Source of the DNA: Caecitellus pseudoparvulus
Lineage: Eukaryota > Protista > Bigyra: Bicosoecida
Direction: 5' to 3'
Assembly (NCBI GenBank): GCA_965644315.1
Contig: CBFFRQ010000043.1
Coordinates: 558,001 to 622,000 of the forward strand
Length of the DNA stretch: 64,000 bases
The translations under genes and the position numbers were made by a program. The notes beneath the pieces were generated by a model, which saw only the letters and a program-made list of their open reading frames with translations, did not search any database and was not told where the DNA came from. Positions within the stretch are counted from its first letter, which is position 1; every line of letters begins with the position of its first letter. This document shows, piece after piece, positions 1-64,000 of this stretch.

Positions 1-192
1 CACGCCACGTCACACCTCCAAACGTAAAGTCAGGCGGTCCGCGCAGATCCCTGGGGCACTCGCGAAAAGCACACGGGCAGGGACCACTCAATACGAATCA
101 TGCATTCTGATGTGCATCAGGGCAGGGACAAGCGAGCTGCGCCTAAACCAGGGTGCTTTCTGCACCTCTGGACACCGCCGTCGCGTCGCGAC

Positions 193-3100
193 TCATGACT
201 GCTGAGGGGGTGCCACCCCAGCCTTGCCGTCTTTGACAGTGGCAGGCGCACTCTTGGCTCCCGCCACGGGCGTCAGCTCAACCTGAGTGGCGGGCTTCTT
301 CGCGGCCACAGCTGGCTCCTCGTCCTCCTCGTCATCGTGCTCAAAGTCAGGCGCCTCGTCCGAGTGCGCCTCAGAGCCGAACCACAGCAGGACGACGGGC
401 AAGAGGATCAGGCCATGCGCGGCGCCCAGGACAGAAGAAAGGAAGAACACCCGGAAGAGGGTGCTGAAGATGTAGCTGGCGCTGGGGGACAGCACAACCA
501 CTGCCAGGAAGGTGCTGCTGGCGCCGTTGATGACGGAGACACCCATCTCCCCCAGGGCCTTGCTGACGCGTGCCTTGCGGGTCTCCTCGTGCACGTGCAG
601 GAAGGCGTGCGCGATGTGTGCCGAGTAGTCGATGGACAGGCCCACAGCGAGGACGAGGAACACCACCGAGACTCCGTCCAGGCTCACCCCCCAGAAATGC
701 ATGAAGCCGAGGATGTTGAGCAGGCAGGAGCCCACGACGAGGGTGACGAGGATGGACGTTTGCAGGTCAGCCAACAGCAGTGACACGACGACAAAGACGC
801 AGGCAATGGAGAGCCCGACGTTGGTGATGGCCTCCTGCGGCACGACCACGTACTGCTCCCACTCCCGGTACACGAATGTATAGGCAAAGACGGACGCCTC
901 CCCAATGCCCGCTTCCCTGCCAGCCTTGTTCACGGCGTCGATGGTTGTCTCCATCGCGTCGGCCTCGTCCAGGGCGTTGTCGATGACAGAGTAAAAGGCC
1001 TGTACGCGAGTCATGCGGATGGGGCCACTGGTGGCGCTGGCGCCTCCTTGGAACACGATGTTGCTGCCCCAGAACGAAAAAGCAGGGGAACAGAGGAAGG
1101 ACTCCATGGCAGAGTCGAAGTCAGCCCGGTTTGTCGGCACGTCAGCGGAGGAAATGGACGTGTCGTAGCAAGGGCAGCCTGGGCCACAGGCGCCAGACGC
1201 CCCCGACGCGTTGCGTGCCGCCGACTCTGCCAGGAAGGTCTGGAAAGCACTGTACCAGCTGAGCAGAGGCGCAGACTCCGTGTTCACATACTTGTTGTCG
1301 CGCAGGGCGGACTCCAGGCGCGGCATGAGGGTGGGGTAGTCCACCGGGTGGAAGTTTTCAGCGTACGCCCAGACAGGGAAGCCGTTACCGGAAAAGTACG
1401 CATCGCGGATCTTGAAGCTTTCCTGCAGGTAGCTGTCAGCAGGCACAAACCACTCCTCCTGGAAGTCCAGGCCCAAGTTTGCGACGCCCACTGCGGAGGC
1501 CGCCAGCAGGCCGGCGAACACCAGCCCGACGGCGACCTGCCCCGGAATGCTGGTGAGGGCGGGTGCCAGCTGGTACTCGATGTGCTCTGCCATCCAGCCA
1601 GCCTGCACACAGAGGAAGACCTTGCGTGGGCGCGTGCCCACGTACTCTGCCTTGCTTCCCCACGTTTTCTCCTCCTTGGCCTCGGCAGTGGGCGTGGCGG
1701 TGATGGGGTTGGAGCCTGCAAAGCCGCCGGCCTCCAGGGCAGATGTGGAAGCGGCCAGCTTCGCGGCCTTGCGCTCCGCCTTGACGCGCGCCGACGCAGC
1801 CTGCACGTCGGCGAGCACCTCGTCGTCCACGAAGCAGCAGCAGCAGTCGTAGCGGCCAGCCTCCTGCCGGCGCGCGTCCAGAGTGAGCACGGCCACGAAG
1901 AACGTGCACGACATGAAGAAGGCGCCCAGGATGCCGTACAACGCCCACAGGGTAAAGGAGGACAGGGCTGGGAGGGATGTGGTGGCAGAAATGCCAAAGG
2001 CAAGTGCGTCCGTGACGGACGTCAGCAAGACACTGGAGCCGGCGTGCTGCATGGCCTGGGCGATGCGGAGGGGGATGGGGTCGCCCGCACGCGTGCGGGA
2101 GAAGGAGCCAGCGATGACAAACACGTCGTCCACGCCGATGCCGAAGAGCAGGAAGGGCAGGACGCTGTGCACGGGGGTGGAGAAGGACGTGATGCTGCCC
2201 AAGCCGTAGCCAATGAGCAACGCCAAGCCGACTGTGGCGATGCCCGCTGCTGCCAGCGTTGCGCGGGAGCCGACGCGGGAGCACTCTGAGAACTGCAGGA
2301 AGACGTAGATGACAATGATGAAGACAGAGGCACCGACGAGTCCAAGGTCCCCCGTGATGAAGTTCCCCACTGCCTCAGAGTACCCCGCCGACGACACGGG
2401 CACAGCGTGGATGTCTGGCAGGGTGGCCTGGAAGCCAGCACCAAAGCCCTGGCCAATGGCCTCATCCCATGCCAGCTCCCATGCCTCCGCTGCCGGGTCA
2501 ACTGCTGAACCGTCCACTTCGTACTCGTCATTGCGCAGCTGGAAGGAGTGCTGGATGGCCGCCGCACTCGTGATGTTCCCAGCAGCGTTGCGGGAGATGC
2601 CGCCCAGAAGGCTGCCCAGGGTCATGTCCACGCCAAATCGGTCCTGGAGCTGCCCAGTCGCAGCCTGCCTGGCCAAGTACGCGGGGACATCGTAGGAATC
2701 AATGCCGCCCGCTGCTGCAGCCTTGGCATCGAAGTCGTCCAGCCCGCCCCACGCGTCCAGGATGGTGGAGGCAACGCAGAGTCTGTCACCTGTGCAATGC
2801 GTAAGCGGTGCAGTGCAGAGCAGTGGGCCCTGTGCGCAGAGTGGCGCTACCACGCACCGTTTCCAGCAGCCTTGCGCTCGCACAGGTCTCCATACGTGTA
2901 CTCTTGCTCCCCCCTGCCGCGGTGGTCTGCAGTCGCAGTCACATTATTGCCGCGCTGAACCAACAACATGGTCTGGCGAATGCGCGGGCCAGTCAGGACG
3001 TTGTCACCCCGAGAGGGGGCAGTAATGTACAGGTTCACAGAGCGGGGCTGCACTCCGAAGACGGCAGAGATCTTGTCCGCGTTCTTCAGCGCAGGACTGC

Positions 3101-3582
3101 GGGGAGCGGGATACGTGGCGCGTGCGGCACCAGCGTCCGAACGCTCCCGCTGACGTGCGTCACACCCGGCAGAGTCACTTGACGTTGCCTTTCAGCTGGG
3201 CACCTGCTCGCACAGGCATCACTCACGATCCTTTGGGTGTCCACAGGAATTGTCCGCGGCCTGAGGCACGGGGAGCAGGCAAAGTGAAGGCAGGTGTTGC
3301 GAGCAGGTGACAGGGAGCGATTGCGGCGGTGTTTCGAGCCTCACCCTCGTTTTCGAGCGCCACGATGCCGGAGCCCATGAGGAGGGCCGCAATGACCGAG
3401 ATGGCGATCATGTACCATGGGTTCTTGCCTATCCACATGCCCAGGTTGTAGAACGCCCGTTGCAGGGAGCCGTCCAGGCCGCGGCTCAGCCGCACACACA
3501 CGTTTGGTTGTGAGGCGGCGGCATCTTTTTCCGCAGAAGCACTCTCGGTGCTGCTTGCACCTTGCGCTGGGGAGTTGCTCAT
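193..3582 (-). CDS. Patched/NPC1-like RND-family sterol-sensing domain membrane protein (spliced)
   Basis: Sterol-sensing domain (LPFLLFGIGVDDVFVI, AGSSVLLTSVTDALAF) and second TM bundle (AVGLSIDYSAHIAH, GVSVINGASSTFLA). N-terminal exon has TM1 (KNPWYMIAISV), and intron ~3344-3261 joins it to ENEG/RGQFLWTPKGS. Start could alternatively be 3651. Confidence 0.9.
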
Positions 3583-3841
3583 GACTTCGCTGTGTTCAGT
3601 GCTCTCAATTGGCTGCACATTGACGGGAGACGTGCGCCTGGCCAGTGGCATGCTCTTCTGGCAGACTTGCTGCCGGAGTTGTCGAGCTGACCAGCCTGAC
3701 GTCAGCCGGCCTGCTGGCTTGTGTGCTTCTGTCGCACTGAGCGGCGGGAAGGGGCAAGACAGGCGCAGTTGAGGGACAAGCAAGACTGTGGGGTGGCAAG
3801 TTGGCCGAGGGAACGATTGTAGGCATCTACGCAGACTGCAT

Positions 3842-4948
3842 TCAAGCGGGCTTTACAGAGGCCCCTTCACCCGGCGCCTGCACCCCTGCCGCCTTGGCCA
3901 CTGCCGCCTGAGCTGCGGCCTGCTGTGCTTGCTGCGCTTGCTGCGCTTGCTGCGCTTGCATGATGTACGCTTGCTGCTGCTGCTGCTGCTGCTGCATCCA
4001 CGCCATTTGCTGGTGGTGCTGTGCCGCAGTCAGGGAAGGGTTCACGGCCTGCGTGCTGGCAGGCTGGCCGCCCACGAACATGCCCATGTGGGGGGGGGTG
4101 TACATCCCCCCCGGCACGCCGTACGCACTGGGCATCATGCCAGGCGACACCATGGGCATGAACTGCCCAGGCATGCCCCCGCTGATGTGTGCGTGCATGG
4201 CCTGCATGGCTGCCTCGTAAGGGAAGCCCCCCCCGTGTGCGTGATGCTGCTGCGCCTGTCGCTGGGCGTGGTGGGGAACTGTGTGGGAGGCACGGCTGCC
4301 CTTGCCGTGGCGGCCGCCCCCACGACGCCATTGCTCCCGATTGCGTGCTCGCCCCCCCTTTCCGTGCTTGGAAGAGCCTGCCATGCTGACGTAGAGGGGC
4401 GCCGGCTCCGGCACAACCTCGCCGGCAGGCAGCGGCGGCTGGTATCCGGGGTCGTCTGTGGACACCTTGCTGGCATCCGTCGTGAGTGTGATGCGCAGCA
4501 CTGGCGAGTAGGTCTCCACAGTGACGGCTTCACAGCCCTCCTCCGTCGGGGCGAACTTCTTCACGCACTTCTCGTGGGTAATGGTGGACACCTGATGCAG
4601 CCCGGCCACTCGGCGCTTGACAAATTCCGCAACGGGCACCACTTTCCATGAATGCCCGGCGCTGGCTGCGACGGTGACCTGAGAGGAGAGAGGGGGCAAG
4701 TGGGGCAGTAGTTAGGTTGCCTCTGTCGTGCAGCACTGCAGCTGCAAGGGCTCAGTGCGCAGTGCTGCCGGGCTCGTGCTCACACTTGTCACTCCTGGCT
4801 CGCGCAGGCGCCCGAGAACTTCCGCAGCCGCGAGCGCTGGCTCTTGCGAGGAGGAAATGACGTAGTAGTTCTCAAACTCGTCGGCTTGGTCGAACTGCTC
4901 AACAGACACCCGCTGGTGCTTCGTGCTGGGCATTCCCTGCTGTGCCAT
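3842..4948 (-). CDS. Alba-domain (Rpp25-like) nucleic-acid-binding protein with Gln/Met/Pro-rich C-terminus (one intron)
   Basis: KVVPVAEFVKRRVAGLHQVSTI...LRITLT...DPGYQPPLP matches the Rpp25/Alba eukaryotic signature. Exon 1 (MAQQG...) lies in ORF 4712-5038. Confidence 0.8.
3925..3996 (-). repeat. CAG/polyQ and AQQ microsatellite within the Alba gene
   Basis: (tgc)n and gctgcgctt repeats on the + strand, encoding QQQQQQQQ and AQQAQQAQQAQQ. Confidence 0.9.
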
Positions 4949-5330
4949 GGCGATGGAAGTGGCCAGAGAAAAAGGTCCGCAGTGTGCGCTGGTCTGTTTC
5001 TGGCTGCCAGCCGCAGATGTGCCGGGAGACGACCGCACGGCAAAGCAGCACAGTGGTCAATGCTGTCAGGTTTGCGTCAAGCCGTATTTTGTCCATCTTT
5101 CGCCATGTCTTCGCCTGGGCAAGTGTTGGCGGGTTGGCTCGCGGGGAAGCCATCTCACGCCGACTCTGAGGCAGCGCTCGAGTAAAGTCAAAACTGAACA
5201 CCACAGGCAAAGAGGTTTCATGCGATTGATATCCCTTAGGAGCCCCAGCACGCTGTTGCTGGAGCCTGAGCTGCCAGCGCCCCAAACTCGCAACAGTTGC
5301 CGGCGAGGTTGCAGGCGGCCCCACAGCTCC

Positions 5331-7958
5331 ATGGCAGCTTCCGAGGATCCCCAGCCGCATGTAGCGGAGGAAGATGTGGCTGGCCATGCCCGCCAAGCCT
5401 TGAGTGAGGCTGAAATCCTCGCGGTATTTCGCGAGTTTGACACAGACCACAGCAACACGTGAGGGCTCACGCATCCTGCCTGGCGCCTGGGCAGCAAGCA
5501 CGCCGCTTCCATACCCATGCGTGATCAGGATTGACCGTTCAGAGCTGCAAGATCTAGTGTTTGCCCTGGGAGTTCCCATGAGCCCCGAACAGGTGCGTCG
5601 CTCGCTCTGCTGTGATTGGCTGGCGCTGTCGCTGCGACTCGCTGCACTTGCTGGCCACTCCTGCCCAGGTGCAAGCGGCCTTTGACACTGTTGACAGCGA
5701 TGGGAGTGGAGAGATCGACTGGGAGGAGTTCTACAAGTGGTGCGTTTCGCGTGGGCACAGCCTTTCTGCATTGGCCTCCCACTTCCGCCACGGCTTGTGC
5801 AGGTTCACGCAGGAAGGCCCCGCAGAAGCCAGCGACGGCGGCGCCTCACAGCTGCTCAAAGCCAAGCTACGGGCCCGATATCTCAAGCGCAAGTTCTCGC
5901 AGCTTTCTGCCGCCTTCAGCAGCGCGGCCTCCGCGGCAGCCAAGGCACAAGGCGGAGCCACGCGAGGTGCGGGCAGCGACATTGCAAGGTACCACGTGCA
6001 CTTGAGCGCGGGGGACGTCAGCACCGGCAGCCCGCCCCTGGGCGCCTACATCACCTTGGAGCCGTCTCCACCGTCTGCCCTGGAAGAGCTGGGCGGTGGG
6101 GGTGACGGTGCGCCGTGTGTAGTGCTGCTCACGCTGAGCCTCAAGCCTGGCACTCGCGCCGAAGATGTGGAGGAGGTGGTGGCTGCAGTGCAAGCGGGGT
6201 TGGAAGTCTCCATAGAGCGTTTAAAGGAGGAGCTTCAAGAGCCCGACATGCCGCGCCTGGAGGTGGAGGGGCCGCTGCAGGCGGAGGCACAGGGGGGCTT
6301 GGTGGTGCTGGTCAAGGCGTTCCTGCCGGTGGCCCCGCTGGACAATCTACAGGAAGCGCTGCTCATCGAGAGTGCTGAAGCTGAACACTCCGTGTCACGC
6401 CTGTTCGAGACCTTTTCAGTCGCCCTGCAGAGCTCTCTGCCGCTGGCTGCGTGGCTCAGCCCCGGCGACACTGATCTGGAAACTGCTGGACTCAGAGCCG
6501 AAGCCCGCCTGGAGCTGCCGGCAGCCGGACTGGACCTATGCATTCGTACGCTGGAGAGTCTGGTGCTGCGGCAAGCGACGGCAGTCAAGTGAGTTCGCCG
6601 CCCGCCCCCCTCACTGTGCGCGTGGCACGTGTGCAAGATGCTTGCACTTCACAGGGACTACTTGGGCGTGGCGCCGCCCGAGGACGACGAAGGCGCAGAA
6701 CTCATTGGCACAACACTGGGCAATGGCGTGGTGCTGACCCCTGCCATGCTGGGGTGTGAAGATGACCTGGAGACGATGGAGGCTTGTGTGCGCCGGCTGC
6801 CCCATGGTCGCGTCCGCAACATCGTCGAGAAGAGCCTTTCCAAGCTCCCCGCACTGCAGGCTCTGCGCTGTTGGCGCGAGAAAACCACGCGCATCCACTT
6901 CCCTGGCGTGGCAGCTGCGGCGGAGGCCTTGGAAGCCATGCTGCCGCAACAGTCCTCGCACGCAGGCCACACCTCTTACCTGCCGCTTGGCGCGATTGTC
7001 GTGTCCCCCCTCGCCAAGCGGTCCTTGTTGCTGGAAGCCTGGGCTTCGCTGACGGGGGAGGAGCCTGGAGCCTTGCTGCCCATCGCCCCCCTCTCCCGCC
7101 TGCTTGGCATGAGTGCTGCGCTGGATCGACTCGCGCTCGTATCCGCCAACGACACGCTTGCCGTGGACTTTGAAGGGCTGGCACCCTGCTCTATCTCCGG
7201 CATGCTACAGACTCCCACTCCCTTCCAAGCCCATGCCAGTGCGTTTCCGCTGCCTGCCGTCCGCGTGCCTGTGCGCTTCGCAACCTCTCCGGCTCTGGGC
7301 GCCCTTCGCAGAAACGGCACGGCTCGTGGCATTCGGAGATCCCTCTGGAAGCCCACTGCGCACTGTGGGCGCTTGTTTCCATGCTGCCTTGTCAGATGAT
7401 CGCTGGGAAGTGCAAGAAGGCTTGGTGTCAGCCTGGACTCTCCGCCTGCCCTCTGTGGACATTTGCGACAGCTTCGTGTTCGAGAGTGCCGCTGACTTTG
7501 CAGACGTCGTAGAAGGAGACAAGATCAGCCAGCTCCCCGTGAGGGTGCGGCGCCAGGCGGAACACCCAGCTGGGTTTGTCTTCATCACGTCGGCGACAGT
7601 TTCTGGTGGCGATGACTCCCGCCCAGCGCAGTACCTGGCCAAAGTGCTGAAGCTGTTCAACAGCATGAAAGGCTCCGAGGGCAAGGTGAGTTGCTCCTGT
7701 TTGCCGTGAAGTGCACTGCACATGCCATGGCGCCCTGTCGCGCGCTCACAGGTCGCGCCGCTGCTGGTGCTCGGAGTGCTGGACGACGACAGCAAGCACA
7801 GCCAGGAGCGGTGCGAGCAACTGAAAGAGTCCTTGAAGCTGGCAGACCTTAGCACCTGCTACAGTGCAGTGGGCGTCCAGCTCATCTCACGAGAAAGCAT
7901 GAAGGGCGTCTTGCCAGCTGCCGAGGTGCTGGAGGGCCAGCTCCAGCCAGGTAACTGA
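5331..7958 (+). CDS. EF-hand calcium-binding protein with long uncharacterised C-terminal region (multi-exon; 3' end uncertain, may continue to 8577)
   Basis: Spliced EF-hand pair: FREFDTDHSNT|IDRSEL and AFDTVDSDGSGEIDWEEF. Successive + ORFs are linked by short GT-AG introns. Confidence 0.7.
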
Positions 7959-8121
7959 ACGCACGCCTTGCTTGGCCAGAGCAGAGACGAGGAGGCGCAT
8001 CACGCTGCTGAACAAAACACCTCGCTTTTCTCAATGAAGTATCAAAGCATTCTTCCCTTTGCTGCCCCCTTGCATTCACCTTCTGGACCCAGAGCCCAGT
8101 CGCAGGCTTTGGCGTGGTGGC

Positions 8122-8577
8122 ATGGCAGCCGAAGAGCCGGCCAAGGCGCAGAATGGCTTCTTGATGATGAAGCGACTCCCAGGGCGCTTGAGCAAAGTCA
8201 AACAAGCGCATTTGGATGGCATCAAGAGCCTGTCGAAACCCTCAGACAGTAGCAAGCTCGTTGCACGCGCCATCGCCTGTCTTCTCGGTGAGGCCAAGAG
8301 CGCCGCGTCCTGGCTCAAGGCCAGACAGCTCCTCGCTCAGCCCTCCACACTCAAACGCATCAAGGAAATCCAACTCAAAACCCTGCCACCCGCCACCGCC
8401 GACACCGCACATGACCTCCTCCACACCGCCGACGCCGCACAAGTCAAGGCCGACAACAAGACTCTCGCCACACTCGCAACCTGGGCAGCCGATGTCATCA
8501 CCATCGTGCGCCTGGCGCCGTGGGAGGCCGGGCAGGATGGCGCCGCGGCAGAAGAGGAGGAGGAGGAGGAGGAGTGA
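8122..8577 (+). CDS. Dynein heavy-chain microtubule-binding-domain (stalk head)-like ORF or terminal exon
   Basis: HLDGIKSLSKPSDSSKLVARAIACLLGE..SWLKARQLLAQPSTLKRIKEIQLKTLP...QVKADNKTLATLATWAADV follows the dynein MTBD helix pattern (EIKS..KPP..V..V..A.C.LLG...W..AK.LL...FL..L...D...IP...V...S.....L..WV). Confidence 0.6.
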   Translation: MAAEEPAKAQNGFLMMKRLPGRLSKVKQAHLDGIKSLSKPSDSSKLVARAIACLLGEAKSAASWLKARQLLAQPSTLKRIKEIQLKTLPPATADTAHDLLHTADAAQVKADNKTLATLATWAADVITIVRLAPWEAGQDGAAAEEEEEEEE

Positions 8578-8608
8578 GGCACGTGTGTGGGCGTGTGCTG
8601 GGGTGCAT

Positions 8609-9787
8609 TCAGTCAGCCTTGGCGTGCTCTGCTGCTTCCTCCTCGTGGTCGTGCTCCAGGTCCATGTTGCCCTCGTAGGACGTCTCGCTGACCTCCTTGG
8701 TGCTGGTGCCCGAGGCGAGGCTGAGGCCGATGTTCAGGAGCAGGGCAAACCACCACACGTGCAGCACGGCCAGGATGCAGAGCAAGGTGATGTTGTTGTA
8801 GACGTTCGGAATGCAGTCGTTATGGAAGCGCGCGATGAGGCCATCCATGAAGAAGGGCATGCGGGAGATGTCTGCCCATGTTTCTGGGCAGGTCTCGGGC
8901 AGGGCCTTGAAGGCGGCGAAGATGACGCGGAAGGGGAACTCGTACAGGCGGAAGTAGGCCCAGGACAGGATGGTGGCGACGTAGCTAGCTTCGGTGATGT
9001 AGTACGCCTTGGCGTCGCCCAGGCCCAGGTAGTTGGACATCTTCATGCTGTCGATGAAGATGTCGCTGATGTCGTGCACGAACATGACCAAGAAGCCCAC
9101 GCGGTGCGACTGGGAGGTGAAGGACAGGACGATGAGGGACAGGGTGACGATGTGGTGGATGTACATGACGAAGTAGTCCTTGCGCCGGTGGTCCAGAGCC
9201 ACGTGGATGAAGCAGGTGTAGATCCAGATGGACTGCTGGAAGATGTACAGGGACTTGAGGGCCAGGCCCACCTCGGCCTCCTCTGTGTGCCTGTACCACA
9301 CGGCGCGTGGGTCAGTCCACCACTGTGGGTTGACGTACAGGAACGCCAGCGCCACGAGGGTCATGGTCCAGTGGATGGCCAGCTGCCAGGACTGCGTCAT
9401 CCACTTCTCCAGTCGCTCTGGCTTCTTGGGGTCGTTCAACGCGTCGCTGTCCAGCATGCCGGCTTGGTAGCAGACGCGGGAGAGTGTCTTGCCGATCCAA
9501 CGGAAGGTGACCTTGGACAGCTCAGCCCACACTGCCACCACGACGAGGCTGCCGCACAGGACGGCAGTCATGCGCTTCTCCGAGTCCACCCAGCAAGCTC
9601 GAACCGTCGCGAGGGTGAGGATGGCGAAGAGGATCGTCAAGATCACGTCCAGGACGGGGTTGGGCTTGTACACAGCCTCCTTCTTCTTCCGAGAGCGCGC
9701 CCCGCCGCTTGCAGGAGGCGAGGCTGAGGTCAGCGGCCCTGACGCATGGTCCTCGGCCTTCCCATGACCGGCACCGCGCTTTCCCAT
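8609..9787 (-). CDS. LAG1: Ceramide synthase (LAG1/CerS, TLC domain)
   Basis: Lag1 motif RRKDYFVMYIHHIVTLSLI...GFLVMFVHDISDIFID, multiple TM helices, intronless ORF. Confidence 0.93.
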   Translation of the reverse strand: MGKRGAGHGKAEDHASGPLTSASPPASGGARSRKKKEAVYKPNPVLDVILTILFAILTLATVRACWVDSEKRMTAVLCGSLVVVAVWAELSKVTFRWIGKTLSRVCYQAGMLDSDALNDPKKPERLEKWMTQSWQLAIHWTMTLVALAFLYVNPQWWTDPRAVWYRHTEEAEVGLALKSLYIFQQSIWIYTCFIHVALDHRRKDYFVMYIHHIVTLSLIVLSFTSQSHRVGFLVMFVHDISDIFIDSMKMSNYLGLGDAKAYYITEASYVATILSWAYFRLYEFPFRVIFAAFKALPETCPETWADISRMPFFMDGLIARFHNDCIPNVYNNITLLCILAVLHVWWFALLLNIGLSLASGTSTKEVSETSYEGNMDLEHDHEEEAAEHAKAD

Positions 9788-10130
9788 GCTGTGGCACTGA
9801 TTTTACGGGAAAGCACGATGGTGCGTCAGGACGGCAAGCCTGCCTTCTCGCGCCGGCTCTTCTCGAAGGTTTGAAGGGTGCCTGCGGAAGTTGCCTCGTG
9901 GGGTGCAGTGCACCTCACAAAGGACCTCACACTCGTGAGCGTGTGGGGGGGTGCCAGCAACAATAGAAGCTAAATTTGCTCGGGGGGTGACACTTCGTGC
10001 AGAGGGGGTGCGCGTAGCAGCTCGTCAGCCCCCCTTGCCGCAGTGCCACATATTCGCTGTCATGCTGATGGTGAGTGGCCAGACTTCACTGCAAGGCGCT
10101 GGTGGCTGTGAAGCCACGCGCCGTGATGGA

Positions 10131-11962
10131 TCAGTCCTCCGCCTCCACGGAGCCAGCAGCAGCCCACTGTTTGACGGATGTCGGCACTGCAACGGCCCCC
10201 GATGCCACGGCAGCAAGGATGTCAACGGGGCTGAGCTGCAGCCTGGCTACATCGTACTGCTGCGACACCACCGTCGCGCCAGCTGCACTGCCGCCCAGGG
10301 CAGCAGATGGGCGTGCTTTGGTGGCACCAGCTGCTACAGCTTCCCCTCTGGCAGCGGCGGTGCCCTGGGCGTACGCCACGAGGTCCAGCGCCACCAAGTG
10401 CTGGAAGCTCTTGACGGCCACTGCCTGGGGCAGAGCCGCCGAAGCCGCATGCTCGCCAGATGCGAAGCGCCTGTACTGCCGCCAGGCGCCCTGGAAGTTG
10501 TACTCCGCCTCGCCCCGCTGCTCCAGGTGCGCCATGGCGATGAGGAGGCACATCTCCACCTGGGTCAGCCCTGCCAGCAGGGCGATGCGGGGGTCTGCCG
10601 TGGCGCCCGCCACCGCCGCATCCACCGCTTGGTCTTGCAGGGAGGGGGCTTGGGACACGACGGTGTCCAGCAGGCGCAGCATCCACCCAATGGAGTGCCC
10701 CGTGGACCACGCTTCGTGCAGGTGGCGAGCCAGGCAGGGCGTGGTTGCCGGCGAGGCGCCCTCTGGGTCCAGCCCCTCCGGCAGCGCAGCCTGCACTGCT
10801 GCGTTCCAGGTGTCAATGCCGTCCTCAGACTGCATCGTCTGGCCACGGCGCCCCGGGCTCTGTGAACCTGCAGCAGCTGGCAGCGTCAGGGCCGCACGCG
10901 CCACGGCGCAGTATGTCGGCCACTCAGGGTGGCTGAACAGCACCTGGGAGTGGCTGAATCGCGAGCGCAGACGTTTCTCTAGCAAGTCCACCACGTCCAG
11001 GCGAGCTGTCATGCCGATGACCGCGAATGCAGCACTGTGAGGGAGGGGCGGAGGGAGGAGGTGCAGGCAAGCATGCAGCGAGCCAAGACTCAGCGGCTTC
11101 ACGCACTCTGTGGACTGCGTCAGGTCCAGCAGGTGGTACAGCAGTGTTTGTTTGGACTGCCGTGCAAAGGCGTCCACTTCGTCCAGCACCAGCACCACCC
11201 CTGTCCCCCGTGCTTTCAGTGCTCGCAGCGCGTCAGCCACGAAGGACATGTGCTTCTCATATGTGACGTGTCCCCCGGAGCCCGCCGCTGAGGCTGCCGT
11301 GCCCAGCAGTGCCGTGTTGGCGGCGGCCCCTGCCACGCGCTGGGCGATGGAGGCCACTGTGCCCCGGAAGCCAGCCTCAGGGTCTGGGGGCGCACCTGCA
11401 TCGGCCAAGGCTTCTGCGGCTGCCGCTGACGCGGCCCGCATGGCTGTGAACAAGTGCGGAGAGGTGTCCACCGCCAACTGCCGGGAGATCTCCCGCATGG
11501 CCACCATGTCATCCGTCGCCACTCGCCCATCCACGTACACGACTTGCACAGGCGGCTCGGGCGTGCCTGGCGTGGAGACCAGCGCGTCCACGCTCACCAT
11601 GGGCGACTGCTCGGGGGCCTGGCCGCTCACAGACTTGTGCACGGCCTGCAAGGCGCGTTCCAGTACAAGGGACTTTCCGCTTCCTCTGCAAAGAACGGCG
11701 TGAGCTAGTGCAGCCGCCGCAGCGGTGAGTGCTGAGGGATCGAATTTCCGCACCTCCGGCCGACCAACAGTGTGGATCCATTCTCCCCGTGGCGTACGAG
11801 CGCGTGCAGCAAGGCATACAGTGCTTCAAACTGGTTCTCCAGACCAGCAGGCACGCCTGAACCTTGCCATCTGGCCAGCTGTCCTCTCACACGACGCAGC
11901 AGTGCCGCACTGGGCACAGGCGTGTCCTCTTGTCTGGCTCGCTTTCGCCCTCTTGCTGGCAT
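10131..11962 (-). CDS. ORC4: Origin recognition complex subunit 4 (spliced)
   Basis: ENGSTLLVGR|RGSGKSL Walker A across an intron, VLVLDEVDAFA..KQTLLYHLLDL, LEKRLRSRFSH, and a C-terminal winged helix. Confidence 0.92.
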
Positions 11963-12437
11963 GGCACACGGTCGACGCTGCAGCTGGGAGCAGGCCACAG
12001 CAGCGGCTGTTGGCCTTGGATGCTGCAGAGCGAGGCGTTGAAAAGTGGCCACTGCACACAAAACCGAAAACGAGACAAAACAGTTTGAGCTGAGAAGTGT
12101 GTGACCCGCAGTCGTGTGGCTTTTCTTACCCGCACTTCAGAATCTGTATCTTCTCTGAAATCAGTCAATAGGCGCCTAATAGCAACTTTGCTGCCAGTCT
12201 CAATAAGCAGGTTTAATTTGCACGCCCTCACTTCGGACTTACTTCGCTACAGCCACTTTCATCCTGCTTTTGGCCTGCTCGCAACGGGCAGAAGATTGGA
12301 GCGGAATTTGGTTTGCGCACAGGCTCTAAGTTTCGCTCTCAAAAAGCACGCAAGTGAGGCGTGCAAAGCCGACGCAAGAAGTCAGATCCTTTTATTTGTC
12401 CTTTGTGTCTCAAATAATTAACATTTTATACGCTGTG

Positions 12438-15221
12438 ATGAGCGGGAGGGACACTGAAGCGGGGTCGACAGCGAGCGAGCACCCAGGCACAGAATTGCCT
12501 GGGAACCCACCCACAACTCACCGACGGCGGCGCACGGAAGCCACTGGGCATTCGACCACAGCAGAGTCAGAACAACCAAGCGGAGATGGCGACGCTGACC
12601 ACCGTGGGCAGCCTGGAACAGGCCTCACCAGCGCCGAGGCTGGCGCCGATGCGGCCCCGCAACTTGTTGGCAGCAGTTTGAGCGCGCCGCGTGTGGCGCT
12701 GGCCGACGACGGCGCCCCTGAATCCCTGACGCTGAAGATGCTACCACGCGCGTCATACCGGGTGTCCAAGATCGTCGCCAAGTGCAGTTCTGCGTTGGAC
12801 CAGATCAAGTTTGTGTACGACGACGACAGCGTGTGGAGTGTCGGGCACGACTCCGGCAGGTCGGCACCTGCTGCAGTGTTGGTGGAGGGGGAGCACATCC
12901 ACAAGGTGCGACACGAGCAATTTCTGAACAACCGCTGTGCCGGGGCGTCCCTGGAAGTCACGACGAACATGGGGCGGCGCTTTGCCTTCGCCGGCCGCTC
13001 CCTCGCCACCGGCTGGTCCAGCGAGGCGACCAGCGTCACCGCTGAGCCCGGCTGCGAAATCGTCTCCTTGGTCGTGCGCAGGGGCGTGCTGCGAGGCACG
13101 GTGCAGCAGCCTGCTGCCCCTGCGCTGCACGAGGGCCCCGTGGCAGAGTGGTACACCATCGTGTCCATGGCGGAGGACGGCGGTGTGGAGACGCAGCACC
13201 ACTTCACCTGGCGCAGTGCCCGCAGCGCCTGGGCTGCCACGCAGCAAGATGTCACCACAGCAGAGGCAGGGGCAGCACTCCTCACAGACACATTGGCACG
13301 GAGAGTCATCCGCAACGTCGGCAGTGCAGCGGCGGTGAAGCTGGCGCACACGGCAGCCGTGAAGGCAGGTCTGGCGGCCACGGCAGGAGACCCCGACGTG
13401 GACTTCAAGCAGGTGGCGGTGGTGCTGTGGAGCCTGCTGTCCCAGGACTGGGGGGACACGGCCATCTTCCTCCTCGTCGCGTGCCTGGTCATGGCGTCAT
13501 CGTGGTTCACCGTGCGCTCGCGAGTGCTGTCCGGGAAAGTGGCCATGGCGGTGACTCTGCCCAACATCACCCGCAGCGCCCTGCAGGACAACTGGGTCGC
13601 CGACGGCTTCTGCAACCACCTATTCGGGAACTGCGACGACGACTCAGTCAGCGTGCGGTACGCGTTCATCCTCACCTTCGTCACGCTCAAGTCGCTGGCG
13701 GCGGTGATCAAGGCGCTGGAGATTTTTCTGCAGGCATACGTGGGTCGCCTGCGCCAGAACAGGCTGGTGCTGACGGTGTTCTCGAAAATCATGCGGCTGG
13801 ACATGTCCTTCTACGACACGCACTCCATCCAGGATGTGACGGCGGCCATGGGCGTGTCGTCCGTGCACGACACGCTGCTGAACAGCGTGCCCAGCGTGCT
13901 GCACGGCGCCAGCACGGTGCTGTCGACGGCGTACATGATGGCGCAGATCTCCCTGCCGATTTCCATCGTCTTTGTGTGCGGCACGGTGGCCATGAAGTAT
14001 GGACTGCACCTGGCGAGTCAGGCCAACCGCGCCGTGCAGCTGGTGCAAAGCAAGCTCAGCATGCTGTCCAACCAGGTGAAGATGGAGCCCCTGGAGCACG
14101 CGCTGACGGTGAAGACCATGGGCAAGGAGGAGTACCATGTGGAGCAGTACGCGGCCATCAAGGCGCGCCAGGCGGCGCACGACATGCAGAGTGCCGTGGT
14201 GAAGAGCCTGGTGCAGGGCGTGGTGTTCGGCGTCGCGGACGTCGCCATCATGGGCGTCATCTACGCCATGGTCATCCACACCTTCAACAGTGGGGACTCC
14301 TCTGCCTCGGACGTCGTGTCCTTCCTGTCCCTCGCGGACACGGGGCGCGCCGGCATCTCCAAGCTGCGCGGCGCAGTGCGGTCGCTGACGCAGAACCTGC
14401 CCAAGCTGGAGCGTTTCTGGGCCCTCATGGAGAAGCAGCCCGCCATCACGTCGGGCTCCCGCCGGCCGAAATCGGTGGCAGGCGACTACGTCTTCGACAA
14501 TGTGCACTTTGCGTACCCTGCGCGGCCGGGGCAGGAGGCGTTGCGGGGCGTGTCGTTTTCCATTCGGTCGGGGGCCATGACGGCCATCGTGGGGGACAGC
14601 GGCGCAGGCAAAAGCACCATCACGAAGCTGCTGCTGCGCCTGTACGACCCCAGCAGCGGCACCGTGTCCCTGGACGGCGTGGACCTGCGCGAGTGGGACA
14701 CGACCTACTTGCGCCAGCACATTGCAGTTGTGAACCAGGACCCGGCCCTGTTCAACGCATCCCTGGCGGAGAACATCGCCTATGGCAGCGTGGATGGGGT
14801 GTATGACTTGGAGGCAGTGGAGGGTGCCGCTCGGCAGGCGCGCTGCCACGAGTTCATTGAGGGTTTCCGCGGCGGCTACGATACGTTTGCGGGGGCGGGC
14901 GGCGGGCACATCAGTGGCGGGCAGAAGCAGCGCGTGTCCATCGCACGGGCCATCATGCGGGACCCCGCCATCCTGGTGCTGGACGAAGCGACGTCTGCGC
15001 TGGATGCGGAGAACGAGCGGCTGGTGCAGGGCGCGCTGGAGGCTGCCATGGCAGGCCGCACCATCGTCGTGGTGGCGCACCGCCTGTCCACGGTGGTGAA
15101 TGCGGACCACATCATTTGCATGAAAGCAGGGCGAGTTGTGGAGGAGGGCAGCCATGCCAGCCTCATGGCGCTCAAGGGGCACTATGCCCAGCTTGTCTCC
15201 ACCCAGCTCGTGCAGCGTTGA
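12438..15221 (+). CDS. ABCB-family half transporter with N-terminal jacalin-like domain
   Basis: TMD followed by NBD: Walker A GDSGAGKST, signature ISGGQKQR, Walker B ILVLDEATSALD, H-loop VAHRLST. The N-terminal beta-rich segment resembles a jacalin repeat. Confidence 0.9.
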   Translation: MSGRDTEAGSTASEHPGTELPGNPPTTHRRRRTEATGHSTTAESEQPSGDGDADHRGQPGTGLTSAEAGADAAPQLVGSSLSAPRVALADDGAPESLTLKMLPRASYRVSKIVAKCSSALDQIKFVYDDDSVWSVGHDSGRSAPAAVLVEGEHIHKVRHEQFLNNRCAGASLEVTTNMGRRFAFAGRSLATGWSSEATSVTAEPGCEIVSLVVRRGVLRGTVQQPAAPALHEGPVAEWYTIVSMAEDGGVETQHHFTWRSARSAWAATQQDVTTAEAGAALLTDTLARRVIRNVGSAAAVKLAHTAAVKAGLAATAGDPDVDFKQVAVVLWSLLSQDWGDTAIFLLVACLVMASSWFTVRSRVLSGKVAMAVTLPNITRSALQDNWVADGFCNHLFGNCDDDSVSVRYAFILTFVTLKSLAAVIKALEIFLQAYVGRLRQNRLVLTVFSKIMRLDMSFYDTHSIQDVTAAMGVSSVHDTLLNSVPSVLHGASTVLSTAYMMAQISLPISIVFVCGTVAMKYGLHLASQANRAVQLVQSKLSMLSNQVKMEPLEHALTVKTMGKEEYHVEQYAAIKARQAAHDMQSAVVKSLVQGVVFGVADVAIMGVIYAMVIHTFNSGDSSASDVVSFLSLADTGRAGISKLRGAVRSLTQNLPKLERFWALMEKQPAITSGSRRPKSVAGDYVFDNVHFAYPARPGQEALRGVSFSIRSGAMTAIVGDSGAGKSTITKLLLRLYDPSSGTVSLDGVDLREWDTTYLRQHIAVVNQDPALFNASLAENIAYGSVDGVYDLEAVEGAARQARCHEFIEGFRGGYDTFAGAGGGHISGGQKQRVSIARAIMRDPAILVLDEATSALDAENERLVQGALEAAMAGRTIVVVAHRLSTVVNADHIICMKAGRVVEEGSHASLMALKGHYAQLVSTQLVQR

Positions 15222-15502
15222 GGTTCCGCAGGCCGCCCCATGCGTTGCAAGCACTTTGAGCGGCTGGCAGCTTCAAGACACACGGGCGCCGCGCTGCCGC
15301 CGCGACCTTCACACAAAATCCAAGCACACAAAAGTTACTCCGCACATTGCACACAGGGCAAGGAGTTCTGGGCCCGCACTCGTCGTTTCTCACCGTATCG
15401 GCGCGAGGGCGGTGGCTGTGCGGATTTTGACCCCCACACCTGCCCACGCGCTGCTCGCCCTCTGGCGAAGCACACAGGCACCAGTGGGGCCCCGCACCCA
15501 TC

Positions 15503-18500
15503 ATGCAGCGAGCAATCATCGGATCCTGGACGGGCAGTGCGAGACACGTGAGCATGCCCCTCAGCTGTCCACCACATGCGTGGTGCTGGCTGCGGAACTT
15601 GGCCTCTCTGCGCCCCTGCAGGTGCTACGGCACGCCCAGGGGGCGATCGAGCGGGCTGGCAACGCAGACGCCGCGGTGATTGTAGCGCCAACATCCACTC
15701 TGAAGACTTGGAGGGCCATCGTGGATGCTCAGTGGCCTGCACCCGTGGCCTCTGCGCGTGTCATGACCCCTGCGCGTTTCGCTTTGGACTGGCTGCGGTG
15801 TGACTTGAAGAGCACCGGCGACGTGCTGGGGCACAACGTCCTGGCGGCGGCCCTGGACAACGGCATGCCTTCTGGCGGCGCTGCCCGCGTCTCCCTGCTC
15901 TCGGCAGCCCAGGCGCGGGCGTTGTTGCAAGAGCACGTGGCGTTGCTGCCGCCGTCGCCGTTTCTGCCGCCCTCCGACCCCCTCAGGTTCATGGGCGCGC
16001 TGCACCGCACGTTCACACAGCTGACGAGGCAGGGTGTGTGCGTCACGCCTGACGCTGCCCCCCCGCCGGGCCTGGACGGTAACATGTGGGCGCTGTACAA
16101 GGCGTGGTGGCGAGTCAAGGGTGAGCCGCCGGCAACGCAGCATGCGCACCTGGCCCTCCCTGCCTGCACCCGCCCCTGCACCCGCCTCCGCCACACAGAG
16201 TCCAATTCGTGTTTGGAGTATGAAGACATTTCTTCCCTCCTCCTCTCCGTGCTTCTCTCAGCAGAGCACCCACAACTGGCACTCGGGCCGCAGACCACCC
16301 CCCTCCACGCACAGCGCACACACCTGCGCCAAGCCCTCGCAGCCGCCGCCAGCAGTGCAGGCGAGGCGCCCCTCGTCGTGGACATGCACGCCATGTCCCC
16401 CGTTGATGCGGCGGTGATGTGCAAGGCTGCCGAGGCGGCGCCGTCTCCCCCCGACCACGTCACCAGCGCGCTGCTGCTGCCACGGGCACTGCAGGGCGAT
16501 GCAGGTGCTGCGGCGCCACAGGGTGATGTGGCCGCCCCCCGCCCTGAGCGTGCCTGGGTGCAGCTGCTTTCGGAAGCCCTGCAACCAGGCACGCAGGCCG
16601 GGCACGGGGTGGTGCACATGTCCGGTCCCAGCAAGGCTGAACGCCCCTTCGCAGCGGCTGCCTGCGTGACCAGCCCCGCCACCCAGGCCCAGGCCGCCGC
16701 TGTCCTGGTGGAGGCGGCCCTGGCGGCGGACAGCAGCGCCCTGGTGGGCATCGCCAGCACCAGCCGTGACTCGGCGTTGGCCGCACAGGGCGCCATCGCC
16801 CAGCGCCTGCCGCAGTGCGTCGTGGAGCGTATTACGCCGCGCAGCCTGGGCGAACTGCCCACCGTGGCGGCCGTCCTCAACTGCCTGCGCCTGGCCTTCC
16901 TGCCCTGCCCCCAGGGCGTCGCAGCGGGCGTGCTGCGGAACTGCGGCCTGCAGCCAGTGGTGGCGGAGGAGCTGGCCAGTCAACTGGCAGTGAATTGTGG
17001 CGACAGGGGGGACAGGTGGCTCCTGGCGGCGGAGGAGTACCTGGAGAGCGACGCGTGCCCGCCTCACCACGCCCAGGCCCTGGCCAAGGTGCTGCGCCTG
17101 CTGGACCTCGCCACCGCCTCCGCCTCCCCCAGCCAGGGCGCCCACGCGCTGCTGGAGGTGCTGGAGGTGCCTGAGGATGAGGGGCACGCCTTCATCTCCC
17201 TGGCGCAGGCCATGGAGGAGGGGCTGCTGCAGCCCGCCCTGGCCTCAGCCAGCACCTCCCGCCAGCGCCTGGATGCGTATGGGCGCTTCCTGGACGGACT
17301 GGAGGCAGCGTGTGACAGCACCCCCCAGGCCACCAGCCTGCTGCCCCGGGCGCTGGAGGCGGGCTTCGCGCCCCACCCGTCGCCTCGGCTGCCTGGCGTG
17401 CTCATGGGCTCCCCCGAGGCCCTGCTGCAGTGCGGGGCCACCTTCACGCACGTCATCCTGCTGGACGCGTCGGCACGCTCCTGGCCAGGGGCGACGCCTC
17501 GCCCCCCCATCCCCCTGGACATGGACCCGACCCCCTCCTGGCTGCCGGACACCGCTGCCGACGTCACGGCACAGCCCCGCTCGCCAGAGGCATGGGCTGA
17601 CCGCCAAGCCGGCGTCCTGGCCGGCTTGGTGGCGTGCACAGACCGCTCGGCGTGGGCGCTGGCCCCCGCCGCCTCCACCGTCGCCCGTGTCCCGGAGCTG
17701 TCCTCCCAGCAGGCAGTGCGTGTGGCCACGGCCCGGCGCACGTCCAAGGTGTCCCCCCACGTGCTGCAGGCGTGGGGCCTCACGCACACAGAGGCCGTGG
17801 CGGTGCAGGAGCAGCGCGCCCCCTCGCCTGCCAGTGGCATGACCCTGGGCCCCTTCACAGACGCCCTGCCGTACATCTCCATGTCGCGCCTGAACGAGTT
17901 CGGCGTCTGCCCTCAGCGCTACAAGCTGTCCCACATCGACGGCATCCGGGGCGCCTCCGCCCCCGTGGCGCAGTACGGCAAGGCCCTGCACCACGTCGCC
18001 GCCCTGTTGGGGCACATGCAGGTGCTGCACGAGGCGGTGGCGGGGTGGGTGCCCCCGCCCGCCGCCGCGACAGCCCTGGACCTCCGAGAGCGCCTGGCGG
18101 CGGCGTCCTCCGCAGTGGTGGTGGCGCGGCCCACCCTGGCCTCCCGCGCCGAGGAGCAGGCTGCCGTGCACGAGGAGGCAGGGCGGGTTCTGGCGGGCCT
18201 GGCGGAGGCGGGTGACCGGGAACACTACCTCCTCGCAGCCCTGCGTGAGGCGGCAACGGCAGTCTGGCCCACCACCACCGCCACCAGCAGCACCGCCGCC
18301 ACCTCCCACGACAAGCAGCTGCGGCACGCGCTGGATGCAGCGCTGCAGCGGCTGGCCAGTGCCGCGGCGGGGTCGTGGCTGGCTGCCCTGCAGCCCACGC
18401 CAGGGCTGGTGTCTGTGCCCCTGGCCGTGGAGATGCCCCTCGCGGTGCCCGTGGCAACGCTCCTGGCCCAGGTGTGTGACGAGGCCACGCTGTCCGCGCT

Positions 18501-18975
18501 GCCGCCTGACTTCCCCATGGTGGGCGTGCTGGACCGTGTGGACGCCCTGCTGCACCCGGACACGGGCGCCCTGCAGACCATCGTCGCGACGGACTTCAAG
18601 TGCGCCCAGCAGTGGCGGGGGCCATCCCTGCACGGGACACGCCAGGCCATCCCCCCCAGCACACCCACTCGCAAGCAGCTGCTGGCGTACACTGCCATGC
18701 TGCGCCAGGCGCTGCCCGACAGCGAGGGCGTGCCCATCCTGGCCCGGGTGGGGGCGCTGGAGGTGCTGGACACCCTGGGGCCGCGGCACGCCTCCCCCGG
18801 CATCGAGTACGCGGAGCAGTTGTGGAAACCCACCGTGCGCACGCAGCAAGGGCTGGCAGCGGACATTTTGAACCTGGTCAGCGGCGTCGCGTCAGGGGTC
18901 TTCCCGCCCTCCCCCTCGGCGTTCAAGTGCCGGTCCTGCCACCAGGCGCACGCCTGCGAGCATGCCGCGCTGTAG
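15503..18975 (+). CDS. Degenerate UvrD/AddB/AdnA-like helicase fold fused to a PD-(D/E)XK nuclease with Fe-S cysteines
   Basis: Predicted exon 15503-15547, intron 15548-15621 and in-frame intron ~16121-16198. C-terminal motifs: ISMSRLNEFGVCPQRY, YGKALH, VEMPL, GVLDRVD, TDFK, QLLAY, CRSCHQAHAC. Confidence 0.78.
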
Positions 18976-19173
18976 AGCATGGCCAGGGGGCAGCAATGCA
19001 AGGCACGCCCGCCCAAGCTGTGCGCGTGTGGCTGCTGCGTGGGCGCGGCGCCCGCAACGTGCATTGAGACCTGACGCTGAGCGGAGCGGCGCTCCATGCC
19101 CCGCCCGAAGGCTGCACGTGAGCACCCCTGCACTGCCACCCAGCAGGCAACGGGTCACGCCTGCATGCCACCC

Positions 19174-19632
19174 TCACTCCTTCTCCTCCTCCACGTCCTT
19201 GCCCTCCAAGCTGCCTGCGTCGGCGAGGTCGGCCGCGGCCACCTTGCCCTCCTCCGCGTCGCCCGCCATGGTGGACATGGCGTTGGCCTCCTCGTCCAAG
19301 GACTGGAAACACACCACGAAAAAGGGCTTCTGGCCCGGGCGCTGCAGCTTGAAGAAGCACACGTGCCCCGTCTGGTTCGTGATGGAGCAGCCGAAGGCCT
19401 GCCCCACCACCACATGCCAAATGCCGCCGTTGGACGCCTCCATGCCCCGCTTGATGGCCATCGCAGCGTCCTTCTCCAGACTGTGTGCTGTCAGGGCACT
19501 GCGTGCGTGCTCGTACAGCTCGTCGCTCATGGAGGGCGGCATGTCACTCCGCAAAATGGTGGGCTCGCCCCAATCTTTCATCGCGTCATCGCCACCGCTG
19601 GCTGCAGGTCCACCTGCTGCAGTCCCTGACAT
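19174..19632 (-). CDS. Dynein light chain type 1 (LC8/DNAL4-like)
   Basis: ILRSDMPPSM...LEKDAAMAIKRGME...WHVVVGQAFGCSIT is the Dynein_light motif. Confidence 0.88.
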   Translation of the reverse strand: MSGTAAGGPAASGGDDAMKDWGEPTILRSDMPPSMSDELYEHARSALTAHSLEKDAAMAIKRGMEASNGGIWHVVVGQAFGCSITNQTGHVCFFKLQRPGQKPFFVVCFQSLDEEANAMSTMAGDAEEGKVAAADLADAGSLEGKDVEEEKE

Positions 19633-19860
19633 GGTGGCACAGCAATGGTCCAGCAGAAATGCACAGTCTAAGCGCAGTCACTGAGCTCAGCAAGAGCAGC
19701 AGTGGCTGCTTTGCGGAGGCTGAGGAGTGTGCCGGCTGCCGCCTGGCGTGGTGCTGCACGCCGCTGCCTCTGCGCCGATGGCGAAGCGCACCGCTGAGCC
19801 GCGGGCAAGTTGTTGCTGCGTGTGCACTAGATTGGACTATTCAGATGACTGAAGTTTTGT

Positions 19861-20106
19861 ATTTCGGTTGGGAATTGGCGTCATGTGGCGAGACGCCCAC
19901 TGCACGGTGTGTAGCCTAGCCCGCCCTCTTCGGCTTGTGTCCAGAATAGGCGATTGCCGGGGTTTCCATAAGGGGCGTGAAGCCCCCCCTCATTGTCAGA
20001 TGGGCACAGCTCGGTAGGGCAGGCCTCCACCCCTCACGCGCTCCTCGAAACCGTTGGTACACGCGCTCGTGAGGCGTCATGTTACCTTTACCAAGACCAA
20101 CCAAAT
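19861..20106 (+). ncRNA. Candidate structured non-coding RNA (unassigned)
   Basis: Intergenic region with terminal pairing atttcggttgg/ccaaccaaat and several nested helices containing + strand G-U pairs. I could not recognise a family. Confidence 0.3.
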
Positions 20107-20607
20107 CCAGGCTGTTTTCACGGCCAACTCCGAGATGCAGCAGCAGCTCACTTCTGCTCCTGCCCGCGCACGAAGGGGCGCTCCAGCATGTGCAGCTCCT
20201 TCTTGGTCATGAGTACCCACTACGGGCGCCCGTTGTCGGACAGCTTGGGTCCAGCGCGCTTGCCGCCTCTCGCAGCGAATGTGCGATCCTCCAAGTCAAT
20301 GAAGTGCCCGCGCAAGGCCTAGGAGGACTTGAGCTTGCTGCAGCCCCCTCTGTCAGCTGCCGCCACCCCGAACGATGGCAGTTGCCTGTGGATTGCCGCG
20401 TGTTGTCAGGACAGCTGGCCAACAAGGGCCGCAGCACAGATGGGACCGCAGCGCAAAACGCCGACGCACGGGGTTTGTGCTCCAGCTTGCATTTGCCACG
20501 CAAGCGACGTAGTGTTTCCACTTGCTGCATCGCCCGAATCCAGCAGTGCATCGCCAGGCACTGCTTCCCTGGCTCTGGTTTACCTGCGTTTCGCCGTCGT
20601 TTCGCAC

Positions 20608-23292
20608 ATGCTGCGCACGGCGCAACGCGTGCTGTGGCATGGCCAATTCTTGGCGAGCCAGCTGGCATCACGGCGCACATGCTTGGAGGGACCACCTGCC
20701 GCCCGATGCATCAGCCAAGCCACCTCACGCAGCCGAGTGCGCGTGCATGTGCCTTTCAAAGAGTGCTTGAACGAGGCCGAGGTGCTGGAGCTCGCCTTGG
20801 CGCACTGGAAGACCCTGGACGCTCGCCACTGCACAGCAGCGCTGCAGCAGCTGGCCCTGCGCTCCCGACGCCACTTTGGCATGGGCCCGCGCGTCAACGT
20901 GGCTGTGCGCCCCGAGCTGCTGCTGCTGCTGCAGCGCACGGCGGACGAGCTGGCCGCGACACGCGGCGCTGGCCTGCCAGTGCAGCACATGGCCATGTCC
21001 GTACTGCAGGTGTGCGGCGCCATGTGGCACCTGCGCCACCCCGCCGCCATTGCTGCGTCCGAGTGTCTGCTGCGTGGGCGAGTGGCGGAGGGGCAGCAGG
21101 CGCTTCAAGTGCTGCGGGTGGGCCAGACACTGGCAGCTTTCCTGCAGGCGGAGGAGGGTGGTGCCGTGCGCCAGCACGCAGAGGCGCTGCTGCACCTGTC
21201 CCCCAGCATCGAGGACGCCGTGCGCAACGCGACACACGTCACACTGGCCTCCAACGTCCCCGTGACGCTGGTGCGTTTCGCCGCCCTCCACGCGGCCGCC
21301 CGCCAGCGAGGGGACGGCGAGGTGCAGGCGGCAGCCGCAGGCATCATGCAGGCGTGTCTGGCGGCGCTGGCACAAGCAGGCCCCCTGCCCGCCTCTGTCT
21401 TGCGCCCGGTGTTGGACAACCTGTGCGCGCTGAGCAGCTGTGAGGGGCGTGAGGAGGCGGCGGTGGTGGGGCGAGTGGTGCAGTGGCTGGGCGCGGCGGC
21501 GGAGGATGAGGGCGCCCCCCTGCCGCCCCGCCTCATCGCCACCCTGGCCCAGCGCGAGCCCCAGCTGCGCCACCTCACCGCCGCCTCCTCCTCTGCCGCC
21601 ACTGCTGTGGGCACCGCCTTCGCCGCGGTTGCTCAGCGCCTGGCAGGCACCGTGGCAGGGCACGCCGTCGCTGTGCGAGAGGGCCGCGACGCGGAGGCGG
21701 CCACACTGGCGCAGTACCTCTCCAGCTGCCTGCAGTGGACGGCAGCGCTGTTGGAAGGCGACACGGGGCGGCGGAACTCCCCTGGCTCGGGCTCCTCCGC
21801 CCTCTTGCCGCTGCTGGCAGAGGCGCTTGCGACGCCGGTGGAGCCGGGGTCGCACGGCGACCTGCTCTGTCGCCTGGACCTGCGCCTGTCCTCGGGCCTC
21901 GCCTGCATCGCCCAAGCTGGGAGGGGTGGGGGACACGCCCTCAAGACCCGCCTCCTGCACAGCCTGCCCTTCCACCTGCCCTCTAACGGTCACAGCGCCA
22001 CGGACAGCCTGAGGGTGGCCAGGGGTCTGGCTCAGCTGGCCACGGCACCCCCCCCTGACTGCACCTCCCACAGTGCCCTGTCCACGCCCCTGGCAGGCGT
22101 GGTGGGGGCGGCCCGAGCGGCACTGCCAGAGGCCGGCGCCCCCACGGGCGTCGCGGGGGGCGGGGAGGCGGGGGCGACTCACCTGTCTGCTGCCGACGCC
22201 GCGGCAGTGCAGAGCGCCCTGCTGGCGCGGGCCGTGCAGGGCATGGGGCGGTCGCCGCGACTGACGACGCCCCCCATTTGCTGCGACGCGGCGCTGTCTG
22301 CGTTACTCCTGCTGCAGAGCGGGCAGGGGGGGGGGGCGGACGCCGCCGCCGCACCACCCCACGCCGACACACACGCGCCAGCTGTAGCGGCGGGCCAGGC
22401 CCTCAGCGCTCTCGGCAGCGCCTTGCACGGCAATGCGCTGGGGCATGCCCTGTGCCTGGCACCCGAGTTGGTGGTGGGGGCGGCCACACTAGCCACGGCG
22501 GCGGGCTCCACAGGGCCCCAGCTGTGGCTGCCCCTCCTCCGCATCGCCCTGTGCCGGGCGCCTCTGCTGAGTCGGGACCAGTTGGCGCGTGTGTTGGCGG
22601 GGCCGCTGCTGGCAGCACGCGTGCCCCCCCTCGTGCGCAGCGCCAGCCACTCAGCCCTGGCGCCCGCCCACGACACGACCTGCTTGCAGCTGGCTGGGTG
22701 GCTAGCTCAGGCGCCGGGCCTGCCCAAGGTCAAGGCGTGGCGCAACCTGTGGCGCCCATGGCTGAAGCAGAGCCCCAAGGCAGCGTCGTCACTGGACCCC
22801 CCCCCGCCCCTGGGGGACTGCGTCGTCCCCGGCGTCCCCTTAACGGCTGCCTGGGCCCTGGCCCTGCGACCTGGCCCAGACGGGGACGCCACCCCCCCCA
22901 GCACCATCTCGGCGGCCAAGGCGGTGTTGCGGCAGGTGGTGGGGGAGGAGGGGGGCGGCACCCTGCTGCATGCGGCAGGGGGCTGGGCGCTGCACCACCT
23001 GAACGGGGACAGCGCACCCCCTGCCCCTGACGCGTGGTTCTGCCCCCCTGAGGCGCTGGCGCGGCTGTACTGCCGGCATGAGGTGGCGCTTCTGCACGCC
23101 CACGCCGCGACAGCCAGCGAGGAGCAGGCTGGCGTGCCCCTGGGCGCACCGGATGTGCAGGAGGAGGCCACGCGGCTGACCATTGCCGAAGTGCTGGGGG
23201 ACCTGCAGCCGGGCTCCCTGGACCCCGACTCGGGGCGCGCCCCACGGCTGCATGTGGATGCGCTGCGCAAGCTGGCTGCGTACTCTCCGTGA
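20608..23292 (+). CDS. Uncharacterised alpha-helical protein, possible mitochondrial targeting peptide
   Basis: Long ORF with genome-typical codon usage. The N-terminus MLRTAQRVLWHGQFLASQLASRR is Arg-rich and acid-free. No catalytic motifs recognised. Confidence 0.6.
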   Translation: MLRTAQRVLWHGQFLASQLASRRTCLEGPPAARCISQATSRSRVRVHVPFKECLNEAEVLELALAHWKTLDARHCTAALQQLALRSRRHFGMGPRVNVAVRPELLLLLQRTADELAATRGAGLPVQHMAMSVLQVCGAMWHLRHPAAIAASECLLRGRVAEGQQALQVLRVGQTLAAFLQAEEGGAVRQHAEALLHLSPSIEDAVRNATHVTLASNVPVTLVRFAALHAAARQRGDGEVQAAAAGIMQACLAALAQAGPLPASVLRPVLDNLCALSSCEGREEAAVVGRVVQWLGAAAEDEGAPLPPRLIATLAQREPQLRHLTAASSSAATAVGTAFAAVAQRLAGTVAGHAVAVREGRDAEAATLAQYLSSCLQWTAALLEGDTGRRNSPGSGSSALLPLLAEALATPVEPGSHGDLLCRLDLRLSSGLACIAQAGRGGGHALKTRLLHSLPFHLPSNGHSATDSLRVARGLAQLATAPPPDCTSHSALSTPLAGVVGAARAALPEAGAPTGVAGGGEAGATHLSAADAAAVQSALLARAVQGMGRSPRLTTPPICCDAALSALLLLQSGQGGGADAAAAPPHADTHAPAVAAGQALSALGSALHGNALGHALCLAPELVVGAATLATAAGSTGPQLWLPLLRIALCRAPLLSRDQLARVLAGPLLAARVPPLVRSASHSALAPAHDTTCLQLAGWLAQAPGLPKVKAWRNLWRPWLKQSPKAASSLDPPPPLGDCVVPGVPLTAAWALALRPGPDGDATPPSTISAAKAVLRQVVGEEGGGTLLHAAGGWALHHLNGDSAPPAPDAWFCPPEALARLYCRHEVALLHAHAATASEEQAGVPLGAPDVQEEATRLTIAEVLGDLQPGSLDPDSGRAPRLHVDALRKLAAYSP

Positions 23293-23456
23293 GGGGGGCG
23301 GGGCTCGCGGGCGCAGGGCAAACAATGCAACGCGGCAATTCCGCAACTGAAAGTAAACAACGTATTGGGACTGGGCCTCTCTGCTCAACCTGGGCCAGCA
23401 GGAGGCTGCCTGGTGGCGTGCACAGCCGCGTTTCGGCGGCGTTTTGCACGGCCCAC

Positions 23457-24368
23457 ATGGCCGCCAATGGCACGCCGGCTGGCGCGCCCAGCGCCGCCAC
23501 GCCGGCGAGCATGCCCATGCAGCAGTTCCCCGCCTTTTCACCTGCTGCTGCCATGCAGCCGTATGGCGCTCCTCCCCCGTATGGGTACTTCGGCGGCGCC
23601 ATGCCCAGCGGCCCTCTGCCTCCAGCTGTGGCTGGGCTCATCGGCGTGCAGCAGGCAGTGGGGGCGGTGGGCAGCATCATCCAGCTCCTGGGCATGAACG
23701 CCCAGGCCGTGCAGCAAGTGTCCGGGGCCCTCATCCAGCTGCTGGAGGGGGCTGGCCAGGCGGCCGGAGAGTTCGTCGGCGTGCTGGGCAACGCTGACGC
23801 CCGGAGTCAGGCCGCCCCCGACACCGCCCGGCGGGCCCAGCGCCGGCGCTTCCTGCGCTGGGCCATCGGCCTCTTCGTCCTCGTCGCGGCTTACCACGGC
23901 ATGCGGTGGCTGGTGCGCAGCCGCCCCGCGGGTGCGGGCCGCCCCACCTCCTTCCGAGCCTGGCTGCTGCATTTGACTGTCTTCGCAGGGGCGGTGGTGG
24001 CGGGGCACGCCATCGGCCCCAAGCCCCTGCACGAGGCGTTCCTGCAGCTGCACGGCGCCATGCAGGAGGCCTTGCAGCACGCGCCACCGGCCCCCAGCGA
24101 ACTGCCGCCCCTGCCGCCTGTGGGCGAGGGGGGCACGGACGAGGGGGGTGTGACACCCCCCCCTTCACCCCCCTCGCAGGCCCCCCCTGCGGCAGGGAGG
24201 GGGACCCCCAGCGCTGCGGACGTCAGCGCGGTGCTTCGTCGCGCCGTGGCCACGACGGGGGTGGGGCCAGATGGAGTGCCGGGGGCATCCCCCCCCCCCT
24301 CACCCGGGCCGAGGGTGGGGGTGGCATCCGATGGCGGTGCCGCGGAGAGCAAGGCCTCCCCCCCCTGA
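23457..24368 (+). CDS. PEX13: Peroxisomal membrane protein PEX13-like (plant-type, no SH3)
   Basis: YG-rich N-terminus followed by VQQAVGAVGSIIQLLGMNAQAVQQVSGALIQLLE, resembling the Peroxin-13 N domain, then TM segments. Confidence 0.65.
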   Translation: MAANGTPAGAPSAATPASMPMQQFPAFSPAAAMQPYGAPPPYGYFGGAMPSGPLPPAVAGLIGVQQAVGAVGSIIQLLGMNAQAVQQVSGALIQLLEGAGQAAGEFVGVLGNADARSQAAPDTARRAQRRRFLRWAIGLFVLVAAYHGMRWLVRSRPAGAGRPTSFRAWLLHLTVFAGAVVAGHAIGPKPLHEAFLQLHGAMQEALQHAPPAPSELPPLPPVGEGGTDEGGVTPPPSPPSQAPPAAGRGTPSAADVSAVLRRAVATTGVGPDGVPGASPPPSPGPRVGVASDGGAAESKASPP

Positions 24369-24384
24369 GGCGGCGGGGCGGGCG

Positions 24385-25307
24385 TCACACCCAGCTCTGC
24401 ACTGCCTGCAGGGCCGCCGCTTGCAGCTCTGCCGGCGTGCCGCGTGAGCTATCCAGCACTTTGTTCGCGATGGAGAGGCGCTTGGCGGGGGGGGCCTGGG
24501 AGGCGACGCGGGCCTCGGCGTCCGCCGGCGACAGGCCGTCCCGGGCTGCCAGGCGCTGCAGCTGCACGGCGCGGTCGCAGTGCAGGACGAGCACCTGCGG
24601 CCAGGCCAGGATCCAGGAGCCTGTCTCAGCCATGAGGGCGGCGTCGTACACCACCTGGCGCCCCTCCCACACGCCGCGCACCAGCAGCTGCCACAGGCAC
24701 TCCCGGGCGATGGCCGCGTGCATGATGGAGTTCAGGCGCTTGCGGGCGGCGATGCAGGCCGCGGAGTCCCCGAACACCAGCTTGCCCAGCGCCGGGCGGT
24801 CGATGTCGCCTTCCGGCGTCAGGATGCCGTGGCCGAAAGCTGCGACGAGGGGCTGGAAGGCAGGGCCGCCAGGGGCCTGCACAGCCCGTGAAATGCGATC
24901 GGCGTCGATGATGTGCATGCCCACTTGCTTGAACACCTGCGTGACTGTGCTCTTCCCGCACGCGATGCCGCCTGTGCGAGGCACGGCAGGCTTGCGTGCA
25001 ACGGGCGAAACGCTGGTGGAACGCCAGGCTGCACAGTTCCCGCACCAGTGACGCCGATGGGCAGCGCTCGCCAGCTGAGTCCAAAGCACAGCATGAAGAT
25101 AAATACAAAGACGGTGGAGGGCACCCACTCAGGTCCGAACGTGTCCAGGAGCCAGTCCAGCAGGGGCGTGGCCGATGCGACGAGGTACGCTTGGGACGCC
25201 GCCAGGCACACCCGCCGACTGCGGTGGGCAGCGGGCAGCAGCGCCAGGGCCCTGGGCGCCAGCAGGCCGCCCGCCGCGACAGTCAGAGCAAAGCCCAAGT
25301 CCTCCAT
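24385..25307 (-). CDS. coaE: Dephospho-CoA kinase with N-terminal hydrophobic segments (one intron)
   Basis: Spliced IGVTG|GIACGKSTV, IIDADRISR, IDRPALGKLVF, LNSIMH, QLQRLAARDGLS..AEARVASQ. Confidence 0.9.
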
Positions 25308-25406
25308 GGTGGCCGGCCTGCCTGCACCACGCCGCCTGCCAACGCCACGACAACAGTGCAGAGTGAATTGTGGTGGGGGTGAGCGACCTGCGGGAGGGCG
25401 TGGCGC

Positions 25407-27101
25407 CTAGCCCCGCGGCGGCCCCTGCAGCGCCCCGGACTGCAGCATGGAGGGGTACAGCAAGGACCCCGCCGGCAGGCTGTGTTCCTGCCCCGTCAGC
25501 TCGTCGGCCAGGCTGGCGCCGTCCAGGTCCAGGGCATCGAAGGATGACGCGTGCCCGAATTGAGACGCCCCCATGCCGTCCTCACTGTCCTCGCTGACGG
25601 CAGAGGGGTGTCGGGCGTCCCGCCAGCCGTAGTGCAGCGCTGACAGCTGCGCAACGTTGCCCTCTACGTACTGCATGGAGATGGCCCGCTCGCCCTCCAG
25701 GGTGTGGGGGGGGGCGTCCCACCCCCCCCCCGCCTCGCTGTCTGTGCTGGGCTGTCGGTGGTGGGGCGGCACCGCCCGCACCTCCGCGGACCCCACGCCC
25801 ACCCCGTTGCCCAGGAACTCTGCCGCAGCCTGCTCTGTGGGGGAGGTGGGGGGGCCGTCAGCGTCGCCCGGGTCCCCCCCCCCCAGGGGCGGTCTGGACA
25901 GCAGCGTGCCTGTGCCTTGGACGGACCGGCGGTCCAACAATGGCTGCCCCATGGACAGTGCCCTGGCCCCTGGTGTCGTGTACAGCGCTGCCTCAGGCAC
26001 TGGCACGTGTACTGGCGCCTTGGGCGGGGGGGGGGCGGCGGGCCGGCCACAGCGCAGCCACATGGCCAGCTGCTGCCGGATGGGGCGGTTGGTGCTGACG
26101 AAGATGAGGAAGTTGATGACGCCCTGCGCAGGCATGAGCAGGGCAGTGGCCCACATCAGTGGCCCGCGCATGACGAAGCCCCTGCCCGTCGCCCCACTGA
26201 ACGGCAGGATGGTGGTGAGGCTGGTGCGCAGCAACAGCGGCGGCACCGTCACCGCCACATACCCCAACAAATACCCCCCGAAGTACAGCAGCAGGGCATG
26301 CCACTTGCTGCGCTGGGTGGGCCGGGCTGGGTTGGTTGGTGTGCAGGCCACCTTGGTGCCGAGTGCCACCAACAGCACGAGCAGCCCAGCCAGCAACACC
26401 AGCTTGGGCACGTACAGGGCCCACACTGGGTCGGCCGCCAGGTCGTTGGCAGTGGAGGCGCCATAGGGCAGGTCATACCAGCACCACGGCCCGATGTCCA
26501 TGGGGGAGGGGTCGGCTCCGTGGATGGTGCGAGGCACCAGCACTGCCACCAGCACCAGCGCCACGGGCACCAGCCAACACACGGCCTGGTACACGAGGTA
26601 CCGCCTGCGGGCAAAGGAGCCCCGCAGCTCCCTCTGCAGGAAGAAGGTCATGCGCAGGAGCTCTGTGGCGAGGGCTGCCGTCCAGGCGGCCGACCACAGC
26701 GGCGCCACGGCGATGAGAATGGCCTGTGCCTTGCAGGCGGCGTTGGCGGGGGTGCCGCCGGGATGCCCCATGGAGGCATGGCCGGAGGCCAAGGGCCCGA
26801 TGAGGAAGGCAGCGCCCTGGATGGTGTCGGCGATGTTAAGGAACATGAGCTGCCGCAGGTAGCCGTGCAGCAGCTTGCTCATGCGCGCGTGGTGGGGGTT
26901 CTGCCCAGCCGACACCCCGAAACCAGTCCCCCACCGCAGGTGCAGGTAGGCCCCCAGGCTGATGAGGCAGCACAGCACACTGCACAGACCACTGCCAAAT
27001 GCCAACCACATGGCATGGTTTGCTTCCTCCAACGCAGCGTGGGGCATGCTGGAGTTGGCCGGCGGCGCGGCGACGTGCGGAAATCGCAGAAGGCTCGACA
27101 T
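25407..27101 (-). CDS. 7TM GPCR of the cAMP-receptor/GCR1/Git3-like class
   Basis: Seven hydrophobic segments, LNIAD in TM2, CKAQA..., WTAALA, CWLVP, WCW in ECL2, P.QG.INFLIF in TM7, and a long C-tail. Confidence 0.8.
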   Translation of the reverse strand: MSSLLRFPHVAAPPANSSMPHAALEEANHAMWLAFGSGLCSVLCCLISLGAYLHLRWGTGFGVSAGQNPHHARMSKLLHGYLRQLMFLNIADTIQGAAFLIGPLASGHASMGHPGGTPANAACKAQAILIAVAPLWSAAWTAALATELLRMTFFLQRELRGSFARRRYLVYQAVCWLVPVALVLVAVLVPRTIHGADPSPMDIGPWCWYDLPYGASTANDLAADPVWALYVPKLVLLAGLLVLLVALGTKVACTPTNPARPTQRSKWHALLLYFGGYLLGYVAVTVPPLLLRTSLTTILPFSGATGRGFVMRGPLMWATALLMPAQGVINFLIFVSTNRPIRQQLAMWLRCGRPAAPPPPKAPVHVPVPEAALYTTPGARALSMGQPLLDRRSVQGTGTLLSRPPLGGGDPGDADGPPTSPTEQAAAEFLGNGVGVGSAEVRAVPPHHRQPSTDSEAGGGWDAPPHTLEGERAISMQYVEGNVAQLSALHYGWRDARHPSAVSEDSEDGMGASQFGHASSFDALDLDGASLADELTGQEHSLPAGSLLYPSMLQSGALQGPPRG

Positions 27102-27516
27102 GGATTCCTCTGTGAGTACTTCAAGTCGCGTCCTCGGCTTCAGAGGCAGACCAGCAGCAGTGTGTTCCCGCGGAGGGCGGCAGGGGACCAGACCCCGGCA
27201 CGGAGGCCGTCACTCTGCCGTTTCTCCGGGCAGCCGCCGCGCCAGGGTCAGCCTTGTGCTGCGAGCCTGGCAGCAGCACTGTCGCGCTCACCGCAAATCC
27301 CAACTCCCCAAACAGCGAGGTGCAAGCTGCACAACCAGGGGCTCCTCATTCAACTGGCGTTGCGAATCACGACAGGGCTGGTGGCGACAATTTGCCGTGC
27401 GCGAGCACTTGCCCTGCCAAGTGGCTGTGTGACTTGCAGGCGCCGGCAACGCGAGGTGTGCCGGGGAACTGCAGAAAGAATTTGAGACACGCAGGGCGCC
27501 GCAAGCCACACGCACC

Positions 27517-28385
27517 ATGGAGCCGTCGCACTGGCAGGTGGCCAACTCCTCCTCACGCCTGCGTGTGGACATGAGCCACAAGCAGCAAGCCACGTTCGAC
27601 CCCAACTACCTCCAAGCACCTGCGCAAGCGCGTGCCGCAGCCGCGGAGGCTGGGCGGGCGCAGCGTGCAGCTGCCTCGGACCGGGCGCTGGAGGTGGACT
27701 GGGCAGGGAACCCTGTCCATGTCAAGCAGCGTGCGGGGGTGGACACGGCGGCTGCACGGGCCCACCTGTCTGTGACGGAGCAGGGCTTGCTGCCCAGTCC
27801 CGAGGCTGGCGTCCAGCGGGAGTTCGTGGGCAAGAAGCACTACGAGGGGGACATCAGGTTCTCCAGCCACGCAAGCGAGGGAAGCGGCGCCCCTATGGGA
27901 TCAGCGGCGTACCAAGTGGGGCCTGGTGCGCCTTCTGCGGCAGACTGGACTTCGTGAGTCGCAGTGGCGTTTCCACGCGTAACGCCACGCGCACCACCCC
28001 CTCTTCAAACCCTCCCAGGACGGCCAAGGTGATGCAAAGTGGAGACAAGGACACTGCTATCAGTGGGGCGCACACAGAGCGCCGGCTTCGCCAGCAGTCT
28101 GCCGCTGCAGCTGCCAACGCAGCCATCAACATGCCTGGCTACGGCGTGCAAGGGGCGCTGACGGGGCGGTACCCTTCCCGCGGCTCAGCCGGCGCCGCCC
28201 TGACAGCAGCGCCGCCCTCGCACTCCACCAGCATGAGTGGTCGCCGTGGCCTGCGCAAGGACATGCTGGGCGACATCACAGCCGCCGTGGCTGACAGCGT
28301 CGGCTCTGCGCCGCGTGCAGTGGGCACGGCACAGGCACGGGACACGGCTGCAGCACGCGAGGCGGCCATTCTGGGGGCGAACTAG
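27517..28385 (+). CDS. Hypothetical protein (two exons)
   Basis: ORFs 27517-27957 and 27954-28385, probably joined by a gtgagt...ccag intron (~27954-28018). No recognisable domain. Confidence 0.5.
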
Positions 28386-28516
28386 TGCGTTGACCCTGCG
28401 TGCCGTGTGCGCTCCCGCGACTATGCGGCCACGGGCACCCGCCCCCCCTCGCAGTTCCGCCAAGCCAGCCGGGTACACAGGCCACACCCGGCGATGAAGG
28501 CGCTGCACCGCATGCA

Positions 28517-30182
28517 TTACACAGACACCTCGGGCAGCTCGCTGGACATGTGGTCGGTGCCTGGGATGACGATAAAGTCCTCGTTGTGCCGGGGCACGGC
28601 GCCAGTGCCTGCCTGCCGGATGACCCAATTCACATCACTGCGCACGGTCACCGACAGCTCCGGGTCCAGGGGCTGGGGTCCGGGCTGCTGCACCTTGGCA
28701 GAGGCGTCCGTGGGGGCGGGGGGCAGGTTGGCAGCGGCGGCGCCGGCGGCAGCCCCCTCCAGTGCGGCATCCTCTGGGGCGGCATCCTTGTCCCCCCCTG
28801 TCGGCGCCAGGACCGCCTCATCCCCGCCCTCGGCAGCCACCTGCTCTGCCGCTGCGCCGTCCTTGTCCTCAGACGCCTCGGCAGCGCCCCGGGCCAAGGT
28901 GGGGTTCAGGGCCTGCCACGCCTCGAAGCGTGTGGCGAGCCAGTGGCACAAGTCGTGCACCAGGCGCTGGCGCGTGTCGATGTTGTCCCACTCCATGGCA
29001 TGCCACGTGCCTTGGTACACGATGTGGGTGCGGTCGGGGCTGGAGCAGCCCAGGATGAAGTCCGTGGTGAGGGCCTTGTCCGTGACCACGTCGTCGTCCC
29101 CCTGCACCAGCAGCACCGCAGGCGCTCTGAACTCGTGCATGCTCTCCTGGATCTCCAGCGTCGCGTCGTACAGCTGGATGCCGGTCTGCAGGCGGGGCTG
29201 CTTGGGCATGCCCCTGGCCTCGCCGTTGGCCCGCACATGAGCCAGCTGGTCGGGGCACTTGAAGCAGTCTCCCAGGACGTCTCCATCGGGGACCAGCGGC
29301 GCCTGGGGCATGCAGGTGGCCAGGCAGCGCAGGCAGTTCAGGGCGCAGCAGTTGGGGATGCGCTCCGGGGCGATGCCGCACATGGGTGCGGACAGGATGA
29401 CGCCAGTCCACATGGCAGGTGTCTTGCGGGCGGCGTTGATGGCGACGGCGCCACCCATGGACTGGCCGTACATGAACATGGGCAGGGTGGGGGCCCCGGC
29501 GGAGGTCCACTTGCCGCCTGCCATGGCCAGGGCGTGGCGCCCCACCATAATGGCGTTGTCCACATACTCATCGAAGCTCTCACACAGCCCCGGCACACCC
29601 GGCGAGCCCATGCCCGGCTGGTTGAACCCCACAGCCAGCAGGCCCAGCGCGTTGAACTCAGACGCCCATGCGTGCCACTGGTGGTCCATGCGGTGCAGGT
29701 AGCCCTGTGGGGGTGAGCAGGGGCGGAGGTGAGGGTCGCCAGCGGTTGCTCAGTCGCGCATGCAACTCACGTGCACCAGAAGCACGATGCCACGAGGGCG
29801 GGGCACAGCCACTGGGTGCCACGCCGTGGTGACAATGTCCTTGCCCTGTGCATTCTTCAGCATAAACTCTTCCTGGCGGGACACGTCCGACAGGTCTGCG
29901 GCGTCCGTGAACGTCTGCGGGCGAGCGGATCATGTGGCCGGCTGAAAATCCGCTGGGCTCACCACGCCGAGCAGGCGGCGAGCTCACCCTGTTCCGGAAG
30001 ACGTTGGTGGGGTCAGGCGTGCGGCCTTCCAGGATGGTGGAGGGGGGCACCTGTGCCACCATGCCACTTGCCTCGGGCACGCTGGCGTCGGAGGAGGCTG
30101 CCTCAGAACTTTCTGCTGGGACAGGCGGCGGCGCGACCTCCTCGCCGGAGGTGTCGGGCGCGTGCCCTGCCTCGTCAGCCAT
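28517..30182 (-). CDS. Alpha/beta hydrolase, monoglyceride lipase/lysophospholipase (Hydrolase_4) family (spliced)
   Basis: Nucleophile elbow YGQSMGG, GVILSAPM, acid residue in VQGDDDVVTD, catalytic His in GTWHAM. Confidence 0.88.
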
Positions 30183-30306
30183 TGTGGACAGGGGGTTGGG
30201 GGCTTCGATCACGGCAGGGAAGTGCAGGGCCTCTTTCCTTGGCGTGCAGGGTGTGGAGGGTTTCTGGCGTTTGCAGTTTGTACTCAGCTGTGGCCCGGGA
30301 GCCGCT

Positions 30307-31178
30307 TCACGGCTTCGTGATGAGGGGGGGGCCTGTCGTCAGCATGCGGCTCATGAGGCTGCCCAGCTGGGAAAAGCCACCCATGAAGCCCCCTGCGGCG
30401 GGGGACGCCTCATCTGGCGCGGGGGTGGTCGTGGCAGGCTTGTCTGCAGTGTCGGCTGAGGCGCCTGCCCGGCCCCCGGACACGGCCTGGGCGCGCAGAC
30501 TGTGCAGGCTGCTGGGGTTGGACTTGCCGGGGACGTTGATGGTGAAGCCGAAGTGCAGGGGGGCTTTGACGGCGAAGTCCACCGCCGGCACGTGGTCAGC
30601 CTGCTTCACCGCCAGGGTGGCCACAGCCAGGAGGGAGCTGCGCACGGCCTTCTCCAGATCAGCCTGGCGGCGCTGGCGGTGCAGGGTGTCGGCGGGGCCG
30701 TCTCCTGGCGCGCGGGGCTGCAGGTCCACCAGGAATGGGATGCGCCACTCCTCAAACTGCTTGCGCAGGGTGGTGCCGCCCAGCCCGATGAGGCTGGCCA
30801 CGGTGGTCTTCGTGTGGAAGCTGAGGGTGACGCTGCCCCCTGCCGACGTCGGGCTGCGGGGCTGCAGGCTGTCCAGGGACAGCTGCTCCACGGCATCTTC
30901 CACGGACGCCGACACTTCGGCCATGCCGATGCTGCACCACTGCGCCTGAAACAGCTCCGAGGATTCGTGCACGGGGGTCACGACGCCCAAGGACCTGTGG
31001 AAGACGATGGTGTGCAACACCGCCCGAAGGTATTCTGTCAGCGCGAATCGTTCGATTTCCTGCCACATCGCGGCCGTGGGGGCAGTGGCGTGGCTGTGGC
31101 TCGGCGAGCGTTTCAGCGGCGTTGCGCAGCACTCACCACCTCGGGCAGCTGCAGCACAACAACCTTCGCGGACGCCAT
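30307..31178 (-). CDS. ATG101: Autophagy-related protein 101 (HORMA domain), one intron
   Basis: LRAVLHTIVFHRSLGVVTP...VTLSF...FEEWRI...DHVP is the ATG101 pattern. Short first exon MASAKVVVLQLPE. Confidence 0.85.
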
Positions 31179-31475
31179 GGGGTGAAAAGGGCTTCTCAAT
31201 TGATGAAGGCCCTGGCGGGCCCAGCTCCTGCCGTCCTGGGCTCGTCCTTCAGGGTGCTGTGTCTGGTGCGCGCAACAAGTCCTGCGTCGGCGGCGGCCGG
31301 TTGTGCCGCGGCGTTGCGTGGTCTAAAGCGAGCAGGGGTGGGTGGTGTACTTGGTGCAGATTAGTTTTGATCCATTGCGCAGGCACACATGTGTTGGGGG
31401 CAGGGCAGGGGGGGGAGGTGCAGCCGTGTTGCACGGGCAGCCTCCCCCTGCTGCCGCCAAGCCACCGTCAACGCC

Positions 31476-32396
31476 TCACTTGCCCAGCACCTGCATCAGG
31501 TGACTGATGTCCGTGAATGTGGCAGCCTGCTTGATTTCTGTGGGCTTGGGCTGGTTCTCGGAGTTGGCGGGGAAGTGCACGAGGGCCTCCTCGCCGGTGC
31601 CCTCCACCTTCCACCCCTTGGCGGCTGCGAAGGCGGCTGCATCCTCGATGCCCAGGGACCGCTCCAGCGCCGTGGTCTTGATGCTGGAGTAGGTGATGAG
31701 GAGGGCGGACACCATGAACTTCCGCACGCCGTCCCCGAAGCCAGTGACGGCCGCCAGCGTCTCGGCCACGTCAGCCTCCCGCGTGCGCTCCCAGAACTGG
31801 CCGAACTTGCCGGCCTGCAACAAAGTCTCCACTTCCATCAGGCCCTTCACGCGCTCGGAGTCTTGCTGAGGGGAGCGGCAGGGCAGGGGCGTGAGGCGCA
31901 GTCTGCGCCAGTGCCGGGCGACAGCGCAGAGGCGTGCACGCACCAGCGCCTGGGGAATCATGCACAGGTGAGTGAAAAAGTCAGGCTCGGGAAGTGCAAT
32001 GAGACTCTGCAATGGGCGAACGAGCAAGGTGGCGGCGCAGTAGGGGGGTGTTCCAAGGTGCTGCAGGCGTGCCAAGCGAAACGCCGGCGGCACACGCTGG
32101 CAACTCACAAGTGCCAGGATGTTCACGACGACATCCTCATCCAACTCATCTGGATGCAGGGAGTACAGCCGGATGATGGCTCGGTTGATTCGGGAGTCGC
32201 AGAAGCCCTCCTCCATCTGAGGCAGGTGGCGAAGGCAAGCAAGTCTGGCAACATGTCGGCGGCCGCAGGGCACGCGGGGCGCTGCAGCGCAGCGGGGGTG
32301 CCGCACCTGCTTCTTCACGTGTGCCTGCAGATCGTCCAGCTCCAGAGTGGTCAGCAGCTCATGGTCCTGCTTGGCCAGCAGCTGAGATGACGCCAT
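31476..32396 (-). CDS. EIF3K: Eukaryotic translation initiation factor 3 subunit K (spliced)
   Basis: LQAHVKKQ|MEEGFCDSRINRAIIRLYSLHP...LPEPDF..HLCMI...LLQAGKFGQFW...VTGFGDGVRKFM...TYSSI. Confidence 0.88.
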   Translation of the reverse strand: MASSQLLAKQDHELLTTLELDDLQAHVKKQVRHPRCAAAPRVPCGRRHVARLACLRHLPQMEEGFCDSRINRAIIRLYSLHPDELDEDVVVNILALVSCQRVPPAFRLARLQHLGTPPYCAATLLVRPLQSLIALPEPDFFTHLCMIPQALVRARLCAVARHWRRLRLTPLPCRSPQQDSERVKGLMEVETLLQAGKFGQFWERTREADVAETLAAVTGFGDGVRKFMVSALLITYSSIKTTALERSLGIEDAAAFAAAKGWKVEGTGEEALVHFPANSENQPKPTEIKQAATFTDISHLMQVLGK

Positions 32397-32737
32397 GGCG
32401 CTGAAGGCGCCTGCGGAAATCGAGGCCTGCGGGCGAAGGGGCTTTGCAGAGTCGTGCACGGGGAAAGTCGCACTGCAGTGATGGCATGGAATGTGTGTGA
32501 AACGTAGGGGCCCACGTCGTGCTCTGTAGAGGGTTGACCGGCATCCACGGGGGGGGTGCTGGGGCGTGCATGGCTTCCAGTTCTCTGCCAATGCACCCAA
32601 CACTCCACAAATCAATGGCCCCCGTCTGCACCTGAGCGCTGCAATTTTCTTTCAGTTTCCTGCAGTTCACGACCTGCAGTGGTGCCGCCAGCTTCTGAAC
32701 TCCTGTGTGATCGCAGCGGTTGCATTTCTCTGACAGC

Positions 32738-33964
32738 ATGAGCGCAGACGGCGGCCGCGACCCTGGCGTCGACTTGCAACGCTTGCTCACGCAGGCTGTC
32801 AGCGCAGCAGACCTCAGCGCCCTCGAAGCAGCCCTGGCCGAGTTACCCCACCGCGACGCAGGGGTCTCCCACCAGGCCCAGGTGCAAGCGGCGTACCACG
32901 AGGCTTGCCACGCCGGCTGGTTTGCTGGTGTGGAGCGGTTACTAGACGTGCTGCCCCCCCACAACGTGGACCCCCAGGCGTCTGAGTGCCTGGGCTTCCG
33001 CTGGGCATGCGATGGCGGGCACTTGGATGTCGTGCGTTGCTGTCTGGCGTTGCGGGGGGTGCGAGCGGTTGACCCGGGGCTGTCTGGCGGCATTCCCCTG
33101 CAGCTGGCGTGCCAGGGCGGCCACACCAGCGTCGTGCGGGAATTGCTGGACACTGTGTCTCCCCTCCAACTAGGCCTGTATTCTGGATGCAATGATGCGT
33201 TCACCCTCGCCGCTCGTCGCGGCCATACGGACGTGGCACGGTTGCTGCTCAGCGTGACAGGGCAGGGGCGTGTCACAGACGCCCTGGACGCGACTTCCCT
33301 CTTCCTGCACGCCTGCGAGGAAGGCCACGACGGCATCGTGCAGCTGCTGCTGTCCAGTCGCCTACGTGAGCGCCTTGACCTGCACGAGGGTATACGAGAG
33401 TGGGCCCTGCGCAAGGCGTGTCGAGGCGGTCACCTGGCCGTCGTGCAGCACCTGCTGGCCCTGCGTGGACCAGAGGAGGTGGACGTTGGGCACGATAACC
33501 ACATTTCCTTCTGCCTGGCGTGCGGGTCAGGCCACCTGCCCCTGGTCACTGCGCTGCTGGCCTTGCAGCCGCCTCGGCAGGTGGATGTGCATGCCACAGG
33601 AGGAGCTGCCCTATCTCATGCAGCGGGGAAGGACCATGTGGAGGTGTTGCACCATTTGCTGACCCTGCGCCCGCCACGGCGCATGGATGTCTCGGTACGC
33701 TTGTACTTGCCATTTCGCTTGGCGGTGGGGAAGGGGGCGCTGAAGTGTGCGACACTTTGTATGGGGCTGGAGGGGGACCGCCGTATTCCCCCAGATGCCG
33801 TGGCGCCAAGGGACTGTGGAGCCGCAGCCACGTCCCTCAGGTGCCACCCGAAGGATGTCTTGGCTCGACTGCGGGCGGTGGCAGTGTGGGAGGGGACACT
33901 GGGCCGGCGAGGCAGGCGGGCGATGCTCCTGCTGCGAAGCCAGCTGGCCAGGGCAGCACAGTGA
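32738..33964 (+). CDS. Ankyrin-repeat protein, divergent relative of the 52-60 kb family
   Basis: About 8 repeats of the form F..AC..GH..VV..LL.L.G...VD. Shares the GDRRIP C-cap motif with the 52-60 kb genes. Confidence 0.85.
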   Translation: MSADGGRDPGVDLQRLLTQAVSAADLSALEAALAELPHRDAGVSHQAQVQAAYHEACHAGWFAGVERLLDVLPPHNVDPQASECLGFRWACDGGHLDVVRCCLALRGVRAVDPGLSGGIPLQLACQGGHTSVVRELLDTVSPLQLGLYSGCNDAFTLAARRGHTDVARLLLSVTGQGRVTDALDATSLFLHACEEGHDGIVQLLLSSRLRERLDLHEGIREWALRKACRGGHLAVVQHLLALRGPEEVDVGHDNHISFCLACGSGHLPLVTALLALQPPRQVDVHATGGAALSHAAGKDHVEVLHHLLTLRPPRRMDVSVRLYLPFRLAVGKGALKCATLCMGLEGDRRIPPDAVAPRDCGAAATSLRCHPKDVLARLRAVAVWEGTLGRRGRRAMLLLRSQLARAAQ

Positions 33965-34088
33965 CTGGGCCAGCTCACGGGCACAATGCAACACGCCGAC
34001 ACTTTCATTCCCGATCAGCAGCTCATCGTGCCCTGGTCGTCGTGCGTCCTGCGTGGCGGGCGAGCAGTGTGCCGAGTAGCGCTGCAGC

Positions 34089-35409
34089 ATGGCGTTCAGT
34101 GGCGATGGCGCCGTGAGCAGCAACCAGCGCACTTTCCTCACCGAGGCGCTGGCGACAGGACTGCGCCTGGATGGCAGGGACCTGCTGGACATGCGGCGGC
34201 TGAAGTTCTCCTTCACGCGGTCCGCGAACAGGGCCACTGCAGAGGTGCAGTTGGGGCGGACCAGGTGCGTAGCGAACCACCGAGCTGGCTGCGCCCAGTG
34301 TCACGACTGTAGCTACCTTTCCTGCAACTGCACAGAGTACTCGCAGTGGTCACTGCAAGCGTAGTGCCCCCTTTCCCTGATCGCCCCAATGAGGGCTTCC
34401 TGCAGCTGGCTGTGGAGTTCAGCTCGGGCGCAAATCCAACGTTCGAGGTGCGGCGTCAAAATCCGCAGCTCGCCACGCCTGCCGGCGCCAAGCAACCCTG
34501 CCACGCGCCTTCCCCACTTCACAGGCTGGCAGGCCGTCCGACGCGGCATCAGAGATCACCCGTGTGCTGGAGCGCACGCTGAAGGATGCGCGTGCCATCG
34601 ACACAGAGGCGCTGTGCATCATGTCCGGCTCCAAGGCCTGGTCTGTGCGAGTGGACGTGCACGTGCTGGATGACGCGGGGAACCTCATCGACGCCGCCTC
34701 CATGGCCACCCTGGCCGCCCTCCTGCACTTCCGCAAGGCAGACGTCACCATCACGGGGACCCAGGTCACGGTGCACGAGTACGACGAGAAGCCGCCCGTG
34801 CCCCTGTCCATCCACCACTCCCCCGTCTGCCTCACCTTCGGCCTCTTCAGCGTGCCTGACACGTCCGACGACGACGGAGACGTCGCCTCTGCGCCCACCA
34901 TGCCCCGTGCTGCCAGTGCAAGCGCCTTGGCTGGGGAGGGCACTCGGCAGGTGTTGGCGCTGGACCCGTCCGAGGCGGAGGAGGACGTGTTGGAGGACCG
35001 CCTCACTTTTGCCGTGAACGCGCACGGCGAGCTGTGCATGGTGCACAAGGTGGGCGGCGCGCCCCTGGACCAGGACGACATCCTGCGGTACGCCAAGGTG
35101 GCCTCTGCCCGGGGCGTGACCCTTCTGGCACACCTGCAGTCCGTCCTGGCCCAGGCTGACGCCGTGGAGAAGAAGCGAGCCATGAAGGCGCATGCTGCTG
35201 CGGCGGGCTACGACGACTCGGGGCGCCTGGATGGCTCTGGGCAGGTGCAGGCGTCGCATGCGGCGGCGCCCGATGTCTCCAGCGAGGGGGGCTTGCGCAT
35301 TGGCAACGGGGGGGTGCTGGCCAGTGCCACGGGGGAGGAGGGGCTCCTGGAGCTCAGCACAGCAGCGTCGCACCTGACCATTGCCGGGGACTCCAAGCCG
35401 AGCGCGTGA
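34089..35409 (+). CDS. RRP45: Exosome complex RNase-PH subunit RRP45 (spliced)
   Basis: GLRLDGR..., EVQLGRT, PFPDRPNEG, AIDTEALCI..G.KAWSVRVDVHVLDDAGNLIDAAS, PLSIHH.P.C.TF. Confidence 0.92.
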
Positions 35410-35591
35410 AGAGTCCGAGGGAGGGGGGTGTCTGGCCAGTGGGAAAGAGGGGGCGTTGGCGGCGGCAGCGTAGTGAGGTTTGCTCTGTGCGCCTCAAAAT
35501 ACAGCACCACAACGAAACAGGTGCCCCATCGTGCAAGTGCTGGCTGTTGCGCCCTGCAGCACCGTGCAGTGCCGTCGGGCAGGCGCCAGCC

Positions 35592-37599
35592 ATGCCAAGC
35601 CGCGGCCGGTCACGGTCCCCGCCGCCGCGGGACCACAGGGACCGCCGGCGGTCTTCCTCTCGAAGCTACAGGCGTCGAGAGTACAGTGACGATGAAGATA
35701 GTTACAGGAGACACCGACACAGGCGGCGGGAGGAGCGGAAAGGGCACCGGAAGCACAAGAAGGAGGTGTGTGAGGCTGAGCAATTACCGCAGCTGCGCCC
35801 GCCTGCACGGCCCTGTGCACACCCTGCCTGCCCAGAAGAAAGACAGGTCACGACGAGACAGGTATGACACAGAGGTTGAACATGCTGTCCCAGAAGTGCC
35901 CCCCTCCACTGGTCTGGGCGTGTACACGAACGAGGACAACCCCTTTGGCGATTCCCGCCTGGACGAGGTGTTTGTGTGGGTGAAGAAGTACGAGAGGGAG
36001 ATCGCCATGGGCCAGCGCACCCGCATGCCGACCGAGGCGGAGCTCATCCGCGAACGGGACAGCCTCATGCACGAGGTGGCGGCCGTGCACGCCCGGCAGC
36101 AGGCCCGTGAGCGCGAGCGGGAGGAGCGAGACCGCCTTCGGGCAGAGGAGGACCGTCTCCGGGAGGCAGAGGCGTACGGCGACCTGGCCAGCAAGGAGGA
36201 GGCCTTCCACCTGGGCCAGGCCGCCAAGCGCTCTGAGATCCGCATCCGTGACGGACGGGAGCGGGCGGTGGATGTGCTGGCGAAGAACCTCCTCATCTGG
36301 GCACGGGCGCACGAGGCGGAGGTACTGCTATCCCAGCACCAGAGCCTGCACACGCTGTCCAACCCCCTGGGCGGGGGCGGCGGCCGCCCATCGCGCATGC
36401 TGGACGTCGTCACGGAGACGCCTGCGCAGGTCCTGGCCCGGTTCCGCCTGGATGTGGCCGGGCTGCAGACCCTGCAGGCGGAAGTGCGTGCCTTTGACGA
36501 CGCCGAGCGCATCAAGCCCGGCGGCACGGACGGCAGCGGCATCTTCGCAGCGTACTGGAGGGCGGTGGGCGTGCTCGTGCACGACGCCCTGCAGCGGGAG
36601 CTGTGCCTGGTGGCCGGGGACACGGACCACTCGGGCCCGGGCGGCGTGCCGGATGCCGTGGCGGGGGAGGTGGACGCCCTGCTGGGCAGCAAGTCCATCA
36701 CGGAGCTGACGCAGACAGAAGCGGAGGTGAAGCAGCGCATTGCTCGCCGGGGCCTGCGGTCCGCAGGTGAGGCGGCGGCGGGCGGCGAGGACGCCTTCTG
36801 GGGCCACGTGCTCAAGGCGCTGTCAGTGTACAAAGCACGGGTGCAGAGCGCCGAGTTGCACCAGCGCATCCTCCTGCTGCGTCTGGGGCAGCTGCAGCGC
36901 ACCAAGGTTATGTTGCAGGAGGATGCCAAAACCACCAGCTCGGCCGCTGCCCGGTCCGGTGTCGGCGGCGCAGGGGTGGACGTCGCCGCGTCAGACTCCG
37001 CCATCGCCACAGCCACTGCGCAGCTGCAGGCAGCAGGCAAGCTCTCTGCCTCGGGCGAGCGCACAGAGCCAGTGGAAGGGGAGGCGCCTGCGGAGGGGCC
37101 AGCCAGCTCAGGCCCTGTGCCACACGGCATGTCTGTGGCGGAGGCTGCCGCCAAGGGCCTGGGAGAGGAGGAAGTGGAGGGTGACGCTGCTGCCGTGGTG
37201 CCTGTGGCGGCGCCGGACTTCCTGCTGACGGGCAAGTTCAAACCGCGCAAGCCGCGTTTCTTCCACCGCGTCAAGACCGGCTGGGCGTGGAACGCCTACA
37301 ACAAGGCGCACTACGACCGGGACACGCCCCCACCAAAAGTCGTGCAGGGGTACAAGTTCACCATTTTCTACCCCGACCTCATCAACAAGTTCGAGACGCC
37401 AGAGTACTTCCTGGAGCCAGCCGACGCGCCGGAATTCGCCATCATCCGCTTCCACGCCGGCCCGCCGTACCAGGACATCGCCTTCAAAATCGTCAACAAG
37501 GAGTGGAATCTGGAGCCCAAGCACGGCTTCAAGTGCCAGTTCGACAAGGGCATTCTGCAGGTCTGGTTCAACTTCAAGCTGGACCGTTACCGAAGGTGA
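35592..37599 (+). CDS. CACTIN: Splicing factor cactin (one intron)
   Basis: YTNEDNPFGDSRL..FVW.KK, FHL.QA..RSEIRIRDGR, and the C-terminal domain KPRKPRFF.RVKTG..WN.YN..HYD...PPPKVVQGYKF.IFYPDLI. Confidence 0.96.
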
Positions 37600-37645
37600 C
37601 CCCCGCCCTGCCCCACTTGCTCATCGCACAATGCATTGCACACCT

Positions 37646-38445
37646 CTACTTCAGCTCCTTGTTCATGAACTTGCGCTTGGAGAAGGCCATCCAGAACTTG
37701 TTGGGCGAGCCGTCCTCCAAGTACAGCTTGGGCGCCAGGCGCTTGGAGAGCGCTGTGCGCAGCTGCTTCAGGTACAGGCGCAGGGTGTCTGAGCAGGGCG
37801 TCAAGGGAGGGAGGGGGGGTGCTGGGTGGCAGGGGGGGGGCGTGTGATGCGCTGAGCAGCGCACCTCGCTCATCTGGCGTTGCCGGGGAAGCCATCATGG
37901 AGCTGAGGGGAAAGCCAGCGTCACCCGGCAAGGAAAAGGGCTTGGAGGCCAGCTCCAACAGCGCCGCGGCACCCTCCTCAAAGTTGGACGTCTCGCTGGC
38001 CACAGCGATGCACTGCAGTGGCGGAAGCGGCGTGTGCTGCAGGGCACGCGCGGGCGAAGCGCCGTGCCGCCTCACCTGCTGGGCGTACAGGGTCAAGTAC
38101 ACCAGCACTCGGTCCGCGCCGCCCTGGATCTCGAACGACTTGAACAGCACGTTGGCTCTGAAGAAGTAGATCGTCTCGTCCACGATGTCCGCTTCTTCTG
38201 CGGCGTCGAGGGCGTGCAGGGTGCGTGTCCCGCCCGCGTTTCGTGTGAAACACTGCTGCGCACCTGAGCCTTCTGTAGGGGCGGGAGCGGGCCCTCGCCC
38301 ACCCCCATGCACTGGCAGCAGCGAGCACCCACACAGCGTGGGTTCCACGTCGTTCAAAGCGCTGTGGTACACCGGCTGCGAAGGGCTCGGTGCGGGCGAG
38401 AGGTGCGGCGGAGCTTGGCGTGGCAACATGCACAACACACACCAT
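37646..38445 (-). CDS. ARPC3: Arp2/3 complex subunit 3 (p21-Arc), multi-exon
   Basis: M|PVYHS, DIVDETIYFFRANVLFKSFEIQGGADRVLVYLTLY, YLKQLR, PNKFWMAFSKRKFMNK. Confidence 0.95.
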
Positions 38446-38775
38446 GGCTGACGAGTGGGCGACGGGGTCTGTTGACGTTTTCGCAGACCGTGGACGTGTA
38501 GCTTGAGCTGGGAAGGAGCAGTGGGTCGGTTTTGTGGCATTTCTGTGCTTTGTCCTCCGCTGCTCGCTGCGCTGGACGACGATTCGGCGCGTGCAGCGCG
38601 CTGGCCACGCCATCGCGCCTGCGCAAAGGAAACCTGTGGGAACAAACATGGACTCTCAAATCCGAAATTGGACGAACATTCTGCAGAAGGCTGCAGACTC
38701 GGCCCCAAGCAAGCAGCGATCCTATTGCTTCGGGGAACCCGGCAAAGACGAGAGCGGAGGTTGCGAGGCTGGGTC

Positions 38776-41700
38776 ATGTCTGAAATCCTGTCGGGGCTGG
38801 GGGCCCTGTGCGGCTGCTTCTCGCGCCCCCCGCCTGTGGAAGAAGATCCATGGTACCTTCCCAAGCTCTTCCATGAGCTGCCCCCGGAGGAGGTGCAGCT
38901 CATGGAGCGAGGGCATCTTGTCATTCAGGTTCGACGCAAGAAGGAGACGTGGCTCAAGCTGTGCGTGACGTGCACCATCGCATGCTACTGCAAGAGAAAG
39001 AGCTGCGCCACTTCCTGACTGTGGCCATGGTTGCCTGTGCTCTTGTCATGGGTGTCTCCCATGCCTTGTTTTTCACGTCGGCGCTTCCCCACTATTTCCG
39101 CAACCCGCCGCTTCGCAGCGAGCTCGTGCCGGCCCTGCAACGGGCGGGCCTGCACATGGTGTCTTTCCGTGACAGCACGCGGGGGTTCATTTTCCTCATT
39201 GTAAGTTGCTAGAGCACTGCAATGTCAAGGTCACTCCCAAACAGCTGCGTCGCGCTGCCTTGGCAGTGTGAGGCTGACAGCGAAGCGAAACAGCAGCCAA
39301 TCAACTCCACACCTTTGCGCTGACACCCACAGGTGTATGCTAGCGAGGCAAGGCTGCTTCTGGAGGCTGACCGTCTGAAATTGCCAATGGAGCTCGACGC
39401 AGAGCAGCTGGAGGAGCAGGATAAGGCCATGAATGTGCAGCTGCAGGAGAAAGGCCTGGTGCGTTGCCGCAGTCGAATCGCCTGGCGGCGGCGAGGCATC
39501 TCATGCACCTCCCCCCTGTGCAGGTGTTCCTCCTGGACAAGGACGCGGCGGGGTGTGATGTCCCCGTGACTGGTACCGCCGCAGACCTGGGCATTCCCTC
39601 CATCAAATACCCCACGCTGCTCAGCCCGTTCCCTGACTCCCTCAAAGAGTACGGACGGCGCACACGCCGCACATCCAGCCCTGTGCACTGGTCCCCATCC
39701 TTCGACTCTGCAGGTGGATTCAGACGATTTTTCAGCCGTACGAGCACATTTACGCGCAGTTCGAGTCGCCGCAGCGGTTTCCCGACGGGTCGCCCACCAA
39801 GCAGGCGCGCGAGACCCTGTACAAAGTGCAGCCCGCGACAGGCAGCGTGCTGCATGGGAACGACATCCTCACGCTGCTGACCAGCATCATCGAGGGCCCC
39901 GTGGCCACCTGCGCGCGCTTGAACATGGGCAAGCTCATTTCGCAGGGACACGTGGAAGCCATGTTCCCAGGGCACCGTGCACAGGAGCGGCGGCGCCTGA
40001 TGGAGAAGTGGAACCACTGGGCAGTGCTGCCGTGGAACCAGCCCTTCTCGGAGATCCGGGCGTACCTCGGCGAGCGCATTGCGCTGTACTTTGCCTTCCT
40101 GGGGTACCTATCAGCGACGCTGTTGGTGCCGGCCGTGCTGGGCGTGGCGGTGTTTGCGAACCAGGTTCTGGCAGACCAGCCGTACTTGTCGTGGCTGCCA
40201 GCCTTTGCCCTGGTCGTGATCACGTGGGCCACACTGCTCATGGTGGGCTGGAAGCACAAGCAGCAGGTGTACGGAGTCAAGTGGGGCAGCGTGGACGTGG
40301 ACGATTCCACTCGGCGCCGCCCTGAGTACATCGAAAGCAAGGCAGTGCACCAGCGCCGGTCGTTCGTGACGGGGAAACAGGAGTACTGGGCCGACCCCCT
40401 GTGGCAGCGCGTGCGCCGGGGCACCTCCATGTCCATCGTCACACTTGCTGTCGGCACGGTCGTCGTCGTCATCGTGTCGCTGTTCTCGGCCCGTGTTCTG
40501 CTGGAGCAGGAGGAGCGCAAGGGGAACTTGGACGAGGGCTGGGGCGGCTACCTCGCCTCCTTCTTGACAGCCGTGCAGATCCAGCTGTGCGGCTTTCTCT
40601 ACTCTTCCCTGGCCAAGTTCCTCACCGACCTGGAGACGCACGAGACAGACGCCAGCTACACAGACAGCCTGTCCGGCAAGCGTGCGGCGTTTGAGCTGGT
40701 CAACAGCAACTTCTCCCTCTTGTGCGTGCCCCGCCGTGCCCCCACTGCCTCACACGCCTCCCGCATGCACAACCAACACCCTTGTTCGCAGCTGGGTTGC
40801 CTTTGTGAAGGGCAACCGCTTCGTGATTTTCGGCGAAGAGCAGACGTGCACCCTCGCCGACAGCGGGCGCCCCGACTGCCTGGCAGAGCTGCAGTCCCAC
40901 CTAGCCATCCTCTTCATCACCCGCATCGTCGTGAACAACCTGCAAGAGCTGCTGGTGCCCATGGTGGTGCCGTACATCATGGCTTTCATCAAGGCCTGCA
41001 CGGCCAGCGAGGAGGAGCAGGGGCGTGGCGTGGACGGACTGCCACTGGGCGAGATGTCAGTTATGGAGCTGGAGGCAAGCAAGCCCGAGTACGACGTCGC
41101 AGACGACTGGTTGGAGATCGTCATCGTCCTCTCCTACTGCATGTTCTTCGTCGTGGCCTTCCCCCTGGCACCCCTCCTCACGCTCCTCCTCATCTACGTC
41201 GAGCAGCGTGTGGACATGCAGCGTGTCCTGGTGGGCACCCGGCGCGCCATCCCCACCGGCTCCAAGGACATCGGCGCCTGGGCCACGTGGTTGGTGGGCC
41301 TCTCCTACGTCTCCGTCTTCACCAACACCGCCCTGGCCATCTTCGTCTCTGGCCGGGAGTTCGCGGGGGTTGAGGACCTCGCCACCAAGTATGCCATCTT
41401 CATAATCGTCGAGCACACGGTGCTGGCTGCCAAGTACACGCTGGAAACCGCCGTCTTTGGCTACGCGCCGTACTGCGTGACCCTGCAGCTGGACCGCCAG
41501 AAGTACCTCGTGGCTAAGCACATGCACCGCGTGCCCGACGACATCAACGCGCTGGAGGCAGTGGAGGAGCCCGACGCACCCCCCGACACAGGCGCAGCGG
41601 CTGTCGTGCCCAGTGCCGAGGGAGCCAGCACCAGCCGCCCGTCACGGGGGCATGCTCTGCACCACATGGGCCTGTCTGGGGGCGCCATGGTGGATGCGAG

Positions 41701-42244
41701 CGACATGCAGGCGGCCCCCGGCGACGGCCCTGCGGACTTTGTCGTGCACGTCCCCTCGGACAGGGACGGCGACGGCGACGTGGACGTGGCGGACCTGCAG
41801 AGCGCAGAGGTCCTGGCGGCCAAGAAGGCGGACAGGGCCCGCCAACTGGGCTTCGCCGTGGCGCATGATCACGCGGAGGTGTACCGGGCGACGCTGGGGC
41901 GCAAGCTGCGCTTTCAGCGTCATGCAGGTGGGGTTGACGAGGCGGAGACTGAGCATGACTCGGAAGATGCAGGCCGGGCGGCTGGGGAGGTGGCCGAGGT
42001 GGAGGAGGCTGCAGGCGTTGGCAGTGGGGTTGAGGAGGGCGAGGGAGGTGGTGAGGAAGCCGAAGAGGAGGGCGAAGGAGGTGGTGAGGAGGCAGAGGAG
42101 GAGGGCGAGGGAGGTGGTGAGGAGGCAGAGGAGGAGGGCGAGGGAGGTGGTGAGGAGGCCGAAGAGGAGGGCAAGGGAGGTGGTGAGGAGGCAGAGGAGG
42201 AGGGCGAGGGAGGTGGTGAGGAAGGCGACGGCAAGGAGGCCTGA
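38776..42244 (+). CDS. Anoctamin/TMEM16 scramblase or channel (multi-exon)
   Basis: QPFSEIRAYLGERIALYFAFL, LTDLETHET, DDWLEIVI, AFPLAPLL, E.RVD, IGAW, SVFTN. Confidence 0.92.
42032..42225 (+). repeat. 33-bp coding tandem repeat (EEEGEGGGEEA x ~6) in the anoctamin tail
   Basis: Near-identical gaggagggcgagggaggtggtgaggaggcagag units. Confidence 0.92.
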
Positions 42245-42425
42245 GAGCCAGCTTCGCGGAGTGCAGGTTAAATTCAACCTAAGGACAAATCACATGCGTT
42301 CTTGGTTGGCGATGCCCACACCAAGCTGCCTTCCTAGGCACACGGGGCTGCAGCCGTGTTGGGCTGGGTCAGCCACGTGCAGGCCAGAGCAGTACGCCTG
42401 TCCCTCTACGCTGTGCGAGTGGGCC

Positions 42426-43778
42426 ATGCGGCCCCACGCCAGCTCCATGCTGCTGGGGGCCATCTTGGCCATGGCAGTGATGTTGCTGGCACCCGATATT
42501 GCTCACGGGATCGAAGCTGCACTGCACTCCATGCTCGGGCAGCAAGCAGCAAGTGCGGTATTTGCGAGCTTCGCGCAGCAGTTTGGAGTTGATTGGCGCG
42601 CTTCTCGCGGCGATGCCGCGGGAAAGCGCGACGAATTCGACGAAAACCAAGATCAAAGCTGGGATCAAGCCATGTCTGCGGCGGCAGAAGGAGATGCAGC
42701 ACACGTGAGTGCATGTGACGTGTGGCGAAGGCCACCACTCCGCAGATTCCACTGGCCCGCTCTCTTGCCAGACGTTTGACTTCGCCATGGTCACTGACAA
42801 GGACCACAACTCCGTGGGCCCAGAGAAGGGATCCTGGCATTCCATCCTGCGCCACGGCTCTTTGCGTCTGGAGCCCCTCTCTGGCATGTACTCCATTGCA
42901 TGGGGCAACGACACGGTGCTGTCCACCCGCACCGCGACGAAGGGCAGGGGCATGGAGCTGTCGGAGCTCGTGCAGTACCGCCACCTCCTCTTTGCCTTCT
43001 GCGACACGACCGGCATCGTGTGGAAGGTGCAGCCGTCCACAGGCCGGGTGCTGCAGCGCTACGCCATCGCTGACGGGGACGGCGAGCAGCCCAAGCCGTT
43101 CAAGAGTGAGTGGGCCACTGTGAAGGACGGCCTCCTGTGGGTGGGCTCCGTCGGCAGACCATACACGCTGGAGGACGGCACCATCCTCAACCACGACGGG
43201 GAGTGGGTGAAGACCGTGGACCCCAACGGCCGCATCGAGAACATAAACTGGACGCGGCACTACGAAGCCCTGCGCGCGGCAGCTGGCACCTCCGGGGAAG
43301 GGTACTTGTGGCACGAAGCCGTGCACTGGGACGCCGTCAACCGCCGGTGGCTGTTCCTGCCCCGCAAACGCTCCTTCACAGAGCGCTACGATGAAGTGGC
43401 CAACGAGCGCCGCGGTACCAATGTGCTGCTCATCGCGTCGGAGGACTTTGCCGACATCCAGCGCGTGGAGCCCTTTGGGCCTGCAGAGGAGGACTACGGC
43501 TTCACCTCCCTTCGGCGTGAGTGCTTGCGGCAGCGCACGGCAGCGCAGCAGGCACCCCACCGTGTGGCTGCACCCTTCTCGCAGTTGTGCCGGGCACACA
43601 GGACGTGGTCATGGCCACCAAGGTCCTGGAGCACTCGGACAAGGTGCACAGCAAGTTGAACGTTTTCACGCTGCAGGGCGAGAGTGTCCTGGAGGGGGGC
43701 TGGCAAGACCTGGGCCCCATGAAGTTCGAAGGGCTGGAGTTCTTGACCGACCCGAGCGGCGGCGAGGCCGCAGCCTGA
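42426..43778 (+). CDS. CANT1: Calcium-activated nucleotidase/apyrase (CANT1-like), spliced
   Basis: GRGMELSELV, IADGDG..KPFKSEWATVKDG.LWVGS.G, GYLWHEAV.W, W.FLPR, KFEGLEF, plus an N-terminal hydrophobic anchor. Confidence 0.92.
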
Positions 43779-43915
43779 TGCTACGCCCGCCCCTAAAATA
43801 TATGTTCCCGCTTCAAGCACTGCCACCTGCCCAATCCCACCTTCTCTCTCTGGGACGCGCGCGTGCTCCTCAAGCAGCCCAGCCCCCGCGCCCAGCAGTG
43901 TTGCTGCTCAGCACC

Positions 43916-45492
43916 ATGGACTTGACCGTTTCCATGGAAGAGCAGGGCACCTTGGTCTCCATCCAAGTCCCTGCGGACGAGACGGTGAGCCGCCGCCGAC
44001 CGTCTTTGCTCAACTACCTGCCATCCTCGCAGCAGCACCCTCACAAGCTGCGCTTCTCGCGCGCAACGTCTCAGGTCGAAAACGTGAAAGTGTTGCTGGA
44101 GGTGGAGGTGCGGCGCACCACGCCATGCAACGGTGCTCGCCTGGCTCTCAAGTGCGAGGCACCACACTCCACATACACAGACAGGACTCTCTCACAGAGA
44201 ACAGGAGCTTGTATTGAACGGAGAGCCCTTGGATGACGGGGCGACGGTGAGCGCACTGCGGCTGGCGTTGCAAACCGATTTCCGCATTTGCACAGTGAGG
44301 CGCCGTGCTCCCCGCACAGATGCAAGCCAGTGGGGTCAATTCAGGAGACGTGTTGCTGTGCAGAAAGCGCACTCGGCCCACCCCCTCAGCCCTGGCCAGT
44401 GGCAGCACGGCAAGCGCTGCAGCCCAAGCGTCAGGCGGCGGAGCTGGCCGGGCGTCAGACGGTTCTGGAAGCGGCATACCACCCGGACTTGGTGCTTCGC
44501 TGACATGGGACATGGTGCCTGGGGAGGTCATGAAGAACCCTGCTCGGGTGCACCAGCTCGTGCGGGAGTACCCTCACCTGCTGGAGCTGGTGCGGCGTAG
44601 CAACCCGGAGTTCCACACAGCTGCGTCAGACCCCGACCCGGCAGCCTTGCGCAAGTACTACTTGCTGCGCGAGATGAAGCGCGCAGAGGGGAAGATGCGG
44701 GAGGACCAGCTGAGGGCGCGGCTGGAGGCCAACCCCATGGACTTGGAAGCGCAGCGCGAGCTTGCCGAAGCCATCCGCAAAGCCAACGTGGACGCGAACA
44801 TGGAGATGGCGCTGGAGCACACACCCGAGAGCTTCGGGCGGGTCACCATGCTGTACATTGACGCGGAAGTGAATCGAACCCCCTTGAAAGCGTTTGTGGA
44901 CTCGGGGGCGCAGAGCACCATCATGTCTGCCGCGTGTGCCGAGCGGTGCGGCATCATGCACTTGCTGGACACCCGCTTTGCAGGCACGGCTGTGGGGGTG
45001 GGCTCCGCGCCCATCTTGGGCAGGGTGCACATGGCACAGCTGCGCATTGGCACCACGTTCTTCCCCTGCACCTTCACGGTGCTGGAGAAGGATGACATCG
45101 ACTTCCTCTTTGGCCTGGACATGCTCAAGCGCCACCGGTGCGTGATCGACTTGCAGCGCAACGAGCTGCACCTGGAGGGCGCCAATGGCGCCGAGAGCGT
45201 CCCCTTCCTCGCTGAGAAGGACGTGCCCAAGTCTGCCTTTGGTGCAGATGCGCCTCGCCAGGCGGCATCCGTCGCACCACCCGGCACGACTGCTCAAAGC
45301 CAGCCGGCTCCTGCAGCATCCGCGTCGGCTTCTGCGCCTGCTCCCCCGCCCGCTGCAGCGCCCACTCCCAGCCAGGCAGGCTTGGAGAACCTCATGGCTC
45401 TTGGGTTCGGAAGGGAGCAGTGTGAGGCGGCGTTGAGGTCCACGGGGGGGGATGCGGAGCAGGCGGCTGCACTGCTGCTGGCCAGTCGCTGA
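43916..45492 (+). CDS. DDI1: DNA damage-inducible protein 1 (UBL-RVP-UBA), spliced
   Basis: EHTPESFGRVTMLYI, AFVDSGAQSTIMS aspartic protease motif, LFGLDMLKRH, and a C-terminal UBA (LMALGF). Confidence 0.96.
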
Positions 45493-45697
45493 GGATGTGC
45501 ACAATTCATAGGATTAGAGTTCCGGGCGCTGTCGCTTGCTCCAAGGCAGGACACCTCCACCACCTGAGCACAACGACTGTTGTCAGCGCTCTCTGAAGCG
45601 ACAAGCAGCCCCGGGCTGCGGCACTGTTTTCCTCCGAGACCGTTGAGTGCTTTGCACAGGCTGTTGCCGAAGCTCAACTCGCGTGCACGTGCCAACC

Positions 45698-47333
45698 ATG
45701 GTCAGCGTCCTGCAAGTGCTGCTCGGCCTCTTGACGGCCCTGCTCATGATGGGGCTGGGTGCTACAGTTCGGCAACAAGATTTGTCACGCATTCGGACGC
45801 ACTGGAAGGCGCCGCTGCTCGGCTTCGCTTGCCAGGTACGTCAGGTGCACTGCACCTGCGCCGGACAACGTTGCAGTCGACGCCGCTAAACAGCGTGCCG
45901 GACGGAGAGCGGGCCGCACCCCCGTGATGTACCTTCCCCATGCGCAGTATTTAGCTATGCCACTGCTGGCATTCCTGTTGGGCCTCGCTCTGGGCGTGAG
46001 CGACGTGGTCGTAAGCTTCTGCGCTTGTGGAGTTTCGCTGGCCCGCGCAGCCGCACGCGCTCTGCCGCCCCTCTCCTGCGCAGCTGGTCAGCATGGTGGC
46101 TATCGGCTGCACGCCTGGCGGCAGCACGTCCAACCTTTTCACCCTGTACTCGAAAGGAGACGTCGCGCTGTCCATCGCCATGACGGTGCTGTCCACGCTC
46201 CTGGCCTTCGGCATGATGCCGTTGCTGCTGCTCATTTACACGTGCGTCGACCGCGCCAGGACCGAGCCCGCTGCCTCGCACCCACCCCACCTCCCCACGC
46301 CAGCTCGCACATCACCTCTGACCTGCGAATCCCCTTCCTGGACATCCTCACGGCCCTGCTGCTGGTGCTGGTGCCTGCCGGCCTGGGTATCCTCCTGCGC
46401 CGCTACTCCATGGTGTGGGCCAAGCGAGTCGCTATCTTCGCCTCTGGCCTGGGCGTGCTCTTCATCCTCGCAGCCTTGATCTTCGGCTCCATCAGCGAGA
46501 CCGCCATTTGGAAAGCCCCCTGGCAGCTGTTCGTCAGCAGCGCCGTCCTGCTGCTCCTGGGCGCAGCGGTGGGGTATGCCTCAGCGCACTTCTCAGGCTT
46601 CCCCCGGCGCCAGGCACGCACCATTGCCCTGGAGACGGGCATCCAGAACTCCACCTTCACAATCACCGTTCTGACGTTCTCCTTCGGCGGGGAGGGCCAG
46701 GACACGGAGGTGTTCAACGAGGTGCTGCTGTTCCCACTGCTGTACTCATTCTTCCTTATTGTGGACGGTATCCTGCTCACTGCCCTCTTCCACTACCTGG
46801 CCCGCTTCGACCCGGAGGAGGAGAAGGCCGCCTACGCCGACGAGGAAGCCAAGCGTGCTGCCGAGCTGGAGGCTGAGGAGGCGGGGCAGGCAGGTGGTGA
46901 AGGGGAAGCTCAGACTGGAGAGGGCACACAGCTGGTGGTGGTGGGGGCCGCCACGCCGACCGGCGGCGAGAGTCCCAGTGCCGCGTCCGAGGGGACTGAC
47001 TCTGAGGGCAAGGATGTGGAGCAGGGCACGTCGGGCGTGGCCACTGCCGGCGCCGCCGCCGCCTCCGAGGATGTGGAGGAGGAGGATCTGGACACGGGTG
47101 TGGAGGGGGACAAGGGGGCCAAGGCGCCCCCCGCCGAGGGCGACGGCGAGGGCGAGGCGACGAGCAGCAGGACAGAGGAGGTGGAGGCCCCTGCGCCCGG
47201 CAGCGGGGACAGCACCCGCAGGGCGTCTGCGGTGGAGGTGTCCGAGGAGACGGCATCTGACAACCCCCTGGCCAGCGAAGATGGGGGTGACGTGGAGGAG
47301 TGGGGAGGCACGGCCGCCGCAGCCGAGCCTTGA
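45698..47333 (+). CDS. SLC10/BASS sodium:bile-acid symporter family protein with acidic tail (spliced)
   Basis: MMGLGATV, GFACQ|Y.AMPL, GCTPGGSTSNLFT...GDVALSI.MT, RTIALETGIQNS, FPLLY. Confidence 0.92.
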
Positions 47334-47368
47334 GCGGTGAATTTACAACAGAGGCAACGGGGAGCCCA

Positions 47369-48463
47369 TCACAGCTTCGTGAGCTTTGTGAGCCACTCCT
47401 TCAAGCTGGCGTCATTGCTTGCGGAAGCCAGGAAGTGCCCGTCGCGCAGCTTGGGGTGCAGGGTCTGCCGCAGGGCTTGCCGGGCCTTCTCGTGCTCCGC
47501 CAAGCAGTCGAAGCACCGCACGACCTGCTTCAACAGGCGGTTGCTCGGGGCCTTCACCAGCGCCTCGATCATGTGGTGCAGGACGGTGTTCACTGCGCTT
47601 GGGGCGGGCGGGCGAGCTGTGCGAGCGCTGGGTCCTCCCGCGGAGGCAGCCCCACGCACCTGCGTAGAACCGCTCGCCGGTGGCGCAAATGTACTTGAGC
47701 CCCGCATCGTCCAGGAGGATTTTCTGCACGATGAACGTGGCCACCTGGGGCGCAGGGGGCAGGGGGACGTGAGCCATTGAAGTGGAGAACGGAGCTGTGC
47801 TCCGACGCACTGTCTTGGACAGGTCCGAGCCAGACTCCATGATGCGCAGGCACAGCGGGATGATCTCTGTTTGTAACAAGAAGCTGACGACATCTTTGTC
47901 GTCTTGCTGCGTGGGGGCGGGCGGGAATCAGGGGTGCAGCACGGCCAGGCCAGCTGCAGCACACACAGCCCTACCTTCACCAGCGCCCCAATGACGCCGA
48001 GGGAGGTCAACCTCAAGTACTCAAAGGGTTTCTCCTGATTCAGTGTGTTGAGGAAGGGGTATAAGTACAGGGGAATGTGAGCTGTGGGGAAGGCGGGAGG
48101 GCGTGGGCCGCAGCGCTGCGCTGGCGTTTCGGCGTGCACCAGCCCACCTGCCAAGAACTTCTGCCTCGTCTCCTGGTGACTGGCCACGCTCTGCAACAAT
48201 GCCAGCGCGTTGCAGACGCGATTGCTCGCGACCCGAGTCAGGGTCGGCGGCTGCAGGGCTGGGTAGATGGCCACCACCTCCTGCAGCAGCACAGCGACAG
48301 AGCCGAAAGAGTGCCACAGCAGCGGTGCAAGGTAGGGGATGCTCTCCCGCTTCTTGCTCAGCTTCAGCAGCGCAGTGGCCCGCGAAGAAGGCTCGAGAAG
48401 CTGCTTCACCAGAGCAGCCACCTCTGCCTCCTCTTGCTTGTCGCTGGAGGCAGCAGCGGCCAT
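47369..48463 (-). CDS. CNOT9: CCR4-NOT subunit 9 (Rcd1/Caf40), spliced
   Basis: [88 protein letters not shown]. Confidence 0.96.
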
Positions 48464-48628
48464 GTAGGGCGAGTGCGGATTTTGCTGTGTGCTGGGAGGG
48501 GGCGGGTCTCACGCAAGTGCCAGGTGCACGGTGTCTGTCTCTTGCACGTCCTCATGAAGTGGCGGGGGGGGCTCGTGGGCATGTGGATTTGCCACTACGC
48601 TGCATTTGCCTCCACGCGAAGCGCTGCA

Positions 48629-49854
48629 TCACTGAGCAGGCCTCCCGCCGCTGGCGCCGGCAGGCACAGCCCCAGCGTCTTGCCGGTCTTCCCACCTGTC
48701 ATCGCCCCTGCTGGGCCCCGGGCCACTGCGATCCATGCTTCGGCGGTCATTTCCATCCCGCCTGAAGTCCCTGTCCCTGCTGCGGCTTCGGCCGTAGGGG
48801 GACCTGCTGGGCCGCCGGCCATCCCGGTCATCCCGCCCGCCGCCATACCGGTCCCTGGGCGGGGAGCGGGAACGGTGGCGGAAGTCACGCCGGTCGTCGT
48901 ACCGGTCCCCGCCCCGACGGAAGTCGCGCCTGTCATCATACCCGCCTCGGCGGAAGTCACGCCGGTCGTCGTATCCACCCCGACGGAAGTCACGCCGGTC
49001 ATCGTACCCGCCTCTGCGATCATCGTACCCGCCCCCTCGAGGTGGGCCGTCAAAGTGCCTGCGGGGGGGGCCAAGGAACCGCCCACCACCGCCTCCTCCG
49101 CGCACGTCGTGGGCAAAGCCCAGTGTGGCCGGCGCGAAGCGCTCGTTCTTGCCGTAGCTGGGTGCCTCCTTCTGCAGCTCCTCGAAGAAGTCCTTGGGGA
49201 TGGCCTTGGGGTGCCCGAAGTTGCAGTTGAACCCGAACCGGCACTGGCCCGTGAAGAACTGACGGCAGGTTGCAGCCTTGAAGTCAGAGGCGTTGGTGAG
49301 CTCCCCCTGCACGACGCGGCCGCCGTACCACCTGCCGTTCAGGTTCTCCAGGCACGCCTGGGCGTCCTCCTCCCGGAAAAACTTGATGTACACGTGCCCG
49401 ATCAAGTGGTCTGCGAGGTTGTCGAACACCATGAAATCGTCCACCTCCCCGAACTCGGACGCCTCCATGAAGATGTCCTCCGTAAAGTCCAGAAACTGCG
49501 GGGGTGGACCGACCCGTGCCACGCGGAAATCGAGCAGACAGCCCAGCACACGCACGCTTTCGAGGACGTCCTCGTCCTTGACCCGGTCAGGGTTGTCCCC
49601 GGCCGCCATCACATGCCCCTTGGGGTTGTTGTACAGCTGCCTGAACATGACCGTCGTGGACATGCGCGGGGCAATGTGCTTGCGGCTGCACCGTGCGCCG
49701 TGCCTGCACGCTCCAATCTTGAGGTAGAACGGGCAGTTCACCCTGCGGGCAAGGCGAAGAGCAACGCGCTGCAGGAAGGTGCACCCAAACATGCACAACA
49801 TGCCACGCACCGATCCATCTCACTGCCGAACTGCTTCGCCATCTTGTGCGCCAT
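48629..49854 (-). CDS. U2AF1: U2AF small subunit (U2AF35) with RD/RS tail (spliced)
   Basis: GSEMDR|VNCPFYLKIGACRHG.RCSRKH (zinc finger 1), UHM DNLADHLIGHVY.KF, zinc finger 2 ATCRQF..GQC.FG.NCNF.H. Confidence 0.94.
48879..49035 (-). repeat. ~33-bp coding repeat GGYDDRRDFRR x ~4
   Basis: Repeated gaagtcacgccggtcgtcgta-type units on the + strand. Confidence 0.85.
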
Positions 49855-50147
49855 GGCTGCTGGAAGTGTGCCGAAGCTGGCGAGGCAATTTCCGCTACAA
49901 CGTCGCTGCCCAGACCAACGCTGGAGCAGAGGCTTCAAGCCTCGGAAGTGCCCACTGCTAGCGGAAATAAGATGTGGACAGGCAGCTGGATTTTTGTACC
50001 TGCTGCTCGTGATTTGGCTGCGTGGCGGGACTGGCAGAGGTGAAGCGACTCACAGCACACACCCTCGCGCGGAGCAGCCCAGCGCGAAACCAACGCACTT
50101 TGGCGAAGAGCAAGGAAATGGATGTATTGGTAGAGAGGATTGCGGCA

Positions 50148-51197
50148 CTATCTTGCGCGCCGTTTGGCATCACTGGCCCTGGAGCCGTCCTTGAACAGCT
50201 CACCAGTGTACTGGCCCTTCAACATCGTCGCAGCCTTGTAGGCATCCTTATGAGCCCTCGCCTCGTACGTGGAGCCCGTGGCAGCATACCCCACGCGCGG
50301 CTCCAGCGTCACACGCAAGCGGTCAGCGGGCTGCTGCATGAAGGCGGCGTAGCCTCCCCCCCCAAGTGGATGCACACTGGCCGGCGTCGTGCTGGCTCCG
50401 CCAAGCACTGTCGGTCCCCACGCCGCCTCTGGGAACGGCTCTCCGAAAGGCTGCTGCCGAGCCCAACCCGGCAAAGAGGCGCTGTCCATGGCAGACGGGA
50501 AGTGGGCCCACGGACCCTGTGCCCGGTCCAGCACGGCACAGGCGATGGGGGCGCAGCGTGGCACAAAGTCCTTCGCCTCCACTCCGCCCTGCACACCGTA
50601 CTGCCTGGCTGCGCGCTGCACTGTGGCTGCACGGGCAGCGTGGCGCGGGTGGGAGGCGGCAGCCCCCTGCGCCTGCAGCACCACTGGAGCCGCCACTGCG
50701 TGCTGCAGGAATGCGCTAAACTCAGCGTCAGCTTGGTCGCGGGCCCTGGCACCCGCTGATTTGCTGGGAGCCGTGCTGCCAGTCATGTACTGAGCCGGTC
50801 CAGTCCAGAGTGGCCGAGCGGCATGAGCAGGCTGGGCAGGCGCCACGGTCTGCACCGATGCAGGGGGCGGTGTGGACGGAGATGGGCTGCCAGAGCCGGG
50901 AGAAGCAGGCTGCGCGACAGATGGTTTCACCAGGTGCTGTGGCAGAGCATGCTGCACTGCCTCTGCCAGAGCCGCTGGCAGAGCGAGCCCCGCGTCAGCT
51001 TCGGCCAGGCGCTTGGCCAGAACTTCGTCAGCTTGACTCGCCTCGTCGTCCTCCTCCAGAGCCTTGGCAGCTGCAGCAGCCTGCTCAGCGGCAGTTTGAC
51101 GATCGGCTGCGCAGGGGTGTAAGTTTCCCGCCACAACTGCTGTGATGGCCGTCAACCGCCGCCGGCCGATGGGCATCTGAGCCAGAGCAGCCTTCAT
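50148..51197 (-). CDS. Hypothetical protein
   Basis: Long ORF (50148-51359) with genome-typical codon usage. Probable start MKAALAQM. No domain recognised. Confidence 0.5.
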   Translation of the reverse strand: MKAALAQMPIGRRRLTAITAVVAGNLHPCAADRQTAAEQAAAAAKALEEDDEASQADEVLAKRLAEADAGLALPAALAEAVQHALPQHLVKPSVAQPASPGSGSPSPSTPPPASVQTVAPAQPAHAARPLWTGPAQYMTGSTAPSKSAGARARDQADAEFSAFLQHAVAAPVVLQAQGAAASHPRHAARAATVQRAARQYGVQGGVEAKDFVPRCAPIACAVLDRAQGPWAHFPSAMDSASLPGWARQQPFGEPFPEAAWGPTVLGGASTTPASVHPLGGGGYAAFMQQPADRLRVTLEPRVGYAATGSTYEARAHKDAYKAATMLKGQYTGELFKDGSRASDAKRRAR

Positions 51198-51981
51198 GTC
51201 TTCCTCCCCTGCCACCAACGAGCCTGGCGAAAATGACGGAGGGAGGGGGGTGAAAAAACGCGAAATTACACATAAAAAGCCAGTCCTCTGTCCCACACTG
51301 CGCCACCACGCACCTCTGTGCCGAGCCGCTCGAGCAGCGGAATTACCGAGCGCGTGCAAATCTGCAAAGGCAAAACCCCGGCCAAGTCAGCGTTGGCGCG
51401 CGAAGAGCGTCTCAACGAGCACAGCAAGCAGCCTTACACTTGATAACCACATCGACCAACACGTTCACCGCCTGTGAGTCTGCGATATGAATGCTGGAGC
51501 AGGCCAGTGTCTCCAACACTGCCTGTCGAAGAGCAGCGTGCTGGGCGTCGCTGACTGCCATCGCGCTCCCCCTTGGACCTGCAATGCGTCAACCACGATA
51601 GAGTATAGGCAGCACTGGTGAGTATTCGGTTGGTGTTGAAAGTGAATATTTGGCTCAGTCTCGAAGTTGGGAGGAGGCGTGGCCAGCACCGACCAAACCA
51701 CATACACAATGCCCCAATGCCCCAAACTGCACTTCACCCCGTGACGACGCAGGCATACCATGTCACTGCACAATCGCCCATCAGTGTGCCTGGTGCCTCG
51801 TCTTCACTCTTGGCCGCCACAGGTGAGCATGCGCTGGTGCAAGTGCGGAAGTTGCACCCTCACAAGTCAAGCACGACAACGCCTCCCCGCCACACCAACA
51901 CACGCGCCCACTGCTTCCACCCCACAGGAGCTTGCTGCATAGCACTGCCATACCCGATCAGACCCCCTGCGATCCATCGCC

Positions 51982-54900
51982 ATGGTGCGTGGGCGTTGGC
52001 ATGGCGCTTCGCTTTCGCCAGCACTTGCGCCACAGCGTGTCGCACACACACCACAGCACACAGCGCCTCGCTCCTCCCCCATGCCACAGGCGGCAGCCAC
52101 AGGACAAGCCATGGACGGCAGTGCAAGAACCACTGAACGTATCGATCACAGGCTGGCTAAGGTGGTGGCGGCATGCTTGGGCAAGTTGAAGTGCCTTCCA
52201 GGCAGAGTCATGGACCACGGCCCCGCACTGCGAGGACTGGCAGCCATTGGGCGCGGCGAAGCGCCTGTTGCAGGTCATGACACCCCATCGGCCATGAGCC
52301 TGGTGGAGCTGGAGGCTGCACTGCGTGATGCGGGGAGTGCGCTGCTGGAGCAGGCTGGGCTGTTGGCGGGGCAGCGTGAGCGAGGTGGTGTGTGTGCTGC
52401 GCTGCAGTACCTGTCGTTCCGGTGCTTCACTGCGGTGGATGTGCTGCATCAGGCGACATCTGGTGTGAGTACCGATGCAGTGCCGGAGGGTGACGCATTG
52501 TGGGGCGCCATTGTGGGTGCTTGGGGCAGTGTGCGGAGCGGCGTGAATGTGGAGGGTGCGCTGGCTGACCTGACGCGATGGTGGCAAGGTTTTGAGGAGG
52601 GGGGGGTGGATGTGGCTGGTGGGAGTGGCCCTGTCACACATGATGCGGGTGGCGTGGCTGCGACGGATGCGGCTCAGGCTGGCATATGGCAGCAGGCTGA
52701 GTGGCTGCGAGGCGAGGCGGCAGGCGAATTGATGAGTGAGAGTGCTGCGGTGCACTTGGAGTGTGCAATGAGTGCGGTGGAGGAGCTGCGTGGACTGCTG
52801 GGGTGTGGGCCGGTGATGAGTGGCCGGAAGGTGAAGGCTGTGGGTGGGCTGGACTTGTCGGGCGGCTTGGAGTGCCTGAACGGCAAGGGGGTGAGTGTGT
52901 ACAGTGGACTGAGTGAGATCGTGGATGAGAACATTGGAGAAGCTGACGTTGTGGAACAGTGGGCAGCAAGTGTGGAGGCGGGTGCGAGGGCGCTTGCCAC
53001 GAGTGTTGGCGCTGTGAAGCGTGGCGAAGCGGCTCGCATCGCCCATGGCTTGCCGCGGATGTCGCAGAAGTTACGCAAGCTCGCGCTGGCTCACATTTGT
53101 GGTGGCAGTCATGCTGATGAACCCATTGGCGAGCGGAGCAGTGTCACGGTGCAGGTGCAATGTGAGGCGGGGTGGCCGCTGAGGTTGTTCCTGGAGGATG
53201 AAGCGTGGGGCAATGTTGAGCTGGATGTGAAGCAGCGCGTGGCTGTGCGGGTGCTGGGGGCGTGTGCTGTGGCGGAGGCGTGCGGAGTGAGTCTGAGTGA
53301 TGTGAGTGTGGGGAGCTTTGTGGTGGTGGGCATGAAGAGTGGCAGTGTGGGTGATCTGGTGGGCGCACTGGATGGAGGTGGGGTTGAAGTTTTGCTGAGT
53401 GTGTGTGGCGGTGTGTGGGGCACAGGTCGCACTGATGGTGGCAGCCGTGGTGGTGAGGGTGGTGGTGTGTTGGGTGTGTTGCATGAGGTGCTTGGTGTGG
53501 GAGGTGGTGCGTGGGTCGGCAGATCGGGCATTGGGTCAAGCTTCGTCGGCAGCGGTGAAGGTGGCGAACATGCACTGTCGAGCGCGTTGGAGGTGTTGGC
53601 GCGGGGAGGGGGTGGTTGCTGCATGGGTGCGTATGCGATGGCATGTGAAGGAAGTGGAGGTGGTGTGGGTCGCTTGTCAGGTGTGGACAGTGCTGTACGG
53701 AGCTGGCTTGATCGAGAGCAGGCAGCTGCTGCGGCAGGTCAGGTGTTGGCAGCCCAATCCGAGGCAGTTATGGCGCAGGCGGCCGAGGTTGATGCAGCTT
53801 CAACTGTGCAGCCAGAGTCTACTTCTGAGCAGGGAAGAATCAGTATGGTAAACACTGCTGCATTTGTGGCAGCGTGCCGAAAAGGGGAACTTGAGAAAGT
53901 GCGAGAGCTGCTTGCATTGATGGGGGGTGAGGCAGTAGATGTGCACGCGGCGGCATGGGGTGGACCTGAGGCCGCCTTCCGAGTGGCATGCGCAAGAGGC
54001 CACACACGTATCGTGCGCGAGCTTCTGGCCCTCACTGGAGCGCGGGAAGTGGATGTGCATGCGGGAAATTGGTATGGACCTGAGGCTGCCTTCCGACAGG
54101 CATGCGCCAATGGCCACACAGACATCGTGTTTGAGCTGTTGGCCCTCACCGGGGCGCGGGAGGTGGATGTGCACGCGGCGGATTGGGATGGACCCGAGGC
54201 CGCCTTCCGAGGGGCATGCGCAAGAGGCCATACAGACATCATGTATGTGCTGCTAAGCCTCACCGGGGCGCGAGAAGTGGATGTGCATGCGGCGGATGGG
54301 AATGGACCTGAGGCCGCCTTCCGGCTGGCATGCCGGGAGGGCCACACAGACATCGTGCATGCGCTGCTAAGCCTCACCGGGGCGCGAGAAGTGGATGTGC
54401 ATGCGGCGGCATGGCGTGGACCTGAGGCCGCCTTCCGAGTGGCATGCGAGGAGGGCCACACTGACATCGCGCGTGAGCTGCTAAGCCTCACAGGGGCGCG
54501 AGAAGTGGATGTGCATGCGGCGGACTGGCGTGGACCCGAGGCCGCCTTCCGAGAGGCATGCGAGGAGGGCCACACTGACATCGTGCGTGAGCTGCTAAGC
54601 CTCACAGGGGCGCGGGAAGTGGATGTGCACGCGGCTTTTGAGGATTTGCCTGAGACCGCCTTCGGAATGGCATGTGCCAATGGTTACACTGACATCGTGC
54701 GTGAGCTGCTAAGCCTCACTGGGGCGCGGGAAGTGGATGTGCATGCGGCGTATGGGGATTGGCCTGAGGCCGCATTCCGGGCCGCATGTGTCAATGGCAA
54801 CACAGACATCGTGCGTGAGCTGCTAAGCCTGACTGGGGCGCGGGAAGTGGATGTTCGTGCGGCAGATGGGGATCAGCCTGGAGTCATCTTCCGATGGGCA

Positions 54901-56766
54901 TGCGAGGAGGGCCACACAGACATCGCGCGTGAGCTGCTAAGCCTCACAGGGGCGCGAGAGGTGGTTGTGCACGCGGCGGATGGGCATGGACCTGAGGCCG
55001 CCTTCCGAGAGGCCTGTGACTGGGGCTACACAGACATTGTACGCGAGCTGTTGGGCCTTACTGGGGCGCAGGAAGTGGATGTGCACGCGGCGGATGGAGA
55101 TGGACCCGAGGCCGCCTTCCGGAGGGCATGCCATAGGGGCCACACAGACATCGTGCGTGAGCTGCTTAGCCTCAGTGGTGAGCGGGAAGTGGATGTGCAT
55201 GCGGGAAATTGGAATGGACGTGAGGCTGCCTTCCGAGACGCATGCCGTTTTGGCCACGTTCCGATCGTGCGGGAGCTTGTGGGACTGGGTGGCCGCAGGA
55301 AAGTTGATGTGCACGCAGCAGATAGGTGTGGACCTGAGGCCGCCTTCCGAGACGCATGCAACAATGGCCACGTAACTGTCGTGCGTGAGCTGCTCTCCCT
55401 TTCCGGGGCCAGTGAAGTGGACGTGCATGCGGCATCTGGGGGCGGACCTGAAGCTGCCTTCCGAGACGCGTGCACCAATGGACGCACCGCCATCGTGCGT
55501 GAGCTGCTCGCACTCACTGGAAAACGTCAAGTGGACGTGCATGCGGCAGCTTGGGGTGGACCTGAAGCTGCACTTCGAGGCGCATGCGCAAGGGGCCACA
55601 CACGTATCGTGCGCGAGCTGCTGGCCCTCTCTGGGGAACGTGAAGTGGATGTTCATGCGGCGGATGAGGATGGACCTGAGGCCGCCTTCCGAGAGGCATG
55701 CGCCAATGGCCACACAGATACCGTGCGCGAGCTGCTGGCCCTCGCTGGGGAACGTGAAGTGGATGTTCATGCGGCAGATGAGGTTGGATCTGAGGCTGCC
55801 TTTCGAAAGGCCTGCGCACATGGAAACTCGGACATCATGGATGAGCTGCTGGGCCTCACTGGGGCGCGGGAAGTGGATGTGCATGCGGCGGCATGGGGTG
55901 GACCTGAGGCCGCCTTCCGACTGGCTTGTGCCAATGGCCATGCAGACATAATATCCAAGCTGTTGAGTCTCATTGGGGAGCGGGAAGTTGATGTGCACGC
56001 AGCGGATGGGGACGGGCCTGAGGCAGCCTTCCGAGCCGCGTGCGCTCATGGTCGCATAGGCGTCGTGCGTGAGCTGCTGGCCCTCACTGGGGCGCGGGAA
56101 GTCGATGTGCACGCGTCGGATAAAGATGGACCTGAGGCAGCCTTCCGAGCCGCGTGCGCTCATGGTCGCATAGGCGTCGTGCGTGAGCTGCTGGCCCTCA
56201 CTGGGGCGCGGGAAGTCGATGTGCACGCGTCGGATAAAGATGGACCTGAGGCAGCCTTCCGAGAAGCATGCGCAAGGGGTCACACAGACATCGTACGTGC
56301 GCTTCTGGGTCTGACTGGGGCCCGAGAGGTGGATGTGCATGCGGCGGATGGGAATGGACCTGAGGCCGCCTTCCGAATGGCATGCATCAATCTTCGCAAA
56401 GGCATCGTACGTGAGTTGTTAACCCAAAGTGGGGATCGAAGGATCCCTGAGAGCGTGCTGCAGAAACAAGTGGCAAGATTCCCGTGGTTGGACAAGTACA
56501 CGCGCCCTGCGAGTTTTCCCTGCAGTATGCAAACAACTGTCCAGCGGCCCCTATCTCTCCCCGTACCCCACCCAAACACCAGCGCAGCTGACAACCCGCG
56601 CAGCCTCGGCAGCCGCCCACCGATGCCCCCCCCTCCTCCCCACCCCCTGGGCGCTCCTCGGACTGGTGCCAGGAGTGCCTCTCCACCTCCTGGGGCAGTT
56701 GATTTGCAAGAGCTCATAAGGCAACGGCAAGCAAAGATGGACTGCACGGACAGTCAGTCAAGCTGA
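51982..56766 (+). CDS. Variable ankyrin-array protein A: ~600-aa N-terminal region, N-cap, 22 x 38-aa ankyrin repeats, Pro-rich tail
   Basis: ATG 51982 is probably followed by intron 51985-52089 (gtgcgt...ccacag). Repeats VDVHAxxxxGPEAAFRxACxxGHTDIVRELLxLTGARE. Confidence 0.9.
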   Translation: MVRGRWHGASLSPALAPQRVAHTPQHTAPRSSPMPQAAATGQAMDGSARTTERIDHRLAKVVAACLGKLKCLPGRVMDHGPALRGLAAIGRGEAPVAGHDTPSAMSLVELEAALRDAGSALLEQAGLLAGQRERGGVCAALQYLSFRCFTAVDVLHQATSGVSTDAVPEGDALWGAIVGAWGSVRSGVNVEGALADLTRWWQGFEEGGVDVAGGSGPVTHDAGGVAATDAAQAGIWQQAEWLRGEAAGELMSESAAVHLECAMSAVEELRGLLGCGPVMSGRKVKAVGGLDLSGGLECLNGKGVSVYSGLSEIVDENIGEADVVEQWAASVEAGARALATSVGAVKRGEAARIAHGLPRMSQKLRKLALAHICGGSHADEPIGERSSVTVQVQCEAGWPLRLFLEDEAWGNVELDVKQRVAVRVLGACAVAEACGVSLSDVSVGSFVVVGMKSGSVGDLVGALDGGGVEVLLSVCGGVWGTGRTDGGSRGGEGGGVLGVLHEVLGVGGGAWVGRSGIGSSFVGSGEGGEHALSSALEVLARGGGGCCMGAYAMACEGSGGGVGRLSGVDSAVRSWLDREQAAAAAGQVLAAQSEAVMAQAAEVDAASTVQPESTSEQGRISMVNTAAFVAACRKGELEKVRELLALMGGEAVDVHAAAWGGPEAAFRVACARGHTRIVRELLALTGAREVDVHAGNWYGPEAAFRQACANGHTDIVFELLALTGAREVDVHAADWDGPEAAFRGACARGHTDIMYVLLSLTGAREVDVHAADGNGPEAAFRLACREGHTDIVHALLSLTGAREVDVHAAAWRGPEAAFRVACEEGHTDIARELLSLTGAREVDVHAADWRGPEAAFREACEEGHTDIVRELLSLTGAREVDVHAAFEDLPETAFGMACANGYTDIVRELLSLTGAREVDVHAAYGDWPEAAFRAACVNGNTDIVRELLSLTGAREVDVRAADGDQPGVIFRWACEEGHTDIARELLSLTGAREVVVHAADGHGPEAAFREACDWGYTDIVRELLGLTGAQEVDVHAADGDGPEAAFRRACHRGHTDIVRELLSLSGEREVDVHAGNWNGREAAFRDACRFGHVPIVRELVGLGGRRKVDVHAADRCGPEAAFRDACNNGHVTVVRELLSLSGASEVDVHAASGGGPEAAFRDACTNGRTAIVRELLALTGKRQVDVHAAAWGGPEAALRGACARGHTRIVRELLALSGEREVDVHAADEDGPEAAFREACANGHTDTVRELLALAGEREVDVHAADEVGSEAAFRKACAHGNSDIMDELLGLTGAREVDVHAAAWGGPEAAFRLACANGHADIISKLLSLIGEREVDVHAADGDGPEAAFRAACAHGRIGVVRELLALTGAREVDVHASDKDGPEAAFRAACAHGRIGVVRELLALTGAREVDVHASDKDGPEAAFREACARGHTDIVRALLGLTGAREVDVHAADGNGPEAAFRMACINLRKGIVRELLTQSGDRRIPESVLQKQVARFPWLDKYTRPASFPCSMQTTVQRPLSLPVPHPNTSAADNPRSLGSRPPMPPPPPHPLGAPRTGARSASPPPGAVDLQELIRQRQAKMDCTDSQSS
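53935..56442 (+). repeat. Tandem array of 22 x 114-bp ankyrin-coding units
   Basis: Unit starts (gtggatgtgca..) recur at exact 114-nt spacing (53935, 54277, 54391 ... 56329) with no indels. Confidence 0.95.
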
Positions 56767-56930
56767 CCAGTGAATTCCCAGTGCGAGCCAATGCTAGTGC
56801 ATGCAACGGGGCATTCCTCACGCGCTCTCTGTGCCACCCTGACCCGTGTGGAAGCGGACACGGCCGCTGATGTTCGTGCTGGGCAGCTCATATCAAACGA
56901 ACTCTTCAAAGCAATGCACCACATCAGACT

Positions 56931-57638
56931 CTAGCACAATCGCTCATTCCCTTGCATGTCATGCACTGCAGCGCCGCCTGGCCTCCCCAACACCTCCGGA
57001 CGCAGGTGCAGGATCGGGCAGTCTGTCGGCAGCAGGGGGCCAGCGCACAGCGGCGTCGTCATCCACGCAGCAGCCTCGCCCTGCGACGACTCCGCTGACA
57101 CACCCACAGCCGCTGCGGCAGGGGCAGCTTCACACGCCCACCCCCGCACCAGCTCCACAAGCGGCGTGCAGGCTGGGAGGGCGGTGTCAGTGGCAGCCTC
57201 ACAGTCATGGGCCCATGTCGCGGTGGATGGGCCCACCAGCCACGTCACGTCACCCATCATGCCGGGTGGCCACTCGGCCGCCTCCACTGCCAGTGTCCGG
57301 AGCAGGCGCACGACAGTCCGCCGCACAGTGGACGAGGCTGACGCCAGGGACGTGCGCAGAGAGGGCGCCACCAGTTCCACCAGGAGCGCCAACGCCCCTG
57401 CAGCGGACCAGCCGCGTGCGTCATGGCCACGGCCCTCGTCCGCCCGAGCACACAGCGTGAAGAACGGCACGACTGGCAGGCACAGCGGGCACTGGGTGTG
57501 CTGTGCTGCCCACGAGCCGATGCGTCTTGCGAGGTGGCAGATGATGCCGTCCAGCACAGCGCCTGCTGTGGTGGATATGGCAGCGGCCCTGCCACACAGA
57601 TCAGTGCCCTCAACACTGTCTGGCCATGTGCAGCACAC
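56931..57638 (-). pseudogene. Possible gene fragment (HEAT-like) between the two ankyrin genes
   Basis: 235-aa ORF with host-like composition. LRTSLASASSTVRRTVVRLLRTL looks like a HEAT-repeat helix. No clear start or end context. Confidence 0.3.
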
Positions 57639-58016
57639 TGAGTGCTGTCATGGTGAGGATGGCGGCGGCATCGATTGTGGGCACTTGGCTCAATCGCGGA
57701 GTTGGGAGGAGGCGTGGCCAGCACCGACCAAGTCACACAAACAATGCCCCAATGCCCCAAACTGCACTTCACCCCGTGACGACGCAGGCATACCATGTCA
57801 CTGCACAATCGCCCATCAGTGTGCTCGGCCACTTGTCTGCGGTCCTGTCTGCCACAGGTGAGCATGCGCTGGTGCAAGTGCGGAAGTTGCTCCCTCGCAC
57901 GTCAGCTGCGACAAAGCCTCCCCGGCACTCCATCACACCCGCCCACCGCCTCTGCTTTGCAGGATCTAGCAATACAGCGGTATCACACCTGACCTGGCCC
58001 CCATCCATCCATCGCC

Positions 58017-60652
58017 ATGGTGCGTGCGCGTGGGCATGGCGCCTCGCTTTCGCCAGCACTTGCGCCAGAGCGTGTCCCACACACTACAGCAAAGAGCGCG
58101 CCCTGCCCCTCCCCACGCCACAGGCAGCAGCCACAGGACAAGCCTCGAACGGCAGCGCAGCAGCCGCTGCAAGCATCGACAGTACTCAAGCTGGGGTGGT
58201 GGCGGCATGCTTGGGCAAGATGAAGTGCCTTCCAGGCAGAGTCATGGACCACGGCCCCGCACTGCGAGGACTGGCAGCCATTGGGCGCGGCGAAGCGCCT
58301 GCTTCGGGTGATGACGCCCCATCGGCCATGAGCCTGGTGGAGCTGGAAGCTGCACTGCGTGAGGCAGGGAGTGCGCTGCTGGAGCAGGCTGGGCTGTTGG
58401 CGGGGCAGCGTGAGCGAGGTGGTGTGTGTGCTGCGCTGCAGTACCTGTCGTTCCGGTGCTTCACTGCGGTAGATGTGCTGCGGCAAGTGGCGCGCGGTGT
58501 GAGTGCCGATGCTGTGCCGGAGGGTGACGCATTGTGGGGCGCCATTGTGGGTGCTTGGGGCAGTGTGCGGAGCGGCGTGAATGTGGAGGGTGCACTGGCT
58601 GATCTGACACGATGGTGGCAGGGCTTCGAGGTGGCGGTTGTGGACGCGGCTGGTGAGGGTGGCTCTGTCACACATGATGCCGGTGGCGAGTCGGCGACGG
58701 ATGCGGCTTTGGCTGGCATGCGTCAGCAGGCTGAGTGGCTGCGAGGCGAGGCGGCAGGCGATCTGACGAGTGAGAGTGCTGCGGTGCACTTGGAGTGTGC
58801 CGTGAGTGCGGTGGAGGAGCTGCGTGGACTGCTGGGGTGTGGGCCGGTGATGAGTGGCCGGAAGGTGAAGGCTGTGCGTGGCTTGGACTTGTCGGGCGGC
58901 TTGGAGTGCCTGAACGGCAAGGATGTGAGTGTGTACAATGGAAAGAGTCGCATTGAGGATGAGGATGTTGGTGGAGCTAGTGATGTGGAGCGTTGGGCAG
59001 CAAATGCGGAGGCGGGTGCGAGGGCGCTTGCCACAAGTGTTGGCGCTGTGAAGCTTGGCGAAGCGGCTCGCATCGCCAATGGACTGCCGCGGATGGCACA
59101 GACTCCATACAAAGCAGCACTGACGCATAGTTACCCTGGAAGTCGAGCTGATGAGCCGGTTGGCGAGCGGAGCAGTGTCACAGTGCAGGTGCAATGTGAG
59201 GCGGGGTGGCCGCTGAGGTTGTTCCTGGAGGATGAAGCGTGGGGCGATATTGAGCTGGATGTGAAGCAGCGCGTGGCTGTGCGGGTGCTGGGGGCGTGTG
59301 CTGTGGCGGAAGCATGTGGGGTGAGTCTGAATGGTGTGGGTGTGGGGAGCTTCGTGGTGGTGGGTGTGGGGAGTAGCAGTGTGGGTGATCTGGTGGGCGC
59401 ACTGGATGGGGGCGGGTGTGAGGTGGTGTTGAGTGCATGTGGCGGTGTGTGGGGCACAGGTCACGCTGATAGTGGCAGCCGTGGTAGTGAGGGTGGTGGG
59501 GCGTTGGGTGTGTTGCATGAGGTGCTTGGTGTGGGAGGTGGTGCGTGGGTCGGCAGATCGGGCATTGGGTCAAGCTTCGTCGGCAGCGGTGAAGGTGGCG
59601 AACATGCATTGTCAAGCGCATTGGAGGTGTTGTCGCGAGGAGGGAGTGGTTGCTGCATGGGTGCATATGCGATGGCGTGTTTGGGAAGTAAAGGTGAGGT
59701 GGGGCTTCTGTCGGATGTGGAGAGTGCTGTGCGGGGTGTGCTTCATCGCGAGCAGGCAGCTGCTGAGGCAGGTCAGGCGCGGGCTGGGCATGCCCCTGGG
59801 CAAGAGAAGTTCAGTAAGAAGAACACCACTGAGTTTGTGGCAGCGTGCAAGGATGGTAATCTTGCGAGAGTGCATGAGCTGCTTGCATTGACGGGGGATG
59901 AAGCAGTGGATGTGCACGTGGCGGATGTTGGTGGACCCGAGGCCTCCTTTCGATGGGCATGCCGCTGGGGTCACACCGAAATCGTGCGAAAGCTGTTGGG
60001 TCTCACTGGGGCAAGGACTGTGGACGTGCATGCAGCAGGGTGGGATGGGCCCGAGGCCGCCTTTCGGGCCGCATGTACAAATGGCCATGCAGACATCGTG
60101 CGAGAGCTACTGATCCTCACTGGAGAACGTGAAGTGGATGTGCATGCAGAGTCTAACGGCGGACCCGAGGCCGCTTTCCGTGGCGCGTGCTTCCTTGGCC
60201 GTACCACCATTGTTCGGTGGTTGTTGTCTCTGTCCGGTGCGAGGGCAGTTGATGTGCATGCAGCAGACGGGCATGGGCCTGAGGCTGCCTTGCGGGCTGC
60301 ATGCCGCAATGGTCACACGGACATCGTGTATGAGCTGTTGGGCCTCACTGGTGCGCGGGAAGTCGATGTGCATGCAGCAGATGAAGATGGACCTGAGGCT
60401 GCCTTCCGAGGGGCATGCAGGGGCGGCCACACAGACATAGTGCGTCGGCTGTTGGCGCTTAGGGGCGATCGAGCAGTTGATGTACATGCATCAGATAGCG
60501 TTGGACCTGAGGCTCCCTTTCGAGAGGCATGCACCAATGGCCACACAGGCATCATGCGCGTGTTCCTTAAGCTTTCTGGGGATCGCAAGATACCAGACAG
60601 CGTGCGGCAGGAGCAAGCAGCTCGAATGCCGTGGCTACAGCACTTGTTTTGA
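58017..60652 (+). CDS. Variable ankyrin-array protein B: paralogous N-terminal region, N-cap, 6 x 38-aa ankyrin repeats
   Basis: ATG 58017 followed by intron 58020-58123, the same structure as paralogue A. The N-terminal region is largely identical to A. Ends GDRKIPDSV...PWLQHLF. Confidence 0.9.
59906..60589 (+). repeat. Tandem array of 6 x 114-bp ankyrin-coding units
   Basis: Same 114-bp consensus as 53935-56442. Confidence 0.93.
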
Positions 60653-60956
60653 CCCCAGCCATCAAAATAATGACAAACATTTTACTGGTCACCCTGTCTC
60701 TAACACTAAGACTCCTCCTCACTTCTTCTCAGCCACACTTGACGCCTCATGTCATACCTGCCTTTCCTCTTCTCTGTGCAAGCATCCTCCGCTCGGCTCC
60801 TCCACAAGAAAGCCATCAGGACGCCTGTCGCATCAAAAAATCCAGCAAAAGTTTCAAGTTTTCATTCATCGAGCCGCAAACAAGCAAGCCTCCCCACACA
60901 CCACTCGCTTTCTCAACTGCATTGTCCACCCCCCCACACCTCCATACACCAGCCTC

Positions 60957-63900
60957 TCACACCTCCTCCCTCGCACGCTTCCTGCCCTTCCCACTACCAC
61001 CTCGCAGCACCTTCAGCTTGTCCATGCGCTTCGCCACGTGGCGCTTCTTCGCCTGTGCCTTCCGACTACGGCGTGCGGCAGCTGCTGCCGGGTTCACCAC
61101 CGCCTCCTGGGCCACCTGCTTCGCCCGCCGCTCCTTCGCCGCCGCCCTGGCCCGCCGCTCGCCGTTGTACGCCGTCAGGAACACATCTGCGCCCATGGCA
61201 GCCTGCACCGCCTCCATGACCTCCGATGCCAAGGCGCCTGCCTCCGCTGCAGCAGCCGCCTGCTGTGCTTGCTCTGACCAAGATGGCGCATCGGCCAGGC
61301 GGGGGTCGCTGGCCACGTGCTCTGCTGCCTGCACAGTGCGGAACACTGCCCGTGCCACCGGCACCACGTAGCGCTGCAGGTCTGCCTGGGGCAAGTGCCC
61401 AGCCATGGCCCCGAACACGTTCAGCGCCGTGGTGGCCGCCGGCCCGCCCTTGTGCACTGCCGTGTTGCTGAGGCGCTGCAGCAGCCAGAACAGCGGGTCC
61501 CGCGCACCGCCGTCGTCGTCGTGGGCGGTGTGTGTGGAGGGCGGGTTGTCCCGCTTCACCTTGCCGCCCACCACCTCCACGCCACCCACGAGCAGGGTGG
61601 ACTTGCCGGCCAACCGAGCAGTGCGCTCGGCGAGGTGGGGTGGGATGGTATTGCGGGAGCTGGGCGGCGTCGTAGCGTACAGCCCCACCGCCGTGAACAG
61701 TAGCACCGGCGCCAAAGCCGTGCCCTGCTCCCTGCTCAGCGTCCCGTCCGCCAGCTGCACACAGGCTGCCCGGGCCAGGGCGAACAGGCGCTCATCCCCA
61801 GCCAGCCACGCCGCCACGCCAGGTGGTGGGGGGCAGCTCCCCACGCTCGCCACTGCCACGGTGTTCAGGACGGCGCCCAGCCACCTGGCTGCTGCAGCCC
61901 GCACCCACGCGTGAGGGAACACCATGATGTCGGTCAGGGCATCCAGAGACGTCCACAGCGCACTGTGCAGTGTGACCGCAGTGGTGGTGGCGTCTGACTC
62001 TTGCGCCTTCCCTGCCTTGCGCCGCCGCTTCGTGCCGCTGGCAGGCGTACCACCACTGCCACTGCCACCGGCCGCTGCCTCGCTCAGCACACGGGGATGT
62101 GCCTCCCACAGACGCTGCAGGAGGGTGCAGGCGTAGTACGCCGTGTCCCACGGCAGGGCTGCGGCAGCCTTGCGGGCCTGTGCCTGAGCCGCACGCCGCG
62201 CAGCCACGGCAGGCGTCACCACACGCCCCCACCTGTCCACATCCCCGTCACCGCTGGCATCACTGTCGTCGCCCTCCAGCTCCCCGCCGCCACCCGCCAC
62301 TCCACTCGGCACGGCACGTGCAGTGTCAGGAGCACTGGCTTGCCCCGACCCACTCGCCGCACCCAGCAACGCCAGACTGCTCCCCCCTGCCGCCGCGGCA
62401 TCCTCCACGTCACTCCCATCGCTATCACCATCATCCGCCGCTGCGGCGTCCTCCTCCAAGTGCTGGGCGTGCCGCATGGCTGCCGAGGCAGCATCACTCG
62501 CCTGCGCCTCCTGCACGCCCTCCGGTTCAGGCGCCAGGGCTGATCCATCACCCCCATCGCCCGATCCCCACCAGTCATGCCCAAACGTCTCCCTCCCTGC
62601 AGCAGCCTTCGCCTCGCTCGCCGCCAGCTTGCTCGCGTACACGCCAGCCAGCTCCTCCTCGGCACTGCGCATGGCACGCACAGCACTGGCCACCTCCTCC
62701 GCTGCCCGGTTCATAGCCTTGGCCAGACGACGCCCCACCAGCAGCTCAGGACTGCTGGCGCCCGCCAAGCTCAGGGTGTGCAGCCCCACCCGGCGCATGG
62801 CTCCACCCGCCTCGCCACCTGCCCACGACGCAGCCATGTCCAGGAGGCTGCCTGCCTGCCCAGGCTCCACGCTCGCCAGCAGGCTCTGCAGCACGGCGCC
62901 CACACCAGCACGCACTTGCAGCATGGGCTCCAGACCCAGCCGCTGCACGAGGGCCACGAACATGGGCGCCGCGTGCTCCGCCAGCACCGGCGGCGGAAAC
63001 TGCTTGATGATGGCCAGCAGCATGTCCAGGACTGCCAGCCGCCCCGCCTGCTGGGAGTACGCCAGGTTGGCCAGGAAGAAGTGCATGTACCCTGCCAGGC
63101 GCTTGGCCGACAGCGGGTAGTGCAGGAGGTACGTGAGGAAGACACGCGCACACTGCGCCCGGGTGGCAGGCCGCGTGCCCTGCACCATGAAGTGAGACAC
63201 CGCGTCCATCGTCTCGTACAGCTCAGGTGCCATGAGGCGGCGTGTGACGATGCACCGCAGCAGCTGCAGCGTCGCGCCGGCCCGCTGGGGGTGCTGCAGG
63301 TCTGCCGCCACCAGCACCAGCAGCGCCGACAGCTGGCCCTCGCTGATGGTCGCCCCACGCAGGTGCTTCAGCATGGCCACAGTGGCCCGGGCCGCACACT
63401 GTGCCAAGGCATCCCGCACTGGGCCAGCGGACCGCCCGCCCCCTGCCGTGGACCGCACGTGCCGCAGGATGGCCTTGGAGATGCCCTTGGCGTTGGGCTC
63501 CATGGACGGCAGGGCTGCAGTGTGCGGCAGCAGCAGGGTCAGACCGCGCAGGGCCAGCGTCAGCAGGTCGCTCTGCCGCGTGCTGGTCAGTGTGTGGGCC
63601 AGCAGCGGCACGAAGGGGTCCAGGTCAGGGAGGGTGCCGCCTTCCTCCGCAGGGGCCAGGGACACCACCCGCTTGCGCAGGGACGCCTGCAGCAGGTTCA
63701 GCCCCAGCCACACCAGCTTGCCAGCGGCCAGGGCATTGCCGCCACTGGACCCCACGGACTCGGACAGCCCGTCCCGCGTCCACACGTACCGGCCCGTCCC
63801 CGTCATGCGTGGCTCGGGCGCGATCTTGTGTGTGTCTGTGGGGAAGGCCGTGATGCCCAGTGCTGCGGCAGATGCTGAGCGGGGCGTCGGGGCGCCTGTG

Positions 63901-64000
63901 GACGCCTGTGGCGCAGCAGGTGCTGAACCACCCTCCCCACCACCACCATCGCCCTCCTCCTCAAACACCGCCGCCAATCGCGCAGCCGCTGACGAGATGG
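60957..64000 (-). CDS. UTP20: U3 snoRNP/SSU processome component UTP20, 3' part (5' end outside window)
   Basis: LDPFVPLL, PELYETMD.V, R.QC..VFL.YLLHYPL..KRL...FFLANL.Y....GRLAVLDML, HAWVR, and the basic C-terminus V.NPAAAAARR.RK...KK. Confidence 0.93.
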   Translation of the reverse strand, partial: ISSAAARLAAVFEEEGDGGGGEGGSAPAAPQASTGAPTPRSASAAALGITAFPTDTHKIAPEPRMTGTGRYVWTRDGLSESVGSSGGNALAAGKLVWLGLNLLQASLRKRVVSLAPAEEGGTLPDLDPFVPLLAHTLTSTRQSDLLTLALRGLTLLLPHTAALPSMEPNAKGISKAILRHVRSTAGGGRSAGPVRDALAQCAARATVAMLKHLRGATISEGQLSALLVLVAADLQHPQRAGATLQLLRCIVTRRLMAPELYETMDAVSHFMVQGTRPATRAQCARVFLTYLLHYPLSAKRLAGYMHFFLANLAYSQQAGRLAVLDMLLAIIKQFPPPVLAEHAAPMFVALVQRLGLEPMLQVRAGVGAVLQSLLASVEPGQAGSLLDMAASWAGGEAGGAMRRVGLHTLSLAGASSPELLVGRRLAKAMNRAAEEVASAVRAMRSAEEELAGVYASKLAASEAKAAAGRETFGHDWWGSGDGGDGSALAPEPEGVQEAQASDAASAAMRHAQHLEEDAAAADDGDSDGSDVEDAAAAGGSSLALLGAASGSGQASAPDTARAVPSGVAGGGGELEGDDSDASGDGDVDRWGRVVTPAVAARRAAQAQARKAAAALPWDTAYYACTLLQRLWEAHPRVLSEAAAGGSGSGGTPASGTKRRRKAGKAQESDATTTAVTLHSALWTSLDALTDIMVFPHAWVRAAAARWLGAVLNTVAVASVGSCPPPPGVAAWLAGDERLFALARAACVQLADGTLSREQGTALAPVLLFTAVGLYATTPPSSRNTIPPHLAERTARLAGKSTLLVGGVEVVGGKVKRDNPPSTHTAHDDDGGARDPLFWLLQRLSNTAVHKGGPAATTALNVFGAMAGHLPQADLQRYVVPVARAVFRTVQAAEHVASDPRLADAPSWSEQAQQAAAAAEAGALASEVMEAVQAAMGADVFLTAYNGERRARAAAKERRAKQVAQEAVVNPAAAAARRSRKAQAKKRHVAKRMDKLKVLRGGSGKGRKRAREEV

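Follow-up and report, generated by a model that had tools for sequence, protein, structure and literature searches.

Two tandem genes with capped repeat arrays

The window, the whole 64,000-nucleotide stretch of Caecitellus pseudoparvulus DNA that was analysed, carries two tandem open reading frames (ORFs) on its forward strand, gene A (51982-56766, 1594 aa) and gene B (57626-60652, 1008 aa), flanked by ordinary nuclear genes, cactin and a UTP20-like gene. Both genes have a GC3 of 0.55-0.61, compared to 0.80-0.84 in the adjacent genes, and their coding strand is strongly G/T-skewed. Alignment of 450 nt of upstream sequence revealed a cassette with a putative 5'-UTR intron that is kept in 30 of 30 paralogues and that in gene A measures about 105 nt (51823-51927, CCACAG/GTGAGC...CACAG/G). 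The conserved start codon of gene A (CATCGCC-ATG, 51982-51984, placed by the same alignment) adjoins the GT donor of a second putative intron of 105 nt (51985-52089, GTGCGT...CCACAG), which is in frame, so that the ORF reads through it. Comparison of lengths and boundaries across the copies showed that the GT/AG boundaries of this post-ATG intron are kept in all 30, and that reading through it leads to a stop or a frameshift in 11 of them. The ORF of gene B begins far upstream, with homology to gene A starting only at residue ~165; the conserved start codon aligns at 58017-58019, and the start at 57626 is probably not the true one. The putative intron behind this codon, delimited by comparison across copies (58020-58123), is 104 nt long and thus not a multiple of three, so that the conserved ATG is brought into the coding frame only by splicing; a downstream in-frame ATG, found in most copies, is absent from gene B. 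Judged from sequence, the conserved ATG/GT...CAG/G structure implies that the family genes carry an intron of ~105 nt right behind the start codon and would not be strictly intronless.

The remainder of gene A encodes an N-terminal module of ~590 aa, delimited by conservation among paralogues (52090-53862), an array N-cap that is a half repeat without the hairpin (53863-53934; recognised by family comparison, with two helices in the model of the gene B equivalent), 22 ankyrin-variant units of exactly 38 aa (114 nt) defined by repeat periodicity (53935-56442), and, from translation and family comparison, a C-cap helix (IPESV...) with a proline-rich tail and the stop codon (56443-56766). This tail is missing in the other paralogues, whose end reads ...FESLKELI. 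Gene B has the same layout, with a module 83% identical to that of gene A by sequence comparison (58124-59833), an N-cap identified by family comparison and modelled as two helices (59834-59905), six units of exactly 38 aa delimited by periodicity that form a stacked ankyrin solenoid in the AF2 model (59906-60589), and a translated C-cap tail, IPDSVRQEQAARMPWLQHLF, modelled as two short helices and followed by the stop codon (60590-60652). The sequence-only reading, which had described two tandem genes with 22 and six exact 38-aa units between dedicated caps, is borne out by the ORFs, the periodicity and Tandem Repeats Finder (TRF; gene A: period 114 nt, 21.5 copies, 78% matches, score 2214), and both genes carry the N-cap (FVAAC..G.L..V.ELL) and C-cap (GDR.IP..V...), as does the family at large. 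Within the array of gene A, an exact run of 133 nt is repeated at an offset of 114 nt (56017-56263, by sequence identity), which is a recent, out-of-register duplication of one unit.

The arrays matched Pfam Ank_2 at 2.8e-64 (214 bits) in gene A and 2.5e-19 (70 bits) in gene B, against a cut-off of 27.3 bits. The AF2 model of the gene B array (pLDDT 85, pTM 0.84) has two helices and a hairpin bridge per unit, and its top Foldseek matches were FEM1 and DARPins at a probability of 1.00. We conclude from the Pfam score and the modelled stacked helix-turn-helix units that the arrays belong to the ankyrin repeat superfamily. The canonical 33-residue period is not kept: the array units of the family comprise 185 of exactly 38 aa and 24 first units of 47 aa, and alignment to the designed ankyrin 4qfv places insertions of one residue before helix 1 and four after helix 2 in each repeat, making the unit a length variant of the ankyrin repeat.

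Hypervariable positions and selection on the repeats

Ankyrin repeats in general combine variable surface positions with a conserved framework. Across 158 internal units from 30 paralogues, sampled from at least 73 copies, positions 8, 9, 17, 20 and 21 showed 2.5-3.3 bits of entropy and most others were nearly fixed; the same positions were the most variable in the 28 units of the window (position 17, 3.24 bits; 20, 2.69; 9, 2.51; 21, 2.51; 8, 2.41). The fixed framework and hypervariable surface proposed from the window genes thus hold across the sample, as do the proposed positions 8, 9, 17, 20 and 21; positions 6 and 7 are family-wide mostly A (89%) and D (80%), so that the variable hairpin block is 8-9 and the original "6-9" was too wide. 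Likewise, the predicted enrichment of the five sites holds for W (6.9-fold), Y (4.6-fold), R (2.5-fold) and D (2.4-fold) and fails for F (1.1-fold), with N raised as well (15.7-fold); binding hot spots, unlike drifting sites, typically show such an excess of W, Y, R, D and N. The 158 units display 138 distinct five-residue combinations, and among these units of 30 paralogues none is common to two genes.

Residue-level alignment to 4qfv equates the five sites with canonical ankyrin positions 2, 3, 10, 13 and 14, in agreement with their earlier assignment to the ligand-binding surface of ankyrins. The DARPin positions randomised by Binz and colleagues reportedly include 2, 3, 13 and 14. The gene B model puts positions 8-9 at the hairpin tip, 17 and 20 in helix 1 and 21 directly after it, and the i, i+3, i+4 spacing of 17, 20 and 21 places them on one face of helix 1.

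Using parsimony counts of the Nei-Gojobori type on a tree that, for recombining 114-nt units, is poorly resolved, we obtained an omega of 0.22 for the framework. The five sites yielded 1.67 on a conservative all-codon tree (416 non-synonymous changes compared to 250 expected, P ~1e-21) and 2.59 on a framework-only tree, with per-site values of 1.36-2.15 by this approximate method; the site-wise dN/dS suggested as a check thus exceeds 1 where it had been anticipated. Synonymous change at the hypervariable codons is 1.03-1.24 times the global rate, so that local hypermutation is absent there, and over all pairs the ratio of hypervariable pN to pS is 1.72 (bootstrap 1.60-1.85).

The gene family and its N-terminal module

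A genome-wide count with the N-terminal region put the module copies at 73 or more rather than two, and many of them lie head to tail in clusters. The combination of a constant N-terminal part with an array of variable length holds family-wide, the module being conserved (72-83% identity among core paralogues) and the arrays of the sample ranging from two to 22 units. With a paralogue pN/pS of ~0.44, the module is under purifying selection. On site location, dN/dS and copy number, three of the points singled out in advance for judging the idea of a diversifying receptor system, the results did not refute it. Array turnover is apparent from the units themselves: 73 of the 158 have their nearest neighbour within their own gene, compared to eight expected by chance. 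Pairwise identity within arrays averages 79%, or 87% once the five hypervariable sites are removed; it reaches 85-90% in five paralogues and, within the sample, is lowest in the window genes (gene A 70%, gene B 67%). Two module copies, each in a single open frame (contigs C154 and C13), bear Sel1 arrays in place of ankyrin, so the repeat type can be exchanged on the same N-terminal module. No RNA was on record among the listed sequencing runs containing the stretch; one library labelled metatranscriptomic holds family-like contigs and is flagged as probably DNA, and the metagenome contigs are shorter than the arrays, none spanning one.

A search of 1.84 billion proteins with the module found no sequence relatives outside the family (19 cluster representatives, all of this family), and the relatives retrieved were only marine metagenome proteins with the same architecture. 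The first ~240 aa are predicted to be helical, and model residues ~250-570 (nt ~52834-53796) may form a degenerate kinase-like fold with a glycine-rich insert. The best 50 VIA-align matches of the AF2 model (pLDDT 44.7) were all kinase or pseudokinase domains, covering model residues 325-525 at Z scores of up to 8.9; models that lack a true match often reach 7-8. The ESM Atlas shape rows for this low-confidence model were kinases in 10 of 10 cases (TM 0.23-0.32), and the language-model neighbours of the module include Pkinase, APH, RIO1, Kdo and ABC1 at 0.88-0.90. Foldseek with the same model gave no matches, Pfam gave no match to the module, with no recognised signalling or death domain, and no kinase family match at E values up to 10 in 17 family members, and a profile search against PDB sequences returned only a capsid protein (E 1.5). 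The would-be catalytic loop, read by eye from the family consensus as S-L-x-G/D-V-G-V-G-S-F, shows no conserved Asp, Lys or Asn. We treat the kinase-like fold as a lead only. No NACHT or NB-ARC match was obtained with Pfam in genes A and B or in 17 family members at E values up to 10, nor was a Walker A motif seen by eye in the family consensus of the module; genome-wide, there was no NB-ARC match, and none of six weak NACHT matches fell at the listed family loci. By eye, neither a signal peptide nor a transmembrane stretch is visible in the two translations.

Interpretation and relation to known systems

The reading that we favour, and to which we give about an even chance, is that of one scaffold with many binding surfaces, a lineage-restricted family of diversifying, capped ankyrin arrays on a conserved module, in a protist that is marine and probably lives as a heterotroph. 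Each protein would consist of the ~590-aa module, a helical region followed by a possible, catalytically dead kinase-like fold, and of a capped solenoid of 38-residue ankyrin-type repeats. Diversifying selection would drive apart five residues per repeat, at the hairpin tip and on one face of the inner helix, and unequal recombination would alter the number and order of the units, giving a repertoire that shares its scaffold and differs in its binding surfaces. The arrays would bind diverse and changing ligands, most plausibly non-self molecules of viral, prey or symbiont origin, and the binding event would be relayed by the conserved module.

A decidedly less probable account dispenses with adaptive diversification: duplication and gene conversion would keep the framework alike, the five positions would drift near-neutrally, and an omega above 1 would reflect a crude method. 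Surface positions do vary throughout ankyrin proteins, recombination among units violates the assumption of a single tree, and a version of the pairwise analysis restricted to reciprocal nearest neighbours gives a hypervariable pN/pS of only 0.5-1.5. Yet omega remains at 1.67 even on the tree biased against this outcome and rises to 2.59 on the framework-only tree, the residue enrichment at the five sites is not typical of drift, and the third bases of the hypervariable codons are largely ancestral (1.0 bit of entropy) with the first and second scrambled (~1.5 bits). Conversion has not depressed dS, as pS in the arrays (0.318) is not below that of the module (median 0.228), nor is dS artificially low, since silent sites are unsaturated (pS well below the ceiling of 0.74, at a GC3 of 0.64). 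Least probable of all, and by our estimate very much so, is the view that the genes, instead of encoding host receptors, are selfish, mobile or derived from a virus, or that their products are effectors secreted to act on other organisms. Its attractions are the atypical GC3 and G/T skew, the many copies clustered on short contigs and the massive expansion of ankyrin repeats known from giant viruses and intracellular bacteria; against it stand the upstream cassette with two putative introns of spliceosomal type common to all copies, the position between cactin and the UTP20-like gene, the lack of an evident signal peptide by eye, and the restriction of the relatives found to marine metagenome proteins sharing the architecture. 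Moreover, no transposase, integrase or capsid was matched in Pfam searches of both proteins and the module or in the comparison of the module with solved structures, the capsid protein at E 1.5 apart.

An unlikely alternative, if less so than these two, takes as its model the Nek family of Giardia, which serves the cytoskeleton and subcellular targeting (PMC3218828), and casts the proteins as scaffold or localisation adaptors instead of a recognition repertoire; the variable surfaces would then reflect sub-functionalisation among many cellular partners. The architecture would parallel that of the Giardia Neks if the kinase-like lead from VIA-align, ESM Atlas and the language-model neighbours holds (PMC3218828), and the translations, inspected by eye, lack a visible signal peptide or transmembrane stretch. 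However, the Giardia repeats are divergent, whereas the near-identical units seen here, in which a handful of positions exceed an omega of 1, match the repeats of fungal NOD-like receptors (NLRs) instead (PMC4986451). Paralogues that lie in tandem clusters and are 75-83% identical, yet differ in their surfaces, are also easier to reconcile with an arms race than with stable partners in the cell.

The favoured reading of a diversifying binding repertoire can be extended to a more specific proposal, which we consider doubtful: a class of protist innate immune receptors without an NTPase, combining an MLKL-like helical layout and a dead kinase with a hypervariable ankyrin or Sel1 sensor. Once a viral or other foreign protein is bound, the N-terminal part would be freed and would set off cell death or some other defence, and the roughly 70-80 paralogues would together make up a fast-evolving repertoire for recognition, encoded in the germline. 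If true, this would be an undescribed receptor class, coupling a repeat sensor to a module without an NTPase switch. MLKL consists of a helical bundle and a pseudokinase, without a repeat sensor. The module resembles it by analogy of layout, in the predicted order of a helical N-terminal region and a kinase-like fold, and has no sequence similarity to it; at a model pLDDT of 45, the pseudokinase of MLKL shares the top structural score (Z 8.9) with many ordinary kinases.

In the PDB, the arrays are matched best, in sequence and in fold, by the DARPins and the related consensus library ANK-N5C (4qfv, 4o60), which likewise consist of an N-cap, identical internal repeats and a C-cap; the variation of the present arrays is confined to positions that align with library positions 2, 3, 10, 13 and 14. 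Unlike DARPins, the present arrays are natural, have the DARPin positions 5 and 33 fixed as P and A, contain five extra residues per repeat and follow a large N-terminal module. Among the Giardia Neks, 133 of 198 have an N-terminal kinase domain followed by one to 26 ankyrin repeats, catalytic residues are missing in 71%, and the family turns over rapidly from strain to strain (Manning et al., 2011; PMC3218828). In contrast to these and to Protein 21.1, the family has no Nek or Pkinase profile match, the kinase nature of its module being a fold-level lead, and its repeats read EAAFR at the position of the Giardia TALM motif; the two architectures are analogous only.

The likeness to NLR, VLR or TALE receptors put forward by the sequence-only reading stands as an analogy only, and its N-terminal effector and pathogen or prey ligands as conjecture; no NTPase domain was found. 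Like NLR/STAND receptors in general, the proteins have a C-terminal, superstructure-forming repeat sensor (ANK, or Sel1 on the same module). [quoted passage not shown] As this pattern already exists in fungal NLR repeats (PMC4986451), the present one is less unprecedented than first supposed. The two systems share near-identical tandem units in variable number with a few positively selected surface positions, signs of unequal recombination, a large paralogous repertoire and an exchange of repeat types on related N-terminal parts (in fungi, ANK versus TPR-like). They differ in the repeat, here a 38-residue variant rather than one of 33, in within-array identity, which here mostly falls below the 85% cut-off (mean 79%, window genes 67-70%), in the host, here a marine protist with repeat-number variation known between paralogues alone, and in the orphan ~590-aa module, helical and possibly kinase-like, that takes the place of the NACHT/NB-ARC NTPase. 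We therefore regard the conserved ANK/TPR/WD repeats of fungal NLRs as the closest known parallel and read the family as a variant of that kind.

Gene models and arrays of the two tandem genes

The assembly comprises 30.6 Mb in 215 contigs, and the window, with a GC content of 61-74%, holds two long ORFs arranged head to tail, gene A (51982-56766, + strand, 1594 aa) and gene B (57626-60652, + strand, 1008 aa). The organism is a eukaryote, and the neighbouring ORFs code for cactin, a sterol-sensing/Patched-like protein, an ABC transporter and a UTP20-like protein. The stretch is contained in public runs from marine metagenomes and from a few coded organisms, and a genome search for light-harvesting proteins, whose own control was silent too, gave no match, which weakly suggests a heterotrophic organism.

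Both genes encode a conserved N-terminal module of about 590 aa followed by an ankyrin array. The array of gene A (53935-56442, +) consists of 22 consecutive units and that of gene B (59906-60589, +) of 6, each unit exactly 38 aa long and anchored on VDVHA, with a half-repeat N-cap before the array and a C-cap helix after it. TRF detects a period of 114 nt in gene A (21.5 copies, score 2214) and shorter arrays in gene B, and Pfam Ank_2 matches both (2.8e-64 for gene A, 2.5e-19 for gene B). The unit counts and coordinates proposed by the sequence-only reading are correct, and the ankyrin-array observation is real and far beyond chance. Gene A ends with a proline-rich tail of about 100 aa (56443-56766) with a predicted amphipathic end; other paralogues lack this tail and stop about 19 aa past the last unit (...FESLKELI).

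All 30 copies analysed share a conserved stretch of 450 nt ahead of the coding region (51500-51981 for gene A and 57550-58016 for gene B, two intron-like cassettes included), so the whole promoter and 5' leader have been duplicated together with the gene. The first cassette (51823-51927 in gene A) reads CCACAG/GTGAGC ... CACAG/G, with slashes at its boundaries, and the second (51985-52089 in gene A, 58020-58123 in gene B) reads CATCGCC-ATG/GTGCGT ... CCACAG/GCAGCAGC; if the latter is spliced, the ATG would form the sole coding bases of its exon. None of the 30 copies has lost the boundaries of this second cassette, whose usual length is 105 nt (range 97-111; 104 nt in gene B), and reading through it leads to a stop or frameshift in 11 of the 30. 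Gene B, moreover, lacks the downstream ATG found in most copies. The likely gene models, as judged from sequence, join the ATG at 51982-51984 to 52090-56766 for gene A and the ATG at 58017-58019 to 58124-60652 for gene B; exon 2 alone, without the ATG exon, was used for searches.

The codon usage of the family is atypical: GC3 is 0.55-0.61 in the modules (52090-53862 and 58124-59833) versus 0.80-0.84 in neighbour genes (193-2883, 12354-18975, 35428-37599 and 60957-63977). Base use at the third positions of the modules shows a strong skew (G 0.44, C 0.17, T 0.27, A 0.12), and the GC skew of their coding strand is +0.34 to +0.36, the arrays being far less skewed; transcription-linked mutation asymmetry, young age or a different origin could be the source of this codon usage. 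A short way upstream of gene A, a 705-aa ORF with no Pfam match (48077-50194, +) has a GC3 of 0.66, an intermediate value that sets it apart from the housekeeping neighbours and brings it nearer to the ankyrin family.

Variable positions, selection and array turnover

Estimates of entropy and dN/dS rest on 30 of at least 73 copies of the family. Across 158 internal units from these 30 genes, positions 8, 9, 17, 20 and 21 show entropies of 2.5-3.3 bits and take 11-17 different residues each; intermediate values (1.4-1.8 bits) occur at positions 23, 24 and 32, and the remaining positions are nearly fixed, V1, V3 and L33 being invariant and F15, L30, L31, H4 and E12 present at 99%. The entropy ranking is unchanged when the 28 units of the window are taken alone. 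A variable block had been proposed at positions 6-9; it is borne out at 8-9, but position 6 is alanine in 89% and position 7 aspartate in 80% of units. Compared with the N-terminal module, W (6.9-fold), N (15.7-fold), Y (4.6-fold), R (2.5-fold) and D (2.4-fold) are over-represented at the five sites, and 138 different five-residue combinations occur among the 158 units.

For the array of gene B, AF2 modelled the N-cap, the six units and the C-cap with confidence (pLDDT 85, pTM 0.84). Every unit of the model has a hairpin bridge of two residues, two helices (1 and 2) and one short additional turn; in structure the model is closest to FEM1 proteins and DARPins, and in sequence the array is closest to designed ankyrins. 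Residue-level alignment to one of these, ANK-N5C-281 (4qfv), equates unit positions 8, 9, 17, 20 and 21 with canonical positions 2, 3, 10, 13 and 14 and shows where the extra residues, five per repeat, are inserted: one lies ahead of helix 1 and the other four follow helix 2. In this alignment canonical position 10 differs between the repeats of the 4qfv library protein, and canonical positions 2, 3, 13 and 14 were reportedly among the six that Binz and colleagues randomised in DARPin libraries in 2003. In the model, positions 8-9 form the hairpin tip, 17 and 20 lie in helix 1 and 21 follows it directly, and the i, i+3, i+4 spacing of the latter three puts them on one helix face. The variable sites are accordingly assigned to the concave face, a placement based on the 4qfv alignment and helix geometry rather than on measured solvent exposure.

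Pairwise Nei-Gojobori comparison of 150 distinct units gave a framework pS of 0.318, a framework pN of 0.075 and a five-site pN of 0.557, the ratio of five-site pN to all-codon pS being 1.72 (bootstrap range 1.60-1.85). A SLAC-like count, combining a FastTree tree with codon parsimony, yielded a framework omega of 0.22 and a pooled five-site omega of 1.67 on the all-codon tree (416 non-synonymous changes versus 250 expected at omega 1), a tree that is biased against omega above 1 at these sites; on the framework-only tree the pooled value was 2.59, and per-site omega was 1.36-2.15. These counts are to be read with the facts that units recombine, that a tree of 114-nt sequences is weak, that counting ignores transition bias and that a variant with reciprocal nearest neighbours came out lower. 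From the tree counts and all-pairs values, on which we relied, the five-site omega lies firmly above the framework rate and probably above 1.

Synonymous change at the five codons runs at 1.03-1.24 times the global rate and gives no sign of local hypermutation. Nor is dS saturated, or depressed by extreme codon bias, since array GC3 is 0.64 and the observed pS is below the 0.74 expected at full synonymous saturation. At the five codons, bases 1 and 2 carry about 1.5 bits and base 3 about 1.0 bit; at position 9, 140 of 150 units have T as their third base. The module is under moderate constraint, with pN/pS of about 0.44 between paralogues. Two other estimates were set aside, that from reciprocal nearest neighbours (dN/dS 0.5-1.5) because pairing by total distance disfavours differences at the five sites, and that from pairs of low framework dS (6.1) because it is biased in the opposite direction, upward.

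Arrays turn over within genes: the closest relative of a unit lies in the same gene for 73 of 158 units (chance expectation 8), and no amino-acid-identical unit is common to two genes among the 158 units of the 30 genes. At 56017-56263 of gene A an exact 133-nt run is repeated at a 114-nt offset, a fresh out-of-register duplication. Within-array identity averages 79% and 87% when the five sites are left out; the window genes have the least conserved arrays of the sample (70% in gene A, 67% in gene B).

Family size and the N-terminal module

With the first 600 aa encoded by gene A as query, a six-frame genome search returned 73 matches without internal stops at 36-100% identity, 47 of them at 71% or more. 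Many copies are clustered head to tail at a spacing of roughly 4.5-5.5 kb, for instance with five copies on contig C71, four on each of C79 and C21, and three on each of C22, C142 and C72. Arrays in the 30 copies analysed range from 2 to 22 units, 185 of which are exactly 38 aa; a further 24 units of 47 aa, absent from genes A and B, are nearly always the first of their array and have a hairpin loop nine residues longer. This loop carries a semi-conserved E-G-x-V-E-V-x-P-x-F-x-x-Q (for example in L031, L032 and L041, among paralogue loci L031-L050). A viral or mobile origin of the family was considered and judged unlikely.

A three-unit query gave 217 genome matches out of 1,623 first-look candidates, and the 38-aa repeat type is far more abundant than the 73 module copies. 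Its arrays also lie in open frames of about 270-1225 aa, short ones of about 270-760 aa among them, where the module search gave no match, some at contig ends (C165:562-3312, C74:5-2965, C67:831041-836772 and C111:25029-25997 are examples), and the repeat probably exists without the module too. On contig C62, an array in a 434-aa frame (7957-8523, +) lies about 1 kb upstream of a weak NACHT match on the same strand (9482-9775, +), and the pair may represent a separate ankyrin plus NACHT gene. On C40 (228663-230995, +), the module match and the array behind it occupy separate frames of 612 aa and 299 aa, respectively, and the copy may be frameshifted or broken. The module is also joined to other repeats: in two divergent members, G000:C154:18722-24286 (- strand, 1917-aa open frame) and G000:C13:967605-972473 (+ strand, 1795-aa open frame), a single open frame contains both the module match and long runs of Sel1 repeats of 36 aa each. 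On C154 the run covers about 3.5 kb and would have room for roughly 30 repeats in a row. The module-plus-Sel1 arrangement recurs in a metagenome relative, P0008, which carries the N-cap and one or two 38-aa ankyrin units between the two parts.

The module itself matches no Pfam family and, by profile search, no PDB sequence. A 17-member profile run against 1.84 billion proteins found 19 cluster representatives, all with E <1e-30 and all of the same family, and a word-indexed search of 5.8 billion proteins found nine matches, all metagenome proteins; at the sequence level the module is an orphan. Its AF2 model, built from 17 sequences, is poor (pLDDT 44.7): the first ~240 residues are predicted as helical, then come a hairpin and a long helix, and residues 360-440 form an alpha/beta stretch of better prediction quality, with a glycine-rich gap and further helices after it. 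For the second half of the module, three lines hint at a protein-kinase-like fold. The 50 best VIA-align matches are without exception kinase or pseudokinase domains, with a tie among MLKL, CTR1, RAF, LRRK2 and TYK2 and Z up to 8.9, within the range that the tool rates as common without a true match; 10 of 10 ESM Atlas shape matches are kinases (TM 0.23-0.32), and clusters of Pkinase, APH, RIO1, Kdo and ABC1 are among the language-model neighbours (0.88-0.90), two of these three lines sharing the one weak AF2 model. Foldseek found no match to this model, and by eye the family consensus has no conserved Asp, Lys or Asn at the expected catalytic loop. We regard it as a lead, with the chances about evenly balanced, that the module combines a helical region with a dead kinase.

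Natural populations and comparison with known systems

No RNA run is recorded among the listed public runs that contain the window stretch. A seawater library labelled metatranscriptomic gave contigs on the coding part only, mostly 90-95% alike and hence from paralogues or relatives, and the run is flagged as probably DNA; we do not take the contigs as evidence of transcription. In two marine metagenomes, contigs under 800 nt, too short to give array length, match portions of the gene A array and of the DNA flanking it exactly, which indicates that the same or a near-identical strain lives in the sea.

Free-living marine protists are constantly attacked by giant viruses and feed on prey, and to our knowledge immune or non-self recognition in them is almost unknown. 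The structural and evolutionary claims of the sequence-only reading largely hold up, and its functional claim, that the proteins would be receptors for pathogens or prey with a putative N-terminal effector, is reasonable as a hypothesis. The family is of clear interest for the fields of protist immunity and repeat proteins, and we found no description of this family in the literature searched.

The arrays are a natural counterpart of DARPin libraries with a 38-residue repeat, and they are of interest for repeat-protein engineering, as they show at which sites nature varies such a repeat and that it tolerates five additional residues. Should the kinase lead be borne out, the Nek-ankyrin expansion of Giardia would be an architectural parallel, although its repeats are divergent and its roles cytoskeletal (PMC3218828); with a confirmed kinase-like fold, a large expansion of dead kinases joined to ankyrin arrays would be seen in a second protist lineage besides Giardia. 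The repeats of fungal NLRs show repeat-number polymorphism, concerted evolution and positive selection, five positions of their ANK repeats fall on the concave face, in its inner helices and hairpin, and their effector and repeat domains undergo shuffling (PMC4986451). The present family resembles these sensors in its near-identical repeats, few selected surface sites and varying repeat number, but it lacks the defining NTPase and so is not an NLR; in the genome-wide search NB-ARC was absent and NACHT rare and weak. A fungal-NLR-like evolutionary signature on a different chassis without the NTPase would indicate that the diversifying-receptor design arose more than once, and it would provide concrete genes to test.
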